This document shows, one piece after another, positions 1-64,000 of a stretch of 64,000 bases of DNA; within the stretch, counting starts at the first letter, position 1, and the number at the start of each line of letters is the position of its first letter. A program made the position numbers and the translations under genes. The stretch comes from Mustelus asterias (Eukaryota): assembly GCF_964213995.1 (NCBI RefSeq), contig NW_027590224.1, positions 248,001 to 312,000 on the forward strand. Reading direction: 5' to 3'. Below the pieces are notes generated by a model. That model did no database searches and was not told the DNA's origin. It was given only the letters and a program-made list of their open reading frames with translations.

Positions 1-730
1 ACTGTCAGAGGGCCAGTACTGAGGGAGTGCCGCACTGTCAGAGGGTCAGTGCTGAGGGAGTGCCGCACTGTCAGAGGGTCAGTACTGAGGGAGTGCTGCA
101 CAGTCAGAGGGTCAAACTGAGGGAGTGCTGCACAGTCAGAGGGTCAGTGCTGAGGGAGTGCTGCACAGTCAGTGGGTCAAACTGAGGGACTGCTGCACTG
201 TCAAAGGGTCAGTACTGAGGGAGTGCTGCACAGTCAGAGGGTCAGTGCTGAGGGAGTGCCGCACTGTCAGAGGGTCAGTACTGAGGGAGTGCCGCACTGT
301 CAGAGGGTCAGTACTGAGGGAGTGCCGCACTGTCATAGGGTCAGTACTGAGAGAGTGCCGCACTGTCATAGGGTCAGTACTGAGGGAGTGCCGCACTGTC
401 AGATGGTCAGTGCTGAGGGAGTGCCGCACTGTCAGAGGGTCAGTTCTGAGGGAGTGCCGCACTGTCAGAGGGTCAGTGCTGAGGGAGTGCCACACTGTCA
501 GAGGGTCAGTTCTGAGGGAGTGCCGCAGTGTCAGAGGGTCAGTACTGAGGGAGTGCCGCACTGTCAGATGGTCAGTACTGAGGGAGTGCCGCACTGTCAG
601 AGGGTCAGTACTGAGGGAGTGCCGCACTGTCATAGGGTCAGTACTGAGGGAGTGCCGCACTGTCAGAGAGTCAGTACTGAAGGAGCACTGTACTGACAGT
701 CGGTGAGTAGTAAGGGAGTACTGCACATAC
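1..730. repeat. 33-bp minisatellite array 1 (unit ACTGTCAGAGGGTCAGTACTGAGGGAGTGCCGC), runs off the left edge
   Basis: Direct tandem repetition, ~21 copies visible; 11-aa periodic ORFs in several frames are a by-product. Confidence 0.97.
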
Positions 731-884
731 GGTGAGTTGCGACTGAGCGAGCGTTGTACTGTTAAAAATGTAAATAGATATACAATCGATCGACATATTT
801 AGTTTTAACCCTTTATACTACATCTCCCCCAACGTCTCTGATAGCCATTTATACATTTAAATTATCCTCATTTGCATCTTGAAC

Positions 885-1025
885 CTTTGTCTGCTCTGCT
901 CTGTCAGGTGGACAGAAACGTTCCCAAGACTCTCGACAAGGAAGCGTTAACCCTCGTCAATATTCCAAAGGACAGTTTTTGTCTTCAGTACAGTGGTGTT
1001 TGTGGGATCTTGTTGTGCGCAATCT
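885..1025 (+). mobile_element. Degraded DeuSINE (SacSINE1/AmnSINE1-like) remnant following the array
   Basis: GTCTGCTCTGCTCTGTCAGGTGGAC and GTTTGTGGGATCTTGTTGTGCGCAA resemble DeuSINE core/tail blocks as I recall them; not aligned computationally. Confidence 0.5.
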
Positions 1026-1068
1026 AAACTCTTACACTTAATGTAAGATGAAAGATATCCTTACTTAC

Positions 1069-1362
1069 ATTGTACAGTGAGTACGAGGATCCGCTCCGAT
1101 GAAACAGATGGAGATCTCACTCTACAGGTGAGATTGTGTCCGTGGTGTTTGGGTGATGGGATCAGTGTCAGAACAGAAGTGTAGATCAGAGTGACACCAT
1201 GTTGAGTTACAGTGTTCAAGACTGCTTCAGGTACGTCAGTGGGAGTGTCCCAGGTTAAGACAGGTGCTGTTCCATTGCACGTTGTGTTGAAGGTACAGCT
1301 TATGTTCACATGCTTTCCTGCAATAACTTCAGCAGGGAATATCGTGGGTTTATCTGTGAAAT
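1069..1362 (-). CDS. Siglec/MAG-like gene A, C2-set Ig exon (DFTDKPTIFP...ISCTFNTTCNGTAP.LTW...LTCRV...LTVQ)
   Basis: 294 bp, phase 1-1, acceptor TTTGCTAG, donor GTAAGT; Ig Cys-Trp-Cys plus the extra B-C loop Cys typical of Siglec domain 2; 87/98 aa identical to the exon at 52004-52297. Confidence 0.92.
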
Positions 1363-1749
1363 CTAGCAAATGGAAAATGGAACTGGTTAGAGAGACATAA
1401 CATGAATCATCAGTTCAAATCCAAATCACAGTCCTGGGCAGGTCACGATGCTAGCGTGGGAATATCTGTGTTTCTGTCACCTCTGGTGCTTCTCCTCCTT
1501 TAATCCTTTCATTTATCGTGCTTACGCTGTCCATACTTACTAATCTGGGAGTGAGAACTCCGTATTCTGTTCCTGAAATATTTCTGGTGAAACGTCGATG
1601 GATTAATCAGAAAATTGTTGACAGAAAAGAGCAGTCGGAAGTAAATGGGGTGGAGGCAACTCCTCAACATGGTGACTTAATCCACAAACAGACTCTCAAA
1701 CTGGCATTCCTGAAAGCTGATTACTGCTACTATTGTCATTGATGAGAGA

Positions 1750-3170
1750 CTTGTCTTCTGGGCACAGAATATCAGTGCTCGTACTGTAGGACTGCAGAAT
1801 ACGGTAAAAGACTTGATGAAGTGGAGGAGAGAATCCCTATTGTCAAAAATGCAACTTCCTGGGTTGAGGCCCGCTGACAATCCTCCCCCTGAGGAAAGAA
1901 TCCTCCCCCTGATCATCCAGACTGGGTCCAGAAAGGGCTGGAAATCATGTAACAATGAAGGAGGTTATTGAATATAATTCAGGTCTTTCAAAAGCAAGCC
2001 ACATCTGGTTTAGTGGTCTCCTTGGATGCAGAGAAAGTTTCTGACCAGGTGGAATTATTTATTCCATACTTTGCAGAAGTTTGAGTTGGGGGCAGTTTGT
2101 TAAGTGGATACAGGGGCTTTATAAAAATCGACTGGTGGCAGTTCTTATTAGCGGTTACTGGTCTGATCATTTTAATCTCCAGCGAGTGACTAGTCAGGGC
2201 TGTCCATTTTCCCTGTTATTGTTTCCGATAACTATTGAGCCCCGAGCAGAAGCAATCAGACATGATTCCGTTACCTGGGCTATTTAGTGGAGGAAAGCAG
2301 AATAAGATTATGCTGTTCGTGGATGATGTGTTAATATTTGTATCTAAGCCGTATGTTTCTGTTCCCGCTTTTATTGATGTTTTGGGGAGATTCAGCCTGC
2401 ACCCCCTTTTTCTCGTATCCATAACCTGGGACGATCATTGTTGGTCCTCCTTACCGATATCACGGCTGGGTAGGAAAGCAATGATTAAAATAAGTGTGCT
2501 GCCTAGGTTATTTATAGCCTTTACAGATGCTGTCAATCTTGCTTTCTGCTAAGGTCCGAAAGGAAATTAATGGTGTGCTCAGTTCTTTTATATGGAACAA
2601 AAAGAAGCCTTGGTTAAAACTGGCCAAATTGCAGCTTCCCAGGTCATGGGGGACGAGGGGTATTAAATGGATCAGTTAGCCTCTTATTTTAGATTTATCT
2701 GAGTCTGTTAGAGGGTACTCTGTCTTGATATTGAAGCTGGGAAGTCTGTGTAGTCCTTACAGACCATGTTGTTTCGCAGGGATTTCAAGGCTGTGTCGGT
2801 CACATGTGAAAATCCTATAATCATTAACACAGAGTGTGGGGGATGGTGCGTGAGCTGGCAGGAGGATCTAATTTACATTTCACGCTCTCTCCCACTCAGG
2901 ACAATCCAAGTTCTCGCCAGGTCTTATTGACCATGAATTTGATACCTGGAGGGATAGCGGTCTTTGTAGGCTGGGTGACATGTTTACTGGCGCTTCCTTG
3001 TTATCTTTTGAGCAACTATGTCAACAGTTTGTAATCCCATGATACTCCTTTTTCAGATATCTACAACTCAGCGACTTTATCCTGAACAAGACATCTCTGC
3101 ATCTGGATACGAATGTGTCCCTGGTGGGAAACAATCCTGATATACAACAGCACGTAAGCAATTAATTGGC
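1750..3170 (+). mobile_element. Degraded L1-clade LINE ORF2 fragment
   Basis: Frameshifted peptides VSLDAEK, FVKWIQGLY, QGCPFSLLLF..IEP, LFVDDVLIF, WSSLPIS.LGR..IK..VLPR. Confidence 0.8.
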
Positions 3171-3224
3171 AAGTTTCATGATGCTTTATGTTCTGGATCC
3201 TGTGTGAATGTACGAGAGACACTG

Positions 3225-3440
3225 CAGTCTTGGGAAAAGGATTTTGCAGTGAAGATGAGAGATCGGCGCATGCACAGTTGCCCACTCAGCGTTATGCTGC
3301 CGCCCTCTCCAGCGGGAATAGGCCCTGCCCACCACTTTCCAGACTGAATCACGCTGAGGCACTCTGCATTGCACAGAGTTGGAGGGTAACTACGCCCAAA
3401 AACGTTAGGCACTTAGTTTAGTTTTAGAAGAATCCCGGCC
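3225..3440. mobile_element. Right end of a Harbinger-like MITE (same family as 8667-9607)
   Basis: Shares CTCTCCAGCGGGAATAGGCCC..GAATCACGCT with 12528-12570 and ends in TIR AGAATCCCGGCC. Confidence 0.65.
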
Positions 3441-4029
3441 ATACTTTCTATAATGTCTAACTTGCTCCTTCAAGGTTTTCCATAAGCTACGTAGCACCGC
3501 CTTTCACATGCTGTACACGAGGATGTGCACCATTTTGCCATCTTTTCATGGCTTTATCTCCTTTTCCCCCATCCTCTCATTTGTCCCTTCAATATTTTTT
3601 GTATAAATGGAAGTGCTGAGTGTAATGAACAAGCGTTGGTGTCCTCCTGTCTTTTTTGAGACATGGAGAAATGATTATGTTCTACTGACCCAGTTTTGAG
3701 AGTTTGTTGTGTTATTTGTAAGAATGGAAAAACTTTTTTAAAATACATAAAAAAGAATATATCACAATCCCACAAGAGAAAGCACTTTCACAAGGATGAT
3801 ATCAGAACGGAAAGGCGATTTCCTACTTTGAGACCCAGTGGAGTGTCTGTCACTCCGTTTAATACACTTTCACTCCAATTCAGAATCTCGGGTGGGGGGG
3901 AGGAGTCGCTCACAGTTCAGGGTGAACTGGCTCAATATGTTCACTGAAATTTGATAAATTTAAATTCTATCCTGTCTCCAACAGGACAGAAACAATTTGA
4001 AACAATCTCTGAACCAGCACCTGAAAGGG

Positions 4030-4205
4030 ATGATCAGGTTATTGATCACTTTGCTGTTTTTGGGAGTTCGTTGTGCACAAATTGGCCGCTGCAAAACCCA
4101 CATTAAAGCAAGGGCCACATTTCAGAAATCATTTCATTGTCTGTGAATCGATTTGGGATGTCCTGAGGTGGTGAAAGGTGCGATAGAAATGTGAGTCTTT
4201 TGTCA
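4030..4205 (+). mobile_element. DeuSINE/L2-type 3' tail remnant
   Basis: TTGCTGTTTTTGGGAG..GCACAAATTGGCCGCTG..GGGATGTCCTGAGGTGGTGAAAGGTGCGATAGAAATG; a paralogous copy lies at ~52595-52715. Confidence 0.55.
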
Positions 4206-4257
4206 ATATGTAAGACATTTAAACAGGATTAGGGAGATCAGTGGGTGGATAACTGAT

Positions 4258-5144
4258 TATTCATGTGGGTTATGATTATGGATGTGGGCCATCCCCACAC
4301 CCCCACTTCTTGCCTTCAAACAACCACGCAACCTCAAACAGACCATTATCCGCAGCAAACTACCCAGCCTTCAGGAGAACAGTGACCACGACACCACACA
4401 ACCCTGCCACAGCAACCTCTGCAAGACGTGCCGGATCATCGACACGGATGCCATCATCTCACGTGAGAACACCATCTACCAGGTACACGGTACCTACTCT
4501 TGCACCTCAGCCAACGTTGTCTACCTGATACGCTGCAGGAAAGGATGTCCCGAGGCATGGTACATTGGGGAAACCATGCAGACGCTACGACAACGGATGA
4601 ATGAACACCGCTCGACAATCACCAGGCAAGACTGTTCTCTTCCTGTGGGGGAGCACTTCAGCAGTCACGGGCATTCAGCCTCAGATCTTCAGGTAAGCGT
4701 TCTCCAAGGCGGCCTTCACGACACACGACAGCTGAGCAGAAACTGATAGCCAAGTTCCGCACACACGAGGACGGCCTAAACCGGGATGTTGGATTTATGT
4801 CACATTATCAGTAACCCCCACAGCTTGCCTCCTGGACTTGCAGGGTGTCCTGTCTGGAGACAATACACCTCTCTTTAACCTGTGCTTAATGCTCCCTCCA
4901 CCCACATTGTCTGTATCTTTAAGATCTGGCTGGCTGTAGGGATTCGCATTCTAATCAGTATTCTGTAACTTGATTTTGTGTCTCTGTGCACTGTTTGAGA
5001 GCACATTTCCACTCCATCTGACGAAGGAGCAGCGCTCCGAAAGCTAATGGTATTTACTACCAAATAAACCTGTTGGACTTTAACCTGGTGTTGTTAAAAC
5101 TCTTACTGTGTTCACCCCAGTCCAACGCCGGCATCTCCACATCA
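4258..5144 (+). mobile_element. 5'-truncated Penelope-like element (GIY-YIG endonuclease + pLTR)
   Basis: ORF 4282-4746 with NVVYLIRC..C..AWYIGET..TLRQRMNEH; 12-bp flanking duplication TGGATAACTGAT (4246-4257, 5145-5156); empty site in paralog at ~52763. Confidence 0.92.
5014..5050 (+). ncRNA. Minimal type I hammerhead ribozyme in Penelope pLTR
   Basis: Stem I CCAU/AUGG, core CUGACGA, stem II GGAGC-AGC-GCUCC, GAAA, palindromic AGCU stem III, predicted cleavage after CUA. Confidence 0.85.
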
Positions 5145-5261
5145 TGGATAACTGATAACATTGATGGTCACACACAACACATTTAATCATTGATATTATA
5201 GTGAGTATTAGCGGCTGCTTTAGGACTGAACTAGAAGTTATCACCAGGTTATTGATAATCA

Positions 5262-5845
5262 GCCAGGCTAATGAGGTTGGCTTGCTAGAGTATGAACTCC
5301 CTGATGAGTCCTTAACCTCCCCCCACCCCCCTCCCGGACATAAGTACCTCTGGAGGGTTACACCCTCTGGCAGGAGAAAAACCCAGAAGGCAGTGCCCTG
5401 GAGGGCAACAGATATGCTTCAATGTTCATTTTTGCTGTGTACAGTTTGCTGTGTTGTACTAATGTTTGCAATTTGTAAATTATGATTTCTAAATTGGGGT
5501 GTATTTAGAGGGCAATGCCCTGGAAAACTACAACCAACAACGAACCCTTCCGAAATAGAAGGTAGTAATTGTAGATGATTGATAAATGGATGGTGATTAT
5601 CTTTCATATTCATTATTTGAATAATTGTTTTGTAATAACGTATTTGTAATAAACAAAAGAAATCCCTGATCAGTCCTAATTGATGGTCCAATCAGGAAGC
5701 CTCATGCTCCCTATTTAAAGCAGGTGTGTCAGTCTCTCAGCCTGCCACAGCAGGAAGCTATCAAAAATGCTAGCTCTGTGTATATATTATAGTTGTAAAT
5801 AAAGTAGTTTGGTGACGGGACTTTTGCCTCCGTGGAGTTATTTCA
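5262..5845 (+). mobile_element. 3' end of an LTR retrotransposon with probable LTR at ~5500-5845
   Basis: Absent from the paralogous intron (~52870); G-run before TG at 5500, TATTTAAA, AATAAA at ~5798, ends in CA. Confidence 0.5.
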
Positions 5846-5884
5846 CAGACACTAGAATAAAGTATGATTTGAGATTTTAAAGTA

Positions 5885-6960
5885 TAAAGTTTTATTTATT
5901 GGTCAGAAGTAGGCTTGCATTAACACTGCAATGAAGTTACTGCGAAAATCCCCTAGTTGCCACACTCCAGTGCCTGTTCAGAAACACTGAGGGAGAATTT
6001 AGCATGGTCAATGCACCTAACCAGCACATCTTTTGGACTGTGGGAGGAAACTGGAGCACCCGGAGGAAACACACGCGGACACAGAAAGTAATTTAAATAG
6101 TAAAAAATTACAACATGCTACTGTGCAGAGGGACCTGGGGGTCCTTGTGCATGAATCGCAAAAACTCAGTTTGCAGGTGCAGCAGGTGATCAAGAAGGCA
6201 AATGGAATGTTGGCCTTTATTGCGAAGGGGATGGAGTATAAAAGCAGGGAGGTCTTGCTGCAATTGTACAAGGTACTGGTGAGGCCACAACTGGAGTACT
6301 GTGTGCAATTTTGGTCCCCTTGTTTGCGAAAGGATATATTGGCCTTGGAGGGAGTACAGAGAAGGTTCACCAGGTTGATACCGGAGATGAGGGGGTTAGC
6401 TTATGAGGAGAGATTGAGTAGATTGGGCCTGTACTCGTTGGAGTTTAGAAGGCTGAGGGGAGATCTTATAGAGACATATAAGATAATGAAGGGGCTAGAC
6501 AGGGTAGAGGCAGAGAGATTCTTTCCACTTCGAAAGGAAACAAGAACTAGAGGACACAGCCTCAAAATAAGGGGGAGTCAGTTTAGAACAGAGTTGAGGA
6601 GGAACTTCTTCTCTCAGAGGGTAGTGAATCTCTGGAATTCTCTGCCCATTGAAACAATGGAGGCTACCTCGTTAAATATGTTTAAGACACAGGTAGATAG
6701 ATTTCTGATCAATAAGAGAATTAAGGGTTATGGGGAGCGGGTGGGTAAGTGGAACTAAACCACTATCAGATCAGCCATGATCTTATTGAATGGCGGGGCA
6801 GGCTCGAGGGGCTAGATGGCCTACTCTTGCTCCTATTTCTCATGTACTTATGTAAAGAACATGCAAACTCCGCACAGACAGTGACCCTAGCCTGGAATTG
6901 AACCCGGGTCCCTGGCGCTGTGAGGCAGCAATGCTAATCACTTTGCCGCCATGCTGCCCT
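5885..6960 (-). mobile_element. tRNA-derived V-SINE split by a CR1 insertion
   Basis: V-domain GGACTGTGGGAGGAAACTGGAGCACCCGGAGGAAAC at ~6033-6068; tRNA-like head at 6857-6960. Confidence 0.85.
6086..6856 (+). mobile_element. CR1/HER1 LINE 3' fragment
   Basis: QRDLGVLVH, LYKVLVRPQLEYCVQFWSP, RRLRGDLIETYKI, FFSQRVVNLWNSLP; CR1 3' UTR. Confidence 0.95.
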
Positions 6961-7404
6961 TAAGTATTAGTGTTAAAATTGTGGAACAAAGAATAATTCT
7001 GACTGAATTCAGGGCAAAGCATTTGGCCATATTTCCCATCATGCTCTGCAAAGAGCCAAACTGGCTTGAAAAGAGATTCTCATACAGAAATTTCAGCCTA
7101 AAGTAAATACACTGAATTTCCTGAGCTGTGTGACTCAAACAAATGTCATCAGCAAAAAGAACAAAGACAGCGCAGGCAAACACTGGTGTTTCTATTTCTG
7201 ATGAAGAGATGGTGTTTTGGAATTTAAATCAATGTCGCAGTCTGCATCAGCAAAATACAACCCTCTTTTTTCTGAAAGATTACTGCAAGCAGCTTCAGGT
7301 AATGGAAGATTATGGAGAAAAGGAAAGTTATATGGCATGTTTCTGCTCGGGGTCAAAGTCCATGGTTTAAAAAGAGAATTTAGAACATTATTGGGTGATA
7401 TGAT

Positions 7405-7760
7405 TTTAGTCGATCTGGTCAGTTGCATTCGCTGCTTCCAATGCGGTCGACTCTTCATCGGAGGGACCAAATGCAGACGAGGTGACCACTTCTCAGAACT
7501 CCTTTGGTCCATCCATAAGCAGGACCCAGACCTTCCTGTCGCTTGCCATTTCAACGCACCACCCTGCTGTCCTGTCCACATGTCCGTCCTTGGCCTTTTG
7601 CAATGTTTCAATGAAGCCCAACACAAACTGGGGGAACAGCAGCTCATCTTCCGATTGGGCACTTTACAGCCTCCGGGACTGAACATTGAGATCAACAGCT
7701 TCAGAGCATGAACTCTCCCCTCCACCTTCACCCCATTTCCATTTATTTCATTTGATTTCT
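7405..7760 (+). mobile_element. Degraded Penelope GIY-YIG fragment (second family)
   Basis: LVSCIRCFQCGRLFIGGTK...LPVACHFN...EQQLIFRLGTLQPPGLNIE. Confidence 0.8.
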
Positions 7761-8039
7761 TCATTCTGTTAATATTACACCACAATTTCCAGGTTATTAG
7801 TTTGTATTCTCTTCTTTCCCATCCTGTTCACTCTGTCACCAGTTTAATTTGTCAGTCATCATTTTCAATCTGTGCTTGTGTTAAATCAGTAATCATGAGT
7901 ACAGTTTGTTCCCTTTAAATTGTGACTTGGAACAAACTATAAGTTTGAGTTTGAAAACAATTTGTAAACGTCACAGCTTGTGTTATTTCTCATTGAGTGC
8001 TCAATGTGAATTCTTGAGTAATTATAACACAGCACTTAC

Positions 8040-8408
8040 CAGAAACGTGAAGCCGGGTTACAGGGCGATAACTATGGCTGGGACCATTGTCAAATTCGAT
8101 TCTGAAATAATAAGGTCCTGCATCTCCCCGTGTGACGTTGTTTATAATCAGGGAACAGTCGCCATCTTGCAGGTCTCCAGACAACCGGGTCCGATGGCGG
8201 AACTGTGCCAGTGCGTGATTGTGATTCTTGGAGTGAAAGGCAATAGGCTTCCTCATTCTTCCCCATTCTTCGTTAAACCAGACTCCTCCTCGCGGCTGGT
8301 TTCCCAGACATGATGGATAGCTGTAATGACATGGAATCTGTACACACGAACCTTCCTCTGCTGTCACCTGTTGTGGAGTGGTGCCTTTCCACTCTTGTGA
8401 CTGTGCAG
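8040..8408 (-). CDS. Siglec/MAG-like gene A, V-set exon V1 (membrane-proximal)
   Basis: 369 bp, phase 1-1, acceptor TTTCTCTCCCCAG, donor GTAAGT; Siglec V signature CVQIPC, DCSL, YYFRIE with the sialic-acid-binding Arg and no F-strand Cys. Confidence 0.93.
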
Positions 8409-8509
8409 CTGGGGAGAGAAATATCAATATTTAACACTGAATGATTTGTAGACCCACTTATTTATAATTTACAGATGGGACTGAATTGGGGGAACAGTCA
8501 ATACTGAGG

Positions 8510-10200
8510 AGGACTGCAGTATTTTGGCACGACAAATAGGAAACAGAATATTATTTAAATGGAGAGAAGCTACAGGATGTGATATAGAGGGGTCTGGGTA
8601 TCCTTGTCCATGAACCACAGAAAGTCAGCATGCAGGAACAGCAGGTGAATAGGAAGGTCAATGTTGGGCCGCGATTCTCCCATCCCACTGCGCGAATATT
8701 TTAAGGCAGAGGATCGGGAGAATCGCGTATCTGTCGATTCACGGTGCTCCCACGAGCGTTCGCACCGCGCTTGCGTCTCCCAGGCCACTAGGCTGGGAGG
8801 CAGGGCTAACATTTAAATAGTATGTTACAAACTATTGAAATGCTATCAGCGGGCCCGGGACTGAATTCTCCAGGCCCGCTGGCATCTCCCACCCAGCCAG
8901 AATGTTTCACTCCACCTTTGGAGGGCTAGCGGCCTGACCATGCTGGAGTGAAGGGGGGCAATTGGGGCCCCCCAGAGGCTCAAGCGGCAGAGTGGGTGGT
9001 GCTCTCTGGGCACAGACACCTTGGGATTGCTAGCCTAGGCCCCGGCCACTGCGCAAGAGACAAAATGCCCATGTCCAGGGGGTACCTTGGCATCGCCCAT
9101 CGGGCATGGGGCAATGACAAGAGGGTGGGGCCTAGGGGTGGGCATAGAGGGCGATCGGTGGGGGTGAGGGGTTCCGCTGCCACTCTGCATAGAGATCAGT
9201 GGGGCTGGAGGCAGGCCAGCGATAGGGGTGGGTTGGGCGAGGGGTGGGGGGGGGGTGCGGATCAGGGCAGGCTCATGAATGGATGTGGGGCTGCGATCGT
9301 GCTGTGAGGGAGGGATTGGGGGGACAGCACTGCGGGGGTCCCAGGACAGCCAGCGATCGAGCTGACCAGCAAACTGCAGGCTGACAGTGCGGGGCCACTG
9401 TGCATGCACAGAGGCCCGCTTATTTCAGTCTCTCCAGCGTGAAGAGGCTCTGCCCCGTGAAAACTAATGATATTCACGCTGGTGTCCTCTGCATTGAACG
9501 GAGTGTGGGAGATTCTACTGTGAACTCCCACCGAAATAAACCAGCGTGAATTACTCCAGTTTTCCCGCAAATTCGACAATTTGAATTTAGTTGGGAGAAT
9601 TGCCCCCTTGGTTATTACTGCAGGAAGGATGGGGTATAAAAGTAGGGAAGTCTTGCTACAGCTGTACAGGGCATTGGTGAGACCACACTGGAGTACTAAT
9701 TACAGTTTCAATCTCCTTATTTAAGGAGAGTTCCACCTGCATTGGAGACAGTTCAGGGAGGGTTCACTGGGCTGATTGCTGGGATGAAGGTTTATCTTAT
9801 GAGGGAAGGTTGAGCAGGCTGGGCTGATATTTATTGGAGTTTAGAAGGAAAGGTGATCTTATTGAAGCATCTACGTTTCTGAGGGGGGTTTGACAGGGTG
9901 GATGCCGAGAGGATGTTTCCCCTTGTCAGAATGTGGAAACGGGGGCAAAGTTTCAAACTAAGGGGTCTCCCATTTAGGATGGAGATGAGAGGGTATTTCT
10001 TCTGTTAGAGGGTGGCTAGTCTGTGAAATTCTGTCCCACAGAGAGCGGTGGAGGCTGGGTCATTGAATATATTCAAGGCTGAGTTAGAGAGAGTTTCCTT
10101 CGACAGGGTGTTAAGGGTCATGTGAGGGCAGACAGGTAAGTGGAGTTGAGACCACAATCAGATGACCTACGTTCCTATTGAATGGCGGAACAGGCTCGAG
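8510..10200 (+). mobile_element. Degraded CR1 3' fragment interrupted by a MITE
   Basis: CR1 ORF2 C-terminal and 3' UTR similarity on both sides of 8667-9607. Confidence 0.85.
8667..9607. mobile_element. Non-autonomous DNA transposon, PIF/Harbinger-like MITE
   Basis: Imperfect TIRs GGCCGCGATTCTCCCA / TGGGAGAATTGCCCCC; 3-bp TSD TTG (8664-8666, 9608-9610). Confidence 0.8.
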
Positions 10201-11318
10201 TCTTTGAAGTACTGAACATTTGCTAAAAATGTTCAGCAGAGGTTCAGGCCAGGGTCCCTTTGCAGCCAGTCTCCACCGCTGGGGGCTTAATACCCTTCTG
10301 CACTTGTGGAAAGACACACACAATGCTGCACATTACCGAGGAAAATCCCCTCGACAGTGTAAGTGTTGGACTAATCACCTTAAATTCAGTAAATCAGGAA
10401 GCTCTCGTTTGGCTTTGGGATTTGGCATTCTCTAAATTAAAATAATAAAATCATATTTTGACAAGAAAAATAAGGAGTTTGTATATTACCTCAACAATAA
10501 GAATGGAACTTGGGTACGGGGTGGAAGAACAACAGCAACTGACACTTATAGAACAACGTTAACATATTGAAATGATACACAGGAGAATTATAAAACAATG
10601 TATGACATCCAGACACATGGGGAGAAGTTAGGGACAGGTTACCAAAAGCTCAGTCAAAGAGTTTGGTTTCTAAATACCGTCTTAAAGGGGGGAAGAGAGA
10701 GAGAACGAGAGAGAGATAGTGATAGAAGGAGATAGAGAGAAAGGCAGAGTGATTACGGAGGCAGTTCCAGAGTTCGGGCCCCAGGCAGCTGAAGGCACTG
10801 CCACCAATGGTGGAATGATAGAAATTGTGCCATTCTGATGGGACCGGAATTGGAGGAGCGCAGAGATGTCGGAAGATTTTAGGGCTGGAGGAGATTACAG
10901 AGAATGGGGAAAATAAGGACAAGATTTTTAAACTGGAGCCTTTGCTTGACCAGGAGTCAATCTGGGTCCGTGAGCACGGCAGGTGAGAGGGTAATGGGAC
11001 TAGGGGCAAGTTAACACACGGGCAGCAGAGATTTGGATGACCTCAAGTTTATGACGGATACAATGTGCGTTGGAATAGTCGAGTCTGGAGGTAAGGAAGA
11101 TATGGATGCGGGTTTCAGCAGCAGAGGAGCTGAGGAGAGTCAGACAGTGTCATGCAGGAGCAAATAGGCAGTCTTGGTGATATCACAGACCTGAGTTCAG
11201 ACAATCATCTCCAGATCAAATTTGACCCTAGGTTTGTGAACAGATTGGCCGAGTTGCCAGGGAGAGGGATGGAGTTGGTTGCTGGGGATCGGAGTTTGGA
11301 ATGGGGACTGAAAACAAT

Positions 11319-12686
11319 GGGGACGATTCTCCCAATCCGCTGCGTTGATTTTTTCAGTAAGAAGTTTAACAACACCAGGTTAAAGTCCAACAGGTTTATT
11401 TGGTAGCAAAAGCCACACAAGCTTTCGGAGCCTTCAGCTCCTTCTTCAGGTGAGTGGGAATTCTGTTCACAAACAAGGTATATAAAGACACAAACTCAAT
11501 TTACAGAATAATAGCTGTGAACCTATTTGTGAACAGAATTCCCACTCACCTGAAGAAGGGGCTTGGAGCTCCGAAAGCTTGTGTGGCTTTTGCTACCAAA
11601 GAAACCTGTTGGACTTTAACCTGGTGTTGTTAAACTTCTTACTGTGTTTACCCCAGTCCAACGCCGGCATCTCATCTTGATTTTTTCACACAGTGGACCA
11701 GGAGATTTAGGCAGCGCCCGATCTGCGGGTTCCGGGCTGGGCATCTCCCAGCGCCGGGTTTCAGGTAGCTTCAGCTCTGTGCTGGAAGTCAGCGCGGAGC
11801 CGCATTGGACATACAAATGAGCATGTAAATCTGATTTAGGTATGATTAGTGGGCCCGGGACTGAATTCTCCGAGCCCGCTAGCTTCTCTCCCCACCTCCC
11901 CACTGCCAGGAGTATTTCACACAAGCAGGGTGCACAATAGCTCCCCACTTTCGGGGAACTAGCGGCCCGACCCCACTGGAGTGAAGGGAGGGCAATCAGG
12001 GCCCCCCAGAGGGTCGAACAACAGAGGGATGCCCCCTGGCCATTGGCCTGGGCCAACTGGCACAGCCCACGGGACAAAGTACCAATGCTCAGAGAGCACC
12101 TTCGCACTGCCCCCCACCCCCTGGGCATGAGGCAATGCCAAGGGGGGTGGGGACTAATGAGGGGGCCTGAATGTGGAGGGGGGGGGGCAGGGCCTCCAGG
12201 GTTGATCTACCACTCTGCATTTGGGCTGAGTGACAGAGGGAGGGAGGCAGGCCATTGGGTCTGGCCATTGGGTCTGGCCATCAGGGTGGGAGGGCAGCCA
12301 CTGGGGGAGGGGCCAGGACTGCCGGGCGGGGCTGGAGGGGGTGGTGCCGGAGATCGGGGCTGTGGTGGGGATGCGGTCGAGGCGAGGCCCAGGCATGCTT
12401 CGGGGGCCAGTGATTGAGCTGGCCAGCAATTGGGAGGTCGGCAGACAGGGAGCACTGCGCATGCGTCGATCTCGGCGCTGACAGATCGGCGCATGCACAG
12501 TGGCCCGCTCAGCAGTATGCTGCCGGCCTCTCCAGCGGGAATAGGCCCCTCACTTCGTGAATCACGCTCGTGCTCTAAAGTGCACAGAGTGCGGGAGATT
12601 CAGTTTTTAACTCCCACTGAAAAAAACGGGGATTTACTCCTGTTTTCACGCGAATCACTTGGAATATTTTTGGAAGAATCCTGGCC
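11319..12686. mobile_element. PIF/Harbinger-like MITE
   Basis: TIRs GGGGACGATTCTCCCAA / TTGGAAGAATCCTGGCC; 3-bp TSD AAT (11316-11318, 12687-12689); internal blocks shared with 8667-9607. Confidence 0.82.
11357..11676. mobile_element. Penelope inverted pLTR pair with two hammerhead motifs
   Basis: ~115-bp inverted arms; 12-bp TSD TTGATTTTTTCA; hammerhead on + at 11547-11583 and on - at ~11416-11452. Confidence 0.88.
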
Positions 12687-13750
12687 AATGGCTTCAGTCT
12701 TCCCAATATTTATTTGGAAGTAATTTCAGCTCCTTCTCTTGCAGGATGTTGGATGACAAGTTTGATGATTTAACAAGTGCGGAGGAATCGAGAGAGGTGG
12801 GGGTGAGGTAGAGCTGGGTGTTGTCAGTGTACATGTGAAAAGTGATGTTCCAAAGCCATTGTAAGTGATTCTCTGGTTATGGTTAGATGGATAGAAATGG
12901 AACCAGGTGAGAGCAGTCCCACCCAGCTGGACAACGTTGTAGAGCATTGGCGGAAGATGGTGTGGTGAACCATGTCAAAGGCTGCAGACTGGTCGACAAG
13001 AATGCGGAGGGAAAGATTCACTTTGTCACGGACACACAGAATGTCATCAGTGACTTTGATAAGAACTGTTTCAGTACTGTGACTGCGGCAGTAACCTGAT
13101 TGGAGCGATTCGAACATGGAATCCAAGAAAGAGTGGAGCAGGTTCTGGAGATAAATTCACAGATTTTGTATAGGAAAGAGAGGTTGGAGATGGGACTGGA
13201 GTTTAGAAGGATGGTGGGGTCATGGATTATTTCTTTGAGGAGAGAGACGATGTTGGCAGATTTGAAGGAGAGAGGGACGACACATGAAGATAGAGAACCA
13301 TTAATAATATCAGTAGACATGGAGACCAGGAGCGGGGAGGTTATGTGGTCAGCAGTTTACTGGGAATAGGGTCGAGGGAATAAGCTGTGGCTCTCATGGA
13401 GGACATGAGGGAAGAAAGGTGAGAAACTGGAGGAAGATGAGAGTTCAGGGATAGGGTGGAGGGGGTGGAGATCGGATGTGGGATTGGGGGCATCGGAGAA
13501 GTCTGACAGTCAAGAGGCAAAGCTTCAATAGGGGGAAAGTGTCATTACTCCTCAGCGAGGTTTCCGTTAAGGTTCTGATGTTGATTCAATCAAACACAAT
13601 AACTTAATGGATCTCCGAGTAGAAATACACAAATCCTTAAAAATAGTAACGCTGCTTAACACGGCCACAAAACAAGCAAATCAAACACCAGGATGTGTTG
13701 TTTTCCATTGAGTGTTGAATGTGAATTGTTGCTTTTAATACATCACTTAC

Positions 13751-14104
13751 CAGAAACACGAAGCTGGGTAACTGGTTTGTAATTGTATTTATCTCTGCCA
13801 GCAAATTCTACTCTGAAATAATAACTCCCTCTATCTTGCCATTCGATGTTGTTTATAATCAGGGAACAGTCTCCATCTTGCAGATTTCCAGACAGCCAGG
13901 TCCGATGGCGGAACTTTGGTGATATATCATTGTCGTTCTTGGAGTGAAAGGCGATTTTCTTCTCATTGTCATACCAGATTCCATCTCGTGATTGGTTTGC
14001 CAAACGCGATGGATATCTGTAATGACATCGAATCTGTACACACGAACCTGTCTGCGCTGTCACCTGTCGTTGAATGTCTGCTTCCCACTCCTGTGACAGT
14101 CCAA
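13751..14104 (-). CDS. Siglec/MAG-like gene A, V-set exon V2 (distal)
   Basis: 354 bp, phase 1-1, acceptor TTTCTCTCCCCAG, donor GTAAGT; CVQIRC, DCSL, YYFRVE, no stops. Confidence 0.93.
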
Positions 14105-14639
14105 CTGGGGAGAGAAATATCAACATTTAATATTGGATGGTTTGTAAATTCTTTAGATTCGATAATCCATTCCCCCCCGCCACTGGTGTACAGTGGCTGC
14201 AGTGTGGACCATCCACAGAACACACAAGGAACTCCCCAACGTTACACAATGGATGGAAGAGAATCCTGGACACAGGAGTGGACAAGTTCATTCTACATTG
14301 GCTCATGGTCCTCAGGACCCTGTTTATTGAAGCCAGTCTTCCACCCAGCACACATTCTGCAAGATGCACCAATTCAGATGTATGCAGGCTGGACAATGGA
14401 TTAGGAGCCCTCAGAACTCCCACCATTGTCACCGTCATGAATCATTAATTAGCCTCACCTTCTGGATCCTCATTGTCTCAGACTGTGGTTCTTATTGTAA
14501 TTTGTGTTTCATGGATAGCAGCATGACATCACTGAAGGGCAAGTGTGTCATGTGATCTAGTCTCAGTTTCACTTTGAGCAGAACACAGCACACACATCTC
14601 TGCTGCTAGTGTCTTCAAGCTTTCTATCCATGTACATCT

Positions 14640-15665
14640 GTTCTCTTCTGACCTCAGAGATGTCGTCATCACCACCATCTTCTAGAAAGGAGACAAAGAG
14701 GATTGTGGGAACGACTGAGGAATCTCCCTGCTCTACATCACCGGGAAGATCATTTCCCGAATCCTCTCTACCTTTTCCCAGTCTCTGAAGTAATGCTTCC
14801 GGAATGCCAGTATGGCTTCCGGGCAAACCTTGGAACAGTGGACATGATTTTCGCAGCTCGACAAATTGAAGAGAAATGCCAGGAGCAACATCAACCACGC
14901 TACATGACCTTCATCGATCTGACCAAAGCTATTGACTCAGTTACTTGGTAAGTGCTGAATGAGCCTGTCAAAGGCTAGCAGTCCAGAAAAATTCATCAAC
15001 ATCCTCTGACTTCCACAACAAGATGTCAGTGACAGTCCTCGCCAACAAAATAAGACAGAAACCTTCAAGGTCAAGCCTGCAATCAAGCAGGATGTGTCAT
15101 CACACCCGCACCCATTTCACCATCTTCATCGGCACGCTCATTCAGCTTGTCCAGAACAAACTTCCCAGTGGAGTGGACATCATCTACAGGATGGACGGAA
15201 AACCTTTCAACCTCAACTGGTTGAAATCCAAGAAGAAAATTACACTGACATTGCTGGTGGAACTTCAGTATGTGGAGATGCTGGCGTTGGACCGGGGTGA
15301 ACACAGTAAGAGTTTTAACAACACCAGGTTAAAGTCCAACAGGTTTATTTTGTAGCAAATACCATAAGCTTTCGGAGGAACCTCCTGATTGGAGTGACAC
15401 AATTCCTCAAGGACACCTGGCAAGGGGAAATCTGGAGAAGGAGCCTGAGAAAGGAATGCCAGCGATCTTGAGTCCAAGGACCAAACCCACCTCCCAGAAA
15501 CACCTGCCGAGTGTGAGGTCAAAGATGCGACTCTAGGATCGGCACGTTGGCCGTGCAAGATGCACAGAACCCATGTCCAATAACACGGACTTTCTGAGCG
15601 AGACAATCATATTCATGAGCGAGTGATCGCCAAAGAAGAAGATGATCTGTCCTCATGTGCTTTGT
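14640..15665 (+). mobile_element. Degraded RTE-clade LINE
   Basis: LPECQYGFRANLGTVDMIFAARQIEEKCQEQ..FIDLTKA.DSV; GVDIIYRMDGKPFNL. Confidence 0.85.
15270..15377 (-). mobile_element. Penelope pLTR fragment
   Basis: Reverse complement of 5035-5142, truncated inside the hammerhead. Confidence 0.85.
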
Positions 15666-15666
15666 C

Positions 15667-15983
15667 TAAATCATAAAATCCCGACAGCACAGAAAGAGGC
15701 CATTTGGCCCATCGAGTCTGAACCGACCACAATCCCACCCAGGGCCTATTCCCGTGACCCTCATTTACCCTGCTAATCCCCCTGACACTCGGGAGCAAAT
15801 TAGCATGGCCAATCAGCCTAACCCGCACATCTTTGGACTGTGGGAGGAAACCAGAGCACCCGGAGGAAACCCACACAGACACAGGGAGAACGTGCAAACT
15901 CCACACAGACAGTGACCTGAGGCCAGAATTGAACCTGGGTCCCTGGCACTGAGTGGCAGCAATGCTAACCACTGTGCCACCCT
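15667..15983 (-). mobile_element. HE1-type V-SINE
   Basis: tRNA head, V-domain and CR1-like tail; matches 60431-60782 in reverse. Confidence 0.92.
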
Positions 15984-16019
15984 AAATTAATTAATTTACA
16001 ACACATTTACAAAATCCCT

Positions 16020-18600
16020 TTTGAATTATCAGCGCCTTTTTATCATTCTAAAAGCACAACATGATCTTCAGCAGTGGTCAAACATTCTGGCAGCAAGATT
16101 CAGTACAGCTACAACATGGTGAGCAGCCTTACATCGCGCTACATGTCATGAGACCACTCTCGTTATTTTGGTCTGTCCATAACAGTCGCAGTGTTGGAGA
16201 GTGTGGAAATCACAGCTGCTGACTGCATGGGGAATCTTTCAAGATGAAGCACGGACATAAAGTGATTGACAATCCAAAGCATGAGAGTGGGTACACAATG
16301 AGGTCACAAGCGTTGATCGATATTTCACATTACACACATATGAAATTAATTGCAGATTGTCATCCATAATGATCTCCAGGCACACAAACTAAACTGAAAA
16401 TGTCAGAGTTTGCGCAACAGTTGTACTTAACAGTTATTATACAATTGTTGAAAATTTCACATGTTTCAGACTGTTAATCTCATGGAAAACGTAGATATTG
16501 TCACACCGTCTGAAGGGTTGCCAAGGTTTGAATTATCTATCCTCAGGAAGCTGACAACTACTCGTCATTGGCTAAGATTGACACAGAGGAAAGTGCTAAT
16601 ATACTGCCCCTGTGAATTCTAAAAGACATGTATCCACGTACATGGAAGGCCATGGTGAAAGCTGCCATTGAAACTTCCAGCACACAACTGTTCATTAATT
16701 CCACGCATGGGTTCCATAATCCTGGAGTACAAGCACAATCAATGCCTTCTGGGTGTCCCTGATGCTCTACATTGGGGAGACTAAAGGCCTAGTGATTGCA
16801 GGTCTACCACCCGTGGGAGTAATAGTCAGACACCAGATGCAGACGAACCCTGAAAACTACTCATATCAACTTAGTTCATGATCTAAAATAACCAGAAAGG
16901 TTCCAACAAAATTGATAGGGAGCTATACCTTGTTATATTTGCAGGAGAATGCAGGGGTGTCATTTGATCTGGGACATTTTGCACAATGCAAATGCCAGCA
17001 GATGCAAAACGAAATGGCGTAGGTTTCGACACTACAAAAACTGAAAAACTAGGGGCCGATTCTCCCAGCCCTCTGTGCTACTCTAACAGCGCAACGGGTT
17101 GGGAGGCATCAGCGGAGCATTTAGCGGACGCACCATGGCCTCAGTGCGTCTCCGGCTCCAAGTTTTTTTTAGAGTTATCATCTCCACACCAGAAATTGGC
17201 ACAGAACTGATGTAAATATTTCAATTTCATTAGTGGGCTGGGGATTCAACTCTCCGGGACCGCGAGCGTCTCCCCCTCTCGCCAGAAGTGGTTCACTCCA
17301 GCGGGGTTTACAACAGTGCGGGGGGGGTTGGACATGACATCGGGGCTGGCCCGGAGAGGTTCGGGAGGCCATCCTCTGGGGAGGAGGGAGTTGTTGACGG
17401 GTCGGAGGGGCAGAGATGTGTTGTTGTGGGGCTGGCCAGCGATCGGGAGGCTGGCACTGCGGGGCTATTGTGCATGCGTTCTCTGCACTGACAGATGACG
17501 CATGCTCAGTGGCCCAGACAGCGCTATGCTGGCGGCCTCTCCAGTCGGAATATTCCCAGTACACTGATTTTCAGAGTGAACCTTGCTATGGCACTCCGTG
17601 GTGCACAGACTGGGAGATTCATTCTGAAAATCACGCTAAATAAACCAACGTGATTTACTCCAGTTTTCATGCAATTCGGAATTTGGAATTTTTTTGGGAG
17701 AATCACCACGTATCGGTGGGAAATTGCCTGATTCAAGTCAGCATGTCCAAGATGGTGCAAGTCCATTTTGGCCTCACTGGGATGAGTTCGGCATCTCCCA
17801 GGATCATTTTTAAAGGCAGGCCAACCAATCATACTGGAATCTTTGTGACCTGATACTTTTCAGCAACTTGATCACTCAAACATGGCCGAACTAAGTGTTA
17901 TTTTCAGTTTATTTGGTGTGCCCAGAGAGATCATAGTAGATAATGGTCTGAAAATTACTGGTAAGCCAATTCAGGATTTGAGTGAGAAGTGAAATATTGA
18001 TCACACTACTTTTCATTACTCTAGATCTGAATGAGTGATCTGCAGAGTGAGACCCTTAATCTTCAAATGTAGACAGACCAAGGAAGATCTGCACATTGCA
18101 ATGTTCTTTCTGAGACCAACACCTTTAAATGCAACTACTCCATCACTAGCAGAGCTCACATTTGACCAGTGCGTACCAATTTACCCAATCTGACCCATTC
18201 TACTCTCTCAGAAACTAGACAGCAACATTTAAAGCTGCAAGAGAAGATGACAAATGTGCACAAGAAAATGCAGGCACAGTATTGCCAAGTTTACAGCTGG
18301 GACAAGTTCCGAGGCAGGATTTGTCCAGACCAAGGGTTCTATGTAGTCGTGCCGCACAAAGGTGGGACGGTGAGGTGTATCCGAGGACTAATCTGTTTCT
18401 TCCCAATTCCTCAATCACTGGAGCACCGTAGATTAGATTCCAAATGAAACCAGGAACAACATCCAAGAATGAGAATCCCACAGATCATTGCAAGCAATTA
18501 AATAAACTTCCAGACAAGGTCACCATTACAAGATCTAGGTGCACCAGCAGTTTACCTCTCTATCTGAGAGACTGATGGCTTCATTGGCTCTATACACTCA
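16020..18600 (+). mobile_element. Highly degraded Ty3/Gypsy pol remnant
   Basis: FGVPREIIVDNG integrase motif at ~17912-17947; boundaries uncertain. Confidence 0.55.
17052..17709. mobile_element. PIF/Harbinger-like MITE, shorter copy
   Basis: TIRs GGGGCCGATTCTCCCA / TGGGAGAATCACCAC; TSD imperfect (CTA/GTA). Confidence 0.72.
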
Positions 18601-18709
18601 CGTAATGGAAACTAAAGATGAACATGACATCAGAAACCTCTCACTCTCTGTCCTACCCATGGCTTCAGCAGGAACCTGAGAAGTTGCGGATATGGGTCTT
18701 AAATCATCA

Positions 18710-18910
18710 GATTGTAGAATGATCCAGCACAGAACGAGGCCATTCGACCATCTTGACTGTGTTGGCTCTTTGAAGGATCTGTCCAATTTGTCCCACTCTA
18801 CTTGCTCTTTCCCCCATAGCCCTGTAAATATCCCTTTCAAGTATTGATCCAATTGCCCCTTTTGACTGTTCCTGTTGAATCTGCTTCCAGCGTCTTTTCA
18901 GGGAGTGAGT
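18710..18910 (-). mobile_element. CR1 3' end fragment
   Basis: CR1 3' UTR (AGCACAGAACGAGGCCATTCGACC) in reverse. Confidence 0.7.
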
Positions 18911-19584
18911 CAATTGTCTCCTTCAGAGCTGCAAAGCTCAGAGATTGTGTGAAATTTAAACTTTACAGCAGCTTAGAGGCAATCATGAGAACTCAAAATA
19001 TTTCACACTTTTACACACTGACTGCTCTGTCTTCCTTCTCTTTTTCAGTTATCTTGCACCCTGATCGATGTTCCTAGAAATGGTGAGAATGGACAGGGGG
19101 TGTGATGTCTATTCTAGGAACTGCTGTGTTGTCGTCATGGAAAATTCAGATTAAAATGAGCAAAAGTCACACATTTCAGGCCATTGCCATTGGTGTCCGA
19201 GCATTGGGATAGAATTCCCCCAGTTTTTACCCCTGTTCCTCCACTCAAACCATCATCCCGTCACTCGCTGAGATACACTGGCTCCCAGCAACACCTCGAT
19301 TTTAAGATTGTCATCCGCAATTTCCAAACCTTCCATCTCCCCTCTCCACTCCCTATCTCTATATCCTCCACCTGCACTGCAACCCTCCTTCTGCTCTGCT
19401 CCAACTCTGCTGTCAGACGGGGAGTCAGTGTGTATCAGTGAGCACAGGGGTGATGGGTGATTGGGACTGGGTGTGAGTTTGTACACTGGGTCACTGCTGA
19501 ATTGGTTCCCAATTAGAGCTCAATAAGAATCTCTTTCACAAAGATTATTAACCATAAATCTGTCCGAGCTGACGATGATATTAC

Positions 19585-19624
19585 CTTGGAGAAGGGACAG
19601 GAGGAAGTAAGATTTCCTGATCAT
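19585..19624 (-). CDS. Gene A leader exon, coding part (MIRKSYFLLSLLQ + G); full exon 19585-19666
   Basis: ATG at 19624 in ACAATGA context, donor AAG|GTAATA phase 1, acceptor CTCCTTTCTCTTTCAG; conserved 82-bp exon at 56400-56481; signal peptide completed by the start of the V exons. Confidence 0.88.
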
Positions 19625-19702
19625 TGTCCACTCCCAGATATTTCACCAGCTTCTTGCTCTCAAGTTCTGAAAGAGAAAGGAGTTAATGAAACCTCACCTC
19701 TT

Positions 19703-21931
19703 AGAGTCATAGAGGTTTACAGCATGGAAACAGGCCCTTCGGCCCAACTTGTCCATGCTGCCCTTTTTCTCTAAAACCCCTAAGTTAATCCCCATTGCCC
19801 GCATTTGGCCCATATCCCTCTATACCCATCGTACCCATGTAACTATCTAAATGCTTTTTAAAAAATAAAATTGTACCCGCCTCTACAACTACCTTTGGCA
19901 GCTTGTTCCAGACACTCACCACCCTCTGTGCGAAAAAAATTACCCCTCTGGACATATTGTATCTCTCCCCTCTCACCTTAAACCTATGCCCTCTAGTTTT
20001 ACACTCCCCTACCTTTGGGAAAAGACATTGATTATCGACCTTGTCTATGCCCCTCATTATTTTATAGACCTCTATAAGGTCACCTCTCAGCCTCCTACGC
20101 TCCAGAGAAAAAAGTCCCAGTCTATTCAGCCTCTCCTTATAACTCAATCCATCAAGTCCCGGTAGCATCCTAGTAAATCTTTTCTGCACTCTTTCTAGTT
20201 TAATAATATCCTTTCTATAATAGGGTGACCAGAATTGCACACAGTATTCCAAGTGTGGCCTTACCAATGTCTTGTACAACTTCAACAAGACATTCCAACT
20301 CCTGTATTCAATGTTCTGACCGATGAAACCAAGCATGCCGAATGCCTTCTTCACCACTCTGTCCACCAGTGACTCCACTTTCAAGGAGCTATGAATATGT
20401 GCCCCTAGATCTCTTTGTTCTGTAACTCTCCCCAACGCCCTACCATTAACTGAGTAAATCCTGCCTTGGTTCAATCAACCAAAATGCATCACCATGCATT
20501 TGTCTAAATTAAACTCCTTCTGCCCTTCATCAGCCCACTGGCCCAATTGATCAAGATCCCGTTGCAATTGGAGATAACTTTCTTCACTGTCCACTATGCC
20601 ACCAATCTTAGTGTCATCTGCAAACTTACTAACCATGCCTCCTGTATTCTCATCCAAATCATTAATATAAATGACAAATAACAGTGGGCCCAGCACTGAT
20701 CCCTGAGGCACACCACTAGTCACAGGCCTCCAGTTTGAAAAACAACTCTCTACAATCACCCTCTGGCTTCTGTCAAGAAGCCAATTTTGTATCCAGTTAG
20801 ATACCTCACCCTGGATCCCGTGAGATTTAACTTTATGCAACAACCTACCATGCGGTATCTTGTCAAAGGCCTTGCTAAAGTCCATGTAGACAACATCAAC
20901 TGCACTGCCCTCATCTACCTTTTTGGTTACCCCTTCAAAAAACTCAATTAAATTTGTGAGACATGATTTTCCACTCAGAAAGCCATGCTGACTGTCCCTA
21001 ATCAGTCCTTGCATCTCTAAATGCCTGTAGATCCTGTCTCTCAAAATAGCTTCCAACAATTTACCCACCACAGATGTGAAGCTCACCGGCCTGTAGTTCC
21101 CAGGCTTTTCCCTGGAGTCCTTTTTAAACAAAGGCACAACATTTGCCACTCTCCAATCTTCAGGCACCTCACCTGTGACTATCGATGATTCAAATATCTC
21201 GGCTAGGGGACCCACAATTTCCTTCCTAGCCTCCCACAACGTCCTGGGATACACTTCATCAGGTCCTGGGGATTTATCTACCTTGATGAACTTTAAGACT
21301 TCCAGCACCTCCTTCTCTATAATATGTACACTCCTCAAGACATCACTATTTATTTCCCCAAGTTCCCTAACATCCATGCTTTTCTCAACAGTAAATACTG
21401 ATGAGAAATATTCATTTAGGATCTCACCCATCTCTTGTGGATCCACACATAGATTACCCTGTTGATCCTTAAGAGGCCCTACTCTCTCCCTAGTTACTCT
21501 TTTGCCCTTTATGTATTTGTAGAAGCTCTTTGGATTCTCCTTTGCCTTATCTGCCAAAACAATTTCGTGTCCCCTTTTTGCCCCCCTGATCTCTCTCTTA
21601 ACTCTACTCCTACACCTCCTATACTCTTCAAGAGATTCACTTGATCCCAGCTGCCTATGCATGTCATGTGCCTCTTTCTTCTTCTTGACCAGGGCCTCAA
21701 TATCCCAAGTCATCCAGGGTTCCCGACTTCTGCCAGCCTTGCCCTTCACTCTAAGAGGAATGTGTTTACCCTGAACCCTGGTTAATACACTTTTGAAAGC
21801 GTGTCACTTACCAGACGTCCCTTTGCCTTCCCACAGACTCCCCCAATTAACTTTAGAAAGTTCCTGCCTGATACCATTAAAATTGGCCTTGCCCCAATTT
21901 AGAATTTTAACTTTTGGGACAGACCTATCAT
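19703..21931 (-). mobile_element. Young 5'-truncated CR1/HER1 LINE
   Basis: ORF2 21749-19785 (PGPD, NYRPVS, QHGF, YMDFSKAFD, GVPQGSVLGP, FADD) broken only by AGA>TGA at 20475-20477; TSD TCTT; empty site in paralog at ~56517. Confidence 0.96.
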
Positions 21932-22302
21932 TCTTGTCTGACAGCTCTCGAGAGATCAGAACTGCTTTTAGACAATGTCTTCACAGACAGATTTTGTGTG
22001 GGATGATAGGTGCTCTGCAGAGAGTCACAAGGCTTTAAGAAAGAGAAACAATGAAGGACTTCCATTTCTATGGCAACTTTCACCACATCGGGTCATCTTA
22101 AAATTCGTGACTCTGCAATTCACCCATCCCTTGAACTAGAAAGATGTTCTGTACGACAGGATTGAGGCTCACAGCCAGATCTCAATAATCAGTAGAAATC
22201 TTTCAAAGGCTTCAATCATTGGAATCTGTCTTTATAAAGTCACAACATCAACAAAGGACAATGTTGGCCGTGGAAATGAATTCCAATCATTCCGTTACTT
22301 AC

Positions 22303-22460
22303 CCAGGACCTGTCCGATTGTTTGCCTGGGGACTAACTGCCGACCCACTCTGCTTGGGCTGAATGTCCTCTTCCTGTGCTGCTCCCTCTGTGTGTTCAAT
22401 TAGAAAGCGATGATGTGGTGTCGAAAGGAGGAAGTACAAAGAAACTGAGAAACTCTGCAA
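22303..22460 (-). promoter_or_regulatory. Putative non-coding exon 1 and proximal promoter of gene A
   Basis: Donor TGG|GTAAGT at 22303/22302; homologous to 59087-59240; TGTGGT (RUNX, 22414-22419), GAGGAAGT (ETS/PU.1, 22428-22435) and GAAACTGAGAAACT (IRF-like, 22441-22454) cluster. Confidence 0.6.
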
Positions 22461-22639
22461 TATTTGGAGGTTTCAACATAATGTTGACCAGTTGAACCTG
22501 ACATTGTGATGATGGGACAGCTCAAAACAGGGCGGCTTTCCCCAGTGAGACCCTCTACCTCGACTCAGGAAGCAAATCGAGCAATCGAAATTCAGAATGT
22601 TAAGTCCCAAGATCCTGATCAATGGTCTCTGAAATCATT

Positions 22640-23560
22640 ACGAAGGGAGAACTGCATTGTTGAAGTGTCAGTACTGAGGGAGTGCTGCACTGTCAGAGGG
22701 TCAGTGCTGAGGGAGTGTTGCACTGTCAGAGGGTCAGTACAGAGGGAGTGCCGGATTGTCACAAGATCAGTACTGAGGGAGTGCCGCATTGTCACAAGAT
22801 CAGTACTGAGGGAGTGCTGCACTGTCACAACGTCAGTACTGAGCGAGTGCCGCACTGTCCGAGGGTCCGTACTGAGGGAGTGCCGCACCCTTGGAGGATC
22901 AGAACTAAGGGACCTATGCACTTTTGGGGGGTCAGTACTGAGGGAGTGCTGCGCTCTCGGAGGGTCAGAACTAAGGGAGTGCCGCACTGTCAGAGGGTCA
23001 GTACTGAGGGAGTGCCGCACTGTCAGAGTGTCAGTACTGAGGGAGTGCCGCACTGTCAGAGGGTCAGTACTGAGGGAGTGCCGCACTGTCAGAGGGTCAG
23101 TACTGAGGGAGTGCCGCACTGTCAGAGTGTCAGTACTGAGGGAGTGCCGCACTGTCAGAGGGTCAGTACTGAGGGAGTGCCGCACTGTCAGAGGGTCAGT
23201 ACTGAGGGGGTGCCGCACTGTCAGAGTGTCAGTACTGAGGGAGTGCCGCACTGTCAGAGTGTCAGTACTGAGGGAGTGCCGCACTGTCAGAGGGTCAGTA
23301 CTGAGGGAGTGCCACACTGTCAGAGGGTCAGTACTGAGGGAGTGCCGCACTGTCAGAGGGTCAGTACTGAGGGAGTGCCGCACTGTCAGAGGGTCAGTGC
23401 TGAGGGAGTGCCGCACTGTCAGAGGGTCAGTACTGAGGGAGTGCCGCACTGTCAGAGGGTCAGTACTGAGGGAGTGCCGCACTGTCAGAGGGTCAGTACT
23501 GAGCGAGCGCTGCACTCTCCGAGGATCAGTACTGAGGAAGTTCAGCACTGTCGGTGGCAG
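22640..23560. repeat. 33-bp minisatellite array 2
   Basis: ~27 tandem copies with degenerate ends, same orientation as array 1. Confidence 0.97.
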
Positions 23561-23946
23561 AGGCGGTTTTACAGTCAGTGGGGCCCTGCGCTCACTTGAA
23601 TTTCTGCGCCTCTCCCAAACCCACGCCCTCACCTGCCCACCCTGCTCCCAGAGAATGCCAATGCGGAACCCACAAATAAACACAATTTCATCACTGCTTT
23701 TTCACTGGAGGAAACCTGCCTGTATGAATTATTGCTGAAATCCAAGCTTACCTCTTGTGAGAAAGATGGTAAAGATTGTGATGTCTGAGTCTTGAGGCAA
23801 GCAAACATGGAACTTGCTGATAAGCAACCGGAGGTAATAATCAGCTGATGACATCTCTGCAACACAGGCCAGTGCAGAACAGAATGAGCCAGTCCAGTGC
23901 AGGAGCAAATACTCCAATCAACAAGACACCTGCGCTGCCATTCTAT

Positions 23947-24875
23947 GGAGATTCTTCTCTGGAGTCTTCAACATGTCATTGATGAAGACGAACATCTCGC
24001 CAAGGCCATCCCCACACCACCACTTCTTGCCTTCAAACAACCGCACAACCTCAAACAGACCATTGTCCGCAGCAAATTACCCAGCCTTCAAGAGAACAGT
24101 GACCACAACACCACACAACCCTGCCACAGCAACCTCTGCAAGACATGCCGGATCATCGACACGGATGCCATCATCTCATGTGAGAACACCATCCACCAGG
24201 TACACGGTACATACACTTGCAACTTGGCCAACGTTGTCTATCTGATACACAGCAGGGAAGGATGTCCCGAGGCATGGTACATTGGGGAGACCATGCAGAC
24301 GCTACGACAACGGATGAATGAACACCACTCGACAATCACCAGGCAGGAGTGTTCTCTTCCTGTTGGGGAACGCTTCAGCGGTCACGGGCATTCGGCCTCT
24401 GATCTTCGGGTAAGCGTTCTCCAAGGCGGCCTTCATGACACACGACAACACAGAGTCGCTGCAGAGACTGATAGCCAAGTTCCGCACACATGAGGATGGC
24501 CTCAACCGGGATTTTGGGTTCATGTCACACTATCTGTAACCCCCACGACTTGCCTGGGCTTGCAAAATCTCACTAACTGTCCTGTCTGGAGACAATATAC
24601 ATCCTTTAACCTGTGCTTAACCCTGTCTTCACTCACATTGTCTGTACCTTTAAGACTTGATTAGCTGTAAAGACTCGCATTCCAACCATTATTTTGTAAA
24701 TTGGGTTTGTGTCTTTATGTGCCCTGTTTGTGAACAGAACTCCCACTCACCTGACTAAGGAGCAGCGCTCCGAAAGCTAGTGGCTTGTGCTATCAAATAA
24801 ACCAGTTGGACTTTAACCTGGTGTTGTGAGACTTCTTGCTGTGTTTACCCCAGTCCAACGCTGGCATCTCCACAT
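23947..24875 (+). mobile_element. 5'-truncated Penelope-like element
   Basis: GIY-YIG ORF close to 4282-4746; pLTR with a mutated hammerhead core (CUGACUA) at 24748-24782; possible TSD CATTCTAT. Confidence 0.92.
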
Positions 24876-25049
24876 CATTCTATATATTTCACAGTGTCTC
24901 ATTTTGTTTCAAAATAAAGGTTAACTTCCTTATTTCCTTTCACAAAATCACAGTAGTTATTGCTATATATTGATGTGAGTGGAGTCCAGTGAGTCTAAGT
25001 CTCGTTTCAGGTGGCTTTGTCTGGCAGCAGACTTTCTGAAGCATAAAAA

Positions 25050-25510
25050 CTATATTTGGAACAGGAGTAGGCCATTCGGGCCCTTTGAGCCTGCTCTGCT
25101 ATTCATTTGATCATGGCTGACCATCAAATTCAATATCCTGATCCCCACCTTCCCCACCCCCCCCCCCAATCCCTTGATCCCTTTAGCCCCAAGAGCTATA
25201 TCTAATTTCTTCTTGAATTCACACAAAGTTGTGGCCTCAACTACTTTCTGTGGTAGTGAAATCCACACTTTCACCACCCTCTGGGTGAAGGATTTTCTCC
25301 ACCTCAGTCTGAAAAGGTTTACCTCTTATCCTCAAACTACCACCCCTCGTTCTGGACTCCCTCACCAACGGGAACATTCTTTCTGAATCTACCCTGTCTA
25401 ACCTTCTTAGAATTTTATGAGTTTCTATGAGATCCCCTCTCACTCTTCTAAATTCCAGTGAATACAATCCTAACTAATTTAGCCTCTTCTCATATGACTG
25501 ACCTACCATA
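25050..25510 (-). mobile_element. CR1 3' fragment
   Basis: YSLEFRRVRGDLIETHKI...SRTRG.SLRIRG; CR1 3' UTR. Confidence 0.9.
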
Positions 25511-26055
25511 CCTGTTAAGCACATTGACATGACACACTGTGAGTTTTCCTTCTATCTGCCATTCATATAAAAGAATCAATTTCATTCAATTTCCTATCAA
25601 TTTGATAAGACTCACTAAACCTTGCTTTTAAAGATCCACCTACGACTGGTAGCAATCCGACAACTTTATCCCCAGCAGCAAAACTATGAATTTTTGATTT
25701 TTTATCCGCTTCCTGTTTCATCACATGCTGTTCCACTTTTAAATGTTGTCCAGCCAATTCACCTGCTCTACTTAACCTTTTACTAAAATTTGACACATAT
25801 TCCAATAGTGCAGCCTCAGAAAGCTGACTCACCAATTTCTCTCTCATCAATTTAAGTGGTCGGTCCACTTACCTCATGACCAAAAACCAATTCAAATGGA
25901 CTGAATTTGGTTGACTCAGTAGGTGCATCCCTGACTGCAAAAAGTACAAATGGAATTCCCTTATCCCAATCCTCTGGATAATCTTGACAGTAAGCCCTCA
26001 ACATTGTCTTTAAAGTTTGATGCCACCGCTCTAACGCTCCCTGTGATTCTGGATG

Positions 26056-26164
26056 ATGGCACAAGCTTGTGGCTTGTGCTACCAAATAAACCTGTTGGAC
26101 CTTAACCTGGTGTTGTGAGACTTCTTACAGTCCTTACCCAGTCCAACGCCGGCATCGCCACCTC
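26056..26164 (+). mobile_element. Penelope pLTR 3' fragment inside the integrase
   Basis: pLTR end sequence; flanking duplication TTCTGGATG duplicates the HPE codons. Confidence 0.85.
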
Positions 26165-26519
26165 ATTCTGGATGGTACGCAGTTGATTTAAATTGTTTGA
26201 CTCCTAAGCTATCTATAACCTCCTTGAATATCTTTGATGTAAAATTAGATCCTTGATCTGATTGTATTTCTGTGGGGAATCCATACCTGGTAAAAAATTG
26301 AAGTAACTCTTTTACAATCCTTTCAGCTGTAAGATTGCACATTGGAATGGTCTCTGGAAACCTAGTAGACACATCCATTACAGTCAAAAAATATTGATTC
26401 CCACTTTTTGCTTTAGGGAGGGGTCCTACGCAATCAATTGAGACCCTTGTAAAAAGTTCCTCAAATGCTGGAATGGATATTAAGGGTGCTGGTTTTATCA
26501 CTCCTTGAGGTTTGCCTTT

Positions 26520-26846
26520 CATAGTATAGAATCCCTCCAGCCCAGAAGGAGGCCATTTGGCCCATCGGGTCTGCACCGACCACAATCCCACCCAGGCCCT
26601 ATCCTCGTCACCCCACGTATTTACCCTCCTACTCCCCCTGACACTAAGGGGCAATTTGGTACGGTCAATCCACCTAACCCGCACATCTTTGAACTGTGGG
26701 AGGAAACTGGAGCAGCTGGAGGAAACCCACGCAGATACGGGGAGAATGTGCTAACTCCACACAGATAGTGACTCAAGCTGGGATCCAACCCGGGCCCCTA
26801 GCGCTGTGAGGCAGCAATGCTAACCATTGTGCCACCGTGCCGCCCT
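26520..26846 (-). mobile_element. HE1-type V-SINE
   Basis: tRNA head, V-domain, CR1-like tail. Confidence 0.92.
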
Positions 26847-28519
26847 ATTACTTGACATGTGTGACATGACCACATCTTATTGTAATCCAGGCCAATAAAA
26901 ATGTTTTTGTATTTTAGCTTGAGTTTTCCTTACTCCCAAATGATCTCCTACCAGTCCCTCATGTGCTACTCGCAACCCTCCTTTCTATACCCTACTGGCA
27001 ATACCACGATGAACTACTGCTCGCTTTTCATCTGCCTGAATATGCAAAGATCTCCATTTCCTCCATTAGACATCATTTTTAAGGTAATAACATTCCGGTA
27101 TACACTCAGATTCCTCCTCCGTGTATGCTCTCTGATACGACTGTTTTATTTCTAAATCCTTATGTTGTAACTCTGCCAACTTTCCCAAACTCAAAATATC
27201 CACCTCATTCTCCACCTGTTTTTGTTCTTTTCCAGCCATCTGATCAAAAATCGTTTCCAAGAATTGAACTTCAACTTTCTTACCTTCACTCTTTGATTTC
27301 TCCTCTGGACTTAATCTGTGGCTTTGTGACCTTGTCACTACACAATCAGGAACAATTCCAGGATATGCATCCTTCAGCAACTCAGTTGTTTGATTTTCCA
27401 CTGGCTTTTCAACCACAGTAGGCATCGCTCCCACCTGTGATCCAGCTGTATCATTACCCAAGATAAACTGTATTCCTCGACAAGATCATTTCTCTATTAC
27501 TCCTGCTACCACTTCCCCACTCTTCACTGAACTCTCCAACCTCACCTTATATAATGGAACACTGCTCTTCTCATCCTGAATTCCACATATTACCACCTTT
27601 TCTGGCAATACTCCTTCCAAATTACAAAACTCCTCATCTCTTACCAGCGAAGATTGACTTGCTCCCGTATCTCTTAAGATTTTAACTTCTTCACCTCCTG
27701 GTACACGAGTAAACTTTAGCCACACAAGTAAACTCTTTAACGAGATCTGGCACCTTCTTATCAATCAACTCCTGACCCAGGCTGTACATTGTTTTGCACT
27801 CCTTCGCTTGGATTGGACTTTCCTTTACCACTTTAACAAACCCCATTGGCTTATCCTATTTTACCACGTCATTCTTCCCGGTACATTTCTTAAACCACCA
27901 ACACTGCGACTTTGCATGGCCTAATTTATTATAGTGAAGCTTTTCATTTCTCTTCCACCCTCCTGTATTTCCTTTTTAATCTGAGGGACACTGTCTTTAT
28001 TATCTCCCACAAGATCTCCTTTACCTTTACCACCTGAGGATTTCTCTTTTCCCCAGTTTCTGTCCCTCACAGGCTAAAACTGATGTCAGAAACCAAACTT
28101 TGATTTATGAACTAATTATAATCATCTGCCATTTCTGCTGCTGACCTTGCAGTTTTAACCCTCTGCTCTTCCACATGAGTTCTCACTCCATCAGGAAGTG
28201 AATTTTTAAACTTCTCCAAAATAATAAATTCTCTGAGAGCATCATACATTTGGTCTATTTTCAAAGCCCTTATCCACTTATCAAAATTACTGTGTTTGAT
28301 CCTTTCAAATTCTTTGTACATTTGACCAGGTTCTTTCCTTAGATTTCTAAACCATGGTCTGAAAGCTTCTGGCACTAGTTCAGATGCACCGAAGATGGAT
28401 TTTTTCCACTTCATCATAATTCTCAGATACTTCCTCTGAGAGTGATGCAAACACCTCACTAGCTCTACCTACCAACTGTGTTTGAATCACTAATACCCAC
28501 ATGATCTGTGGCAGTTTCA

Positions 28520-28640
28520 TTTAGAAACATAGAAACATAGAAAACTACAGCACAAAACAGGCCCTTCGGCCCCACAAGTTGTGCCGAAGATATCCCTACC
28601 TTTTAGGCCTACCTATAACCCTCCATCCTATTAAGTATAG
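28520..28640 (-). mobile_element. Short CR1 3' tail
   Basis: (AGAAACAT)n microsatellite followed by CAGCACAAAACAGGCCCTTCGGCCC. Confidence 0.75.
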
Positions 28641-29280
28641 AAACAGGAAAACGACACCATTTTCTCAAATGAAATGAAAAAGGCTTCTACATCCTTCTCA
28701 TCAAACTTTGGCAATGTTTGGACATATTTAAATATATCCGCACCAGTCCTTTGACTGTGACGCTGTTGTTCTTCACCATCCTCATCACTATACTCAGCCT
28801 GTACTTTTCCCTTTACCTCCACCAATTTTAACTGACATTCACTTTTTACTTTTTACTGCCAGTTTCTGAAGTTCAAATTCCCCCCCTTTTTCCCTTTCCT
28901 CTCTCTTTCTCTTCTTGTTCAGCTCGGGCTGTCCTTTCCCTTTCTTTTTCCCTTCCCTGTAGTTCAAGCAGGTTCATTTCTTTCTCTTGTTGCAATTCAA
29001 ACTGTTTCAAGTCTTTTGCTTGCTGTTCCTCCCTTTCTCTGGCTTTAATTTCAAATTCAAGCTGTTTTAATTCTTTTTCATGTTCAAGCTGTTTCATTTG
29101 TAGTTGAATTCTCGCCATTTCTATTGATTCTGAATGTGTTTCTGGCAATTTTAAATGCTGAGCTATCACCACAATTATCTCCCCCTTCCTGAAGCTCTCA
29201 GTTAACCAAAAGGTCTGCTTACAACTGCAGAGAACATGATTTACAAAATATACTTCTTAAAGGCACACTAATGTCACACT

Positions 29281-29875
29281 GCCAAGTGAGACCTTGTCGA
29301 AAGCCTTCTGAAAATCTAAACCACATCCGCTGATTCTCCTCGGTCAACTCTACTCGTTAACATCCTCAAAGAATTCCGATAGATTCATCATGCATGATTT
29401 CCTTTTTGTAAATCCATGCTGACTTTGTCTGACACTGCCTTCCAAATGCTGAGTTATGAAATCCTTGATAATGGACTCTAGCAACTTCCCCAGTACCGAT
29501 GTTAGGCTCACTGTTGTATCATTCCCTGTTTCTCTACCACCCTTTTCACATTAACTCCCCTCCAATCTGCAGGAACCAATCCAGAGTCCAAAGAATTTTG
29601 GGAAATAACTACCACTGGCTCTACTATTTCCAGGGTCACTCCCTTCAGTACTCTGGGATAAAGATTGTCAGACCCTGGAGATTTATCCACCTTCAATCCC
29701 ATCTATTTCCCCAAAACTATTTCTCTACTAATTCTGATTTCCTTCAGCTCCTCACTAAAACCTGTTTCTTTCAGAACTTCTGGTACATTATTATTCATGT
29801 CTTCCTTTGTGGAAACTGAAGCAAAGTACGAATTTAGTTCCTCGGCCATTTCTTTGTTCCCTGTTATAAATTCTG
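29281..29875 (-). mobile_element. CR1 ORF2 internal fragment
   Basis: LKVDKSPGSDNLYPRVLK...DSGLVPADWR. Confidence 0.85.
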
Positions 29876-30604
29876 AAAGCCAGTGTTGAGAGCGAAGGTG
29901 GTTGGAACTATCGGCCTGTTACCAGCTGCAGCCTTCACAACAAACTCCTTGTGTCTCACCTTCAATTTTTGGTGTTTTAATCTGCCAGATTGATAGTGTT
30001 GCTTCAGATTGCTGAAGAAACTGATCTTGATTTCAGGCAGCGAATGAAGTGTCTGAAAGAGCAGGCGTTTGCACAGTCAATCCCACGTTTTTATCAGCTT
30101 TAAGCTCTGAAAAAAATGGGGTTCATCTTTTAACGATGAAGCTGTGATTCTGATCATGGATTTCAAACAACACTTGCTCTACTCTCCTGCCCATTCCCCC
30201 CCTCACAAACTCAAACTCCCCCTCCCCGCAGATCCTGCAACCTCATCACAAGCCCTCCCTCCAGGCATCCTGGCCCTCACACACACACTCCCTTCTTGTA
30301 AGTCTTGTGACCCAACCCCCTCACAAAGTCTCCCTCCCCCCACCCTCTCACACTCTTCCCCCAATCCCCTCGCAGTGCCCCCACTTCTGACTCTCCCATT
30401 CCCATTCGACTTGTTCGCCTGTGATCTTCAGTACAGCTTGCTGAACCCACGCTGTGTCTTCAGCGTGGCCGCCGTGCCTTTCCCTCGCCCTGGGCTGTCG
30501 TTGCATGCCTGCTGCTGGCCTGGGGCAGTGAGCTCTGTTGCTGCATAAGACTGGTGCTTGGCTCTGCGGGCTGTTGTTACACGGTTGTAGCTGGCCTGGA
30601 AGTG

Positions 30605-31745
30605 TCATGGAGTCATAGAGGTTTACAGCATGGAAACAGGCCCTTCGGCCCAACTTGTCCATGCCGCCCTTTTTTTTAAAACCCCTAAGCTAATCCCAAT
30701 TGCCCGCATTTGGCCCATATCCCTCTATACCCATCTTATCCATGTAACCATCTAAATGCTTTTTAAAAGACAAAATTCTATCCGCCTCTACTACTACCTC
30801 TGGCAGCTTGTTCCAGACACTCACCACCCTCTGGGTGAAAAAATTGCCCATCTGGACACTTTTGTATCTCTCCCCTCTCACCGTAAACCTATGCCCTCTA
30901 GTTTTAGACTCCCCTACTTTTGGGAAAAGATATTGACTATCGAGCTGATCTGTGCCCCTCATTATTTTATAGACCTCTATAAGATCACCCCTCAGCCTCC
31001 TATGCTCCAGAGAACATAGTCCCAGTCTATCCAGCCTCTCCTTCGAACTCAAACCATCAAGTCCCGGTAGCATCCTAGTAAAGCTTTTCTGCACTCTTTC
31101 TAGGTTAATAATATCTTTTCTATAATAGGGTGACCAGAACTGCACGCAGTATTCCAAGTGTGGCCTTACCAATGTCTTGTACAACTTCAACAAGACGTCC
31201 CAACTCCTGTATTCAATGTTCTGACCGATGAAACCAAGCATGCCGAATGCCTTGTTCACCACTCTGTCCACCTGTGACTCCACTTTCAAGGAGCTATGAG
31301 CAGAGATCTCTTTGTTCTGTAACTCTCCCTAATGCCCGACCAGTAACTGAGTAAGTCCTGCCCTGGTTCAATCTACCAAAATGCATCACCTCACATTTGT
31401 CTAAATTAAACTCCATCTGCCATTCGTCAGCCCACTGGCAATCGGAGATAACTTTCTCCACAATGCCACCAATCTTGGTGTCATCTGCAAACTTACTAAC
31501 CATGCCTCCTATATTCTCATCCAACTCATTGATATAAATGACAAATAACAGTGGACCCAGCACTGATCCCTGAGGCACACCGCTGGTCACAGGCCTCCAG
31601 TTTGAAAAACAACCCGCTACATCCACCCTCTGGCTTCCAACGCCGGCATCTCCACATTCTGTTAAGAAGCCAATTTTGTATCCATTTCCATACCTCACCC
31701 TGATCCCGTGAGATTTAATCTTATGCAACAACCTACCATGCGGTA
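30605..31745 (-). mobile_element. CR1/HER1 3' fragment, same subfamily as 19703-21931
   Basis: Near-identical ORF2 C-terminus and 3' UTR. Confidence 0.95.
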
Positions 31746-31754
31746 CCAAGTGTT

Positions 31755-32040
31755 GGGGGGTGGGGGCGAGTCCACTACACTATTCTGCCGGGCAGTGGGG
31801 GGTGGGAAAAGAGCGGGCTCTGCTGTGCTATTCTTCCGGGGAGTGGGGGTGGGGGTGCGGAAAGAGGGGGGCTCTGCTACACTATTTTGCCGGGGAGTGG
31901 GGGTGGGGGGTGTGGAAAGAGGGGGATCTACTGCGCTATTCTGCCGGGGTGGGGGTGGGGAAAGAGGGTCTCTGCTGTGCTATTTTGCCGTGGGTGGGGG
32001 TGGGGAAAGAGGGGGATCTACTGCACTATTCTGCTGGTGT
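31755..32040. repeat. G-rich imperfect tandem repeat (~45-55 bp unit, ~6 copies)
   Basis: Recurring CTACTGCGCTATTCTGCCGGGGTGGGGGTGGGGAAAGAGGGG-like unit. Confidence 0.75.
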
Positions 32041-32591
32041 AAACCTAGTCCTCAGCTCCGAATGGCTTGTTTCCATGGTGAAGCCGAGTGCCTTTGCTGC
32101 CTTGGGGAGTGGGTGGAGGGGGTGGGGGTGGGAGGCAAGGGGGGGAAAGGGGAGGATCCGCTGAGCTCTGCTGCCAGAGCAAACCTACTCCAGCAATGCT
32201 CGACTTTTCCCCTCATGCCTTTGGGGTGCTGCATGCCTGTTACCGGCCCCGGGGTGGTCCGCTGTGCCAGTGCAGACCTCAGCAGCTTCTCTCATTGTGG
32301 CCAGCCACCCCACCCCTCCCTCACCTTGTGGTCTCGAGCTCGTCAGCCTGCTGCCTGCAATCATTTTACTTTTCTCGCACTTTGACACAGCCAGTCAGAG
32401 TATGCTTTCCTTCTACTTTTGCTGCTGATAGACTCAAACAAACTGGCCTATCACAGCAACATACAGAGCAATCAGGCACTGATTGGCTGCTCTGCCAACT
32501 GTCAACTCTGGACATGTCGCACTGACACGGTCCACCCAACCACTCCCCATTTGTCAGCGTCTGTGCCTCGGCACGGTGTAAACCAACCTCT

Positions 32592-33675
32592 GGTCAGAGG
32601 GTCAGTACTGAGGGAGTGCCGCACTGTCAGAGGGTCAGTACTGAGGGAGTGCCGCACTGTCAGAGGGTCAGTACTGAGGGAGTGCAGCACTGTCAGAGGG
32701 TCAGTACTGAGGGAGTGCCGCACTGTCAGAGGGTCAGTACTGAGGGAGTGCAGCACTGTCAGAGGGTCAGTACTGAGGGAGTGCCGCACTGTCAGAGGGT
32801 CAGTGCTGAGGGAGTGCTGCACTGTCAGAGGGTCAGTACTGAGGGAGTGCCGCACTGTCAGAGGGTCAGTACTGAGGGAGTGCCGCACTGTCAGAGGGTC
32901 AGTACTGAGGGAGTGCTGCACTGTCAGAGGGTCAATACTGAGGGAGTGTCGCACTGTCAGAGGGTCAGTACTAAGGGAGTGCTGCACTGTCAGAGGGTCA
33001 GTACTGAGGGAGTGCCGCACTGTCAGAGGGTCAGTACTGAGGGAGTGCCGCACTGTCAGAGGGTCAGTACTGAGGGAGTGCTGCACTGTCAGAGGGTCAA
33101 TACTGAGGGAGTGTCGCACTGTCAGAGGGTCAGTACTAAGGGAGTGCTGCACTGTCAGAGGGTCAGTACTGAGGGAGTGCCGCACTGTCAGAGGGTCAGT
33201 ACTGAGGGAGTGCCGCACTGTCAGAGGGTCAGTGCTGAGGGAGTGCTGCACTGTCAGAGGGTCAGTACTAAGGGAGTGCTGCACTGTCAGAGGGTCAGTA
33301 CTGACGGAGTGCCGCACTGTCAGAGGGTCAGTGCTGAGGGAGTGCTGCACTGTCAGAGGATCAGTACTAAGGGAGTGCTGCACTGTCAGAGGGTCAGTAC
33401 TGAGGGAGTGCCGCACTGTCAGAGGGTCAGTACTGAGGGAGTGCCGCACTGTCAGAGGGTCAGTACTGACGGAGTGCCGCACTGTCAGAGGGTCAGTGCT
33501 GAGGGAGTGCCGCACTGTCAGAGGATCAGTACTAAGGGAGTGCTGCACTGTCAGAGGGTCAGTACTGAGGGAGTGCCGCACTGTCAGAGGGTCAGTGCTG
33601 AGGGAGTGCCGCACTGTCAGAGGGTCAGTACTGACGGAGTGCCGCACTGTCAGAGGGTCAGTACTGAGGGAGTGT
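32592..33675. repeat. 33-bp minisatellite array 3
   Basis: ~33 homogeneous copies with higher-order duplicated variant blocks. Confidence 0.97.
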
Positions 33676-33985
33676 TCAGAGGGAGAGAGAGAGATAGAGA
33701 CAGTGAGAGACTGGTACAGAGATATATAAAAAAGAAAATCATGCAATGTTTGTCTGAGGAATCGGATGTTTAGAGGACTGTTAAAAGTCAGTGGACTGGT
33801 CAGTATTTAAAAGCTCTGCAACCAGCCTGATCAAGTCCACCACTATCGTAACTGACTTCATTAGTAAGTGTGTACAAGACTGTATTTCCCAACCGGAAAC
33901 CATTGTCGAACAGGGATATCCACTGCTTGCTGAAGTCCAGGTCTGAGGCGTTCACGTCAGGTGAACCCTGACCGATACAAGAAAG

Positions 33986-34236
33986 TAAGAGTTTTAACAA
34001 CACCCAGGTTAAAGTCCAACAGGTTTATTTGGTAGCAATTGCCATTAGCTTTCGGAGCGCTGCTCCTTCGTCAGATGGAGTGGATGTCCACTCAGATATC
34101 TACTCCATCTGACGAAGGAGCAGCGCTCCGAAAGCTAATGGCATTTGCTACCAAATAAACCTGTTGGACTTTAACCTGGTGTTGTTAAAACTCTTACTGT
34201 GTTTACCCCAGTCCAACGCCGGCATCTCCATCTCAT
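33986..34236. mobile_element. Penelope inverted pLTR pair with two intact hammerheads
   Basis: ~100-bp near-perfect inverted arms; 13-bp TSD CGATACAAGAAAG; hammerheads at 34042-34078 (-) and 34105-34141 (+). Confidence 0.9.
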
Positions 34237-35034
34237 CGATACAAGAAAGCCAGATATAATCTAAGGAGATCCATCAAAGATAGTACCGGACCAAGCTAGA
34301 GTCCCAGGCTAGCCACACTGACTCCCGCTGACTATGGCAAGGTCTGCAAGACATAACAGACTGCAAGATGAAGGCATGTCGAATCGCCGGCTCCAACGCA
34401 CCCCTCCCTGATAAGCTCAATGCATTCTTTGCCCGCTTTGAGCAAGAGGTCAGTGAAAGCATGCCCTCCTCCCTGGAAGCTCAGGATGAACCTGTATCTG
34501 GGGTCACCATTACAGATGTTAGAGCAGCTTTCTCGAAGGTCAACCCACGGAAAGTGACTGGCCCGGATGGGGTACCCGGACGAGCGCTCAGATCCTGCGC
34601 GGTTGAGCTGGCGGGGATATTCGCAGACAGCTTCAACCTCTCTTTACAACAATCTAAGGTCCCTCTCTGCTTCAAGAAGACGACCATCATCCCAGTACCA
34701 AAGAAAAGTCAGGCAGCCTTAATGCATATCGGCCGGTGGCTCTGACATCCATCATTGTGAAGTGCTTCGAAAGGTTAGTCATGGAATCAATTCCAGCCTC
34801 CTGGACTGCCAGGATCCACTACAGTTTGCCTAAAACCGCAACAGGTCCACAGCAAACGCCATCCCCCTGGCCCTGCACTCAACCCTGGAACACCTAGATG
34901 ACAAAGACATCTATGTCAGACTCCTGTTTATCAACTGCAGCTCAGCTTTCAACACCATTATTCCAACGAAACTCATCTCCAAACTCTACGGCCTGGGCCT
35001 CGGCTCCTCCCTCTGCGATTGGATCCTGAACTTC

Positions 35035-35857
35035 TGTTGTACCTGTTAATTCTCAGATACTTTCAACCAGTTTACTTACTCCAAGGTTTTACCCCGGTGC
35101 CCTTATTTGCAAGATGGACAAAGGACAAACACAAGTAACGGTTCAACAAGTTTATTAATAATAACACTATTAACCCTTAAATTACCCACATAAAACAAGA
35201 GGATACCCCAGCAGATTCAAGTATACTACCCGTAAAGATGGTTTGGTTGAACTGCAGGTCCGATTCTCTGAGTCCCTCTGGTCCATCGTCACGAAGGTGA
35301 GTCTCGATGGCAGCTTCTTCCTTCCTTCCTTCTTCGGTCAGTCTTCCGAATGGTCACGGCCGTCTCCCCTGTCGAGTCTTCGCTCCTGTGTGTCTCAAAG
35401 TGTGTCTCTTTATCCCCCAGCCTGCTTGCCTTTCCAGAAACTTCTCTGGCTTCTGGCCAATGAGGTTCCAGCAGGGGGTTTCAATACCCAGTGGGTTTCT
35501 TGATGTTGGCCTGACAGGACACCAGGGTCCGCCCCCAGGTGTCCCATCTCCATGCTGTTGAACTTGTTATCAGGTAAGGTTTCTACAGGAACTCTTGGTG
35601 ACAGAAAGTCTGGCCCGATCTGGGCTTCTAACAATAGACCGATGCATTTCAATGAGGTGCCATGATCTCCTGCTAAGTCTCAAGTAGATTGTAACGACCT
35701 TTGATGGGTGGTTGATGGGTCAGGCCCAGACACGTTTGTGTATTTGTATAATTGGCCTGCCTGAGGTTTGACTGTTTGATTTTAATATACCCAATTCTTT
35801 AATTTAGGATATCCAATTTTATCAGCCTTAAAACTAGGCCCTGTTTATATCACCACA
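35035..35857 (-). mobile_element. Solo LTR (823 bp)
   Basis: TGTTGT...ACCACA termini, 4-bp TSD CTTC, interrupts the Rex1 sequence cleanly; AATAAA on the minus strand. Confidence 0.85.
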
Positions 35858-36190
35858 CTTCCTAACCCATAGACTGCACTCAGTAAGGATCGGCAACAAC
35901 ACCTCCTCCATGATCATCCTCAACACCGGTGCCCCACAAGGCTGTGTTCTCAGCCCCCTACTATACTCCTTATAAACCCATGATGTGTGGCCAAATTCCC
36001 CTCCAACTCGATTTTCAGGTTTGTTGGTGACACCACCGTAGTGGGTCGGATCTTAAACAATGATGAGATGGGGTACAGAAAAGAGATAAAGAATCTGGTG
36101 ATCTGGTGCGATGACAATAATCTCTCCCTCAATGTCAACCAAACGAAGGGGATAATCATCAACTGCAGGAAGCGTAGTGGAGAACATGTC

Positions 36191-39100
36191 TGTGGTGAAC
36201 CACTGTAGTATTGTCTGTTTGTGTGATATGTCTGGACACGCCCCTGCTGCCTCAATCCGGGGCTCCGCCCTCCTCGGGGTATAAAGGCGACTACTTTCCG
36301 CCCCTTTTGCCTCAGTTCGGATTAGCTATCGGTTCGGGTGTGCTCCAATTCTTTCGTAAATAAAAACCTGTTATTTCGCAACAACGAGTCTTGGTATAAT
36401 CAATGGGGCATCAATTTTATTTACGAAAGTTTTTGGGATGGAGCAACTCTTAAAACCTGATAAACTGGACTTGGGCCCCCAGGCTGTTGGGGCCTCAAAC
36501 TGTTTTGATCACTGGCTGCGCTGCTTCGAGACCTTCATCACCTCCTCCTCCGCCATCGTCGTAACCGACATCGACAAACTACACGTTCTCCACGCCCACA
36601 TCAGCGCTCACGTCTTCGCGATAATCCGAGACAGTTTGGACCAGGGAGCGGCGTGGGCTTGGAGGGCCGAAGGGCCTGTTCCTGTGCTGTATTGTTCTTT
36701 GTTCTTGACACGGAAACCTACCAGGAGGCAATCGATCTCCTAAAGGGCCAGTACAACCGGCAGCCGAATGAGGTCGACGCCAGACATCTGCTGGCCACTC
36801 GCAGACAGCAGCCCGGGAAATCGACTGAACAATTCCTGCGCGAACTGCGTGCAGCCTGCAGCTGCAAGGCCATTTCAGCCGCCAAAAACGCCGACGACCT
36901 GATCAGAGATGCCTTTGTCGCGGGCATCAGGTCGACCTATATCCGGCAGTGTCTACTGGAACAAGGTGGGTTGGACCTGAAGAAAACTGTGGCGCTTGCC
37001 GGCTCGCTGGAGGTGGCTTTTCGGAATCTCGAGGCCTACACCCCCGACCACGAGGGTGCATCGTGGACACCGCGACCATCTCTGTACCCGGGAGGGCTGC
37101 AAACCTATGCCACGCCCCGTCCCGACACCAAACTGACCACTGCGGCAGTCTCCGGAGGCCCGAGGTGCTACTTTCGCAGCCTGGAGAAGCACCCACGACG
37201 ACGCTGCCCGGCGAAAGACGCGATCTGCTCCGGCTGTGGTCAGAAGGGCCATTACTTGAAAGTCTGCAGGGCAAAATCAGCCTCCAGGCCCAGCAGCGCC
37301 GTGTGCGATCCGCGGGAGCCACCATCTTGGACGCCATCAGCCATGTGCGACCCACGGGGGCCGCCATCTTGGATGCCACCAGCCACGTGCAACCCACAGG
37401 GACCGCCGTCTTGGATGATGTCAGCCACGTGCGAGCCACACGGGCCGCCATTTTGGGAACCGTCCACCGCGTGCGGCTCCTCGCCTAATCCAACGGTGGC
37501 CTGGGTCGCGTTGGACCAGTCCAAGCCTCACCAACTCGCCTGGTCTATGATGGACATCAAGGTAAACGGTCACACTACAAACTGTTAATTTGACAGTGGG
37601 AGTACGGAGAGTTTTATCCACCCTAACACGGTGAATCGCTACGCACTGCCAGTACTGCCAATGCAGCAATCAATCTCCATGGCTTCGACGTCCCAGTCGG
37701 TGAATGTCCTCGGCTACTGTGTGGCAACTCTGTATGGGGCACGGTGTACGAGAAGTGCAGGCTCCTCGTGCTGCCACAGCTCTGCGCTGCCGTTCTACTG
37801 GGGCTAGATTTCATGTGTCACCTTGGGAGCGTCACCATGGTATATAATGGGCCTTTTCCCCCAATCTCCGTCCGCAATCCGCAGCTACTAGACCAGCCAC
37901 CGCACACCACCTGTGGTCTCTCGACCCTTAAAGTCGCCTCCCCCTCGCTCTTTGAACACCTCACCCCCGACTGCAAGCCCATTGCCTCCAAAAGCAGACG
38001 GTACAGCGCTGGAGATAGAGTGTTTATTAAGTCCGAGGTGCGACGCCTCCTGGGGGAGGGGATCATTGAGGCCAGTACCAGCCTCTGGAGAGCCCAAGTG
38101 GTGGTTGTTAAGACTGGGGAGAAACATCGCATGGTCATCGACTACAGTCAGAACATTAACCGATATACGCAGCTGGACGCGTATCCCCTTCCCCGCATCT
38201 CTGACATGGTCAACCAGATTGCACAATATCGGGTGTTCTCCACCATTGACTTGAAGTCTGCATACCACCAGCTCCCTATCCGCCCAGAAGACCGCCAATA
38301 CACTGCCTTCGAGGCGGATGGCCGTCTCTATCACTTCCTTCGGGTCCCTTTTGGCGTCACCAACGGTTTTCCAGCATGAGATGGACCGAATGATGGACCA
38401 GAATGGGCTGTGGGCCACCTTCCCGTACCTGGATAACGTCACCATCTGCGGCCATGATCAGCAGGACCACGACGCCAACCTCCAAAAATTCCTCCACACT
38501 GCGGCACTCCTTAACCTGACCGATAATAAGGAGAAGTGCATATTCCGCATGCGCCGCCTCGCCATCCTTGGTTGTGTTGTGGAGAACGGGGTCATCGGCC
38601 CCGATTCCGACCGCATGCGTCCCCTCCTGGAACTTCCCCTCCCCACCACCCTCAAGGCATTGAGGAGATGCCTGGGCTTCTTCTCGTATTACGCCCAGTG
38701 GGTCCCCAATTATGCAGACAAAGCCCATCTGCTCATCAAATCCACCTCTTTTCCCCTGGTGGTGGAGGCTCGGCTGGCCTTTGACTGCGTCAAAGCGGAT
38801 ATCGCGAAGGCCACGATGCACGCTGTAGACGAGTCCATCCCATTCCAGGTGGAGAGCGATGCGTCTGACTTTGCCCTAGCCGCCACTCTTAACCAGGCGG
38901 GCAGACCCGTGGCCTTCTTCTCACGCACCCTTCAAGGCCCTGAAATTCGACACTCCTCTGTCAAAAAAGAGGCACAAGCCATCGTGGAGGCTGTACGGCA
39001 CTGGCGCCACTACTTAGCTGGCAAACAGTTCACTCTGCTCACAGACCAACGGTCCGTTGCCTTTATGTTCAGTAACCTGCAGTGGGGCAAAATCAAGAAT

Positions 39101-40628
39101 GATAAGATTGTGAGGTGGAGGACCGAGCTCTCCACCTACAATTACGACATTTTATACCAGCCTGGGAAGCTCAATGAGCCCCGGACGCCCTGTCCCGGAG
39201 GACCTGTGCCAGCGCGAACCTAGACCGATTACAGACTCTCCACGACGACCTCTGCCACCCGAGGGGTGACCAGGTTCTTCCACTTCATCAAGACCCGGAA
39301 CCTGCCCTATTCCATCGGGGAAGTCAGGTCTGTAACTAGGCACTGCCAAGTCTGCACGGAGTGCAAGCCGCACTTCTATCGGCCACCTCATCAAAGCCAC
39401 CCGCCCTTTCAAACGCCTAAGCGTTGACTTCAAAGGCCCCCTCCCCTCCTCTGACCGCAACATATACTTCCTCAATGTCAGCGATGAGTATTCGCGGGTC
39501 TCCTTCGCTATTCCCTGCCCTGATATGACCTCGGCCACGGTCGTCAGGGCCCTGCACAGCCTCTTCACCCTGTTCGGTTTCCCCAGCTATATTCATAGCG
39601 ACTGGGGTTCCTCTTTTATGAGTGACGAGCTGTGCCAGTACCTGCACTCCAAAGGTATAGCCTCGAGTAGGACCACCAGCTACAACCCCAGGGGGGACGG
39701 ACAGGTGGAGAGGGAGAACGCGACTGTCTGGAAGGCCGTTTTATTCGCTCTCCGGTCTAAGGGTCTTCCAGTCTCCCACTGGCAAGAGGTCCTCCCTGAT
39801 GCGTTACACTCAATTAGGTCACTACTGTGCACGGCTACCAACGCCATCCCTCATGAACGAATGTTTGTTTTCCCCAGGAAGTCCTCCTCTGGGACCTCAC
39901 TGCTGTCTTGGCTGACGTTCCCAGGCCCTGTCCTGCTCTGGAAGCACGTGCGGACCCATAAATCGGACCCCCTGGTTGAAATGGTCCAACTCCTCCACGC
40001 CAAACCCCAATACACCTATGTGGCGTATCACGACGGGCGGGAGGACGCGGTCTCCATTCGCGACCTGGCACCCACAGGTACTACGTCCCACGGCCCCTCA
40101 CCCCCAGCTCCCAACGTTGCCCATGATGCACCAGGGTCGCAGCACGCTCATCTAGCCCCCATGTACGGCACGCCTGAGCCCCAGGAGCAGCCTCCACACA
40201 CCCGGCAGTCTGAAGGTGCTACGGACGGCTTCACCGATTACGGACTGGCGTCTGACTCACCACCACGGCCTCCTGAACCGGCACCACGACCGACACTGCG
40301 GCGGTCGCAGCGGCAGATCAAGCCCCCGGAGAGACTGAACTTGTAACTCTGTGACTGTCGTTCCACCACCTCGCCCCCACCGAACTCTTTTTTTGAACAG
40401 GGGGTGAATGTGGTGAACCTCTGTAGTATTGTCTGTTGTGTGATATGTCTGGACACACATCTGCTGCCTCAATCCGGGACTCCGCCCTTCTCTGGGTATA
40501 AAGGCGACTGCTCTCCGCCAGTTTTGCCTCAGTTCGGATTAGCTATCGGTTCGGGTGTGCTCCAATTCTTTCGTAAATAAAAGCCTATTATTTCACAACA
40601 ACAAGTCTGTATAATCAATGGTGCATCA
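36191..40628 (+). mobile_element. Full-length, decayed Ty3/Gypsy LTR retrotransposon
   Basis: LTRs 36191-36413 and 40409-40628 (TG..CA, roughly 90% identical), 5-bp TSD ATGTC, PPT GAACAGGGGGTGAA; gag from 36438 with two zinc knuckles, protease FDSG, RT, RNase H (ESDASD), integrase; several frameshifts and stops. Confidence 0.96.
36634..36706 (+). mobile_element. 73-bp CR1 3' tail inserted in gag
   Basis: GGGCCGAAGGGCCTGTTCCTGTGCTGTATTGTTCTTTGTTCTT with TSD GACA. Confidence 0.85.
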
Positions 40629-41335
40629 ATGTCCCTGTCCCTGTTAACAGAAACAAAGTGGAAATGGTTGAGAGCTTCAAGTCTTTAGGTGTTCAGATCA
40701 CCAACAACCTGTCCTGCTCCCCCCATGCTGAATTATATAGTTAGGAAACTATAGTTTAAGAAACTGAGCTATAGTTAAGAAAGTCCACCAACGCCTCTAC
40801 TTTCTCAGAAGATTAAGGAAATTTGGCATGTCAGCTATGACCCTCACCAACATTTACTGATGCACCATAGAAAGCATTCTTTCTGGTTGTATCACAGCTT
40901 GGTATGGCTTGTGTCCAAGACCGCAAGAAACTACAAAAAGGTTGTGAACGAAGCCCAGGCATCACTCAAACCAGCCTCCCACCCATTGACGCTGTCTACA
41001 CTTCCCATTGCCTCGGAAAAGCAGCAGCATAATTAAGGACTCCATGCACCCCGGACATTCTCTCTTCCACCTTCTTCTGTTGGGAAAAAGATACAAAAGT
41101 CTGAGGTCACGTACCAACCGACTCAAGAACAGCTGCTTCCCTGCTGCCATCAGACTTTTGAATGGACCTACCTTGCATTAAGCTGATCTTTCTCTGCCCC
41201 CCAGCTATGACTGTAACACGACTTTCTGCACTCCTTTCCTTCCCTATGAACGGTATGCTTTGTATGTATAGCGTGCAAGAAACAATACTTTTCACTGTAT
41301 ACTAATACATGTGACAATAACAAACCAAATCAGAT

Positions 41336-41500
41336 CAAAGAGACAAAGAGATGTAGAAAGAGAGAGAGTTAGAGAGAAAGTGACAGAAACAGAGGCAGAG
41401 AAAGAGAGGAAGAGCCAGTCAGAGAGAGGGCCAGTGAGGGACAGAACAAGATACAAAGAAAGTGAAAGATACAGAGGGAGACAAAGAGGTAGAGACTAGA
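41336..41500. repeat. GA-rich low-complexity tract
   Basis: Purine-rich simple sequence. Confidence 0.8.
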
Positions 41501-41697
41501 GAGTTGTGATTGAATCTCTGCCCCCAGTGGTTCAGCATCAAGTCATCACTGGAGAAGAATTTCATTCCAAATCCCGCCAATCACAGACCCATTCAGTCCC
41601 TCTCTCCCCCACTGGTTGGTCTCATGTTCCCTGGAATCTCAAAACCGACCCCCACCCCCTCCCCTCCTCACCTTCTCTCCCCATTTCACACAGTGCT

Positions 41698-41793
41698 TTA
41701 GTGGAATCTGATCTGTGTGTATTCCACCACCTCTTCCCTGTGGACTCTCCCGTCACCACTGGGTACCCTCAAGACTATCAGGAGGTATCTGAC
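41698..41793 (-). other. Putative, possibly disconnected, cytoplasmic-tail exon of gene B with two tyrosine motifs (VRYLLI...VEYTQIRFH*)
   Basis: C-terminus of ORF 42087-41698; Tyr codons at 41785-41787 and 41719-41721, 22 residues apart, ending at a stop like Siglec ITIM + ITIM-like tails; 1.4 kb downstream of the TM exon. Exon 5' boundary unresolved. Confidence 0.55.
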
Positions 41794-42454
41794 TGTCATT
41801 TCAGCAGACACAACCTCATTATTCCAGTGAGGCAGCTTCTTTCCTGGTGTGTGTCTCATCAGACAAGATCTCATTACTTCAGTTAATTCAGTTCCCTTCT
41901 GGTGTTGAGGCCGTCCTTGTTGTGCCCATATTTGGTTAGAGGCACCCGACTCCTCGAATTGGCCGCTTTTACCAGCATGCAACTCGGTCTGGCTACAACA
42001 GGAAATAGCAAATTTGAGCCAAGAATTTGCATCAAAATAAGTTTTATTCTGTAAAGATATACAGAACAGGCTGAGCATTTTAATCACTTGTGTTAATAAA
42101 TGTAATATTATTCATAACCCAAATGCTTCTTACAATCTAAACCAGCATGAGAAAGCTGCAGCATTCAGAAAGCACATTCTGATCTGATTACAAAGCTGAG
42201 CAACATTTCTATTCATTACTATTTGACCATGTTGGCTGCACACAGTGAGACAATGCCTTGGTTATGATGTGTCCACACAGCAGAACTGGGGAGCAGCAGG
42301 GATAAGGAAAGGTTTCAGCTTGCTGAGGAGAAGAAGGAGAATCTCTGGTCCCAGGTTTCTCTCCGTACATTAAGAAGCACGCATGCTGATGTTCCATTGC
42401 TCTCTGTCTGCTTGTAAATTGCTGTTTATGCTGATGGGAAGAATAAGCTTTTCC

Positions 42455-43090
42455 GAAATAGAGGGACTGAGCATAAAAACAGGGAGGTTATGCTGAACAT
42501 TTCTAAAGCTCTGGTTAGGTCACAACTAGAGTATTGTGTCCAGTACTGGCCCCCACACTTTGGAAAGGATGGGAGGGTCCTTGAGAGGGTGCAGAGGGAG
42601 ATTTACCAGAATAGGTACAGGGATAAGGGGATTTTAGCTTCCAGGTTCAGGTTGGAGAAGCCGGGGTAATTCTCCTTGGAGCGAAGGAGATTGAGGGGAG
42701 ATTTGATCGAGGTGTACAAGATGGTGACAGGTTTAGATAAGGAGACAATGAAAAGGTGTTGCCGTTAGCTGATAGAACAAGGACTAGGGGTGGGGCAGGG
42801 TGTGGGGTGTGCACACATTTAGGTTTTGGGAAGTAGAGGGGGATGTGAGGAGGAGCTTTTTTACCCAGTGAGTGGTAATGACCTGGAACCTGCTGCCTAC
42901 GAGGGGGGTGGAAGCAGAGATGATGAATCATTTCAAAAAGAAATTGGATGGAAACTTGAGGGAAATAAACTTTCAGTGATATGGGGATAGAGCGGGGGAA
43001 ATGGAACTGACTGGATTGATCCAGAGCGATAGTATGGACTGGATGGGTGAAATGGCCTCCTCCACTGCCAGAATGACTCTGTGACTCTAA
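42455..43090 (+). mobile_element. Degraded CR1 3' fragment
   Basis: CTGGTTAGGTCACAACTAGAGTATTGTGTCCAG.. and CR1 3' UTR. Confidence 0.85.
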
Positions 43091-43192
43091 AGTGATTCTA
43101 ACCAGGACCACTGAGTGGTTTCATTGTAACTTAACCCAACAGCGCACGTTATTTGTCTTCACTGACAAACGAGATTGTTACTGTACGAAGCT

Positions 43193-43332
43193 TTAAACAA
43201 TCTGTCCACTTCCTTTCACTGTATGTCGCTCCCAGACACAAACCCCAGCGACAGTGATAACGACACCCACAGTGAATATCACAGCTCGTATTCCCAGGAT
43301 CAGGATCACGTTCAGAATCTCTCCTCCATTGA
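43193..43332 (-). CDS. Gene B transmembrane/terminal exon (xNGGEILNVILILGIRAVIFTVGVVITVAGVCVWERHTVKGSGQIV*)
   Basis: Strong acceptor TTTCTTTCTGTGTGTTTTCTAG; the phase-1 frame, absent from the ORF track, gives a long hydrophobic helix with one Arg (43286-43288); in frame with the C2 exon. Confidence 0.82.
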
Positions 43333-43742
43333 CTAGAAAACACACAGAAAGAAATCATCACTTACTCTCCGCTTTCAATCTCTCGCTCTGGCCGAACAAT
43401 CAAGCTTCATATCACCGCCACGCTTGCTGTAATATTGATCCATCCTCTGGGATTAAATGGATCAGGAAGGTTTTCATTGTAAACGCTCTGAAAGTGGACA
43501 GTCTGAACTTTCACCTCAGCGTGGACCAATGGTGAGAATGGAGTAGTGCCCTGTTTGACTCCCTGTCCCGTGTTTCTCTTTGTTGCTGTGTGCAGGATTA
43601 TGTTGTAGAAATGTCCAGAAACGTTTACAGCAAGGTGGAAAACCATCTCAGACACGTGTCCAAATTACACAGGATTGCGACGGAATCCCTCACTGGGGAC
43701 TGACCTGTCTCACTTAATAAATAGTTCCTAACTTTACCCAGA

Positions 43743-43980
43743 GAGTGGGGAGAATGTGGGACTCGCTCCCACGGGGAGTGGGGAGAATGTGGGACTCGCT
43801 CCCACGGGGAGTGGGGAGAATGTGGGACTCGCTCCTATGGGGAGTGGGGAGAATGTGGGACTCACTCCCACGGGGAGTGGGGAGAATGTGGGACTCGCTC
43901 CTATGGGGAGTGGGGAGAATGTGGGACTCGCTCCTATGGGGAGTGGGGAGAATGTGGGACTCGCTCCTATGGGGAGTGGG
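43743..43980. repeat. 33-bp minisatellite derived from CR1 (GAGTGGGGAGAATGTGGGACTCGCTCCCACGGG), ~7 copies
   Basis: Unit translates as [11 protein letters not shown], matching the CR1 QRVVxxWNSLP segment; CR1 3' end continues to ~44140. Confidence 0.9.
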
Positions 43981-44244
43981 GTGAATTGTTTCGATGTATT
44001 TTAGGGGAAAGCTGGATGAACGCAAGTGGGAGAAACAAATGGAATGATATGGTGATGTGAGTGAGATGAAGTGGGGGAGGCCTTTGTGGAGCAGGAACAC
44101 TGACATGGAACAGATGGCCTGTTTCAGTTCTGGAAATACTATGTAATTCAGGAATGAAACTCCAGGGCCAATAAGAGAGAAAAAATCCGTTCAACATCGT
44201 CAAATAATCAAAAACCACTGCAGGAAATCACAATGTCCATGTAT

Positions 44245-45985
44245 TTTTTATTCATTCAATTGTGGGACAAGGGTGTCGCTGGCGGGCCAGCATTTATAAG
44301 CCATCTCTACGTGTCCTTGAGAAGGTGGTGGTGAGCTCTCTACTTGACACACTGCAGTTCCCGTGCTGTGAGTTGACCCACAATGCCATTAGGGAGCAAT
44401 TGCAGGATTTTGACCCAGCGACTGCAAAAGAACAGCGATATATTTCCAAGTCAGGGTAATGAGTGGCTTGGAGAGGAACCTCCAGATGGTGGTGTCCTCA
44501 GGTATCTGCTGCCCTAGTTCTTCTAGATGGTAGTGGTCATTGGTTTGGAAGGCGCTGCCTAAGGAGCCTTGGTGAGTTCCAGCAGTGCATCTTGTAGATG
44601 GTACACAAGGCTGCCACTGTCTGTCGGTGGTGGAGGGAGTGAATATTTGTGGATGGGGTGCCAATCAAGTGTGGCTTTGTCCTGGATGGTGTCGAGCTTC
44701 TTAAGTGTTGTTGGAGCTGCACCCAGTCAGGCAAGTGGAGAGTATTCCATCACACTCTTGACTTGTGCCTTGTAGATGGTGGACAGGCTCTGGGGAGTCA
44801 GGAGGTGAGTTACTCACTGCAGTATTCCTAGCCTCTGACCTGCTCTTGCAGCCACTGTGTTTATGTGGTGAGTCCAGTTGAGTTTCTGGTCAATGGTAAC
44901 CCCAAGGATGTTGACAGTGGGGGATTCAATTATGGTAGTGCCATTGAATGTCAAGGGGCGGTGGTTAGGTTATCTCTTATTGGTGATGGTCATTGCCTGG
45001 CATTTGTGTGGTGTGAATGTTAATTGCCACTTGTCAGCCCAAGCCTAGATATTGTCCAGATCGTCTTGCATTTGAACATGGACTGCTTCAGTATCACGAA
45101 TAGTGCTGAACATTGTGCAATCATTGGCGAACATCCCCACTTCTGACCTTATGACAAAAGGAAGGTCGTTGATGAAGCAGCAGAAAATAGTTGGGCCAAG
45201 GACACTACCTTGAGAGACTCCTGCAGAGATGTCCTGGAGCTGAGATGATTGACCCCCCACAACCATCTTCCTATGTGCCAGGTTTGATACCAACCAGTGG
45301 AGAGTTTGCCCCCGGATACATATTAATTCCAGTTTTACCAGGGCTCGAATGCGGCCTTAATGTCAAGGACTGTCACCCTCACCTCACCTCTGGAATTCAG
45401 CTCTTTCATGTATGTTTGAACCAAGGCTGTAATGAGGTCAGGAGCTGAGTGACCCTGGTGAAACTCAAACTGGTCACCACTGAGCAGGTTATTGCTGAGC
45501 AGGCGCTGCTTGATAGCACTGTCAATGACCTCTTCCATCACTTTACTGATGATTAAGAGTTGACTGATGGGGCAGTAATTGGCCAGGGTGGATTTGTGCT
45601 GCTTATTGTATAAAGGACATTCTTGGGAAAATTTTCACATTGTTGGGTTTCTGTACTGGAGGAGTTTGGCTAGGGGAGCGGAATGTTCTGGAGCCTTCAG
45701 TACTATTGCTGGAATGTTATCAGGGCCCATTGCCTTTGCAGTATCCAGTGCCTCCAACCGTTTCTTGATATCACGTGGAGTGAATCAAATTGGCTGGAGA
45801 CTGGCATCTGTGATGCTGGGGACTGGAGGAGGCCGAGATGGATGATCTGGCTGAAGATTGCTGCAAATGCTTCAGCCTTATCATTTGCACTGATGGCTGG
45901 GCCCATCCATCGCTGAGGATGGGAATGTTTGTGAAGCCTCCTCCTCCAGTGAGTTGTTTAATTGTTCACCACCATTCACGATGGA
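44245..45985 (-). mobile_element. CR1/L2-group LINE fragment
   Basis: DQFEFHQGHSAPDLITALV, LDIKAAF, GVSQGSVLGPTIF..FINDLP, MFANDCTMF. Confidence 0.9.
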
Positions 45986-46019
45986 TCAGGCAGGACTTCA
46001 TATAATCTGCGCCTCTTGA

Positions 46020-47530
46020 TGGTGGGAAAAATAGCAAATGCACTAGTGGTAATTTACCAAAATTCACTGGACTCTGGGGTGGTTCCCGCAGATTGGAAAA
46101 CAGCAAATGTGACGCCACTGTTTAAAAAAGGAGGTAGACAAAAGGCGGGTAACTATAGGCAGGTTAGCTTAACTTCTGTAGTAGGGAAAATGCTTGAATC
46201 TATCATCAAGGAAGAAATAGCGAGACATCTGGATATAAATTGTCCCATTGGTAAGATGCAGCATGGGTTCATGAAGGGAAGGTCATGTTTGACTAATTTG
46301 GTGGAATTCTTTGAGGACATTACATGTGCAGTGGACAATGGGGAACCTGTGGATGTGGTGTATCTGGATTTCCAGAAGGCATTTGACAAGGTGCCGCTCC
46401 AAAGACTGCTGCATAAGATAAAGGTGCACGGTGTTACAGGTAATGTATTAGCATGGATAGAGGATTGGTTAACTAACAGAAAGCAAAGAGTGGGGGTAAA
46501 TGGGTGTTTTTCTGGTTGGCGATCAGTGACTAGTGGTGTGCCTCAGGGATCAGTGTTGGGACCGCAATTGTTTATGATTTACATAGATGATTTGGAGTTG
46601 GGGACCAAGTGTAGTGTATCAAAATTCACAGATGATACTAAGATGGGTGGCAGAGCAAAGTGTGCAGAGGATGCTGAAAGTCTGCAAAGGGATATAGATA
46701 GTCTAAGTGAGTTGGCGAGGGTCTGGCAGATGGAGTACAATGTTGGTAAATCTGAGGTCATCCATTTTGGTAGGAATATTTAAATGGTAAAAAATTGCAG
46801 CATGCTGCTGTGCAGAGGGACCTGGATGTCCTTGTGCAGGAATCTCAAGGAGTTGGTTTGCAGGTGCAGCAGGTAATTAAAGAGGCAAATGGAATTTTGT
46901 CCTTTATTGCTAGAGGGATGGAGTTTAAAAACAGTGAGGTTGTGTTGCGGCTGTATAAGGTGCTAGTGAGGCCACACCTGGAGTACTGTGTACAGTTTTG
47001 GTCTCCTTCCTTGAGAAAGGATATACTGGCACTGGAGGGGGTGCAGAGGAGATTCACTAGGTTGATTCCGGAGTTGAGAGGGTTGGCTTATGAGGAGAGA
47101 CTGAGTAGACTGTGGCTATACTCATTGGAATTCAGAAGAATGAGGGAAGATCTTATAGAAATATATAAGATTATGAAGGGAATAGATAAGATAGAAGCAG
47201 GGAAGTTATTTTCACTGGGGGGTGAAACTAGAACTAGGGGGCATGGCTTCAAAATAAGGGGAAGCAGATTTAGGACTGAGTTGAGGAACTTCTTCACACA
47301 AAGGGTCATGAATCTGTGGAATTTCCTGCCCAGTGAAGCAGTTGAGGCTACCTCATTGAATGTTTTTAAGGCAAGGATAGATAAATTTTTGAACAGTAAA
47401 GGGATTAAGGGTTATGGTGAGCGGGCGGATAAGTGGAGCTGAGTCCATGAAAAGATCAGCCATGATCTTATTGAATGGCGGAGCAGGCTCGAGGGGCCAG
47501 ACAGCCTACTCCTGCTCCTAGTTTTTATGT
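46020..47530 (+). mobile_element. CR1/HER1 LINE 3' portion
   Basis: ORFs 45962-46783 and 46795-47442 with RT motifs; CR1 3' UTR. Confidence 0.95.
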
Positions 47531-49370
47531 CCTCTCATAATTTTGTACATTTCTATCAGATCCCCCCTCAGCCTCCTCTGTCCCAGGGAAAACAAGGCCA
47601 GCCTATCCAATCTCTCATCGTAGCTGAACCATTCCATCCCAGGCAACGTACTGGTGAATCTCCTCTGCACCCTCTCCAGTGCAATCAAGTCATTTCTATT
47701 ATGTGGCAACCGGAACTGCATTCAATATTCTTACCTGTGGTCTAAGCAATGTTTTATAAAGTTGTACCAAGACCTCCCTGCTCTCTATGTCCTGACTAAT
47801 GAAGGCAAGCATTCCTTCTTCATCATTCCATCTACCTGTGCTGCCACTTTCAAGGATCTATGGACTTGTACACCAAGGTCCCTTTGTTCTTCAATGCTTC
47901 CACGGGACCTACCGTTCAGTGTGTATATCCTACCTTTATTAGACCTCCCAAAATCACCTCACACTTATCAGGATTAAATTCGATCTGCCATTGCTCTGCT
48001 CAACTTACCAGCTGATCAACATCAGTCTGTAGCCTCAGACTATCCTCCTCATTATCAACAACACCACCAATTTCTGTGTTATCTGCAAACTTACTAATTC
48101 TACCTTCGACATTCACATCCAAGTCATGAATGTATATAACAAACAGCGAGGTTCTCAGCACCGATCCTTGTGGTACTCTGCTGGTCACAGGCTTCCAACC
48201 ACAACAGCAGCCCTTCACCTTCACCCTTTACCTCCGATTAACAAGCCAATTTTGAGTTCAATTTGCCAACTTGTCTTGGATCCCATGGGCGTTTTGGAAC
48301 AGCCTTCCATGTGGGACTTTGTCAAATACTTACTGAAGTCCACATTAACTGTACTCATCAATATATTTAGATCCCATTTCAAAAAACTCAATTCAATTTG
48401 TTAGACAGGATCTCCCACCAATAAATCCATGCTGACTATCCCTACCTTTCCAAGTGTTGATTAATCCTGCCCCTCAGAATTTTTTCCAATCATTTCCCTA
48501 CGACTGACGTTAGACTAACTGGTTTGTAATTTCCTGGCTAATCCTTGCTGCCCTTGAATAAAGGTCTAACATTCGCTCTCCTCCAGTCATCTGGCACTTC
48601 ACCTGTGGCCAGTGAAGATTTAAATATCCCTGTCAGGGCCCCTGCACTCTCCTCCCTTGCCTCCCTTGGCAGCCTGGGATACATCTCATCAGGCCCTGGG
48701 GATTTAAGCATCTTTATGGCCACTGAAGCATCTAATATCTCCTCCTTATTAATCTCAACATGTAATAAAATTTCACCATCCCAACTGAAATCTCCAGCTA
48801 CAATCAGCAGCTCCCTAATGAATACAGATGAAAAATATTCACTTAGGACCTTGCCCATGTTCTCTGGCTCCACGCACAGATTACCCCTTTGGGCTCTAAT
48901 GGGTCCCACTCTTTCTCTGGTCATCCTCTTGTTCTTAATATACCAATAAAATACCTCGGGTTTTTCTTGATCTTATCTGTCAATGATATTTTGTGGCCCC
49001 TCTTTGCCCTCCTGATTTACTTTTTAAGCACTCCCCTAAACTCTCTATATACTCCTGAAGGGCCTGCCCTGTTTTGAGTGGTTTATATCTACCATATGCT
49101 TCCTTTTTATTCTTTATCAAATTCTCGATATCCCTTGACATCCAGAGTTCCCTGGACTTGCCGCTCTTGCCTTTGACTTGTAGAGGAATATGTTGGCCTT
49201 GAACTCTCACTATTTCACTTTTAAAAGACTCCAACTTCCCAAATGTAGATTCATCTACAAGTAGCTGCTTCCAGTCTTTGTTTGCCAGATCCAGTCTAAC
49301 AATATTGAAATTGGCCTTCTCCCAATTTAGACACAGAATTTCTAGACTATTCTTATCCCTTTCCATAATG
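47531..49370 (-). mobile_element. Degraded CR1 LINE
   Basis: TRERVGPI, KSPGPDEMYPR, VPQGSVL, SKFADN, LERVQRRFT. Confidence 0.92.
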
Positions 49371-49974
49371 GCATTTTTATAATTAGATCTTTCAAAGAGC
49401 TAGGACAGTCTTGATGGGTCAAATGGCCTCTTTCTATGCTGCATCATTCCATGATCTCTCCTCTAGTCAGTAACCACTCTAGATCCCTCTTGAAGGCCAC
49501 AGAGAGTCAGCAGCCATTACACCAGCTGACAGCACATTTCAGAAGGTCCTGATGCTCTGGGAAAAAATGAACTTCCCAACATCCAGTCTATTCCTATATC
49601 GTGGAGAATGTAAACCCTTCAGGTAACACTGATGAATGTTTCAATAGATTGATTGATCAAATCTACCTTTTGAAAGAAATCATTTATTTCCAATGATCTA
49701 ACAGAATGTGTAACGAATTGGGCAGTGGAGTTGGTTTGAGCTTGGTGCAGGTTGAGAAGCTGGGAGACGCAAGAATGAAGTGCTTCAGTGCCACCACTGG
49801 TGGGAGGGTGTAAATACAATGTGACATTTACACAGGCAGTTAAACCAGGACAAGGACAGAATGGGAAAAGTCGAACACCATGTTAACCATTAATTTCATA
49901 AACGAATCCCCTCCTTAAACCACTCCATGTCGCTACCTTACTTTAAGATGCACACAAACTAGTCTGAAGTCACA

Positions 49975-50225
49975 TACCAAGTCTGAGGTCACGTACCAAC
50001 CGACTCAAGAACAGCTTCTTCCCTGCTGCTATCAGACTTTTGAATGGACCTACTTTGCACTAAGTTGATCTTTCTCTACACCCGAGCTATGACTGTAACA
50101 CTACATTCTGCACTCTCCCATTTCCTTCTCAATGAACGTTATGTTTTGTCTGTATAGCGCGCAAGAAACAATACTTCTCACTGTATGTTCATACATGTGA
50201 CAATAATAAATCAAATCAAATCAAA
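49975..50225 (+). mobile_element. Rex1/Babar 3' end
   Basis: Matches 41095-41335; ends in (AAATC)n. Confidence 0.9.
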
Positions 50226-50469
50226 AACTATTTGACACTGAGCTACATAAGGAGTGGTTTTGACAGGCGACTTGTCAAAGTTAAGTTTTAGTATGTTTCT
50301 TAAAGGAGAGAGAGCTTATGTAAGTATCTTTGTGCTTGTAAAAGTATGTAATAAACTTTGGAAGCTCCATATTCCTCCATAATAATGGGAACAAAAAGTT
50401 TAAATTCACGGCCAACACTTCATGCAGGCCTGAGGCAGGTTCTGTATGGTAATTCTGTAAGTGTGTCTG

Positions 50470-50590
50470 TAATTATGGACCCCTCCACTGCTTCATATTC
50501 ATTCTCTGCCACACATTGATAGTCTCCAGTGACCCTGGATGTAACGTGAGGAATCACCAACCACAGCTCATTGTTGGAACTCGTTCTATT
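50470..50590 (-). pseudogene. Half Ig-domain exon remnant of gene B (NRTSSNNELWLVIPHVTSRVTGDYQCVAENEYEAVEGSIIT)
   Basis: Clear E-F-G strand motif L.L.I..V....GDYQCVAEN; in-frame TGA upstream, no B-strand Cys or C-strand Trp, no phase-1 acceptor or donor. Confidence 0.75.
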
Positions 50591-50894
50591 CCCAATGACA
50601 TTAAGATGTGAAAACAGGACGCATCAGGACAGATCACAAGTATACCAATGGTAAAAGAGGTCAACAATTTATACTTCATTAAAAGAGAGCGCTAATAGGT
50701 TGGCAAGTGGTAGAGGCATTCCCAATGGACAGTGCTGTGTACAGGATAAAAACATTAGATACTTATGTCCTTTTTTGCGGCAATACTATAATAAAGATCA
50801 GTTATCTGACATCGTCGCTGAGACCCTGAGAATGTGAAATGTCTGATATCAATGTAGGATCCTGCACCACAAAGCAAGGAATCCAGATAGACAT

Positions 50895-51965
50895 TCAGTT
50901 CAGTACTGAAAACGTTTGGCACTGTCAGAGGGTCACCACAGAGGGAGTGCTGCACTGTCAGAGGGTCAGTACTGGGAGAGTGCCGCACTGTCAGAGGGTC
51001 AGTATTGATGGAGCGCCGCACTGTCAGAGGGTCAGTACTGAGGGAGTGCTACACTGTCAGAGGGTCAGTACTGAGGGAGTGCCGCACTGTCAGAGGGTCA
51101 GTACTGAGGGAGTGCCGCACTGTCAGAGGGTCAGTACTGAGGGAGTGCCACACTGTCAGAGGGTCAGTACTGAGGGATTGCTGCACTGTCAGAGGGTCAA
51201 TACTGAGGGAGTGCCACACTGTCAGAGGGTCAGTGCTGAGGGAGTGCCGCACTGTCAGAGTGTCAGTACTGAGGGAGTGCTGCACTGTCAGAGGGTCAGT
51301 ACTGAGGGAGTCCTGCACTGTCAGAGGGTCAGTACTGAGGGAGTGCCGCACTGTCAGAGGGTCAGTACTGAGGGAGTGCCACATGTCAGAGGGTCAGTAC
51401 TGAGGGAGTGCCGCACTGTCAGAGGGTCAGTGCTGAGGGAGTGCCGCACTGTCAGAGGGTCAGTACTGAGGGAGTGCTGCACTGTCAGAGGGTCAATACT
51501 GAGGGAGTCCTGCACTGTCAGAGGGTTAGTACAGAGGGAGTGCAGCACTGTCAGAGGGTCAGTATTGAGTGAGTGCTGCACTGTCAGAGGGTCAATACTG
51601 AGGGAGTCCTGCACTGTCAGAGGGTCAGTACTGAGGGAGTGCTGCACTGTCAGAGGGTCAATACTGAGGGAGTCCTGCACTGTCAGAGGGTCAGTACTGA
51701 GGGAGTGCTGCACTGTCAGAGGGTTAGTACTGAGGGAGTGCCGCACTGTTACAGGGTCAGTGCTGAGGGAATGCTGCACTGTCAGACGGTCAGTGCTGAG
51801 GGAGCGCCGCACTGACAGAGGGTCAGTACAGAGGGAGCGCAGGACTGTCAAGAGGGTCAGTACTGAGGGAGTGCCGCACTGTCAGAGGGTCAGTACTGAG
51901 GGAGTGCCGCACTGTCAGAGGGTCAGTACTGAGGGAATGCCGCACTGTCAGAGGGTCAGTACGAA
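50895..51965. repeat. 33-bp minisatellite array 4
   Basis: ~32 copies, begins ~40 bp from the C2 exon donor. Confidence 0.97.
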
Positions 51966-52003
51966 GGGACCTGTAATGTATAATAAAGAAAGCCTGTATT
52001 TAC

Positions 52004-52297
52004 ATTGCACAGTGAGTACGAGTGTCTGCTCCGATGAAACAGATGGATATCTCACTCTACAGGTGAGATTGTGTCCGTGGTGCTTGAGTGATGGGATCAG
52101 GGTCAGAACAGAAGTATAGGTCAGAGTGACACCATGCTGAGTTACAGTGTTTGAGACTGACCCAGGTACGTCAGTGGGAGGGTCCCAGGTTAAGACAGGT
52201 GCTGTTCCATTGCACGTTGTGTTGAAGGTGCAGCTTATGTCCACACGCTTTCCTGCAATAACTTCAGCAGGGAATATTGTGGGTTTATCTGTGAAAT
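52004..52297 (-). CDS. Siglec/MAG-like gene B, C2-set Ig exon
   Basis: 294 bp, phase 1-1, acceptor CTGTGTGTTAG, donor GTAAAT; paralog of 1069-1362. Confidence 0.92.
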
Positions 52298-53081
52298 CTA
52301 ACACACAGAGAATGGATCCTTTTAGATAAATATAACATGAAGCATCAGTTCAAATAGAAATCACAGCCCCACAAGAGAAAGCACTGTTACAAGGATGAAA
52401 TCATCCACAATCATCTGAGAGACTTTAAAGATTAGGAAACAGTGTCAGTTCTTTGGATGTTGAGGTTTCTGTCACTCAGCTGAATGCACTTTCTTGAATG
52501 GATAATACTGGGCGAGAGTGGAGGAGCAGATCAGAGCTTAGAGTGCACTGGATCATCATTGACTTAGCAATCCAGCCAAATCTCCCAGTCCTCTCTGTGG
52601 GAGCACAAACTGGCCGCTGTGGTTCCTGAATTACAACAGTTCAGGAATTACTTCATTGTCTGTGAATTAATTTGGGACATGGTAAAAGTCACAATAAAAA
52701 TGTGAGTATTTCTTTTGTCAATGGGTCAGACTATTAAACAGGATTCGAGAGATCGATGGGAGTGGATAACCTGATAAATTCAGTTAATACATTTAATCAT
52801 TGATATTAAAGTGAGTATTAGAGGTTGCTTTAGGACTGAACTGGAAGTTATCACCAGGTTATTGATAAACAGACATTGACAAAAGCTGTGTTTTGTGTTA
52901 ATATGTAGAATTATAGAATGATAAAATACCTACAGTGCAGAAGGGGGCCATTAAGTCCATTGAGTTTGCACTGACCACAATCCCACCCAGGTCCTATCCC
53001 CGTAACCCCACATATTTACCCTACTCATCTCCCTGAAATTAAGGGGCAATTGAGCATGGCCAATCCATCTAACCCGCACAT

Positions 53082-54301
53082 TTTTTTTATTCATTCGTGG
53101 GACATGGGTGTCATTGGCTGGCTAGCATTTATTATGTGGAGATGCCGGCGTTGGACTGGGGTAAACACAGTAAGAGTTTTAACAACGCCAGGTTAAAGTC
53201 CAACAGGTTTATTTGGTAGCAAATGCCATTAGCTTTCAGAGCGCTGCTCCTTCGTCAGATGGAGTGGATATCTGCTCTCAAACAGGGCACAGAGACACAA
53301 AATCAAGTTAGAATACTGATTAGAATACGAATCCCTACAGCCAACCAGGTCTTAAAGATACAGACAATGTGAGTGGAGGGAGCATTAAGCACAGGTTAAA
53401 GAGATGTGTATTGTCTCCAGACAGGACAGCATTTATTGCCCATCCCTAGTTGCCCTTGAGAAGGTGGTGGTGAGCTGCCGTCTTGAATCGCTGCAGTCCA
53501 TGTGCTGTGGATTAGCCCACAATGCAGTTAGGGAGGGAATTCCAGAATTTTAACCCAGTGACTGTGAAGGAACAGCGATATATTTCCAAGTCGGGATGGT
53601 GAGTGACTTGGAGGGGAACTTGCAGGTGGTGGTGTTCCCGTGTATCTGCTGCCCTTGTCCTTCTAGATGGAAGTGGTTGTGGGTTTGGAAGGTACTGTCT
53701 TCGGATCTTTGGTAAATTGCTGCAGTGCATCTTGTAGATGGTACACACGGCTGCTACTGAGCGTCAGTCGTGGAGGGAGTGGATGTTTGTAGATGTGGTG
53801 CCAATCAAGCAGGGCTGCTTTGTCCTAGATGGTGTCGAGCTTCATGAGTGTTGGAGCTGCACCCATCCAGGCAAGTGGGAGTATTCCATTGCACTCCTGA
53901 CTAGTGCCTTGTAGATGGTGGACAGGCTCTGGGGAGTCAGGAGGTTAGTTACTCACTGCAGTATTCCTAGCCTCTGACCTGCTCTTGTAGCCACTGTGTT
54001 AATGTGGTGAGTCCAGCTGAGTTTCTGGACAATGGTAACCCGAAGGATGTTGATAGTGGGGGATTCAATGATGGTAACACCATTGAATGCGAAGGAGCAG
54101 TGATTGGAGTTTCTCTTATTCGCGATGGTCATTGCCTGACATTTGTGTGGCATGAATGTTACTTGTCATTTGTCAGCCCAAGCCTGGATATTGTCCAGAT
54201 CTTGTTGCATTTGAACATGGAATGCTTCAGTATCTGAGGACTCGCGAATGGTGCTGAACATTGTGCAATCATCGGCGAACATCCCCACTTCTGACCTTAT
54301 G
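53082..54301 (-). mobile_element. CR1/L2-group LINE 3' fragment (same family as 44245-45985)
   Basis: GMFADDCTMF, QDLDNIQAWADK; shared 3' end TTTATTCATTC. Confidence 0.9.
53134..53427 (-). mobile_element. Penelope pLTR with hammerhead (53226-53262)
   Basis: Reverse complement of 4850-5142; 10-bp TSD AGCATTTATT. Confidence 0.9.
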
Positions 54302-54526
54302 ACATCTTTGGACTGTGGGAGGAAACCAGGGCACCCAGATGAAACCCACACAGACACGGGGAGAACGTGCAAACTCTACACTGCCAGACAACCGGAATTT
54401 AAGTCGGAATTTAACCCAGGTCCCTGGAGCTGTGAGGCAGCAGTGCTAACCACTGTGTCACCGTGCGTAAATGTCACAGTTTGAGTTATTTCCCATTGCG
54501 TGTTGAATGTGAATTGTTGCACTTAC

Positions 54527-54892
54527 CAGAAACATGAAGCTGGGTTAGAGGATAATAACTGTAATGATATTCGTTGTCAAACTTTATTCTGAAATAATAA
54601 GATCCTGCATCTTCCTGTGTGACGTTGTTTAGAATCAGGGAACAGTCGCCATCTTTCAGGTCTCCAGACAGCCGGGTCCGATGGCGGAACAATGGCAATG
54701 TGTGATTTTGATTCTTGGAATGAAAGGCTATGGACCATGTTCCCCATTCCTTGTTAGTATACCAGATTCCAACTCGCGGTCGTTTTGCTAAATGCGATGG
54801 ATAACTGTAATGACATGGAATTTGTACACACGAACCTTCCTGCACTGTCATCTGTTCTGGATTGTAGACTTTTATTTCTTGTGACAGTGCAA
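54527..54892 (-). CDS. Siglec/MAG-like gene B, V-set exon V3
   Basis: 366 bp, phase 1-1, acceptor TTTCTCTCCTCAG, donor GTAAGT; CVQIPC, DCSL, YYFRIK. Confidence 0.93.
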
Positions 54893-55367
54893 CTGAGGAG
54901 AGAAATATCAATATTTAACACTGGATGGATTGTAGATCCACCAGACTCGATATCCACCCCCTCTGTCACTGGTACACAGTGGCTGCAGTGTGGACCATCT
55001 ACAGGACAAAAGGAACTACCCAAGGTTTCTCAATGAATAAAAGAGAATCCTAGACACAGGAGTGGACAAGATCATTCTACATTGACTCATAGTCCCCTGG
55101 ACCTTGTTTAGTGAATCCATTCTTCCACCCAACACAATATCCACAAGACGCACCTGTTGAGATACATTCAGTGCTGATTTACAAGGCAGGACAATGGAAT
55201 CCTCAGAAATCCCACCATCATCACCCTCTTGAACCACTGGTTAACCTCGCCCTCCTGTTTGCTCTTCAACGCAGCTGATTGAATCAGATTGAACCAATCA
55301 CATTGGTGCAATTTGTGTCTTCACTGTCTGAGGTATCTATTTGTATCCTCATTGTCAAAGGAACCCT

Positions 55368-56153
55368 GGTGATGTGAGGTGATTCATTTTGGTAGGACTA
55401 ATTTAAATGTGGATTACAGGGTCAAAGGTAGGGTTCTGAAGACTGTGGAGGAACAGAGAGATCTTGGGGTCCATATCCACAGATCTCTAAAGGTTGCCAC
55501 TCAAGTGGATAGAGCTGTGAAGAAGGCCTATAGTGTGTTAGCTTTTATTAACAGGGGGTTGGAGTTTAAGAGCCGTGGGGTTATGCTGCAACTGTACAGG
55601 ACCTTGGTGAGACCACATTTGGAATATTGTGTGCAGTTCTGGTCACCTCACTATAAGAAGGATGTGGAAGCGCTGGAAAGAGTGCAGAGGAGATTTACCA
55701 GGATGCTGCCTGGTTTGGAGGGTAGGTCTTATGAGGAAAGGTTGAGGGAGCTAGGGCTGTTCTCTCTGGAGCGGAGGAGGCTGAGGGGAGACTTAATAGA
55801 GGTTCATAAAATGATGAAGGGGATAGATAGAGTGAACGTTCAAAGACTATTTCCTCGGGTGGATGGAGCTATCACAAGAGGGCATAACTATAGGGTTCAT
55901 GTTGGGAGATATAGGAAGGATATCAGAGGTAGGTTCTTTACGCAGAGAGTGGTTGGGGTGTGGAATGGACTGCCTGCAGTGATAGTGGAGTCAGACACTT
56001 TAGGAACATTTAAGCGGTTATTGGATAGGCACATGGAGCGCACCAGGATGATAGGGAGTGGGATAGCTTGATCTTGGTTTCAGATAAAGCTCGGCACAAC
56101 ATCGTGGGCCGAAGGGCCTGTTCTGTGCTGTACTGTTCTATGTTCTATGTTCT
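55368..56153 (+). mobile_element. Young CR1 3' fragment
   Basis: Open ORF2 C-terminus 55379-56071, (GTTCTAT)n tail, TSD AACCCT. Confidence 0.95.
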
Positions 56154-56399
56154 AACCCTTTTGGATCTTCATTAAAGATAGGGAGGGTTGAAGGGACTGG
56201 TGGAAGCTACTGAGATAGGGAGGGGTGACGGGACTGGTGGAGGTTACAGAGATAGGGAGGTCTGTCAGAGCTGGAGGAGGCCTTTAATGAGTTTGTACAC
56301 TGGGCCACTGCTGAATTGGTTCCCAATCAGAGCTCAATAAGAATGATCTTTTACAAAGACTATTAAACATAAATCTGTCCGAGCTGATGATGATATTAC

Positions 56400-56439
56400 C
56401 TTGGAGAAACGACAGGAGGAAGTAAGATTTCCCGATCAT
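56400..56439 (-). CDS. Gene B leader exon, coding part (MIGKSYFLLSFLQ + G); full exon 56400-56481
   Basis: Same structure and splice sites as 19585-19666. Confidence 0.88.
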
Positions 56440-56542
56440 TGTCCACTCCCAGATATTTCACCAGCTTCTCACTCTCAAGCTCTGAAAGAGAAAGGAGTTA
56501 ATGAGACCTCACCTCTTGTCTGACAGCTCTCAAGAGATCGAG

Positions 56543-56855
56543 CTTGTGGGTGACACAGTGGTTAGCACTTCTGCCTCACAACGCCAAGGACCCGGGTTCG
56601 ATTCCAGCTTTGGTCACTGTCTGTATGGAGTCTGCATGTTCTCCCCGTGTCTGCGTGGGTTTCCTCCGGGTGCTCCAGTTTCCTCCCACACTATGTAGGT
56701 GAGGTGGATTGGCCATGCTAAATTGTCCCTTAGTGTTAAGGAGATTAGCTGGGTAATTATGTGAGGTTAAGGGGATAGGGCCTGGGTGGGATTGTTGATG
56801 GTGCAGGCTCCAGGGGCTGAATGGCCTTCTGCGCTGCAGGGATTCTATGATTTTA
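56543..56855 (+). mobile_element. HE1-type V-SINE
   Basis: A/B boxes, V-domain, CR1-like tail; absent at the paralogous site ~21957. Confidence 0.9.
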
Positions 56856-57204
56856 AAGAACTGCTTTTAGACAATGTCATCACAGACAAATTGGATTCTG
56901 TGTTGGATGATAGGTGCTCTGCAGAGAGTCACAAGGCTTTAAGAAAGAGAAACAATGGAGGACTTTCATTTCTATAGCGCCTTTCAGCACCTTCAGATAC
57001 CCCAAAGCTCATGACTCTGCAACTCCCTCGTTCCTTGAACTAGAAGGATGTTCTGTACGACAGGATTAACCTCACACTAGGATCCCAATAATCAGTAGAA
57101 ATCTTTCAAAAGCGTCAATCATTGGAATCTGTCTATAAAGTCACAACATCAACAAAGGACAATGTTGCTCATGGAAAATAATTCTAATCGATACGTTTTT
57201 TTAC

Positions 57205-57360
57205 CCAGGACCTATCTGACTCCTCTACTGGAGCGTAACTGCTGACACACCATGCGGAAGCTGAATAAGCTCTCCCTGTAATGCTTCTTCTCTGTATTTG
57301 AATAGAAAGCGTCGACATGTTTCTGAGAATCCAAATGAGAAAGTGCTAATGAGGTGGGTA
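57205..57360 (-). promoter_or_regulatory. Diverged second copy of gene B exon 1/promoter
   Basis: 56960-57350 is homologous to 22040-22450 and 58840-59240; donor weakened to GTAAAA. Confidence 0.45.
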
Positions 57361-57585
57361 AAAAACTCATGTTTTGGATTAATGGTAAACTGTTAACTCT
57401 TTGTGTACTCAACCAGTGATGATATTTCGACTCAAAAGGAGGATCAGCATTGAGAAGGAATTTCCACTATGGGCCAGAGGGTTTCACACGCTATCTCCCT
57501 CTCCGTTATCTGTGTGAAGATCATATGTTCAAAACCCCATTGCAAAGCCCTGAGCCCCATAAACCAGGGCAAAGGTTTAAAGAGT

Positions 57586-58817
57586 AAGTACTGAGGGAGT
57601 GCCGCACTGTCAGAGGGTCAGTGCTGAGGGAGTGCCGCTCTGTCGGAGGGTCAGTACTGAGGGAGTGCCGCACTGTCAGAGGGTCAGTACTGAGGGAGTG
57701 CTGCACTGTCAGAAGGTCAGTACTGAGGGAGTGCCGCACTGTCAGAGAGTCAGTACTGAGGGAGTGCTGCACTGTCAGAGGGTCAGTACTGAGGGAGTGC
57801 CACACTGTCAGAGGGTCAGTACTGAGGGAGTGCCGCACTGTCAGAGGGTCAGTCCAGAGGGAGTGCTGCACCGTCAGAGGGTCAGTACTGAGGGAATGAT
57901 GCACTGTGGGAGGGTCAGTACTCAGGGAGTGCCGCACTGTCAGAGGGTCAGAGCTGAGGGAGTGCTGCATTGTGAGAGGGTCAGGACTGAGGGAGTGCCG
58001 CACTGTCAGAGGGTCAGTACTGAGGGAGTGCCGCTGTCGGAGGGTCAGTACTGAGGGAGTGCCGCACTGTCAGAGGGTCAGTACTGAGGGAGTGTCGCAC
58101 TGTCAGAGGGTCAGTACTGAGGGAGTGTCGCACTGTCAGAGGGTCAGTGCTGAGGGAGTGCCGCACTGTCAGAGGGTCAGTACTGAGGGTGTGCCACACT
58201 GTCAGAGGGTCAGTACTGAGGGAGTGTTGCACTGTCAGAGGGTCAGTCCTGAGGGAGTGTCGCACTGTCAGAGGGTCAGTGCTGAGGGAGTGCCACACTA
58301 TCAGAGTGTCAGTACTGAGGGAGTGCCACACTGTCAGAGGGTCAGTACTGAGGGAGTGCCGCGCTGTCAGAGGGTCAGTACTAAGGGAGTGCTGCACTGT
58401 CAGAGGGTCAGTACTGAGGGAGTGCTGCACTGTCAGAGGGTCAGTACTGAGGGAGTGCCGCACTGTCAGAGGGTCAGTATTGAGGGAGTGCTGCACTGTC
58501 AGAGGGTCAGTCCTGAGGGAGTGCCGCACTGTCAGAGGGTCAGTACTGAGGGAGTGCCGCACTGTCAGAGGGTCAGTACTGAGGGAATGCCGCACTGTCA
58601 GAGGGTCAGTACTGAGGGAGTGTCACACTGTCAGAGGATCAGTACTGAGGGAGTGCCACACTGTCAGAGAGTCAGTACTGAGGAAGTGTCACACTGTCAG
58701 AGGGTCAGTACTGAGGGAGTGCTGCACTGTCAGAGGGTCAGTACTGAGGGAATGCTGCACTGTCAGAGGGTCAGTACTGAGGGAATGCTGCACTGTCGGA
58801 GGGTCAGTACTGAGGGA
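57586..58817. repeat. 33-bp minisatellite array 5
   Basis: ~37 copies, same orientation as the others. Confidence 0.97.
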
Positions 58818-59086
58818 AGAGTATAACAGGGTAAGAAGAGAAGACTTGAATTTTCATAGCAACTTTCCCTAGCTCAAGACATCAAAATCTAATGTCTCCA
58901 CACTTCCCTCGTCCCTTGAACTGGAAGGATGTTCTGTACGACAGACTGAGTCTCACACCCAGATCTCAATAATCAGTAGAAATTTTTCAAAGTCATTAAT
59001 CATTGGAATCTGTCTTAATAAAGTCTCAACATCAATAAAGGACAATGTTGGTACTGGAAGTGAATTCCAATCGTTCCGTTACTTAC

Positions 59087-59240
59087 CCAGAACCTGTCCG
59101 ACTGCTCACCTGGGGAATAACTGCTGACCCGCTCTGCTTGGGCTGAATGGCCTCTCTCTGCTGCTCCCTCTGTGTGTTTAATGAGAAAGCATTGATGTGA
59201 GTCAAAACAAGGAAGAGGTTAAGAAGTGAGAAACTAGCTT
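59087..59240 (-). promoter_or_regulatory. Putative non-coding exon 1 and promoter of gene B
   Basis: Donor TGG|GTAAGT at 59087/59086; homologous to 22303-22460; TGAGTCA (AP-1, 59198-59204), AGGAAG, GAAGTGAGAAACT. Confidence 0.6.
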
Positions 59241-59729
59241 ACATTTTACATTTTTTGTTCACTGTTAACCTTTTGTCTCCTGACTCAATTTTTGCCCAAA
59301 GTTGGACAGCCATTGACAAGCAGTTTCTACAAAAGGTTAGTGAGTTTCCCAACCTTTCCCTCTCAGCCTTGAGTCAGAAGGTTATTGGTTTGTGACCCCA
59401 TTTGAGAATTGGCAATCCACAGGACACACAAGGACCTCCCAGGGTTTCACAATGGATGCAAGAGAATCCTGGACACAGGAGTGGACAAGTTGGTTCTACA
59501 TTGGCTCATGGTCCTCAGGACCCTGTTTAGTGAAGCCAGACTCCACCCAACACAATGTCTACAAGACGCACCAATGGAGATACATTCAGTGCTGGTTTGC
59601 CAGGCAGGACAATGGATTAGAACACCCACCATTTTCACCATCATGAATCTTTGATTAGCCTTACTTGTTTGCTCTTCAGCACAGCCAATTGGCTAATCTG
59701 ATTCGAACACATTGCTGCAACTTGTAACT

Positions 59730-60336
59730 TCAGTGACTAAGGAATCACTTTGGATCCTCACTGTCTGAGGAATCTCTTTGGATCCTCACTGTCTGAGGAA
59801 CCTCCTTGGATCCTCACGGTCTAAGGAAACTCTTTGGATCCTCACTGTCTGAGGAACCTCTTTGGATCCTCATTGTCTGAGGAATCTCTTTGGATCCTCA
59901 ATGTCTGAGGAACCTCTTTGGATCCTCACTGTCTGAGGAACCTCTTTTTGGATACTCACTGTCTGAGGAACCTCTTTGGATCCTCACTGTCTGAGGAATC
60001 TCTTTGGATCCTCACTGTCTGAGGAATCTCTTTGGATCCTCATTGTCTGAGGAACCTCTTTGGATCCTCACTGTCTGAGGAACCTCTTTTTGGATCCTCA
60101 CTATCGGAGGAATCTCTTTGGATCCTCACTGTCTGAGGAATCTCTTTGGATCCTCACTGTCTGAGGAATCTCTTTTTGGATCCTCACTGACTGAGGAATC
60201 TCTTTGGATCCTCGCTGTCTGAGGAATCTCTTTGGATCCTCACTGTCTGAGGAATCTCTTTGGATCCTCACTGTCTGAGGAATCTCTTTGCATCCTCATT
60301 GTCTGAGGAATTTCTTTAGATCCTCATTGTCTAAAG
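59730..60336. repeat. 28-bp minisatellite (GATCCTCACTGTCTGAGGAATCTCTTTG), ~21 copies
   Basis: Direct tandem repetition; internal inverted repeat TCCTCA/TGAGGA. Confidence 0.96.
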
Positions 60337-60430
60337 GATTATTTCTGATCCAATTCCATATTGTTGTATTGTTGATTCCGATGCAGCATTGTAGACTGAC
60401 TTGTGCCCATGTTCAGCACTGACGGCACAG

Positions 60431-60782
60431 GGGCGGCACGGTAGCACAGTGGTTAGCACTGCTGCTTCACAGCTCCAGGGACCAGGGTTCGAATCCCGGC
60501 TCGGGTCACTGTCTGTGTGGAGTTTGCACATTCTCCCCGTGTCTGCGTGGGTTTCCTCCGGGTGCTCCGGTTTCCTCCCACAGTCCAAAGATGTGCGGGT
60601 TAGGTTGATTGGTCATTCTAAATTGCCCCTTAGTGTCCCGGGATCCATAGGTTAGAGGGATTAGCGGGTAAATATGTAGGGACATGGGGGTAGGGCCTGG
60701 GTGGGATTGTGGTCGGTGCAGACTCAATGGGCCGAATGGCCTCTTTCTGCACTGTAGGATTCTATCTTCTATCTATCTATGA
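60431..60782 (+). mobile_element. Full-length HE1-type V-SINE
   Basis: A box TAGCACAGTGG, B box GGTTCGAATCC, V-domain, CR1-like tail ending in (CTAT)n. Confidence 0.95.
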
Positions 60783-61224
60783 CCCTACCCCAGCAGACAC
60801 TGTGAAACACACAAGCAAAGTGCCTCTAGCCTGAGCTCTGTGTGTGTCGGATGTGCCTCTGTGTTGGTACACCACGTTCACAGGTGGTTTCACTTTGTTT
60901 TGTTCAAAACTGAACTGGAGCTGACAGTAAACTCTTTTGAAATGCTAATGGTTTCAGCAGAAGAAGGAAAGTGTTGCTGAAAAGAAAGCTTTTCATCATG
61001 TTGTAGGATCAGACAGGACAACAGGAGGCCATTCAGTGGTTATGGCCATGCTCGCTCTGTAAATGAACCATTTAATTGGTCTCAACCCCCTGCTCCTACT
61101 CATTGCCGTACAAATGTTTCCTCTTCCAATCGAAATCCCAGTATCCCAGTGCATGAACAGAATTCTCCCCATCCCCCCTCAGTTTGAAGTGACCATGACT
61201 CAGCAGTCAGCCTCAGTTTTGTTG

Positions 61225-61430
61225 TACACATTGTTGTGATCTGGAAGATGCTGCCTGAAAGGGCATTGGAAGCAGATTCAATAGGAACTTTCAGAATGAG
61301 GAATTAGATTAAAACTTGCAAATTGTGAACAAGAGGGATATTGGAATCAATTGGATAGCTCGACTAGAGAACCAGTATCGGCACAATGGGCTGAATTGCC
61401 TCATTCTGTGCTGTATCATTCTGTGATTCT
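61225..61430 (+). mobile_element. Old CR1 3' fragment
   Basis: ATGGGCTGAATTGCCTCATTCTGTGCTGTATCATTCTGTGATT tail. Confidence 0.7.
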
Positions 61431-61549
61431 CTAACTTTTAACTGGATTGCAGATCATTGGCATACAGGGGAACTGGGTAAGTTTCTCACCTTTATACACT
61501 GGTTTCTCCTCTGTTTATCTTTCAGTTAGTTTGCTTCATTGTTGTGGTT

Positions 61550-63475
61550 TGAACAAGAACAAAGAACAGTACAGCACAGGAACAGGCCCTTCAGCCCACC
61601 AAGACTGCACTGACACTTGATGCCTTTCTAAAGTAAAGACCTTTTGCCTCTACGCAGTCAGTATCCCTCTATTCCATGTATCTATAAATGTTGTTATTGT
61701 ACCTGCTTCTACCACCTCCTCTGGCAGCGCATTCCAGGTACTTACCACCCTCTGTTTAAAAATGGGCCTCTCACATCTCCTTTAAACTTTCCCCCTTTTA
61801 CCTTAAATCTATATCCCCTAATAAATGACATTTCTACCCTGGAAGAAAGACTCTGCCTATCCATTCTATCCATGCCTCTCATAATTTTGCAAACTGTTAT
61901 CAAGACACCCCTCAGCCTCCAATGTTCATGTGAAAACAATCCAAGTTTCTCCAATCTCTCCTTATACTAATACCCTCCAAACCAGGCAACATCCTGGTAA
62001 ATCTTTTCTGTATCCTCTCCAAAGCCTCAACATCCTTCTGGTAGTGTGGCAATCAGAACTGTGCACAATATTCCAAATGTGGGCGAACAAAAGTTCTATA
62101 CAGCTGGAACATGACTAGATAATTTTTATACTCTGTGCCCCAACTGATGAAGGCAAGTGTGCCCTATGCCTTCTTGATCACCTTATCCACATCTGTTGCC
62201 ACTTTCAGGGAACTGTGGACCTGTACACCTAGATCCCTCTGTATGTTAATACTTTAAGGGTTCTGCCATTTACTATATACTTCCCTCCTGCATTAGATCT
62301 TTCAAAATGCATCACCTTGCAGTTGTCCAAATTAAATTCCTGGTGCCATTTCTCTACCCAAGTCTCCAGCCTTTCTATATCCTGCTGTATCCTCTGGCAT
62401 CTGGCATCCTCCTCACTATCAGCTCCCCCAATCTTTGTGTTATCTGCAAACTTATTACTCAGGGCACCTACATTCTCCTCCAAATCATTTATATATATTA
62501 TAAACAAGAAGAGTCCCAGCACTGATCCCTGCGGAATACCACTGGTCACAGATCTCCAGTCAGAAAAGCACTCTTCCATCGCTACTCTCTGTCTTCTATT
62601 ACCAAACCAGTTCTGTATCCATCTTACTGCAGGTCACTGCAGGTCCTATGTGACTTTACCTGTATCAGCCTGCCATGAGGGATCTTGTCATAGGCCTTGC
62701 CAAAGTCCATGTAGACAACATCCACTGTCCTGCCCTCATCAATCACCTTCGTCATTTCCTCAAAAAACACTCAAGTTTGTGAGACACAACCTTCCCCGCA
62801 CAAAGCCATGCTGTCTATCACTAATAAGTCCATATTGTTCCAAATGTGAGTAAATCCTGTCCCTAAGAATCTTCTCCAATAATTACCTGACCACTGATGT
62901 AAGGCTCATCGGCCTGTAGTTTCCTGGATTATCCTTGTTGCCCTTCTTAAACAAAGGAACAACATTGGTTATTCTCCAGTCCTCTGGAACCTCTCATGTG
63001 GCTAAAGAGGATACAAAGATTTCGTACAAGGTCCCAGCAATTTCTTCCCTCGCCTCCTTCAGTATTCTGTGATAGATTCCATCAGGTCCCGGGGGGGTTG
63101 TCTACCTTAATGCTTTTAAAAACAACCATCACGTTCTCTTTTTTATATCAACATGCCCTAGAGTATAACATACCCCTCTCTAGACTCACCATCCACCATG
63201 TCCTTCTCCTTCATGAATATCGATGCAAAGTATTCATTAAGGACCTCACCCATTTTCATCTGCTCCAAACTTATATTCCTTCCTCTGTCCTTGAGTGGAC
63301 CTACCCTTTCTCTAGCTACCCTCTTGTTCCTGATATACAAATAAAATGCCTCGGGATTTTCCTTAATCCTGTTTGCTAAGGACATTTCATGGCCCATTTT
63401 AGTCCTTCTAACTCATTGTTAGTTCTTTCCAGCTTTTTTTATATTCTTCGAGGACTCTGTTTGTCTTCACTTTCC
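61550..63475 (-). mobile_element. Degraded CR1 LINE
   Basis: IKENPEAFYLYI..RERVGPLKD, GIPQGSVLG, KFADNTKIGG; (AACAAAG)n tail. Confidence 0.92.
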
Positions 63476-64000
63476 TTTGATTTGATTTGATTTATTATTG
63501 TCACATGTATTAGCATACAGTGAAAAGTATTTTTTCTTGCGCGCTATGCAGACAAAGCATACCGTTCATAGAGAAGGAAGTTAGAAAGTGCAGAATGTAG
63601 TGTTACAGTCATAGCTAGGGTGTAGAGAAAGATCAACTTAATGCAAGGTAGGTCCATTCAAAAGTCTGATGGCAGCAGGGGAGAAGCTGTTCTTGAGTCG
63701 GTTGGTATGTGACATCAGATTTTTGTATTTGTTTCCCATTGGAAGAAGGTGGAAGAGAGAATGTCCGAGATGCGTAGGGTCCTTATTAAGCTGGCTTCTT
63801 TGCCAAGGCAGCGGGAAGTGTAGACTGAGTCAATGGATGGGAGGCTGGTTTGCGTGATGGATTGGGCTACATTAACAACCTTTTGTAATTTATTGCAGTC
63901 TTGGGCAGAGCAGGAGCCCAGACCAAGCTGTGATACAACCAGAAAGAATGCTTTCTATGGTGCATCTGTAAAAGTTGGTGAGAGTTGTAGCTGACATGCC
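63476..64000 (-). mobile_element. Rex1/Babar 3' fragment, runs off the right edge
   Basis: Reverse complement of 40820-41335; (GATTT)n end. Confidence 0.92.

Follow-up and report, generated by a model that had tools for sequence, protein, structure and literature searches.

Siglecs as generally laid out carry one V-set domain, and some of them act as paired receptors (PMC13358205, in the accessible part of its text). Siglec-XII, the product of SIGLEC12, is described as the sole Siglec with two V-set domains in the accessible parts of PMC7876704 and PMC6288428, which agree with the original prediction that one V domain is usual and Siglec-12 is the tandem exception. The shark locus studied here, gene A, resembles Siglec-12/Siglec-XII in having two N-terminal V-set domains, C2-set domains, a transmembrane (TM) segment and a tail of the SHP-recruiting type, but human Siglec-XII has lost the Arg of both V domains (accessible part of PMC7876704), whereas the shark V1 and V2 exons keep it. 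The shark tandem V is moreover family-wide, with at most three V exons per gene in Mustelus asterias and up to six or seven in database models, and it likely arose independently of Siglec-12. The best structure match was MAG/Siglec-4 (PDB 5LF5 and 5LFR; E 5.6e-14 for V1 and 2.4e-8 for C2), which shares with gene A the inter-domain Cys positions and the F-strand Arg; MAG, however, is a conserved myelin gene with a single V domain, whereas the shark family is multi-copy and fast-changing, with inhibitory and activating-type members. CD33-related Siglecs (CD33, Siglec-5/14, -7, -8, -10 and -11/16) are like the shark genes in their V and C2 matches, their gene clusters and the presence of ITIM-bearing beside charged-TM members, as paired receptors (PMC13358205, same part), but they have one V domain against the two of gene A. 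Fish genomes are stated to be without inhibitory CD33-related Siglecs in the accessible part of PMC7226832, a teleost study in which that part leaves sharks unmentioned.

Shark sequences of this kind are already known as automatically labelled database models: the NCBI models named ‘sialic acid-binding Ig-like lectin 12/13/8’ (XP_038670868.1, XP_078092344.1) belong to the same family, and many have 2-7 V domains. Their names come from automatic similarity, some of them fuse neighbours, and none among the matches was identical to gene A. A whale-shark paper is said to list Siglec families in its supplementary file 9. No description of multi-V shark Siglecs was found in the literature searched, mostly non-subscription main texts; PMC8455134 and PMC13262535, in their accessible parts, touch on Siglecs in passing only.

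The window analysed here is a stretch of 64,000 nucleotides, positions 248001-312000 of contig NW_027590224.1 (C192 below) in the 3.7-Gb genome of M. asterias. It held three V, two C2 and two leader exons and no others of these kinds, and every window exon of genes A and B was on the minus strand. The features of gene A in the window are the following:

22303..22387, minus strand: likely non-coding upstream exon, boundaries placed by eye
19585..19666, minus strand: leader exon; ATG at 19624, 40 coding nt (13 codons + 1 nt), phase-1 donor
13751..14104, minus strand: V2, first-position V-set exon; 354 nt, open, phase 1-1, AG/GT flanks
8409..13750, minus strand: V2-V1 intron; 5,342 nt, its 3' part of the type preceding internal V exons
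8040..8408, minus strand: V1, internal-class V-set exon; 369 nt, open, phase 1-1, AG/GT flanks
1069..1362, minus strand: first C2-set exon; 294 nt, open, phase 1-1, AG/GT flanks

The putative upstream exon lies inside a block common to the region upstream of the gene B leader. The exon scan agreed with the single gene A leader and the two open V-set exons first reported for this locus, and both V exons keep the essential Arg, as had been claimed, in F-strand codons that start at 13814 (V2) and 8103 (V1). V1 and V2 were identical in 71 of 122 aligned residues. Their acceptors were identical over the last 19 nt and their donors over 7 nt, so the identity that had been pointed out is real, but splice flanks are near-identical at every V exon of the family. 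A special link between V1 and V2 based on their splice sites was rejected for that reason. The single C2 exon attributed to gene A likewise holds within the window, but beyond its base 1 there are four further Ig exons, one of them broken. These, the exons that complete gene A and those of gene B are:

C192 245949-246230, minus strand: gene A broken Ig exon; in-frame TAG at the 17th codon, GC donor, intact acceptor
C192 244366-244647, 242132-242407 and 237273-237563, minus strand: gene A intact Ig exons
C192 235015-235111, minus strand: gene A TM exon
C192 232487-232568 and 229926-230150, minus strand: gene A tail exons
56400..56481 of the window, minus strand: gene B leader exon; coding part 56400-56439
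54527..54892, minus strand: V3, the only V exon of gene B; first-position type, without BC-loop Cys
52004..52297, minus strand: gene B C2 exon; protein 89% identical to gene A C2
43193..43332, minus strand: likely gene B terminal exon; TM with Arg plus short tail, join proposed from database models of relatives

The exon order of gene A is thus L-V2-V1-C2-(broken Ig)-3 Ig-TM-tail, with C2-set domains, one TM segment and a cytoplasmic tail all present and their splicing inferred. With the broken exon skipped, L-V2-V1-C2, L-V2-C2 and L-V1-C2 are all in frame, as predicted, and stay open to the final stop over 769, 646 and 651 codons, respectively. The last exon contains the motifs VLYANI and TEYAQI, which we take to be ITIM-like and ITIM-like/ITSM-like, and because of these motifs and the downstream Ig, TM and tail exons, gene A looks like an inhibitory Siglec-like receptor. 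The gene B product is likely of the activating type. The charge in its TM segment is Arg, unlike that of the mammalian DAP12-coupled Siglecs, which have Lys in the TM segment.

The broken exon raises the question of whether gene A is decaying, or whether it yields a truncated, secreted V-V-C2 product through the in-frame stop after C2. The acceptor of this exon is intact and its inclusion would stop the frame at codon 370; there are several broken copies in the cluster, and no protein identical to V1 was present among 91 database matches. On the other hand, its donor is GC instead of GT and the exon is symmetric, so that skipping it preserves the frame, and the six exons past it are intact through the tail. 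The V frameworks are also conserved, V2 missing two and V1 one of 43 conserved columns, with mean dN/dS values to paralogs of 0.64 (V2) and 0.48 (V1). We regard decay or truncation as improbable.

Several lines of evidence agree with the original assignment of the gene as Siglec-like. V1 and V2 were above the Pfam cut-offs for V-set and Ig_CD22, and the best solved-structure (PDB) matches of both were Siglecs, split between MAG and Siglec-5/sialoadhesin. Their Arg aligned with that of MAG, CD33, Siglec-5 and sialoadhesin, the role of MAG R118 being the source for the essential Arg (PMC5150538, accessible part), and sialic-acid binding by this residue is predicted for V1 and V2. In the alignments the putative B-E intra-sheet Cys and the V-to-Ig2 inter-domain Cys fall at the positions they have in MAG and CD33, and the B+6 Cys of the gene A C2 domain aligned to the inter-domain Cys of the same two proteins. 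Foldseek returned generic Ig matches, with pIgR first and MAG from rank 10, and for P0012, a basking-shark L-V-V-C2 model, AlphaFold with a 16-row alignment predicted three Ig folds at a mean pLDDT of 63 and a pTM of 0.50. Gene A departs from the usual single V-set layout by its two intact V exons, which do not bar it from the Siglecs since Siglec-12 is an accepted exception.

Genome searches in M. asterias yielded at least 13 full-length first-C2 copies, at least 16 leaders and at least some two dozen close V exons, most of them at C20:100-770 kb. Gene layouts were read from a cluster map of C20 (490 kb) and C192 (164 kb), with a C10 copy added from the searches. Five of the 13 genes had a leader plus two or three intact V exons before C2: gene A and those with leaders at 384.6, 461.9, 682.7 and 754.3 kb of C20. 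A sixth had two intact and two truncated V exons, its leader not being found on the mapped stretch, and the other seven had one V. Gene A itself is one ordinary member of the family. The order of a first-class V followed by an internal-class V was the same in four other leader-bearing genes and in other sharks. Of 91 database models, drawn from 12 species of sharks and rays, 31 had 2-7 adjacent V domains; these are predictions, and at least one of them, P0015, fuses the V exons of two separate C20 genes. The tandem-V arrangement is a family trait. It may recur outside sharks, to judge from a frog model (P0175) with two adjacent V domains.

The two classes of V exon differed at both their starts and a single Cys. 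First V exons begin with TT (V-G/A-L-S) and internal ones with CT (A-E/K/A-P/L/Q-S), which by their predicted translations correspond to completion of the signal peptide and to a polar linker, respectively. V2 begins with V-G-L-S and would complete the signal peptide; the start of V1 is of the internal kind (CT; A-A-Q-S). A start such as A-A-Q-S could also complete a signal peptide. V2 has Cys at B-5 and in strands B and E and none in the BC loop, whereas V1 has an extra one in that loop, seven residues past the B-strand Cys (B+7):

14042 (codon start), minus strand: V2 B-5 Cys codon, predicted pair of the V1 B+7 Cys
8308..8310, minus strand: extra BC-loop Cys codon of V1 (B+7), predicted disulfide partner of the V2 B-5 Cys

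In the M. asterias genome all eight intact internal V exons carried the B+7 Cys, against 0 of 13 first ones. Across database models from three shark orders (Carcharhiniformes, Lamniformes and Orectolobiformes) it was present in 36 of 43 internal and 3 of 52 first domains, a count that omits 37 domains whose position was unclear or in which the motif was missing, and in which 7 of the 36 Cys-bearing internal domains are models of the M. asterias C20 paralogs; in all these counts the domains are related and hence phylogenetically non-independent. In squalomorphs and the horn shark the Cys was found in the one internal domain and in none of 10 first domains, in rays in 3 of 12 internal and 0 of 12 first domains, and in none of 42 further scorable one-V models. 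Pairs of first and internal domains with 101-104 of 121 residues identical still had His versus Cys at B+7, which indicates that the Cys tracks position and not kinship. Among the broken M. asterias copies, two internal ones had the Cys; the exceptions were a frameshifted first-position V (C192:204811) with it and a 5'-truncated internal V (C20:725966) without it. Three one-V white-shark models carried the Cys, and the frog V-V model was without it.

The V2-V1 pair had been ascribed to unequal crossover, on the grounds that V1 resembles V3 of gene B and that the introns upstream of V2 and V3 match. The first resemblance proved not to be special: V1 and V3 were 82.5% identical in nucleotides, which ranks V3 19th among 21 family exons, and V1 was 87.7% identical to an internal C20 exon. 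Fourteen of the 15 best protein matches of V1 (75-81%) were internal domains of other sharks. In trees of shark and ray domains, V1 grouped with 11 internal catshark V domains (two species) and not with V3, with a support of 0.977 in FastTree and an SH-aLRT of 97 in a quick tree built on 63 of the 120 domains; V2 was a long branch of unsure position in the quick tree. The V2/V3 intron match is present, but it is a family trait and not a sign of crossover: matches longer than 200 nt linked the intron above V2 to those of 10 of the 14 other first-type V exons, and the intron above V1 shared stretches longer than 90 nt with the introns of 7 of 9 other internal V exons and with none of the 15 first-type ones. 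A hybrid origin of gene A, by recent unequal crossover with gene B, was therefore rejected on the V1 trees, the intron types and the identity ranks, and the V1 clade and intron types indicate that the V2-V1 pair descends from an older gene with several V exons. Within the cluster, unequal crossover may well be a source of variation in V number.

Alternatively, the pair could be an artefact or an accident, produced by misassembly, by an overlooked second gene start in the V2-V1 intron or by a one-off recent crossover. C192, 637 kb long, is a contig apart from the main cluster on C20, and the stretch from V2 to V1 was not covered in full by any one DNA contig. However, the window is without N, and DNA contigs of runs X2 and X3 matched parts of the introns with 0-2 differences over 300-900 nt. 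These contigs may derive from the source sample. As had been claimed, neither a leader nor a C2 exon was found between the V exons: a hidden leader was looked for in 8409-13750, with zero leader-like ATG exons as the outcome, and the intron was also without V or C profile matches and without TM, tail or downstream-exon matches. The same scan recovered the true leader, and gave six weak candidates in the other two introns. Against a one-off event stand the same V-class order in the four other genes and other sharks and the internal type of the V1 intron flank. Taken as a whole, we give this explanation hardly any weight.

The reading we favour is that V2 and V1 are likely spliced together and that gene A probably encodes an inhibitory receptor with two stacked sialic-acid-type domains, probably locked by a disulfide. 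In MAG, C37 of Ig1 (the V domain) is bonded to C165 of Ig2 (PMC5150538, accessible part), and in the shark the Cys at B-5 of V and at B+6 of C2 line up with this pair. One-V Siglecs would join the V B-5 Cys to that in the BC loop of the C2 domain that follows. When two V domains precede C2, the Cys of the first V would be partnerless unless the second V supplied a BC-loop Cys, from which we infer a V2-V1 bond; the predicted bond in turn points to tandem use. V2 would finish the signal peptide and sit at the receptor tip, its B-5 Cys would bond the extra BC-loop Cys of V1, and the B-5 Cys of V1 itself would bond C2. In the resulting V2-V1-C2 rod the two Arg sites would be spaced by one domain, which may give higher avidity or a wider sialoglycan range, and the receptor is predicted to signal through SHP phosphatases. 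The arrangement would be old and family-wide, with V number changing by exon duplication. In L-V2-V1-C2 all eight framework and linking Cys of the three domains would be paired, together with the two of C2; L-V2-C2 would likewise have no Cys unpaired, but L-V1-C2 would carry a free thiol at its tip. Two observations count against a strict scheme of this kind: the V1 Cys is at B+7, one residue off the B+6 of C2, and internal domains were without the Cys in 7 of 43 cases in sharks and 9 of 12 in rays.

Transcript evidence was scant. No run on record as RNA matched the gene A stretch. Run X1 is listed under another organism, with its RNA status guessed, and a small, repeat-rich share of it reached from V2 to C2 but not the leader; among the joints listed for it, no V2-V1 junction was seen. 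The match of one X1 contig ended exactly at the V1 acceptor, with 109 other letters upstream and 8 differences plus 6 gap letters over 216 nt of V1. All 15 leader ends inspected were AG, so a leader join would match two bases further, and four family V exons end in A and would match no further base. By its coordinates this contig is weakly suggestive of a V-to-V1 join. A second contig matched up to one base beyond the C2 acceptor and had 127 other letters upstream of that point, the pattern expected of a V-C2 join from a paralog. Another X1 contig extends 60 nt into the intron above V2, which indicates unspliced or DNA material in that run.

The original prediction had left open a bivalent receptor or a splice-selected cassette; the position-locked Cys favours the former, and optional skipping of V exons is retained as a rival. 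In this rival all three forms would be abundant and splicing would set valency or ligand preference, the spare Cys of L-V1-C2 staying free or forming dimers. It fits the three open frames of gene A, and database isoforms offer parallels: in white-shark isoform X4 (P0111, XP_041037230.1) the first V is skipped and the leader runs directly into the second, Cys-bearing one, and three catshark isoform models from a single locus (X1, X2 and X3) differ in their first and middle V exons but share the last V. Two SIGLEC12 splice variants were reportedly described by Foussias in 2001. However, the Cys, the exon starts and the upstream introns are all locked to V position, the three catshark isoforms each retain 3-4 V in tandem, no multi-V gene model among 131 proteins joins the first V directly to C2, and isoform models of near-identical exons may reflect mis-mapped reads. 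For strictly exclusive use, neither frame nor spacing bars the joint use of V exons, and the models of relatives join them. We consider optional cassettes rather unlikely, and tandem use of V2 and V1 stays the preferred reading.

In reviews a Siglec is expected to have a single V-set domain, Siglec-12 being the exception, and fish are taken to lack inhibitory CD33-like Siglecs. In sharks there appears to be a clustered family of inhibitory and activating-type members with stacked, Arg-bearing V domains, and a single position-locked Cys suggests how the V stack is held. This opens the questions of whether internal V domains bind sialic acid, a point unsettled even in Siglec-12, and of how valency tunes self-recognition. 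A broader and rather speculative model is that elasmobranch Siglecs are disulfide-chained arrays of 2-7 Arg-bearing V domains, built from cap and linker exon classes and combined with V choice by splicing, of which the catshark isoform models are suggestive. If this were true, one locus would give receptors of varied valency and glycan specificity, a combinatorial reading of sialoglycans without DNA rearrangement.

Gene A, the minus-strand Siglec-like gene with leader, V2, V1 and C2 exons, also contains a broken Ig exon whose inclusion would give either a secreted V-V-C2 form or decay. In the window a single 33-bp minisatellite forms five arrays, placed directly after the C2 exon and directly upstream of the gene for both gene A and its minus-strand, single-V neighbour, gene B; the same repeat lies downstream of C2 in four genes of the main Siglec-like cluster on contig C20, and it could promote unequal exchange.

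Features in the Mustelus asterias genome (window positions unless a contig is named; C192, the window's contig)
C192:245949-246230 (L001), broken Ig exon within gene A: in-frame stop, GC donor, acceptor intact
1-685, 22667-23552, 32593-33674, 50919-51962 and 57587-58817, 33-bp minisatellite arrays
22303-22387, probable non-coding exon 5' of the gene A leader
C20:151794, 188278, 208632, 229706, 384142, 539084 and 660904, further sites of that probable exon
43193-43332, probable gene B transmembrane (TM) exon with Arg and short tail
50348-50620, gene B second Ig exon, fragment
C20:879584, 892975, 981727 and 5465272-5501129, C2756:40167 and C1061:34561, remote Siglec-type V exons

Variant structures were found within the C20 cluster. 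At C20:606647-626774 (L045-L047) a one-V gene carries about 10 additional Ig exons, the product of repeated internal duplications, among them two incomplete copies of the first C2 exon. At C20:717682-726804 (L017-L018) the pair of first and internal V exons is present in duplicate with one truncated exon per pair, so that each class keeps a single intact V; our searches found no leader exon for this gene. Close to the cluster, and also on small contigs, there are more remote V exons of the Siglec type; they share 26-40% identity with V1, and the essential F-strand Arg is retained in several of them. In other species, a frog model (P0175) has two V domains side by side, both without the extra BC-loop Cys typical of internal V exons, and two ray models (P0009, P0011) have four, with the extra Cys in the third alone and Lys or Ser replacing Arg in some.

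The probable non-coding exon upstream of leaders is similar to a stretch that database models of other members use as a cytoplasmic-tail exon, a likeness that may be the source of read-through models fusing adjacent genes. A third copy of the intron segment found upstream of first V exons lies above the gene B leader (59415-59738). It is not followed by a V exon and may be what is left of a deleted V.

Only a fragment of the second Ig exon remains in gene B, and the TM exon is likely its terminal exon, of activating type; similar TM exons occur at C20:415501, 647417 and 737822. Gene A, with its predicted inhibitory tail, adjoins this probable activating-type gene, an arrangement like that of paired receptors.

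Follow-up and report, generated by a model that had tools for sequence, protein, structure and literature searches.

A Gypsy clade without chromodomain whose primer-binding position matches its own LTR and which is likely primed by its own RNA

Introduction

The position that a primer-binding site (PBS) occupies defines the start of minus-strand synthesis in retrotransposons. A Gypsy element of Mustelus asterias carries at this position the complement of its own LTR. This raises the question of what primes its reverse transcription. The element lies in a stretch of 64,000 nucleotides (contig NW_027590224.1, positions 248,001 to 312,000), here called the window, to which all coordinates refer. 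An initial annotation had suggested a variant self-priming fold that would also mask the 5' poly(A) signal and the gag start codon.

Self-priming has been described for Tf1, Tf2, Tj1 and Tf1/sushi chromoviruses. The relevant passages name the mRNA's 5' end as primer, embedded in a pretzel of three duplexes (PMC4600332; bioRxiv 10.1101/2022.12.06.519325). In Tf1, the RNA folds back, and a cut by the RT/RNase H 3' of the paired stretch yields the primer, according to passages in PMC7175516 and PMC5341516. Self-priming has also been predicted in plants for the Tcn1 clade (Gypsy) and the TAR lineage (copia), the latter including Houba and Osr-1. The criterion given in the passages on these groups is an LTR complement of at least 10 nt, located 0-5 nt after the LTR (PMC6317226).

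Structure of the element

A full-length, decayed Gypsy element occupies 36191-40628 on the plus strand, flanked on both sides by the 5-bp target site duplication ATGTC (36186-36190 and 40629-40633). The hallmarks of Ty3/Gypsy elements are present: two TG...CA LTRs, the target duplication and a polypurine tract (40395-40408). The 5' LTR (36191-36413, 223 bp) is 91.5% identical to the 3' LTR (40409-40628, 220 bp). The gag-pol region (36438-40346) begins with the gag ATG at 36438-36440 and continues, as is usual for Gypsy, with protease, then RT, RNase H and integrase; the nearest solved relative is Ty3. Frameshifts, stops and an insertion interrupt gag-pol, and the window copy is dead. A short host repeat of unassigned strand is inserted in gag (36658-36707), and similar pieces occur at four other places in the window. 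The end of gag holds about four tandem copies of a 42-nt repeat (37298-37465), which encode a repeated peptide.

The 5' LTR contains a candidate TATA box, TATAAA (36280-36285, present in both LTRs), and an initiator-like TCAGTT (36312-36317) as candidate transcription start. The predicted self-primer is an arm at 36351-36365, with the poly(A) signal AATAAA (36359-36364) inside its 3' end. An RCCT motif follows directly 3' of the arm (36366-36369), reading ACCT in the 5' LTR and GCCT in the 3' LTR. The predicted cut falls at this junction, between 36365 and 36366. The PBS position (36415-36429) is the exact 15-nt reverse complement of the arm and of the arm copy in the 3' LTR (40568-40582). It starts one base (A36414) past the terminal CA of the LTR, and all coordinates initially assigned to this complement hold.

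The two LTRs differ at 19 positions, none of them within the 61 bases 36305-36365. The chance of such a clean stretch is about 0.01 before correction for its post hoc choice, and it could reflect chance or gene conversion. The unchanged arm in the 3' LTR, to which the initial annotation had drawn attention, is no evidence: at the measured substitution rate of 7.2%, its chance is about 0.33.

The complement itself was compared with randomized controls. The longest one starting 0-3 nt past the LTR has 15 nt, and 20,000 shuffles of the LTR reached a maximum of 10. Among 20,000 random window positions, 39 reached at least 15 nt, a set that may include real inverted repeats and the site itself. The latter count is the point in favour of a chance match, or of a local inversion confined to the window copy.

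RNA folding of R, U5 and leader, by which the proposed pairing was to be checked, predicted the 15-nt helix with a pairing probability of 0.95-0.97 at six choices of RNA start. The fold of the whole region 36300-36460 was no better than that of shuffles (z -0.30). Evidence is thus provided by the exact helix, not by overall stability.

The proposed masking of the start codon fared less well. TGCTCCA (36341-36347) does complement 36439-36445 over the gag start, as the initial annotation had stated, but a 7-bp helix was equalled or exceeded in 4.8% of shuffles, which is not above chance. An extended start-codon helix in the window copy reached a p of about 0.05-0.1. Across the clade, the mean longest stem at the start codon was 6.2 versus 5.9 in shuffles, and 15% of the shuffle sets equalled it; masking is not a clade-wide feature. 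The fold also shows an extensive helix between the initiator-like site and gag, which was rejected as a conserved feature. Helices as good arose in 5.4% and 7.9% of shuffles and in 41 of 387 other pieces of the interior, and the mean z across 24 families was -0.5.

Related elements

Out of the 3,896 candidates that a protein search yielded, 638 passed; the analysis covered the best 120 of these 638. Among the matches listed, the closest named proteins are of ray and shark origin (Hypanus, Narcine, Mobula, Scyliorhinus), with up to 83% identity, followed by proteins of corals, an anemone, a porcelain crab and Trichuris with 56-60%. In a quick tree of 49 rows, which comprised clade members and two outgroups only, the window element, the four cartilaginous-fish proteins and one further protein form a group of six rows with good support. 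Both results point to a cartilaginous fish as host. A chromodomain was found neither in eight full-length relatives at E up to 1 nor among the domains of the best 120 of the 638 proteins.

The RT of the window element (38300-39175) and its relatives have the active-site motif YxDN, in the window YLDN; Ty3 has YLDD. Among the best 120 of the 638 proteins, the last position of the motif was N in 103 and D in 11, and the motif was missing in six. Four loci (L004, L006, L012 and L014) combine LTRs of 99-100% identity with open frames of 1213-1238 aa and YxDN. Judged by these young, open-frame copies, the YxDN RT appears active. A literature search on the YxDN motif of RTs revealed nothing relevant, and a protein atlas matched with generic RT clusters only. 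No literature link to a clade name was obtained via YLDN, Cigr-1, MolGy1 or Selgy; Selgy was rejected as name, being a plant clade. The strings YLDN and PFGVTNG are absent from the searched supplement files of PMC6238403 and PMC8556966.

Nucleotide loci were collected by a scan with an alignment of 40 proteins, yielding 80 loci from metagenome contigs (the best of 477 confirmed) and nine from genome contigs. A second alignment scan added four loci. A search of viral contigs found no relatives. Within the first 89 loci, a gag start was recognized in 54 and more than 90 nt of upstream sequence in 52. Together with the window, these form a set of 53 loci in 29 families, in which many multi-copy loci derive from one assembly.

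Complementarity across the clade

In a blind test, a perfect complement of 11-19 nt to the own LTR was detected in 44 of the 53 loci, versus 13 of 812 cross-family pairs. Counted by best member, 24 of 29 families reached at least 11 nt, or 23 of 28 related families without the window. The recurrence in these 23 families argues against a chance match or an inversion in the window copy alone; this explanation is already refuted. Five families stayed below 11 nt. In L017, the arm lies at the other contig end with a match of 12 nt. The complements in L025 and L078 have 9 and 10 nt, and that in L045 about 9 nt by eye, while none to its own LTR was found in L048. The same arrangement, with 11-14 nt, is present in four loci beyond the first set (L017, L052, L068 and L090). 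L090, from a sister branch of the fish elements, has no RCCT.

An anchored set of 26 families was obtained by omission of the families L017, L045 and L048 and of a rearranged copy, L009. In later analyses of this set, L012 stands in for its sibling L010, which has a deletion in the site. The blindly found arm starts exactly one base past a CA in 23 of the 26 families. Both LTR ends were available for 24 loci, among which L039 is mis-anchored and L014 and L015 represent one insertion. The 3' copy ends in the same CA; 22 of the loci also qualified by divergence, and 18 have a 5-bp target duplication. An own-5'-LTR complement of at least 10 nt thus begins 0-5 nt past the LTR, the arrangement from which self-priming was predicted in plants.

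The 26 families have 26 different 14-mer sites. None starts with TGG, in agreement with the initial annotation, which had found no tRNA-type PBS in the window copy and named a normal one in other copies as the counter-evidence. Watson-Crick pairs occur in 352 of 364 cells (columns 1-14 of the 26 families). The arms were located by complementarity, so that this fixed-register count is partly circular; the fair control is the blind cross-family test above. Exchange of sites and arms between families gives an average of 8.6 pairs of 14, and none of 650 combinations reaches 14. Each of the columns 5-14 holds two to four different Watson-Crick pair types. The co-variation of both segments, for which the initial annotation had called, is hence observed: pairing is kept while the sites differ. 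In column 15, pairing is down to 15 of 26 families, and it has reached background level by about the eighteenth. The loop between arm and site comprises 20-69 nt, and the site precedes the estimated gag start by 12-49 nt. The self-pairing PBS is a real, conserved, co-varying and clade-wide feature.

Priming by a host tRNA fragment or another small RNA, with the LTR match as by-product, would have a parallel in the half-tRNA primers of some copia lineages, known from a passage in PMC6317226. The sites vary between families in step with their own LTR, which makes this origin very improbable, and Rfam gave no match for 36150-36500 at E up to 5, a weak test for 15 nt. A single host RNA could not fit 26 different sites, each of which complements the LTR of its own family. 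The simplest reading is the route of Tf1.

Changes in individual copies

In L012, one base is altered in both LTRs, with a corresponding alteration in the site; its siblings lack this. Such a matched change is what copying of the site from the primer would produce. In L007, a change is present in both LTRs and not in the site, and in L010, L011 and L065 changes are confined to the site. Matching of arm and site is, according to these mismatches, not automatic in every copy. Contigs of four runs on 36150-36640 revealed a sister arm departing after 36354 (X1) and sites that miss one base at 36425 (X9, X1). As pieces not linked on one contig, they give a mere hint of a shorter helix in a sister family.

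Junction, poly(A) signal and transcription start

The arm ends with AAA, each position being conserved in 24 of 26 families. The bases 3' of it are R in 26, C in 24, C in 23 and T in 21 families. In 19 of 26 families, the junction R opens a stem of at least 4 bp, versus a mean of 10.3 and a maximum of 17 in 200 shuffle sets. The AAA/RCCT junction and the stem starting there are candidates for a cut signal.

The arm is closed by A[A/T]TAAA in 19 of the 26 families (AATAAA in 10, ATTAAA in nine), and seven have no hexamer. A second A[A/T]TAAA within 150 nt upstream or in U5 is found in three families only. The arm contains the hexamer, and the helix would consequently hide it in the 5' LTR alone. 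It is thus plausible that the 5' poly(A) signal is masked, with the seven families lacking a hexamer as exceptions.

The helix might even serve solely to hide the 5' poly(A) signal, with another primer for reverse transcription; the frequent hexamer at the arm end, usually the sole one nearby, would suit this. Three observations render it distinctly improbable: the site lies one base past the LTR end, a place defined by priming itself; pairing outlives the loss of the hexamer in L033 (15 pairs) and L064; and the other primer could not be a single host RNA, given 26 different sites.

In the window family, TATAAA at 36280 and TCAGTT at 36312 would leave about 40 nt of RNA ahead of the arm. TATA-like words within 150 nt occur in four of 26 families, each at a different distance, and the placement of the 40-nt type is restricted to the window family. 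Neither a TATA box nor an initiator at a fixed distance was found across the 26 families. A transcript that begins with the arm, as in Tf1, and one that begins about 40 nt ahead of it have about even odds. Pyrimidine tracts ending in YAG, which resemble splice acceptors, are located at varying distances upstream of the arm in nine of 26 families (among them L044, L072, L078 and L035) and are probably just T-rich U3.

The primer could also derive from the R copy at the 3' end of the same or a partner RNA, cut or trimmed at AAA/RCC and circularizing the RNA. The same arm is present in the 3' LTR, and pairing extends over at least 14 nt though the most conserved bases are located at -11 to -9. 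Nor does a promoter motif lie at a fixed distance upstream, so that the arm is not necessarily a 5' end. This origin is nevertheless unlikely: no conserved poly(A) hexamer upstream of the arm would end the RNA there, the 5' arm is close to the site, at a distance of 21-70 nt, with a predicted pairing probability of 0.95, and a cut in the 3' R would presumably remove the strand-transfer acceptor on that RNA.

Proposed mechanism

The elements form a Gypsy clade without chromodomain, in which the site is the complement of 13-19 nt of the own LTR. Priming by the element's own RNA, with a cut at AAA/RCC, is the likely mechanism. The arm in the 5' R would fold back onto the site one base after the LTR. 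The element's RT/RNase H would then, as in Tf1, cleave the bond that follows the arm on its 3' side, and extension of the new 3' end would run through U5 and the remainder of R. The approximately 20 bases that separate the cut from the poly(A) site could carry the first strand transfer. The same helix would hide AAUAAA of the 5' LTR; the 3' LTR, which has no downstream partner, would be polyadenylated. The variant self-priming fold of the initial annotation is retained with respect to the missing tRNA site and the conserved, co-varying pairing with the own LTR, and abandoned with respect to start-codon masking as a general feature.

A more specific version is tentative and has somewhat less than an even chance. 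It assumes a separate origin in animal Gypsy elements, a primer that contains the poly(A) signal and lies inside the transcript, one helix which both silences AAUAAA and primes after the cut at AAA/RCC, and an RT with YxDN.

Comparison with known systems

The clade resembles Tf1 and Tf2 of Schizosaccharomyces pombe, Tj1 of S. japonicus, Tosmo1-3 and Tcry1, which the passages on these elements present as Gypsy-type with a PBS complementary to the own LTR instead of a tRNA. In the same passages, a cut 3' of the paired stretch makes the primer of the Tf1 group, as it would here. Several characters differ. Unlike Tf1/sushi elements, the present clade has no chromodomain. The two additional duplexes of the Tf1-type pretzel, in which LTR sequence following the primer pairs to either side of the site, were not above shuffles in a coarse test (means of the longest stem 4.27 versus 4.16 and 5.73 versus 5.60); a local stem at RCC takes their place. 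The helix has 13-19 nt versus 11 in the Tf1 group, the poly(A) hexamer closes the arm, and the RT mostly has YxDN. The primer of Tf1 is located at the RNA 5' end, whereas transcription may start upstream of the arm in the present clade. The clade likely works like Tf1 and is, with neither chromodomain nor pretzel, not filed as Tf1/sushi.

For Tcn1 and TAR, self-priming was predicted from the same kind of evidence. These groups differ in their plant and fungal hosts, Tcn1 being a chromovirus clade and TAR belonging to copia, and the passages on them in PMC6317226 say nothing of a poly(A) signal within the primer.

Cigr-1, MolGy, Mag and CsRN1 are metazoan Gypsy elements outside the chromoviruses. 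By description, the host range and compact size of the present clade would suit one of these. Cigr-1, with about 4.2 kb, short LTRs and one ORF, is a candidate. The main texts of PMC6238403 and PMC8556966 do not contain the word PBS. GyRex2, which is CsRN1-like, has a tRNA-Trp site according to a passage in PMC3587641, unlike the present clade. No description of self-priming in a non-chromovirus animal Gypsy clade was found in the literature accessible in part or whole, with subscription journals, Repbase, GyDB and bioRxiv supplements outside the search; a prior note is possible. The passages of PMC2864245 and PMC3601003 contain none.

The proposed mechanism is a variant of self-priming, which itself is already known. 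With hosts among corals, a crustacean, a nematode and cartilaginous fishes, a clade without chromodomain would add one more, probably independent case. It bears on the question, raised in a passage of PMC3601003, whether hairpin priming is ancestral or has arisen repeatedly. If the proposal is true, the clade is beyond a host control via tRNA supply or tRNA fragments and is overlooked by tools that require a tRNA site. The proposal would also explain in a simple way how the 5' copy of a short LTR escapes polyadenylation. The intact young relatives make the predicted cut site directly testable.

Additional observations

In L028 and L056, about 16 nt of the site plus leader recur in direct orientation in U3, upstream of the arm. 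The animal retrotransposon loci L081-L093 reside in contigs filed as bacterial genomes, probably due to host contamination. The window further contains a separate integrase fragment on the minus strand (26157-26453) with 33% identity to the clade of the element, and an 85-nt inverted repeat (34004-34179), 96% complementary with a spacing of 6 nt.

Follow-up and report, generated by a model that had tools for sequence, protein, structure and literature searches.

Paired Siglecs have been described chiefly in primates, where human Siglec-14, the partner of Siglec-5, and Siglec-16, that of Siglec-11, join a Siglec ectodomain to a basic transmembrane (TM) residue without an ITIM. Siglec-15 has a V-C2-TM layout with a conserved TM Lys for DAP10/12, and inhibitory CD33-related Siglecs are given as absent from fish genomes in a teleost study (both from the accessible text of PMC7226832). 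A further point of comparison is the NxxR TM subtype common to Xenopus FCRL, SLAM/CD2 and LRC receptors, for which coupling to FcR-gamma is demonstrated (accessible text of PMC2413239, PMC4536121 and PMC6557307).

We consider here a minus-strand gene in a shark window, by which we mean the whole 64,000-nucleotide stretch analysed. Our preferred reading, to which we give a probability of about 0.6, is a two-Ig Siglec with an Arg in its TM and no signalling tail, likely to be activating via an ITAM adaptor (FcR-gamma most likely) and probably carrying a grafted TM exon.

The gene, its ectodomain and a putative related transcript

The sequence-only reading had joined four exons (56439-56400, 54892-54527, 52297-52004 and 43332-43193) in frame into 840 nt, or 279 aa and a stop, with canonical GT donors and AG acceptors at all three introns. 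This is confirmed, and its reading of the TM and tail is reproduced exactly, the Arg being residue 249 and the tail having 12 aa without Tyr. The coding exons (40, 366, 294 and 140 nt) all meet in phase 1. The gene is an intact Siglec-type receptor composed of leader, V, C2, Arg-TM and short tail. Its features are:

59087..59199, minus strand: probable non-coding first exon, a candidate with donor GTAAGT at 59086
56400..56481, minus strand: leader exon with 40 coding nt from the ATG at 56439
54527..54892, minus strand: Siglec V-set exon with Cys35, Cys40, Cys97 and F-strand Arg115 (YYFR), Ile in place of the A-strand Trp
52004..52297, minus strand: C2-set exon with Cys158, Cys164 and Cys215
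50475..50609, minus strand: dead remnant (135 nt) of a third Ig exon, at 90% to its intact counterpart in the neighbouring gene
43193..43332, minus strand: terminal coding exon, TM with Arg249, 12-aa tail and stop

First-exon-like copies (77-91%) stand upstream of leader exons throughout the Siglec cluster; no transcript covering the candidate at 59087..59199 was seen. The leader N-terminus is identical to those of two S. canicula models (P0056 and P0062). Around the third-Ig fragment neither the 5' half nor the normal end of that exon was found, and it is ruled out as a coding exon.

The V domain matches the Pfam profiles V-set (E 3e-13) and Ig_CD22 (E 7e-10) and the C2 domain matches C2-set_2 (E 4e-8), so the Ig-domain reading is not due to chance. 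The protein thus has the N-terminal V-set domain, the C2-set domain and the type I TM of a Siglec, and a PDB search with the V exon gives MAG and Siglec-5 as top matches. The essential F-strand Arg of Siglecs (YxFR) is Arg115 here, which lines up with its counterparts in Siglec-5, MAG and sialoadhesin, and is present in 22 of 23 V exons of this genome. The Siglec cysteine pattern consists of a B-E intrasheet pair, an F strand without Cys, and additional V and C2 cysteines that form an interdomain bond; Cys35/40/97 and Cys158/164/215 align with the cysteines of Siglec-5 and CD33 and are predicted to bond in this way. Aromatic residues of the A and G strands flank the sialic-acid site of Siglecs. 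The G-strand Tyr is retained in this V while the A-strand Trp is replaced by Ile. Among 142 V matches in homologues (144 pattern matches less two C2 domains) 136 keep that Trp, and its loss here may weaken or alter the binding of sialic acid.

The C2/TM junction (52004/43332), for which the earlier reading had proposed an RNA check, is borne out in part. A contig from run X1, RNA by a tool's guess, spans 43110-43328; its loose end continues as a C2-exon end, and it joins C2 to the TM exon and extends beyond the stop. The join itself is therefore seen, but not in this exact copy: five TM-region letters and the junction differ from the window, so the contig comes from a relative or allele. By eye, its C2 end agrees with that of this gene in 24 of 26 letters, above the other 12 C2 ends in the genome. 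None of the runs recorded as RNA contains the stretch, runs X2 and X4 gave no contig, and run X21 gave unspliced pieces only. The read-based evidence covers the C2-TM join alone.

The membrane exon and its flanks

Three more features, all on the same strand, bear on the origin of the TM exon:

43162..43497, minus strand: module of about 340 nt, 165 nt of upstream intron included, whose homologue (68%) is a SLAM-like gene's TM exon at C8, 14.22 Mb, in this genome
42043..42244, minus strand: 3'UTR stretch of the kind found in ITIM-type Siglecs (70-73% homologous), AATAAA at 42048 in the matching place
41449..41776, minus strand: second relic, a tail exon of inhibitory type of which the 3' end (EYTQIRF, no ITIM) is left, found only behind this copy

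Aligned with each other, the two Arg-bearing TM regions, SLAM and Siglec, reach a DNA score of 249, or z 66-76 relative to shuffles. When either is set against the TM regions of six native Siglecs or against the native SLAM TM, the score is 21.5-37.5 (z -0.8 to 3.2). For the SLAM Arg-TM against the native SLAM TM, the DNA match is not significant (z 1.8); at the protein level z is 1.7-7.1, versus -0.5-3.7 for native Siglec TMs, which is suggestive only as hydrophobic strings inflate such values. The carrier ectodomains scarcely align (27%, E 0.008), and the SLAM carrier of this genome has two stops within its V exon. We reject a common repeat, the exon occurring at only five places in the genome. 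From these alignments the TM exon is a module common to a SLAM-like gene, not a mutated Siglec TM.

What lies downstream is of Siglec kind. All 15 matches to the 3'UTR stretch fall within the C20 and C192 Siglec clusters, the stretch stands behind all four Siglec Arg-TM copies, and its AATAAA has the same position as in two ITIM genes. Because the TM module is followed by an ITIM-Siglec 3'UTR with its AATAAA, the Arg-TM exon was probably grafted into a formerly inhibitory Siglec, where it would have replaced the TM and ITIM exons. A KIR2DL4-like product with both Arg and ITIM, made via the tail relic, is ruled out, since that relic is free of any ITIM and is located past the AATAAA.

The Arg-TM module further terminates CD22-like and single-V proteins in carpet sharks. 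The graft would be a single event predating the split of carpet sharks from mackerel and ground sharks. A transfer from SLAM to Siglec, guessed from taxon range, was dropped after carpet-shark Siglecs with the module were found, and the TM tree is unrooted. A wider proposal, for which we would give even odds, is that the Arg-TM terminal exon is a portable activating cassette of galeomorph sharks. It would have moved among contigs and among SLAM, CD33-like, CD22-like and single-V Siglec hosts, replacing TM/ITIM exons, leaving the host 3'UTR as a scar and converting inhibitory receptors to FcR-gamma coupling, this gene among them.

The Arg is present in all ten aligned TMs of Siglec and SLAM carriers, where most neighbouring residues vary, and is retained on four ectodomain types. 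The context is L-G-I-R in nine and L-V-I-R in one, without the Asn of NxxR, and a TM profile search against the PDB gave no match. The hydrophobic stretch has 29 residues and is ended by the cytoplasmic Trp267, 18 residues from Arg249. The best two 19-residue windows both include the Arg; since a window free of it scores 2.14 vs 2.58, Arg249 could be at the membrane surface.

The Siglec cluster and pairing

This genome holds 24 V exons and 13 full C2 exons, with Arg-TM, ITIM and YxN-tail paralogues. A protein search found 101 elasmobranch homologues, none matching at 100%. The basic TM residue and the short tail without ITIM are those of an activating Siglec, and the earlier proposal of an activating-type member in an expanded elasmobranch family is supported by the invariant TM Arg, these homologues and the ITIM paralogues in the same cluster. 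As in CD33-related Siglecs, we find clustering, fast evolution and lineage-specific expansion; the V tree, a quick tree with 49 of 103 forks open and no mammalian rows, clusters partly by lineage. Positive selection is unsupported: mean pairwise dN/dS is 0.69 across 21 V exons and 0.49 across 13 C2 exons. The neighbour within the window is:

1069..19624, minus strand: neighbouring paralogue of inhibitory type, leader 19624-19585, V 14104-13751, V 8408-8040, C2 1362-1069

Past the edge of the window it goes on to a TM that lacks charge and a tail bearing VLYANI and TEYAQI.

A paired-receptor system, which the sequence-only reading had thought possible, holds for the family but not for this gene. 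On C20 the V exons of an Arg gene (g388v1) and an ITIM gene (g466v1) are 97% identical, while the V studied here is 59-69% identical to 20 other V exons of the genome (a comparison that omits C20:310-370 kb, where the V-exon listing shows none), and a near-identical inhibitory ectodomain is not among them. Two named models overlapping C20 Arg genes skip the Arg exon, P0007 ending in another TM and P0019 having none, so these two assignments rest on exon order.

Adaptor, rival readings and known systems

FcR-gamma and CD3-zeta TM exons are found in this genome; FcR-gamma has its TM Asp, and downstream of its exon are Tyr motifs compatible with two ITAM halves. NxxR receptors that couple to FcR-gamma have their Arg in the N-terminal part of the TM (accessible text of PMC2413239), and by this match the position of Arg249 suggests FcR-gamma as the likeliest adaptor. 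A predicted complex between the FcR-gamma TM dimer and the peptide of this TM gave 0.12 (mark 0.34) and bears on neither side. The search for DAP10 gave no credible exon in this genome (two weak matches, the top one not DAP10-like), and the ITAM model had no match anywhere, so it does not show DAP12 to be absent. In the preferred reading the V would bind sialylated glycans via Arg115, Arg249 would pair with the Asp pair of the adaptor, and ITAM-Syk signalling would activate leukocytes, counterbalancing the ITIM paralogues.

That the same gene, with the same origin, uses DAP12 (or DAP10) like mammalian Siglec-14, -15 and -16 seems to us unlikely. Siglec-14 couples to DAP12 through its Arg, and the TM here has no NxxR, but a Lys in mid-membrane is the rule for most partners of DAP12, the TM does not derive from a Siglec TM, and the search gave no credible DAP10 exon. 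Human activating Siglecs are DAP12-coupled (accessible text of PMC6288428 and PMC13358205), which favours this alternative, while the Lys of Siglec-15 (PMC7226832, likewise) speaks against it. We regard as very unlikely a non-signalling decoy or an adhesion/uptake receptor whose Arg does no more than hold the helix at the outer face of the membrane. The long hydrophobic stretch, in which the 18 residues past the Arg could alone cross the membrane, and short-tailed ray Siglecs without this Arg (P0091, P0092) would fit it; an Arg invariant amid variable neighbours on four ectodomain types would not, nor would the Arg form beside ITIM/ITSM paralogues in both the Siglec and SLAM families, which is the usual paired-receptor pattern. 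It is highly improbable that the gene type is functional and this copy, on a small contig, a duplicate in decay or without expression. The lost A-strand Trp, the relic exons within introns, the absence of a 100% protein match (weak evidence), and breakage of the SLAM carrier and of one Siglec Arg-TM copy in four would agree with decay, yet the open frame, canonical splice sites, Arg115 and 6/6 Ig cysteines are intact, and the C2 end of the X1 contig is nearest to this gene.

The receptor logic is textbook knowledge, and related models are already auto-annotated. What is added is that sharks possess their own ITIM/activating Siglec cluster, and that the origin of its activating arm may be traceable to one exon that passed at the DNA level from one receptor family to an unrelated one and left a scar. 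How activating partners originate can thus be tested directly in shark genomes, and a Siglec with a different adaptor is predicted: if the cassette proposal is true, an FcR-gamma-coupled Siglec in contrast to the DAP12-coupled mammalian ones. In the accessible main-text literature we found neither shark activating Siglecs nor the shared exon; supplementary shark Siglec lists (e.g. of PMC8455134) may exist.

Among the closest known systems are shark RefSeq models with the same L-V-C2-ILGIRAVIF-short tail, S. canicula XP_038669862 ('Siglec-14-like', P0056) and C. carcharias XP_041037190 ('CD33-like', P0061), whose names are automatic and whose TMs are 76-82% identical; the L-V-C2-ArgTM layout recurs in S. 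canicula P0062. No publication on the two RefSeq models was found in the literature searched. In the PDB, P0056 finds Siglec-5 and CD33 as best matches (V+C2 bits: Siglec-5 102, CD33 95, MAG 87, Siglec-15 45, CD22 44), while the V of the gene studied, taken alone, places MAG first. Siglec-15 is alike in V-C2-TM with a basic residue, and differs in its TM Lys and in standing far below CD33/Siglec-5 against P0056 (E 7e-11 vs 3e-28). The likeness to Siglec-14 and to Siglec-16 lies in ectodomain, basic TM residue, lack of ITIM and clustered ITIM paralogues; the shark copy differs in having no near-identical inhibitory V (69%), in a TM exon common to a SLAM gene, and in an Arg geometry that suggests FcR-gamma. 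As with Xenopus NxxR, a single Arg-TM type makes activating-type members of several Ig receptor families, SLAM included; unlike it, the shark module has an LGIR sequence, a Siglec host, DNA homology into the flanking intron and a host 3'UTR scar.

An intact Siglec gene with a membrane arginine

We begin with the gene itself, whose four minus-strand exons lie where the sequence-only reading had placed them; the splice sites are GT-AG, every junction is phase 1, and the product has 279 residues. The features in the window are:

59055-59199, minus strand, probable non-coding first exon, 76-88% identical to stretches behind the transmembrane (TM) exons of YxN-tailed paralogues
56439-56400, minus strand, leader exon
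54892-54527, minus strand, V exon
52297-52004, minus strand, C2 exon
43332-43193, minus strand, TM exon

The V and C2 domains match V-set, Ig_CD22 and C2-set_2 (Pfam). When aligned to PDB structures, Arg115 of the F strand and the cysteines fall on those of Siglec-5, MAG and sialoadhesin. The homologue search gives 101 matches, and all 100 that are named come from sharks and rays. Arg249 lies inside a 29-residue hydrophobic stretch, with Trp267 18 residues further on, and a 12-residue tail without tyrosine follows. The intact exons, the Siglec hallmarks, Arg249 and the tyrosine-free tail together support an activating-type shark Siglec, as the sequence-only reading had proposed; judged by its sequence, the gene is real and intact.

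The first-exon-like stretches lie directly behind the TM exons of YxN genes (contig C20: 539076-539222, 133317-133460, 252996-253131 and 188256-188541; C10: 90682509-90682792), and annotated models use the stretch as the first cytoplasmic exon (RGSSTGRGHSAQAE). A single element seems to double as 5'UTR exon and tail exon.

Elsewhere in the window, a 33-bp minisatellite forms five arrays (1-685, 22667-23552, 32593-33674, 50919-51969, 57587-58817), with further 33-bp and 28-bp arrays at 43743-43986 and 59740-60332; these arrays explain several long repetitive ORFs. By eye, broken LTR-retrotransposon-like (gag/pol) and LINE-like ORFs occupy intergenic and intronic DNA (36509-39220, plus strand; 25566-29256, minus strand; 45962-47439; 19788-21803; 30693-31779).

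Splicing and putative adaptor coupling

The next question is whether the C2 exon is joined to this TM exon in RNA. No run recorded as RNA and containing the window stretch is on record, and four runs are compared with the TM region, one of them (X1) putatively RNA. X1 yields one 728-nt contig that covers 43110-43328, passes the stop codon into the 3'UTR, and carries an 82-nt loose end that continues as the first TM-exon bases and, after them, a C2-exon end. By eye, this C2-exon end agrees with that of the window gene in 24 of 26 letters; among the other 12 C2 ends the highest agreement is 21/26. Because five letters and the junction differ from the window, the contig shows the C2-TM join in a relative or allele. 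In annotated models from S. canicula and C. carcharias, C2 is likewise joined directly to the TM, and the window-type Arg TM is present in 7 of the 101 homologues.

ITAM adaptors couple to receptors with a basic TM residue and a short tail (excerpt of PMC13358205), and M. asterias has FcR-gamma and CD3-zeta TM exons with Asp. In FcR-gamma-coupled NxxR receptors the arginine sits in the outer part of the TM (excerpt of PMC2413239), and since Arg249 matches this geometry, we rank FcR-gamma or zeta first as its putative partner. The counterpoint is DAP12, which human activating Siglecs use (excerpt of PMC6288428) and which gains from the absence of the NxxR motif itself from the window TM.

The Siglec cluster

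The window corresponds to C192:248001-312000. The genome (3.68 Gb) contains 24 V exons at at least 59% identity and 13 full C2 exons at at least 84%, on C20 (0.12-0.76 Mb), C192 and C10. Exon mapping covered C20:110-310, 370-430 and 450-790 kb, C192:170-330 kb and C10, with C20:310-370 and 430-450 kb left out, and TM classes are assigned by exon order:

Arg TM: the window gene, two C20 genes, and one broken copy carrying a 7-nt deletion
Uncharged TM with LLYANI/TEYAQI-type (ITIM) tail: four genes, among them the neighbouring gene inside the window, and a further one whose tail is a variant
Uncharged TM with YxN tail: five genes

In a quick tree the V exons of Arg and ITIM genes are interleaved, and two C20 V exons, g388v1 (Arg) and g466v1 (ITIM), are 97% identical. 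The window V is an outlier (59-69% identity to the other 20) and lacks the A-strand Trp. The suggested pairing holds for the family, but not for the window gene, whose closest V among the 20 compared stands at 69%. C2 exons differ much less among themselves than V exons do (dS 0.09 vs 0.27), and mean dN/dS is below 1 for both.

Tandem V exons, two or three to a gene, occur in many paralogues (window 1069-19624, minus strand; C20 388-395, 466-473, 678-682, 717-728 and 759-761 kb), the essential Arg being kept in nearly all, and annotated models have up to about seven. The paralogue at C20:606-629 kb has about eight near-identical tandem third-Ig-exon copies, two half C2 exons, and a tail whose ITIM reads LLYGNP. 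The YxN genes (C20 120-260 and 527-552 kb; C10:90.67-90.69 Mb) combine an uncharged TM with YxN motifs that come in pairs, seven residues between them, as in YANC-x7-YGNV, a spacing that is ITAM-like in a sequence that is not the ITAM consensus; these genes may represent another activating class, or one that binds Grb2. V exons of more distant Siglec-like type (27-45%) lie at C20:879-982 kb and 5.46-5.50 Mb, C16:69.08 Mb, C1061 and C2756, most with the F-strand Arg (Ile at C20:981 kb, Lys at C20:5483 kb).

A TM module common to Siglec and SLAM-like genes

DNA and protein searches place the TM region at the same five genomic sites, four of them Siglec copies and the fifth on C8, where an exon with ILGIRAVIF and a short tail lies 0.6 kb after a CD2/SLAM-type C2 exon. 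All seven informative names among the eight homologues of this gene are SLAM-like, and the intact bamboo-shark carrier (P0113) is placed among SLAM clusters at 0.97 (Atlas). The two Arg exons align at z 66-76 against shuffles; compared with six native Siglec TM regions and with the native SLAM TM, neither shows a resemblance (z -0.8 to 3.2). The homology (about 340 nt, 68%) takes in 165 nt of the intron upstream, which favours copying at the DNA level over a processed mRNA.

Four of the eight SLAM homologues have the Arg TM (P0107, which matches M. asterias, two catsharks and Hemiscyllium); in the others (Heterodontus, Heptranchias, Pristiophorus, Callorhinchus) the TM is uncharged and the tail carries Tyr. 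M. asterias has a Tyr-tailed gene about 50 kb upstream of its Arg-TM gene, which has two stops in its V exon. The pair spans C8:14.16-14.23 Mb, with a further broken V at 14.23 Mb; the Arg-TM gene is intact in Hemiscyllium, lacks its V through deletion in S. torazame, and carries a low-quality flag in S. canicula.

The surroundings of the Siglec exon bear on its origin. About 1.1 kb past the TM-exon start, a stretch matches the post-stop sequence of ITIM Siglecs at 70-73%, and its AATAAA (42048) is positioned as in those genes. This 3'UTR stretch has 15 genomic matches, every one in the Siglec clusters; it lies behind 4/4 Arg copies, and no such homology is seen at the C8 gene. Two further remnants flank the TM exon of the window gene: half of a third Ig exon, now dead, on the upstream side and another tail relic on the downstream side. 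From this anatomy we infer that the Arg exon took the place of the exons for TM and ITIM in an inhibitory Siglec.

A profile of 10 Arg TMs, searched against 1.84 billion representatives, gives 10 matches, nine of them shark proteins and the tenth a repetitive peptide. Five of the shark proteins are new, all carpet-shark models: two Siglecs of CD33-like type, two CD22-like proteins that lack a V domain, and a Siglec with a single V from a different subfamily. Rays, squalomorphs and chimaeras gave no match among these representatives, which is weak as absence because 0/17 carpet-shark Siglecs among the 101 homologues showed the module, yet the profile found it there. The TM tree (unrooted, 44 columns) splits SLAM carriers from Siglec-cluster carriers at 91/90. 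This is compatible with a single transfer between the families, with SLAM or Siglec as donor, that preceded the divergence of these orders and was followed by spread inside the Siglec cluster.

Our literature search, supplements aside, found no published account of shark activating Siglecs or of the Arg-TM exon. Xenopus FCRL, SLAM and LRC receptors have one NxxR TM subtype in common (excerpts of PMC4536121 and PMC6557307), a precedent for a TM type common to several families, as with the shark module. The window receptor by itself adds a member to a known kind; what is new is a TM module found across families, together with the visible scar of its probable grafting.
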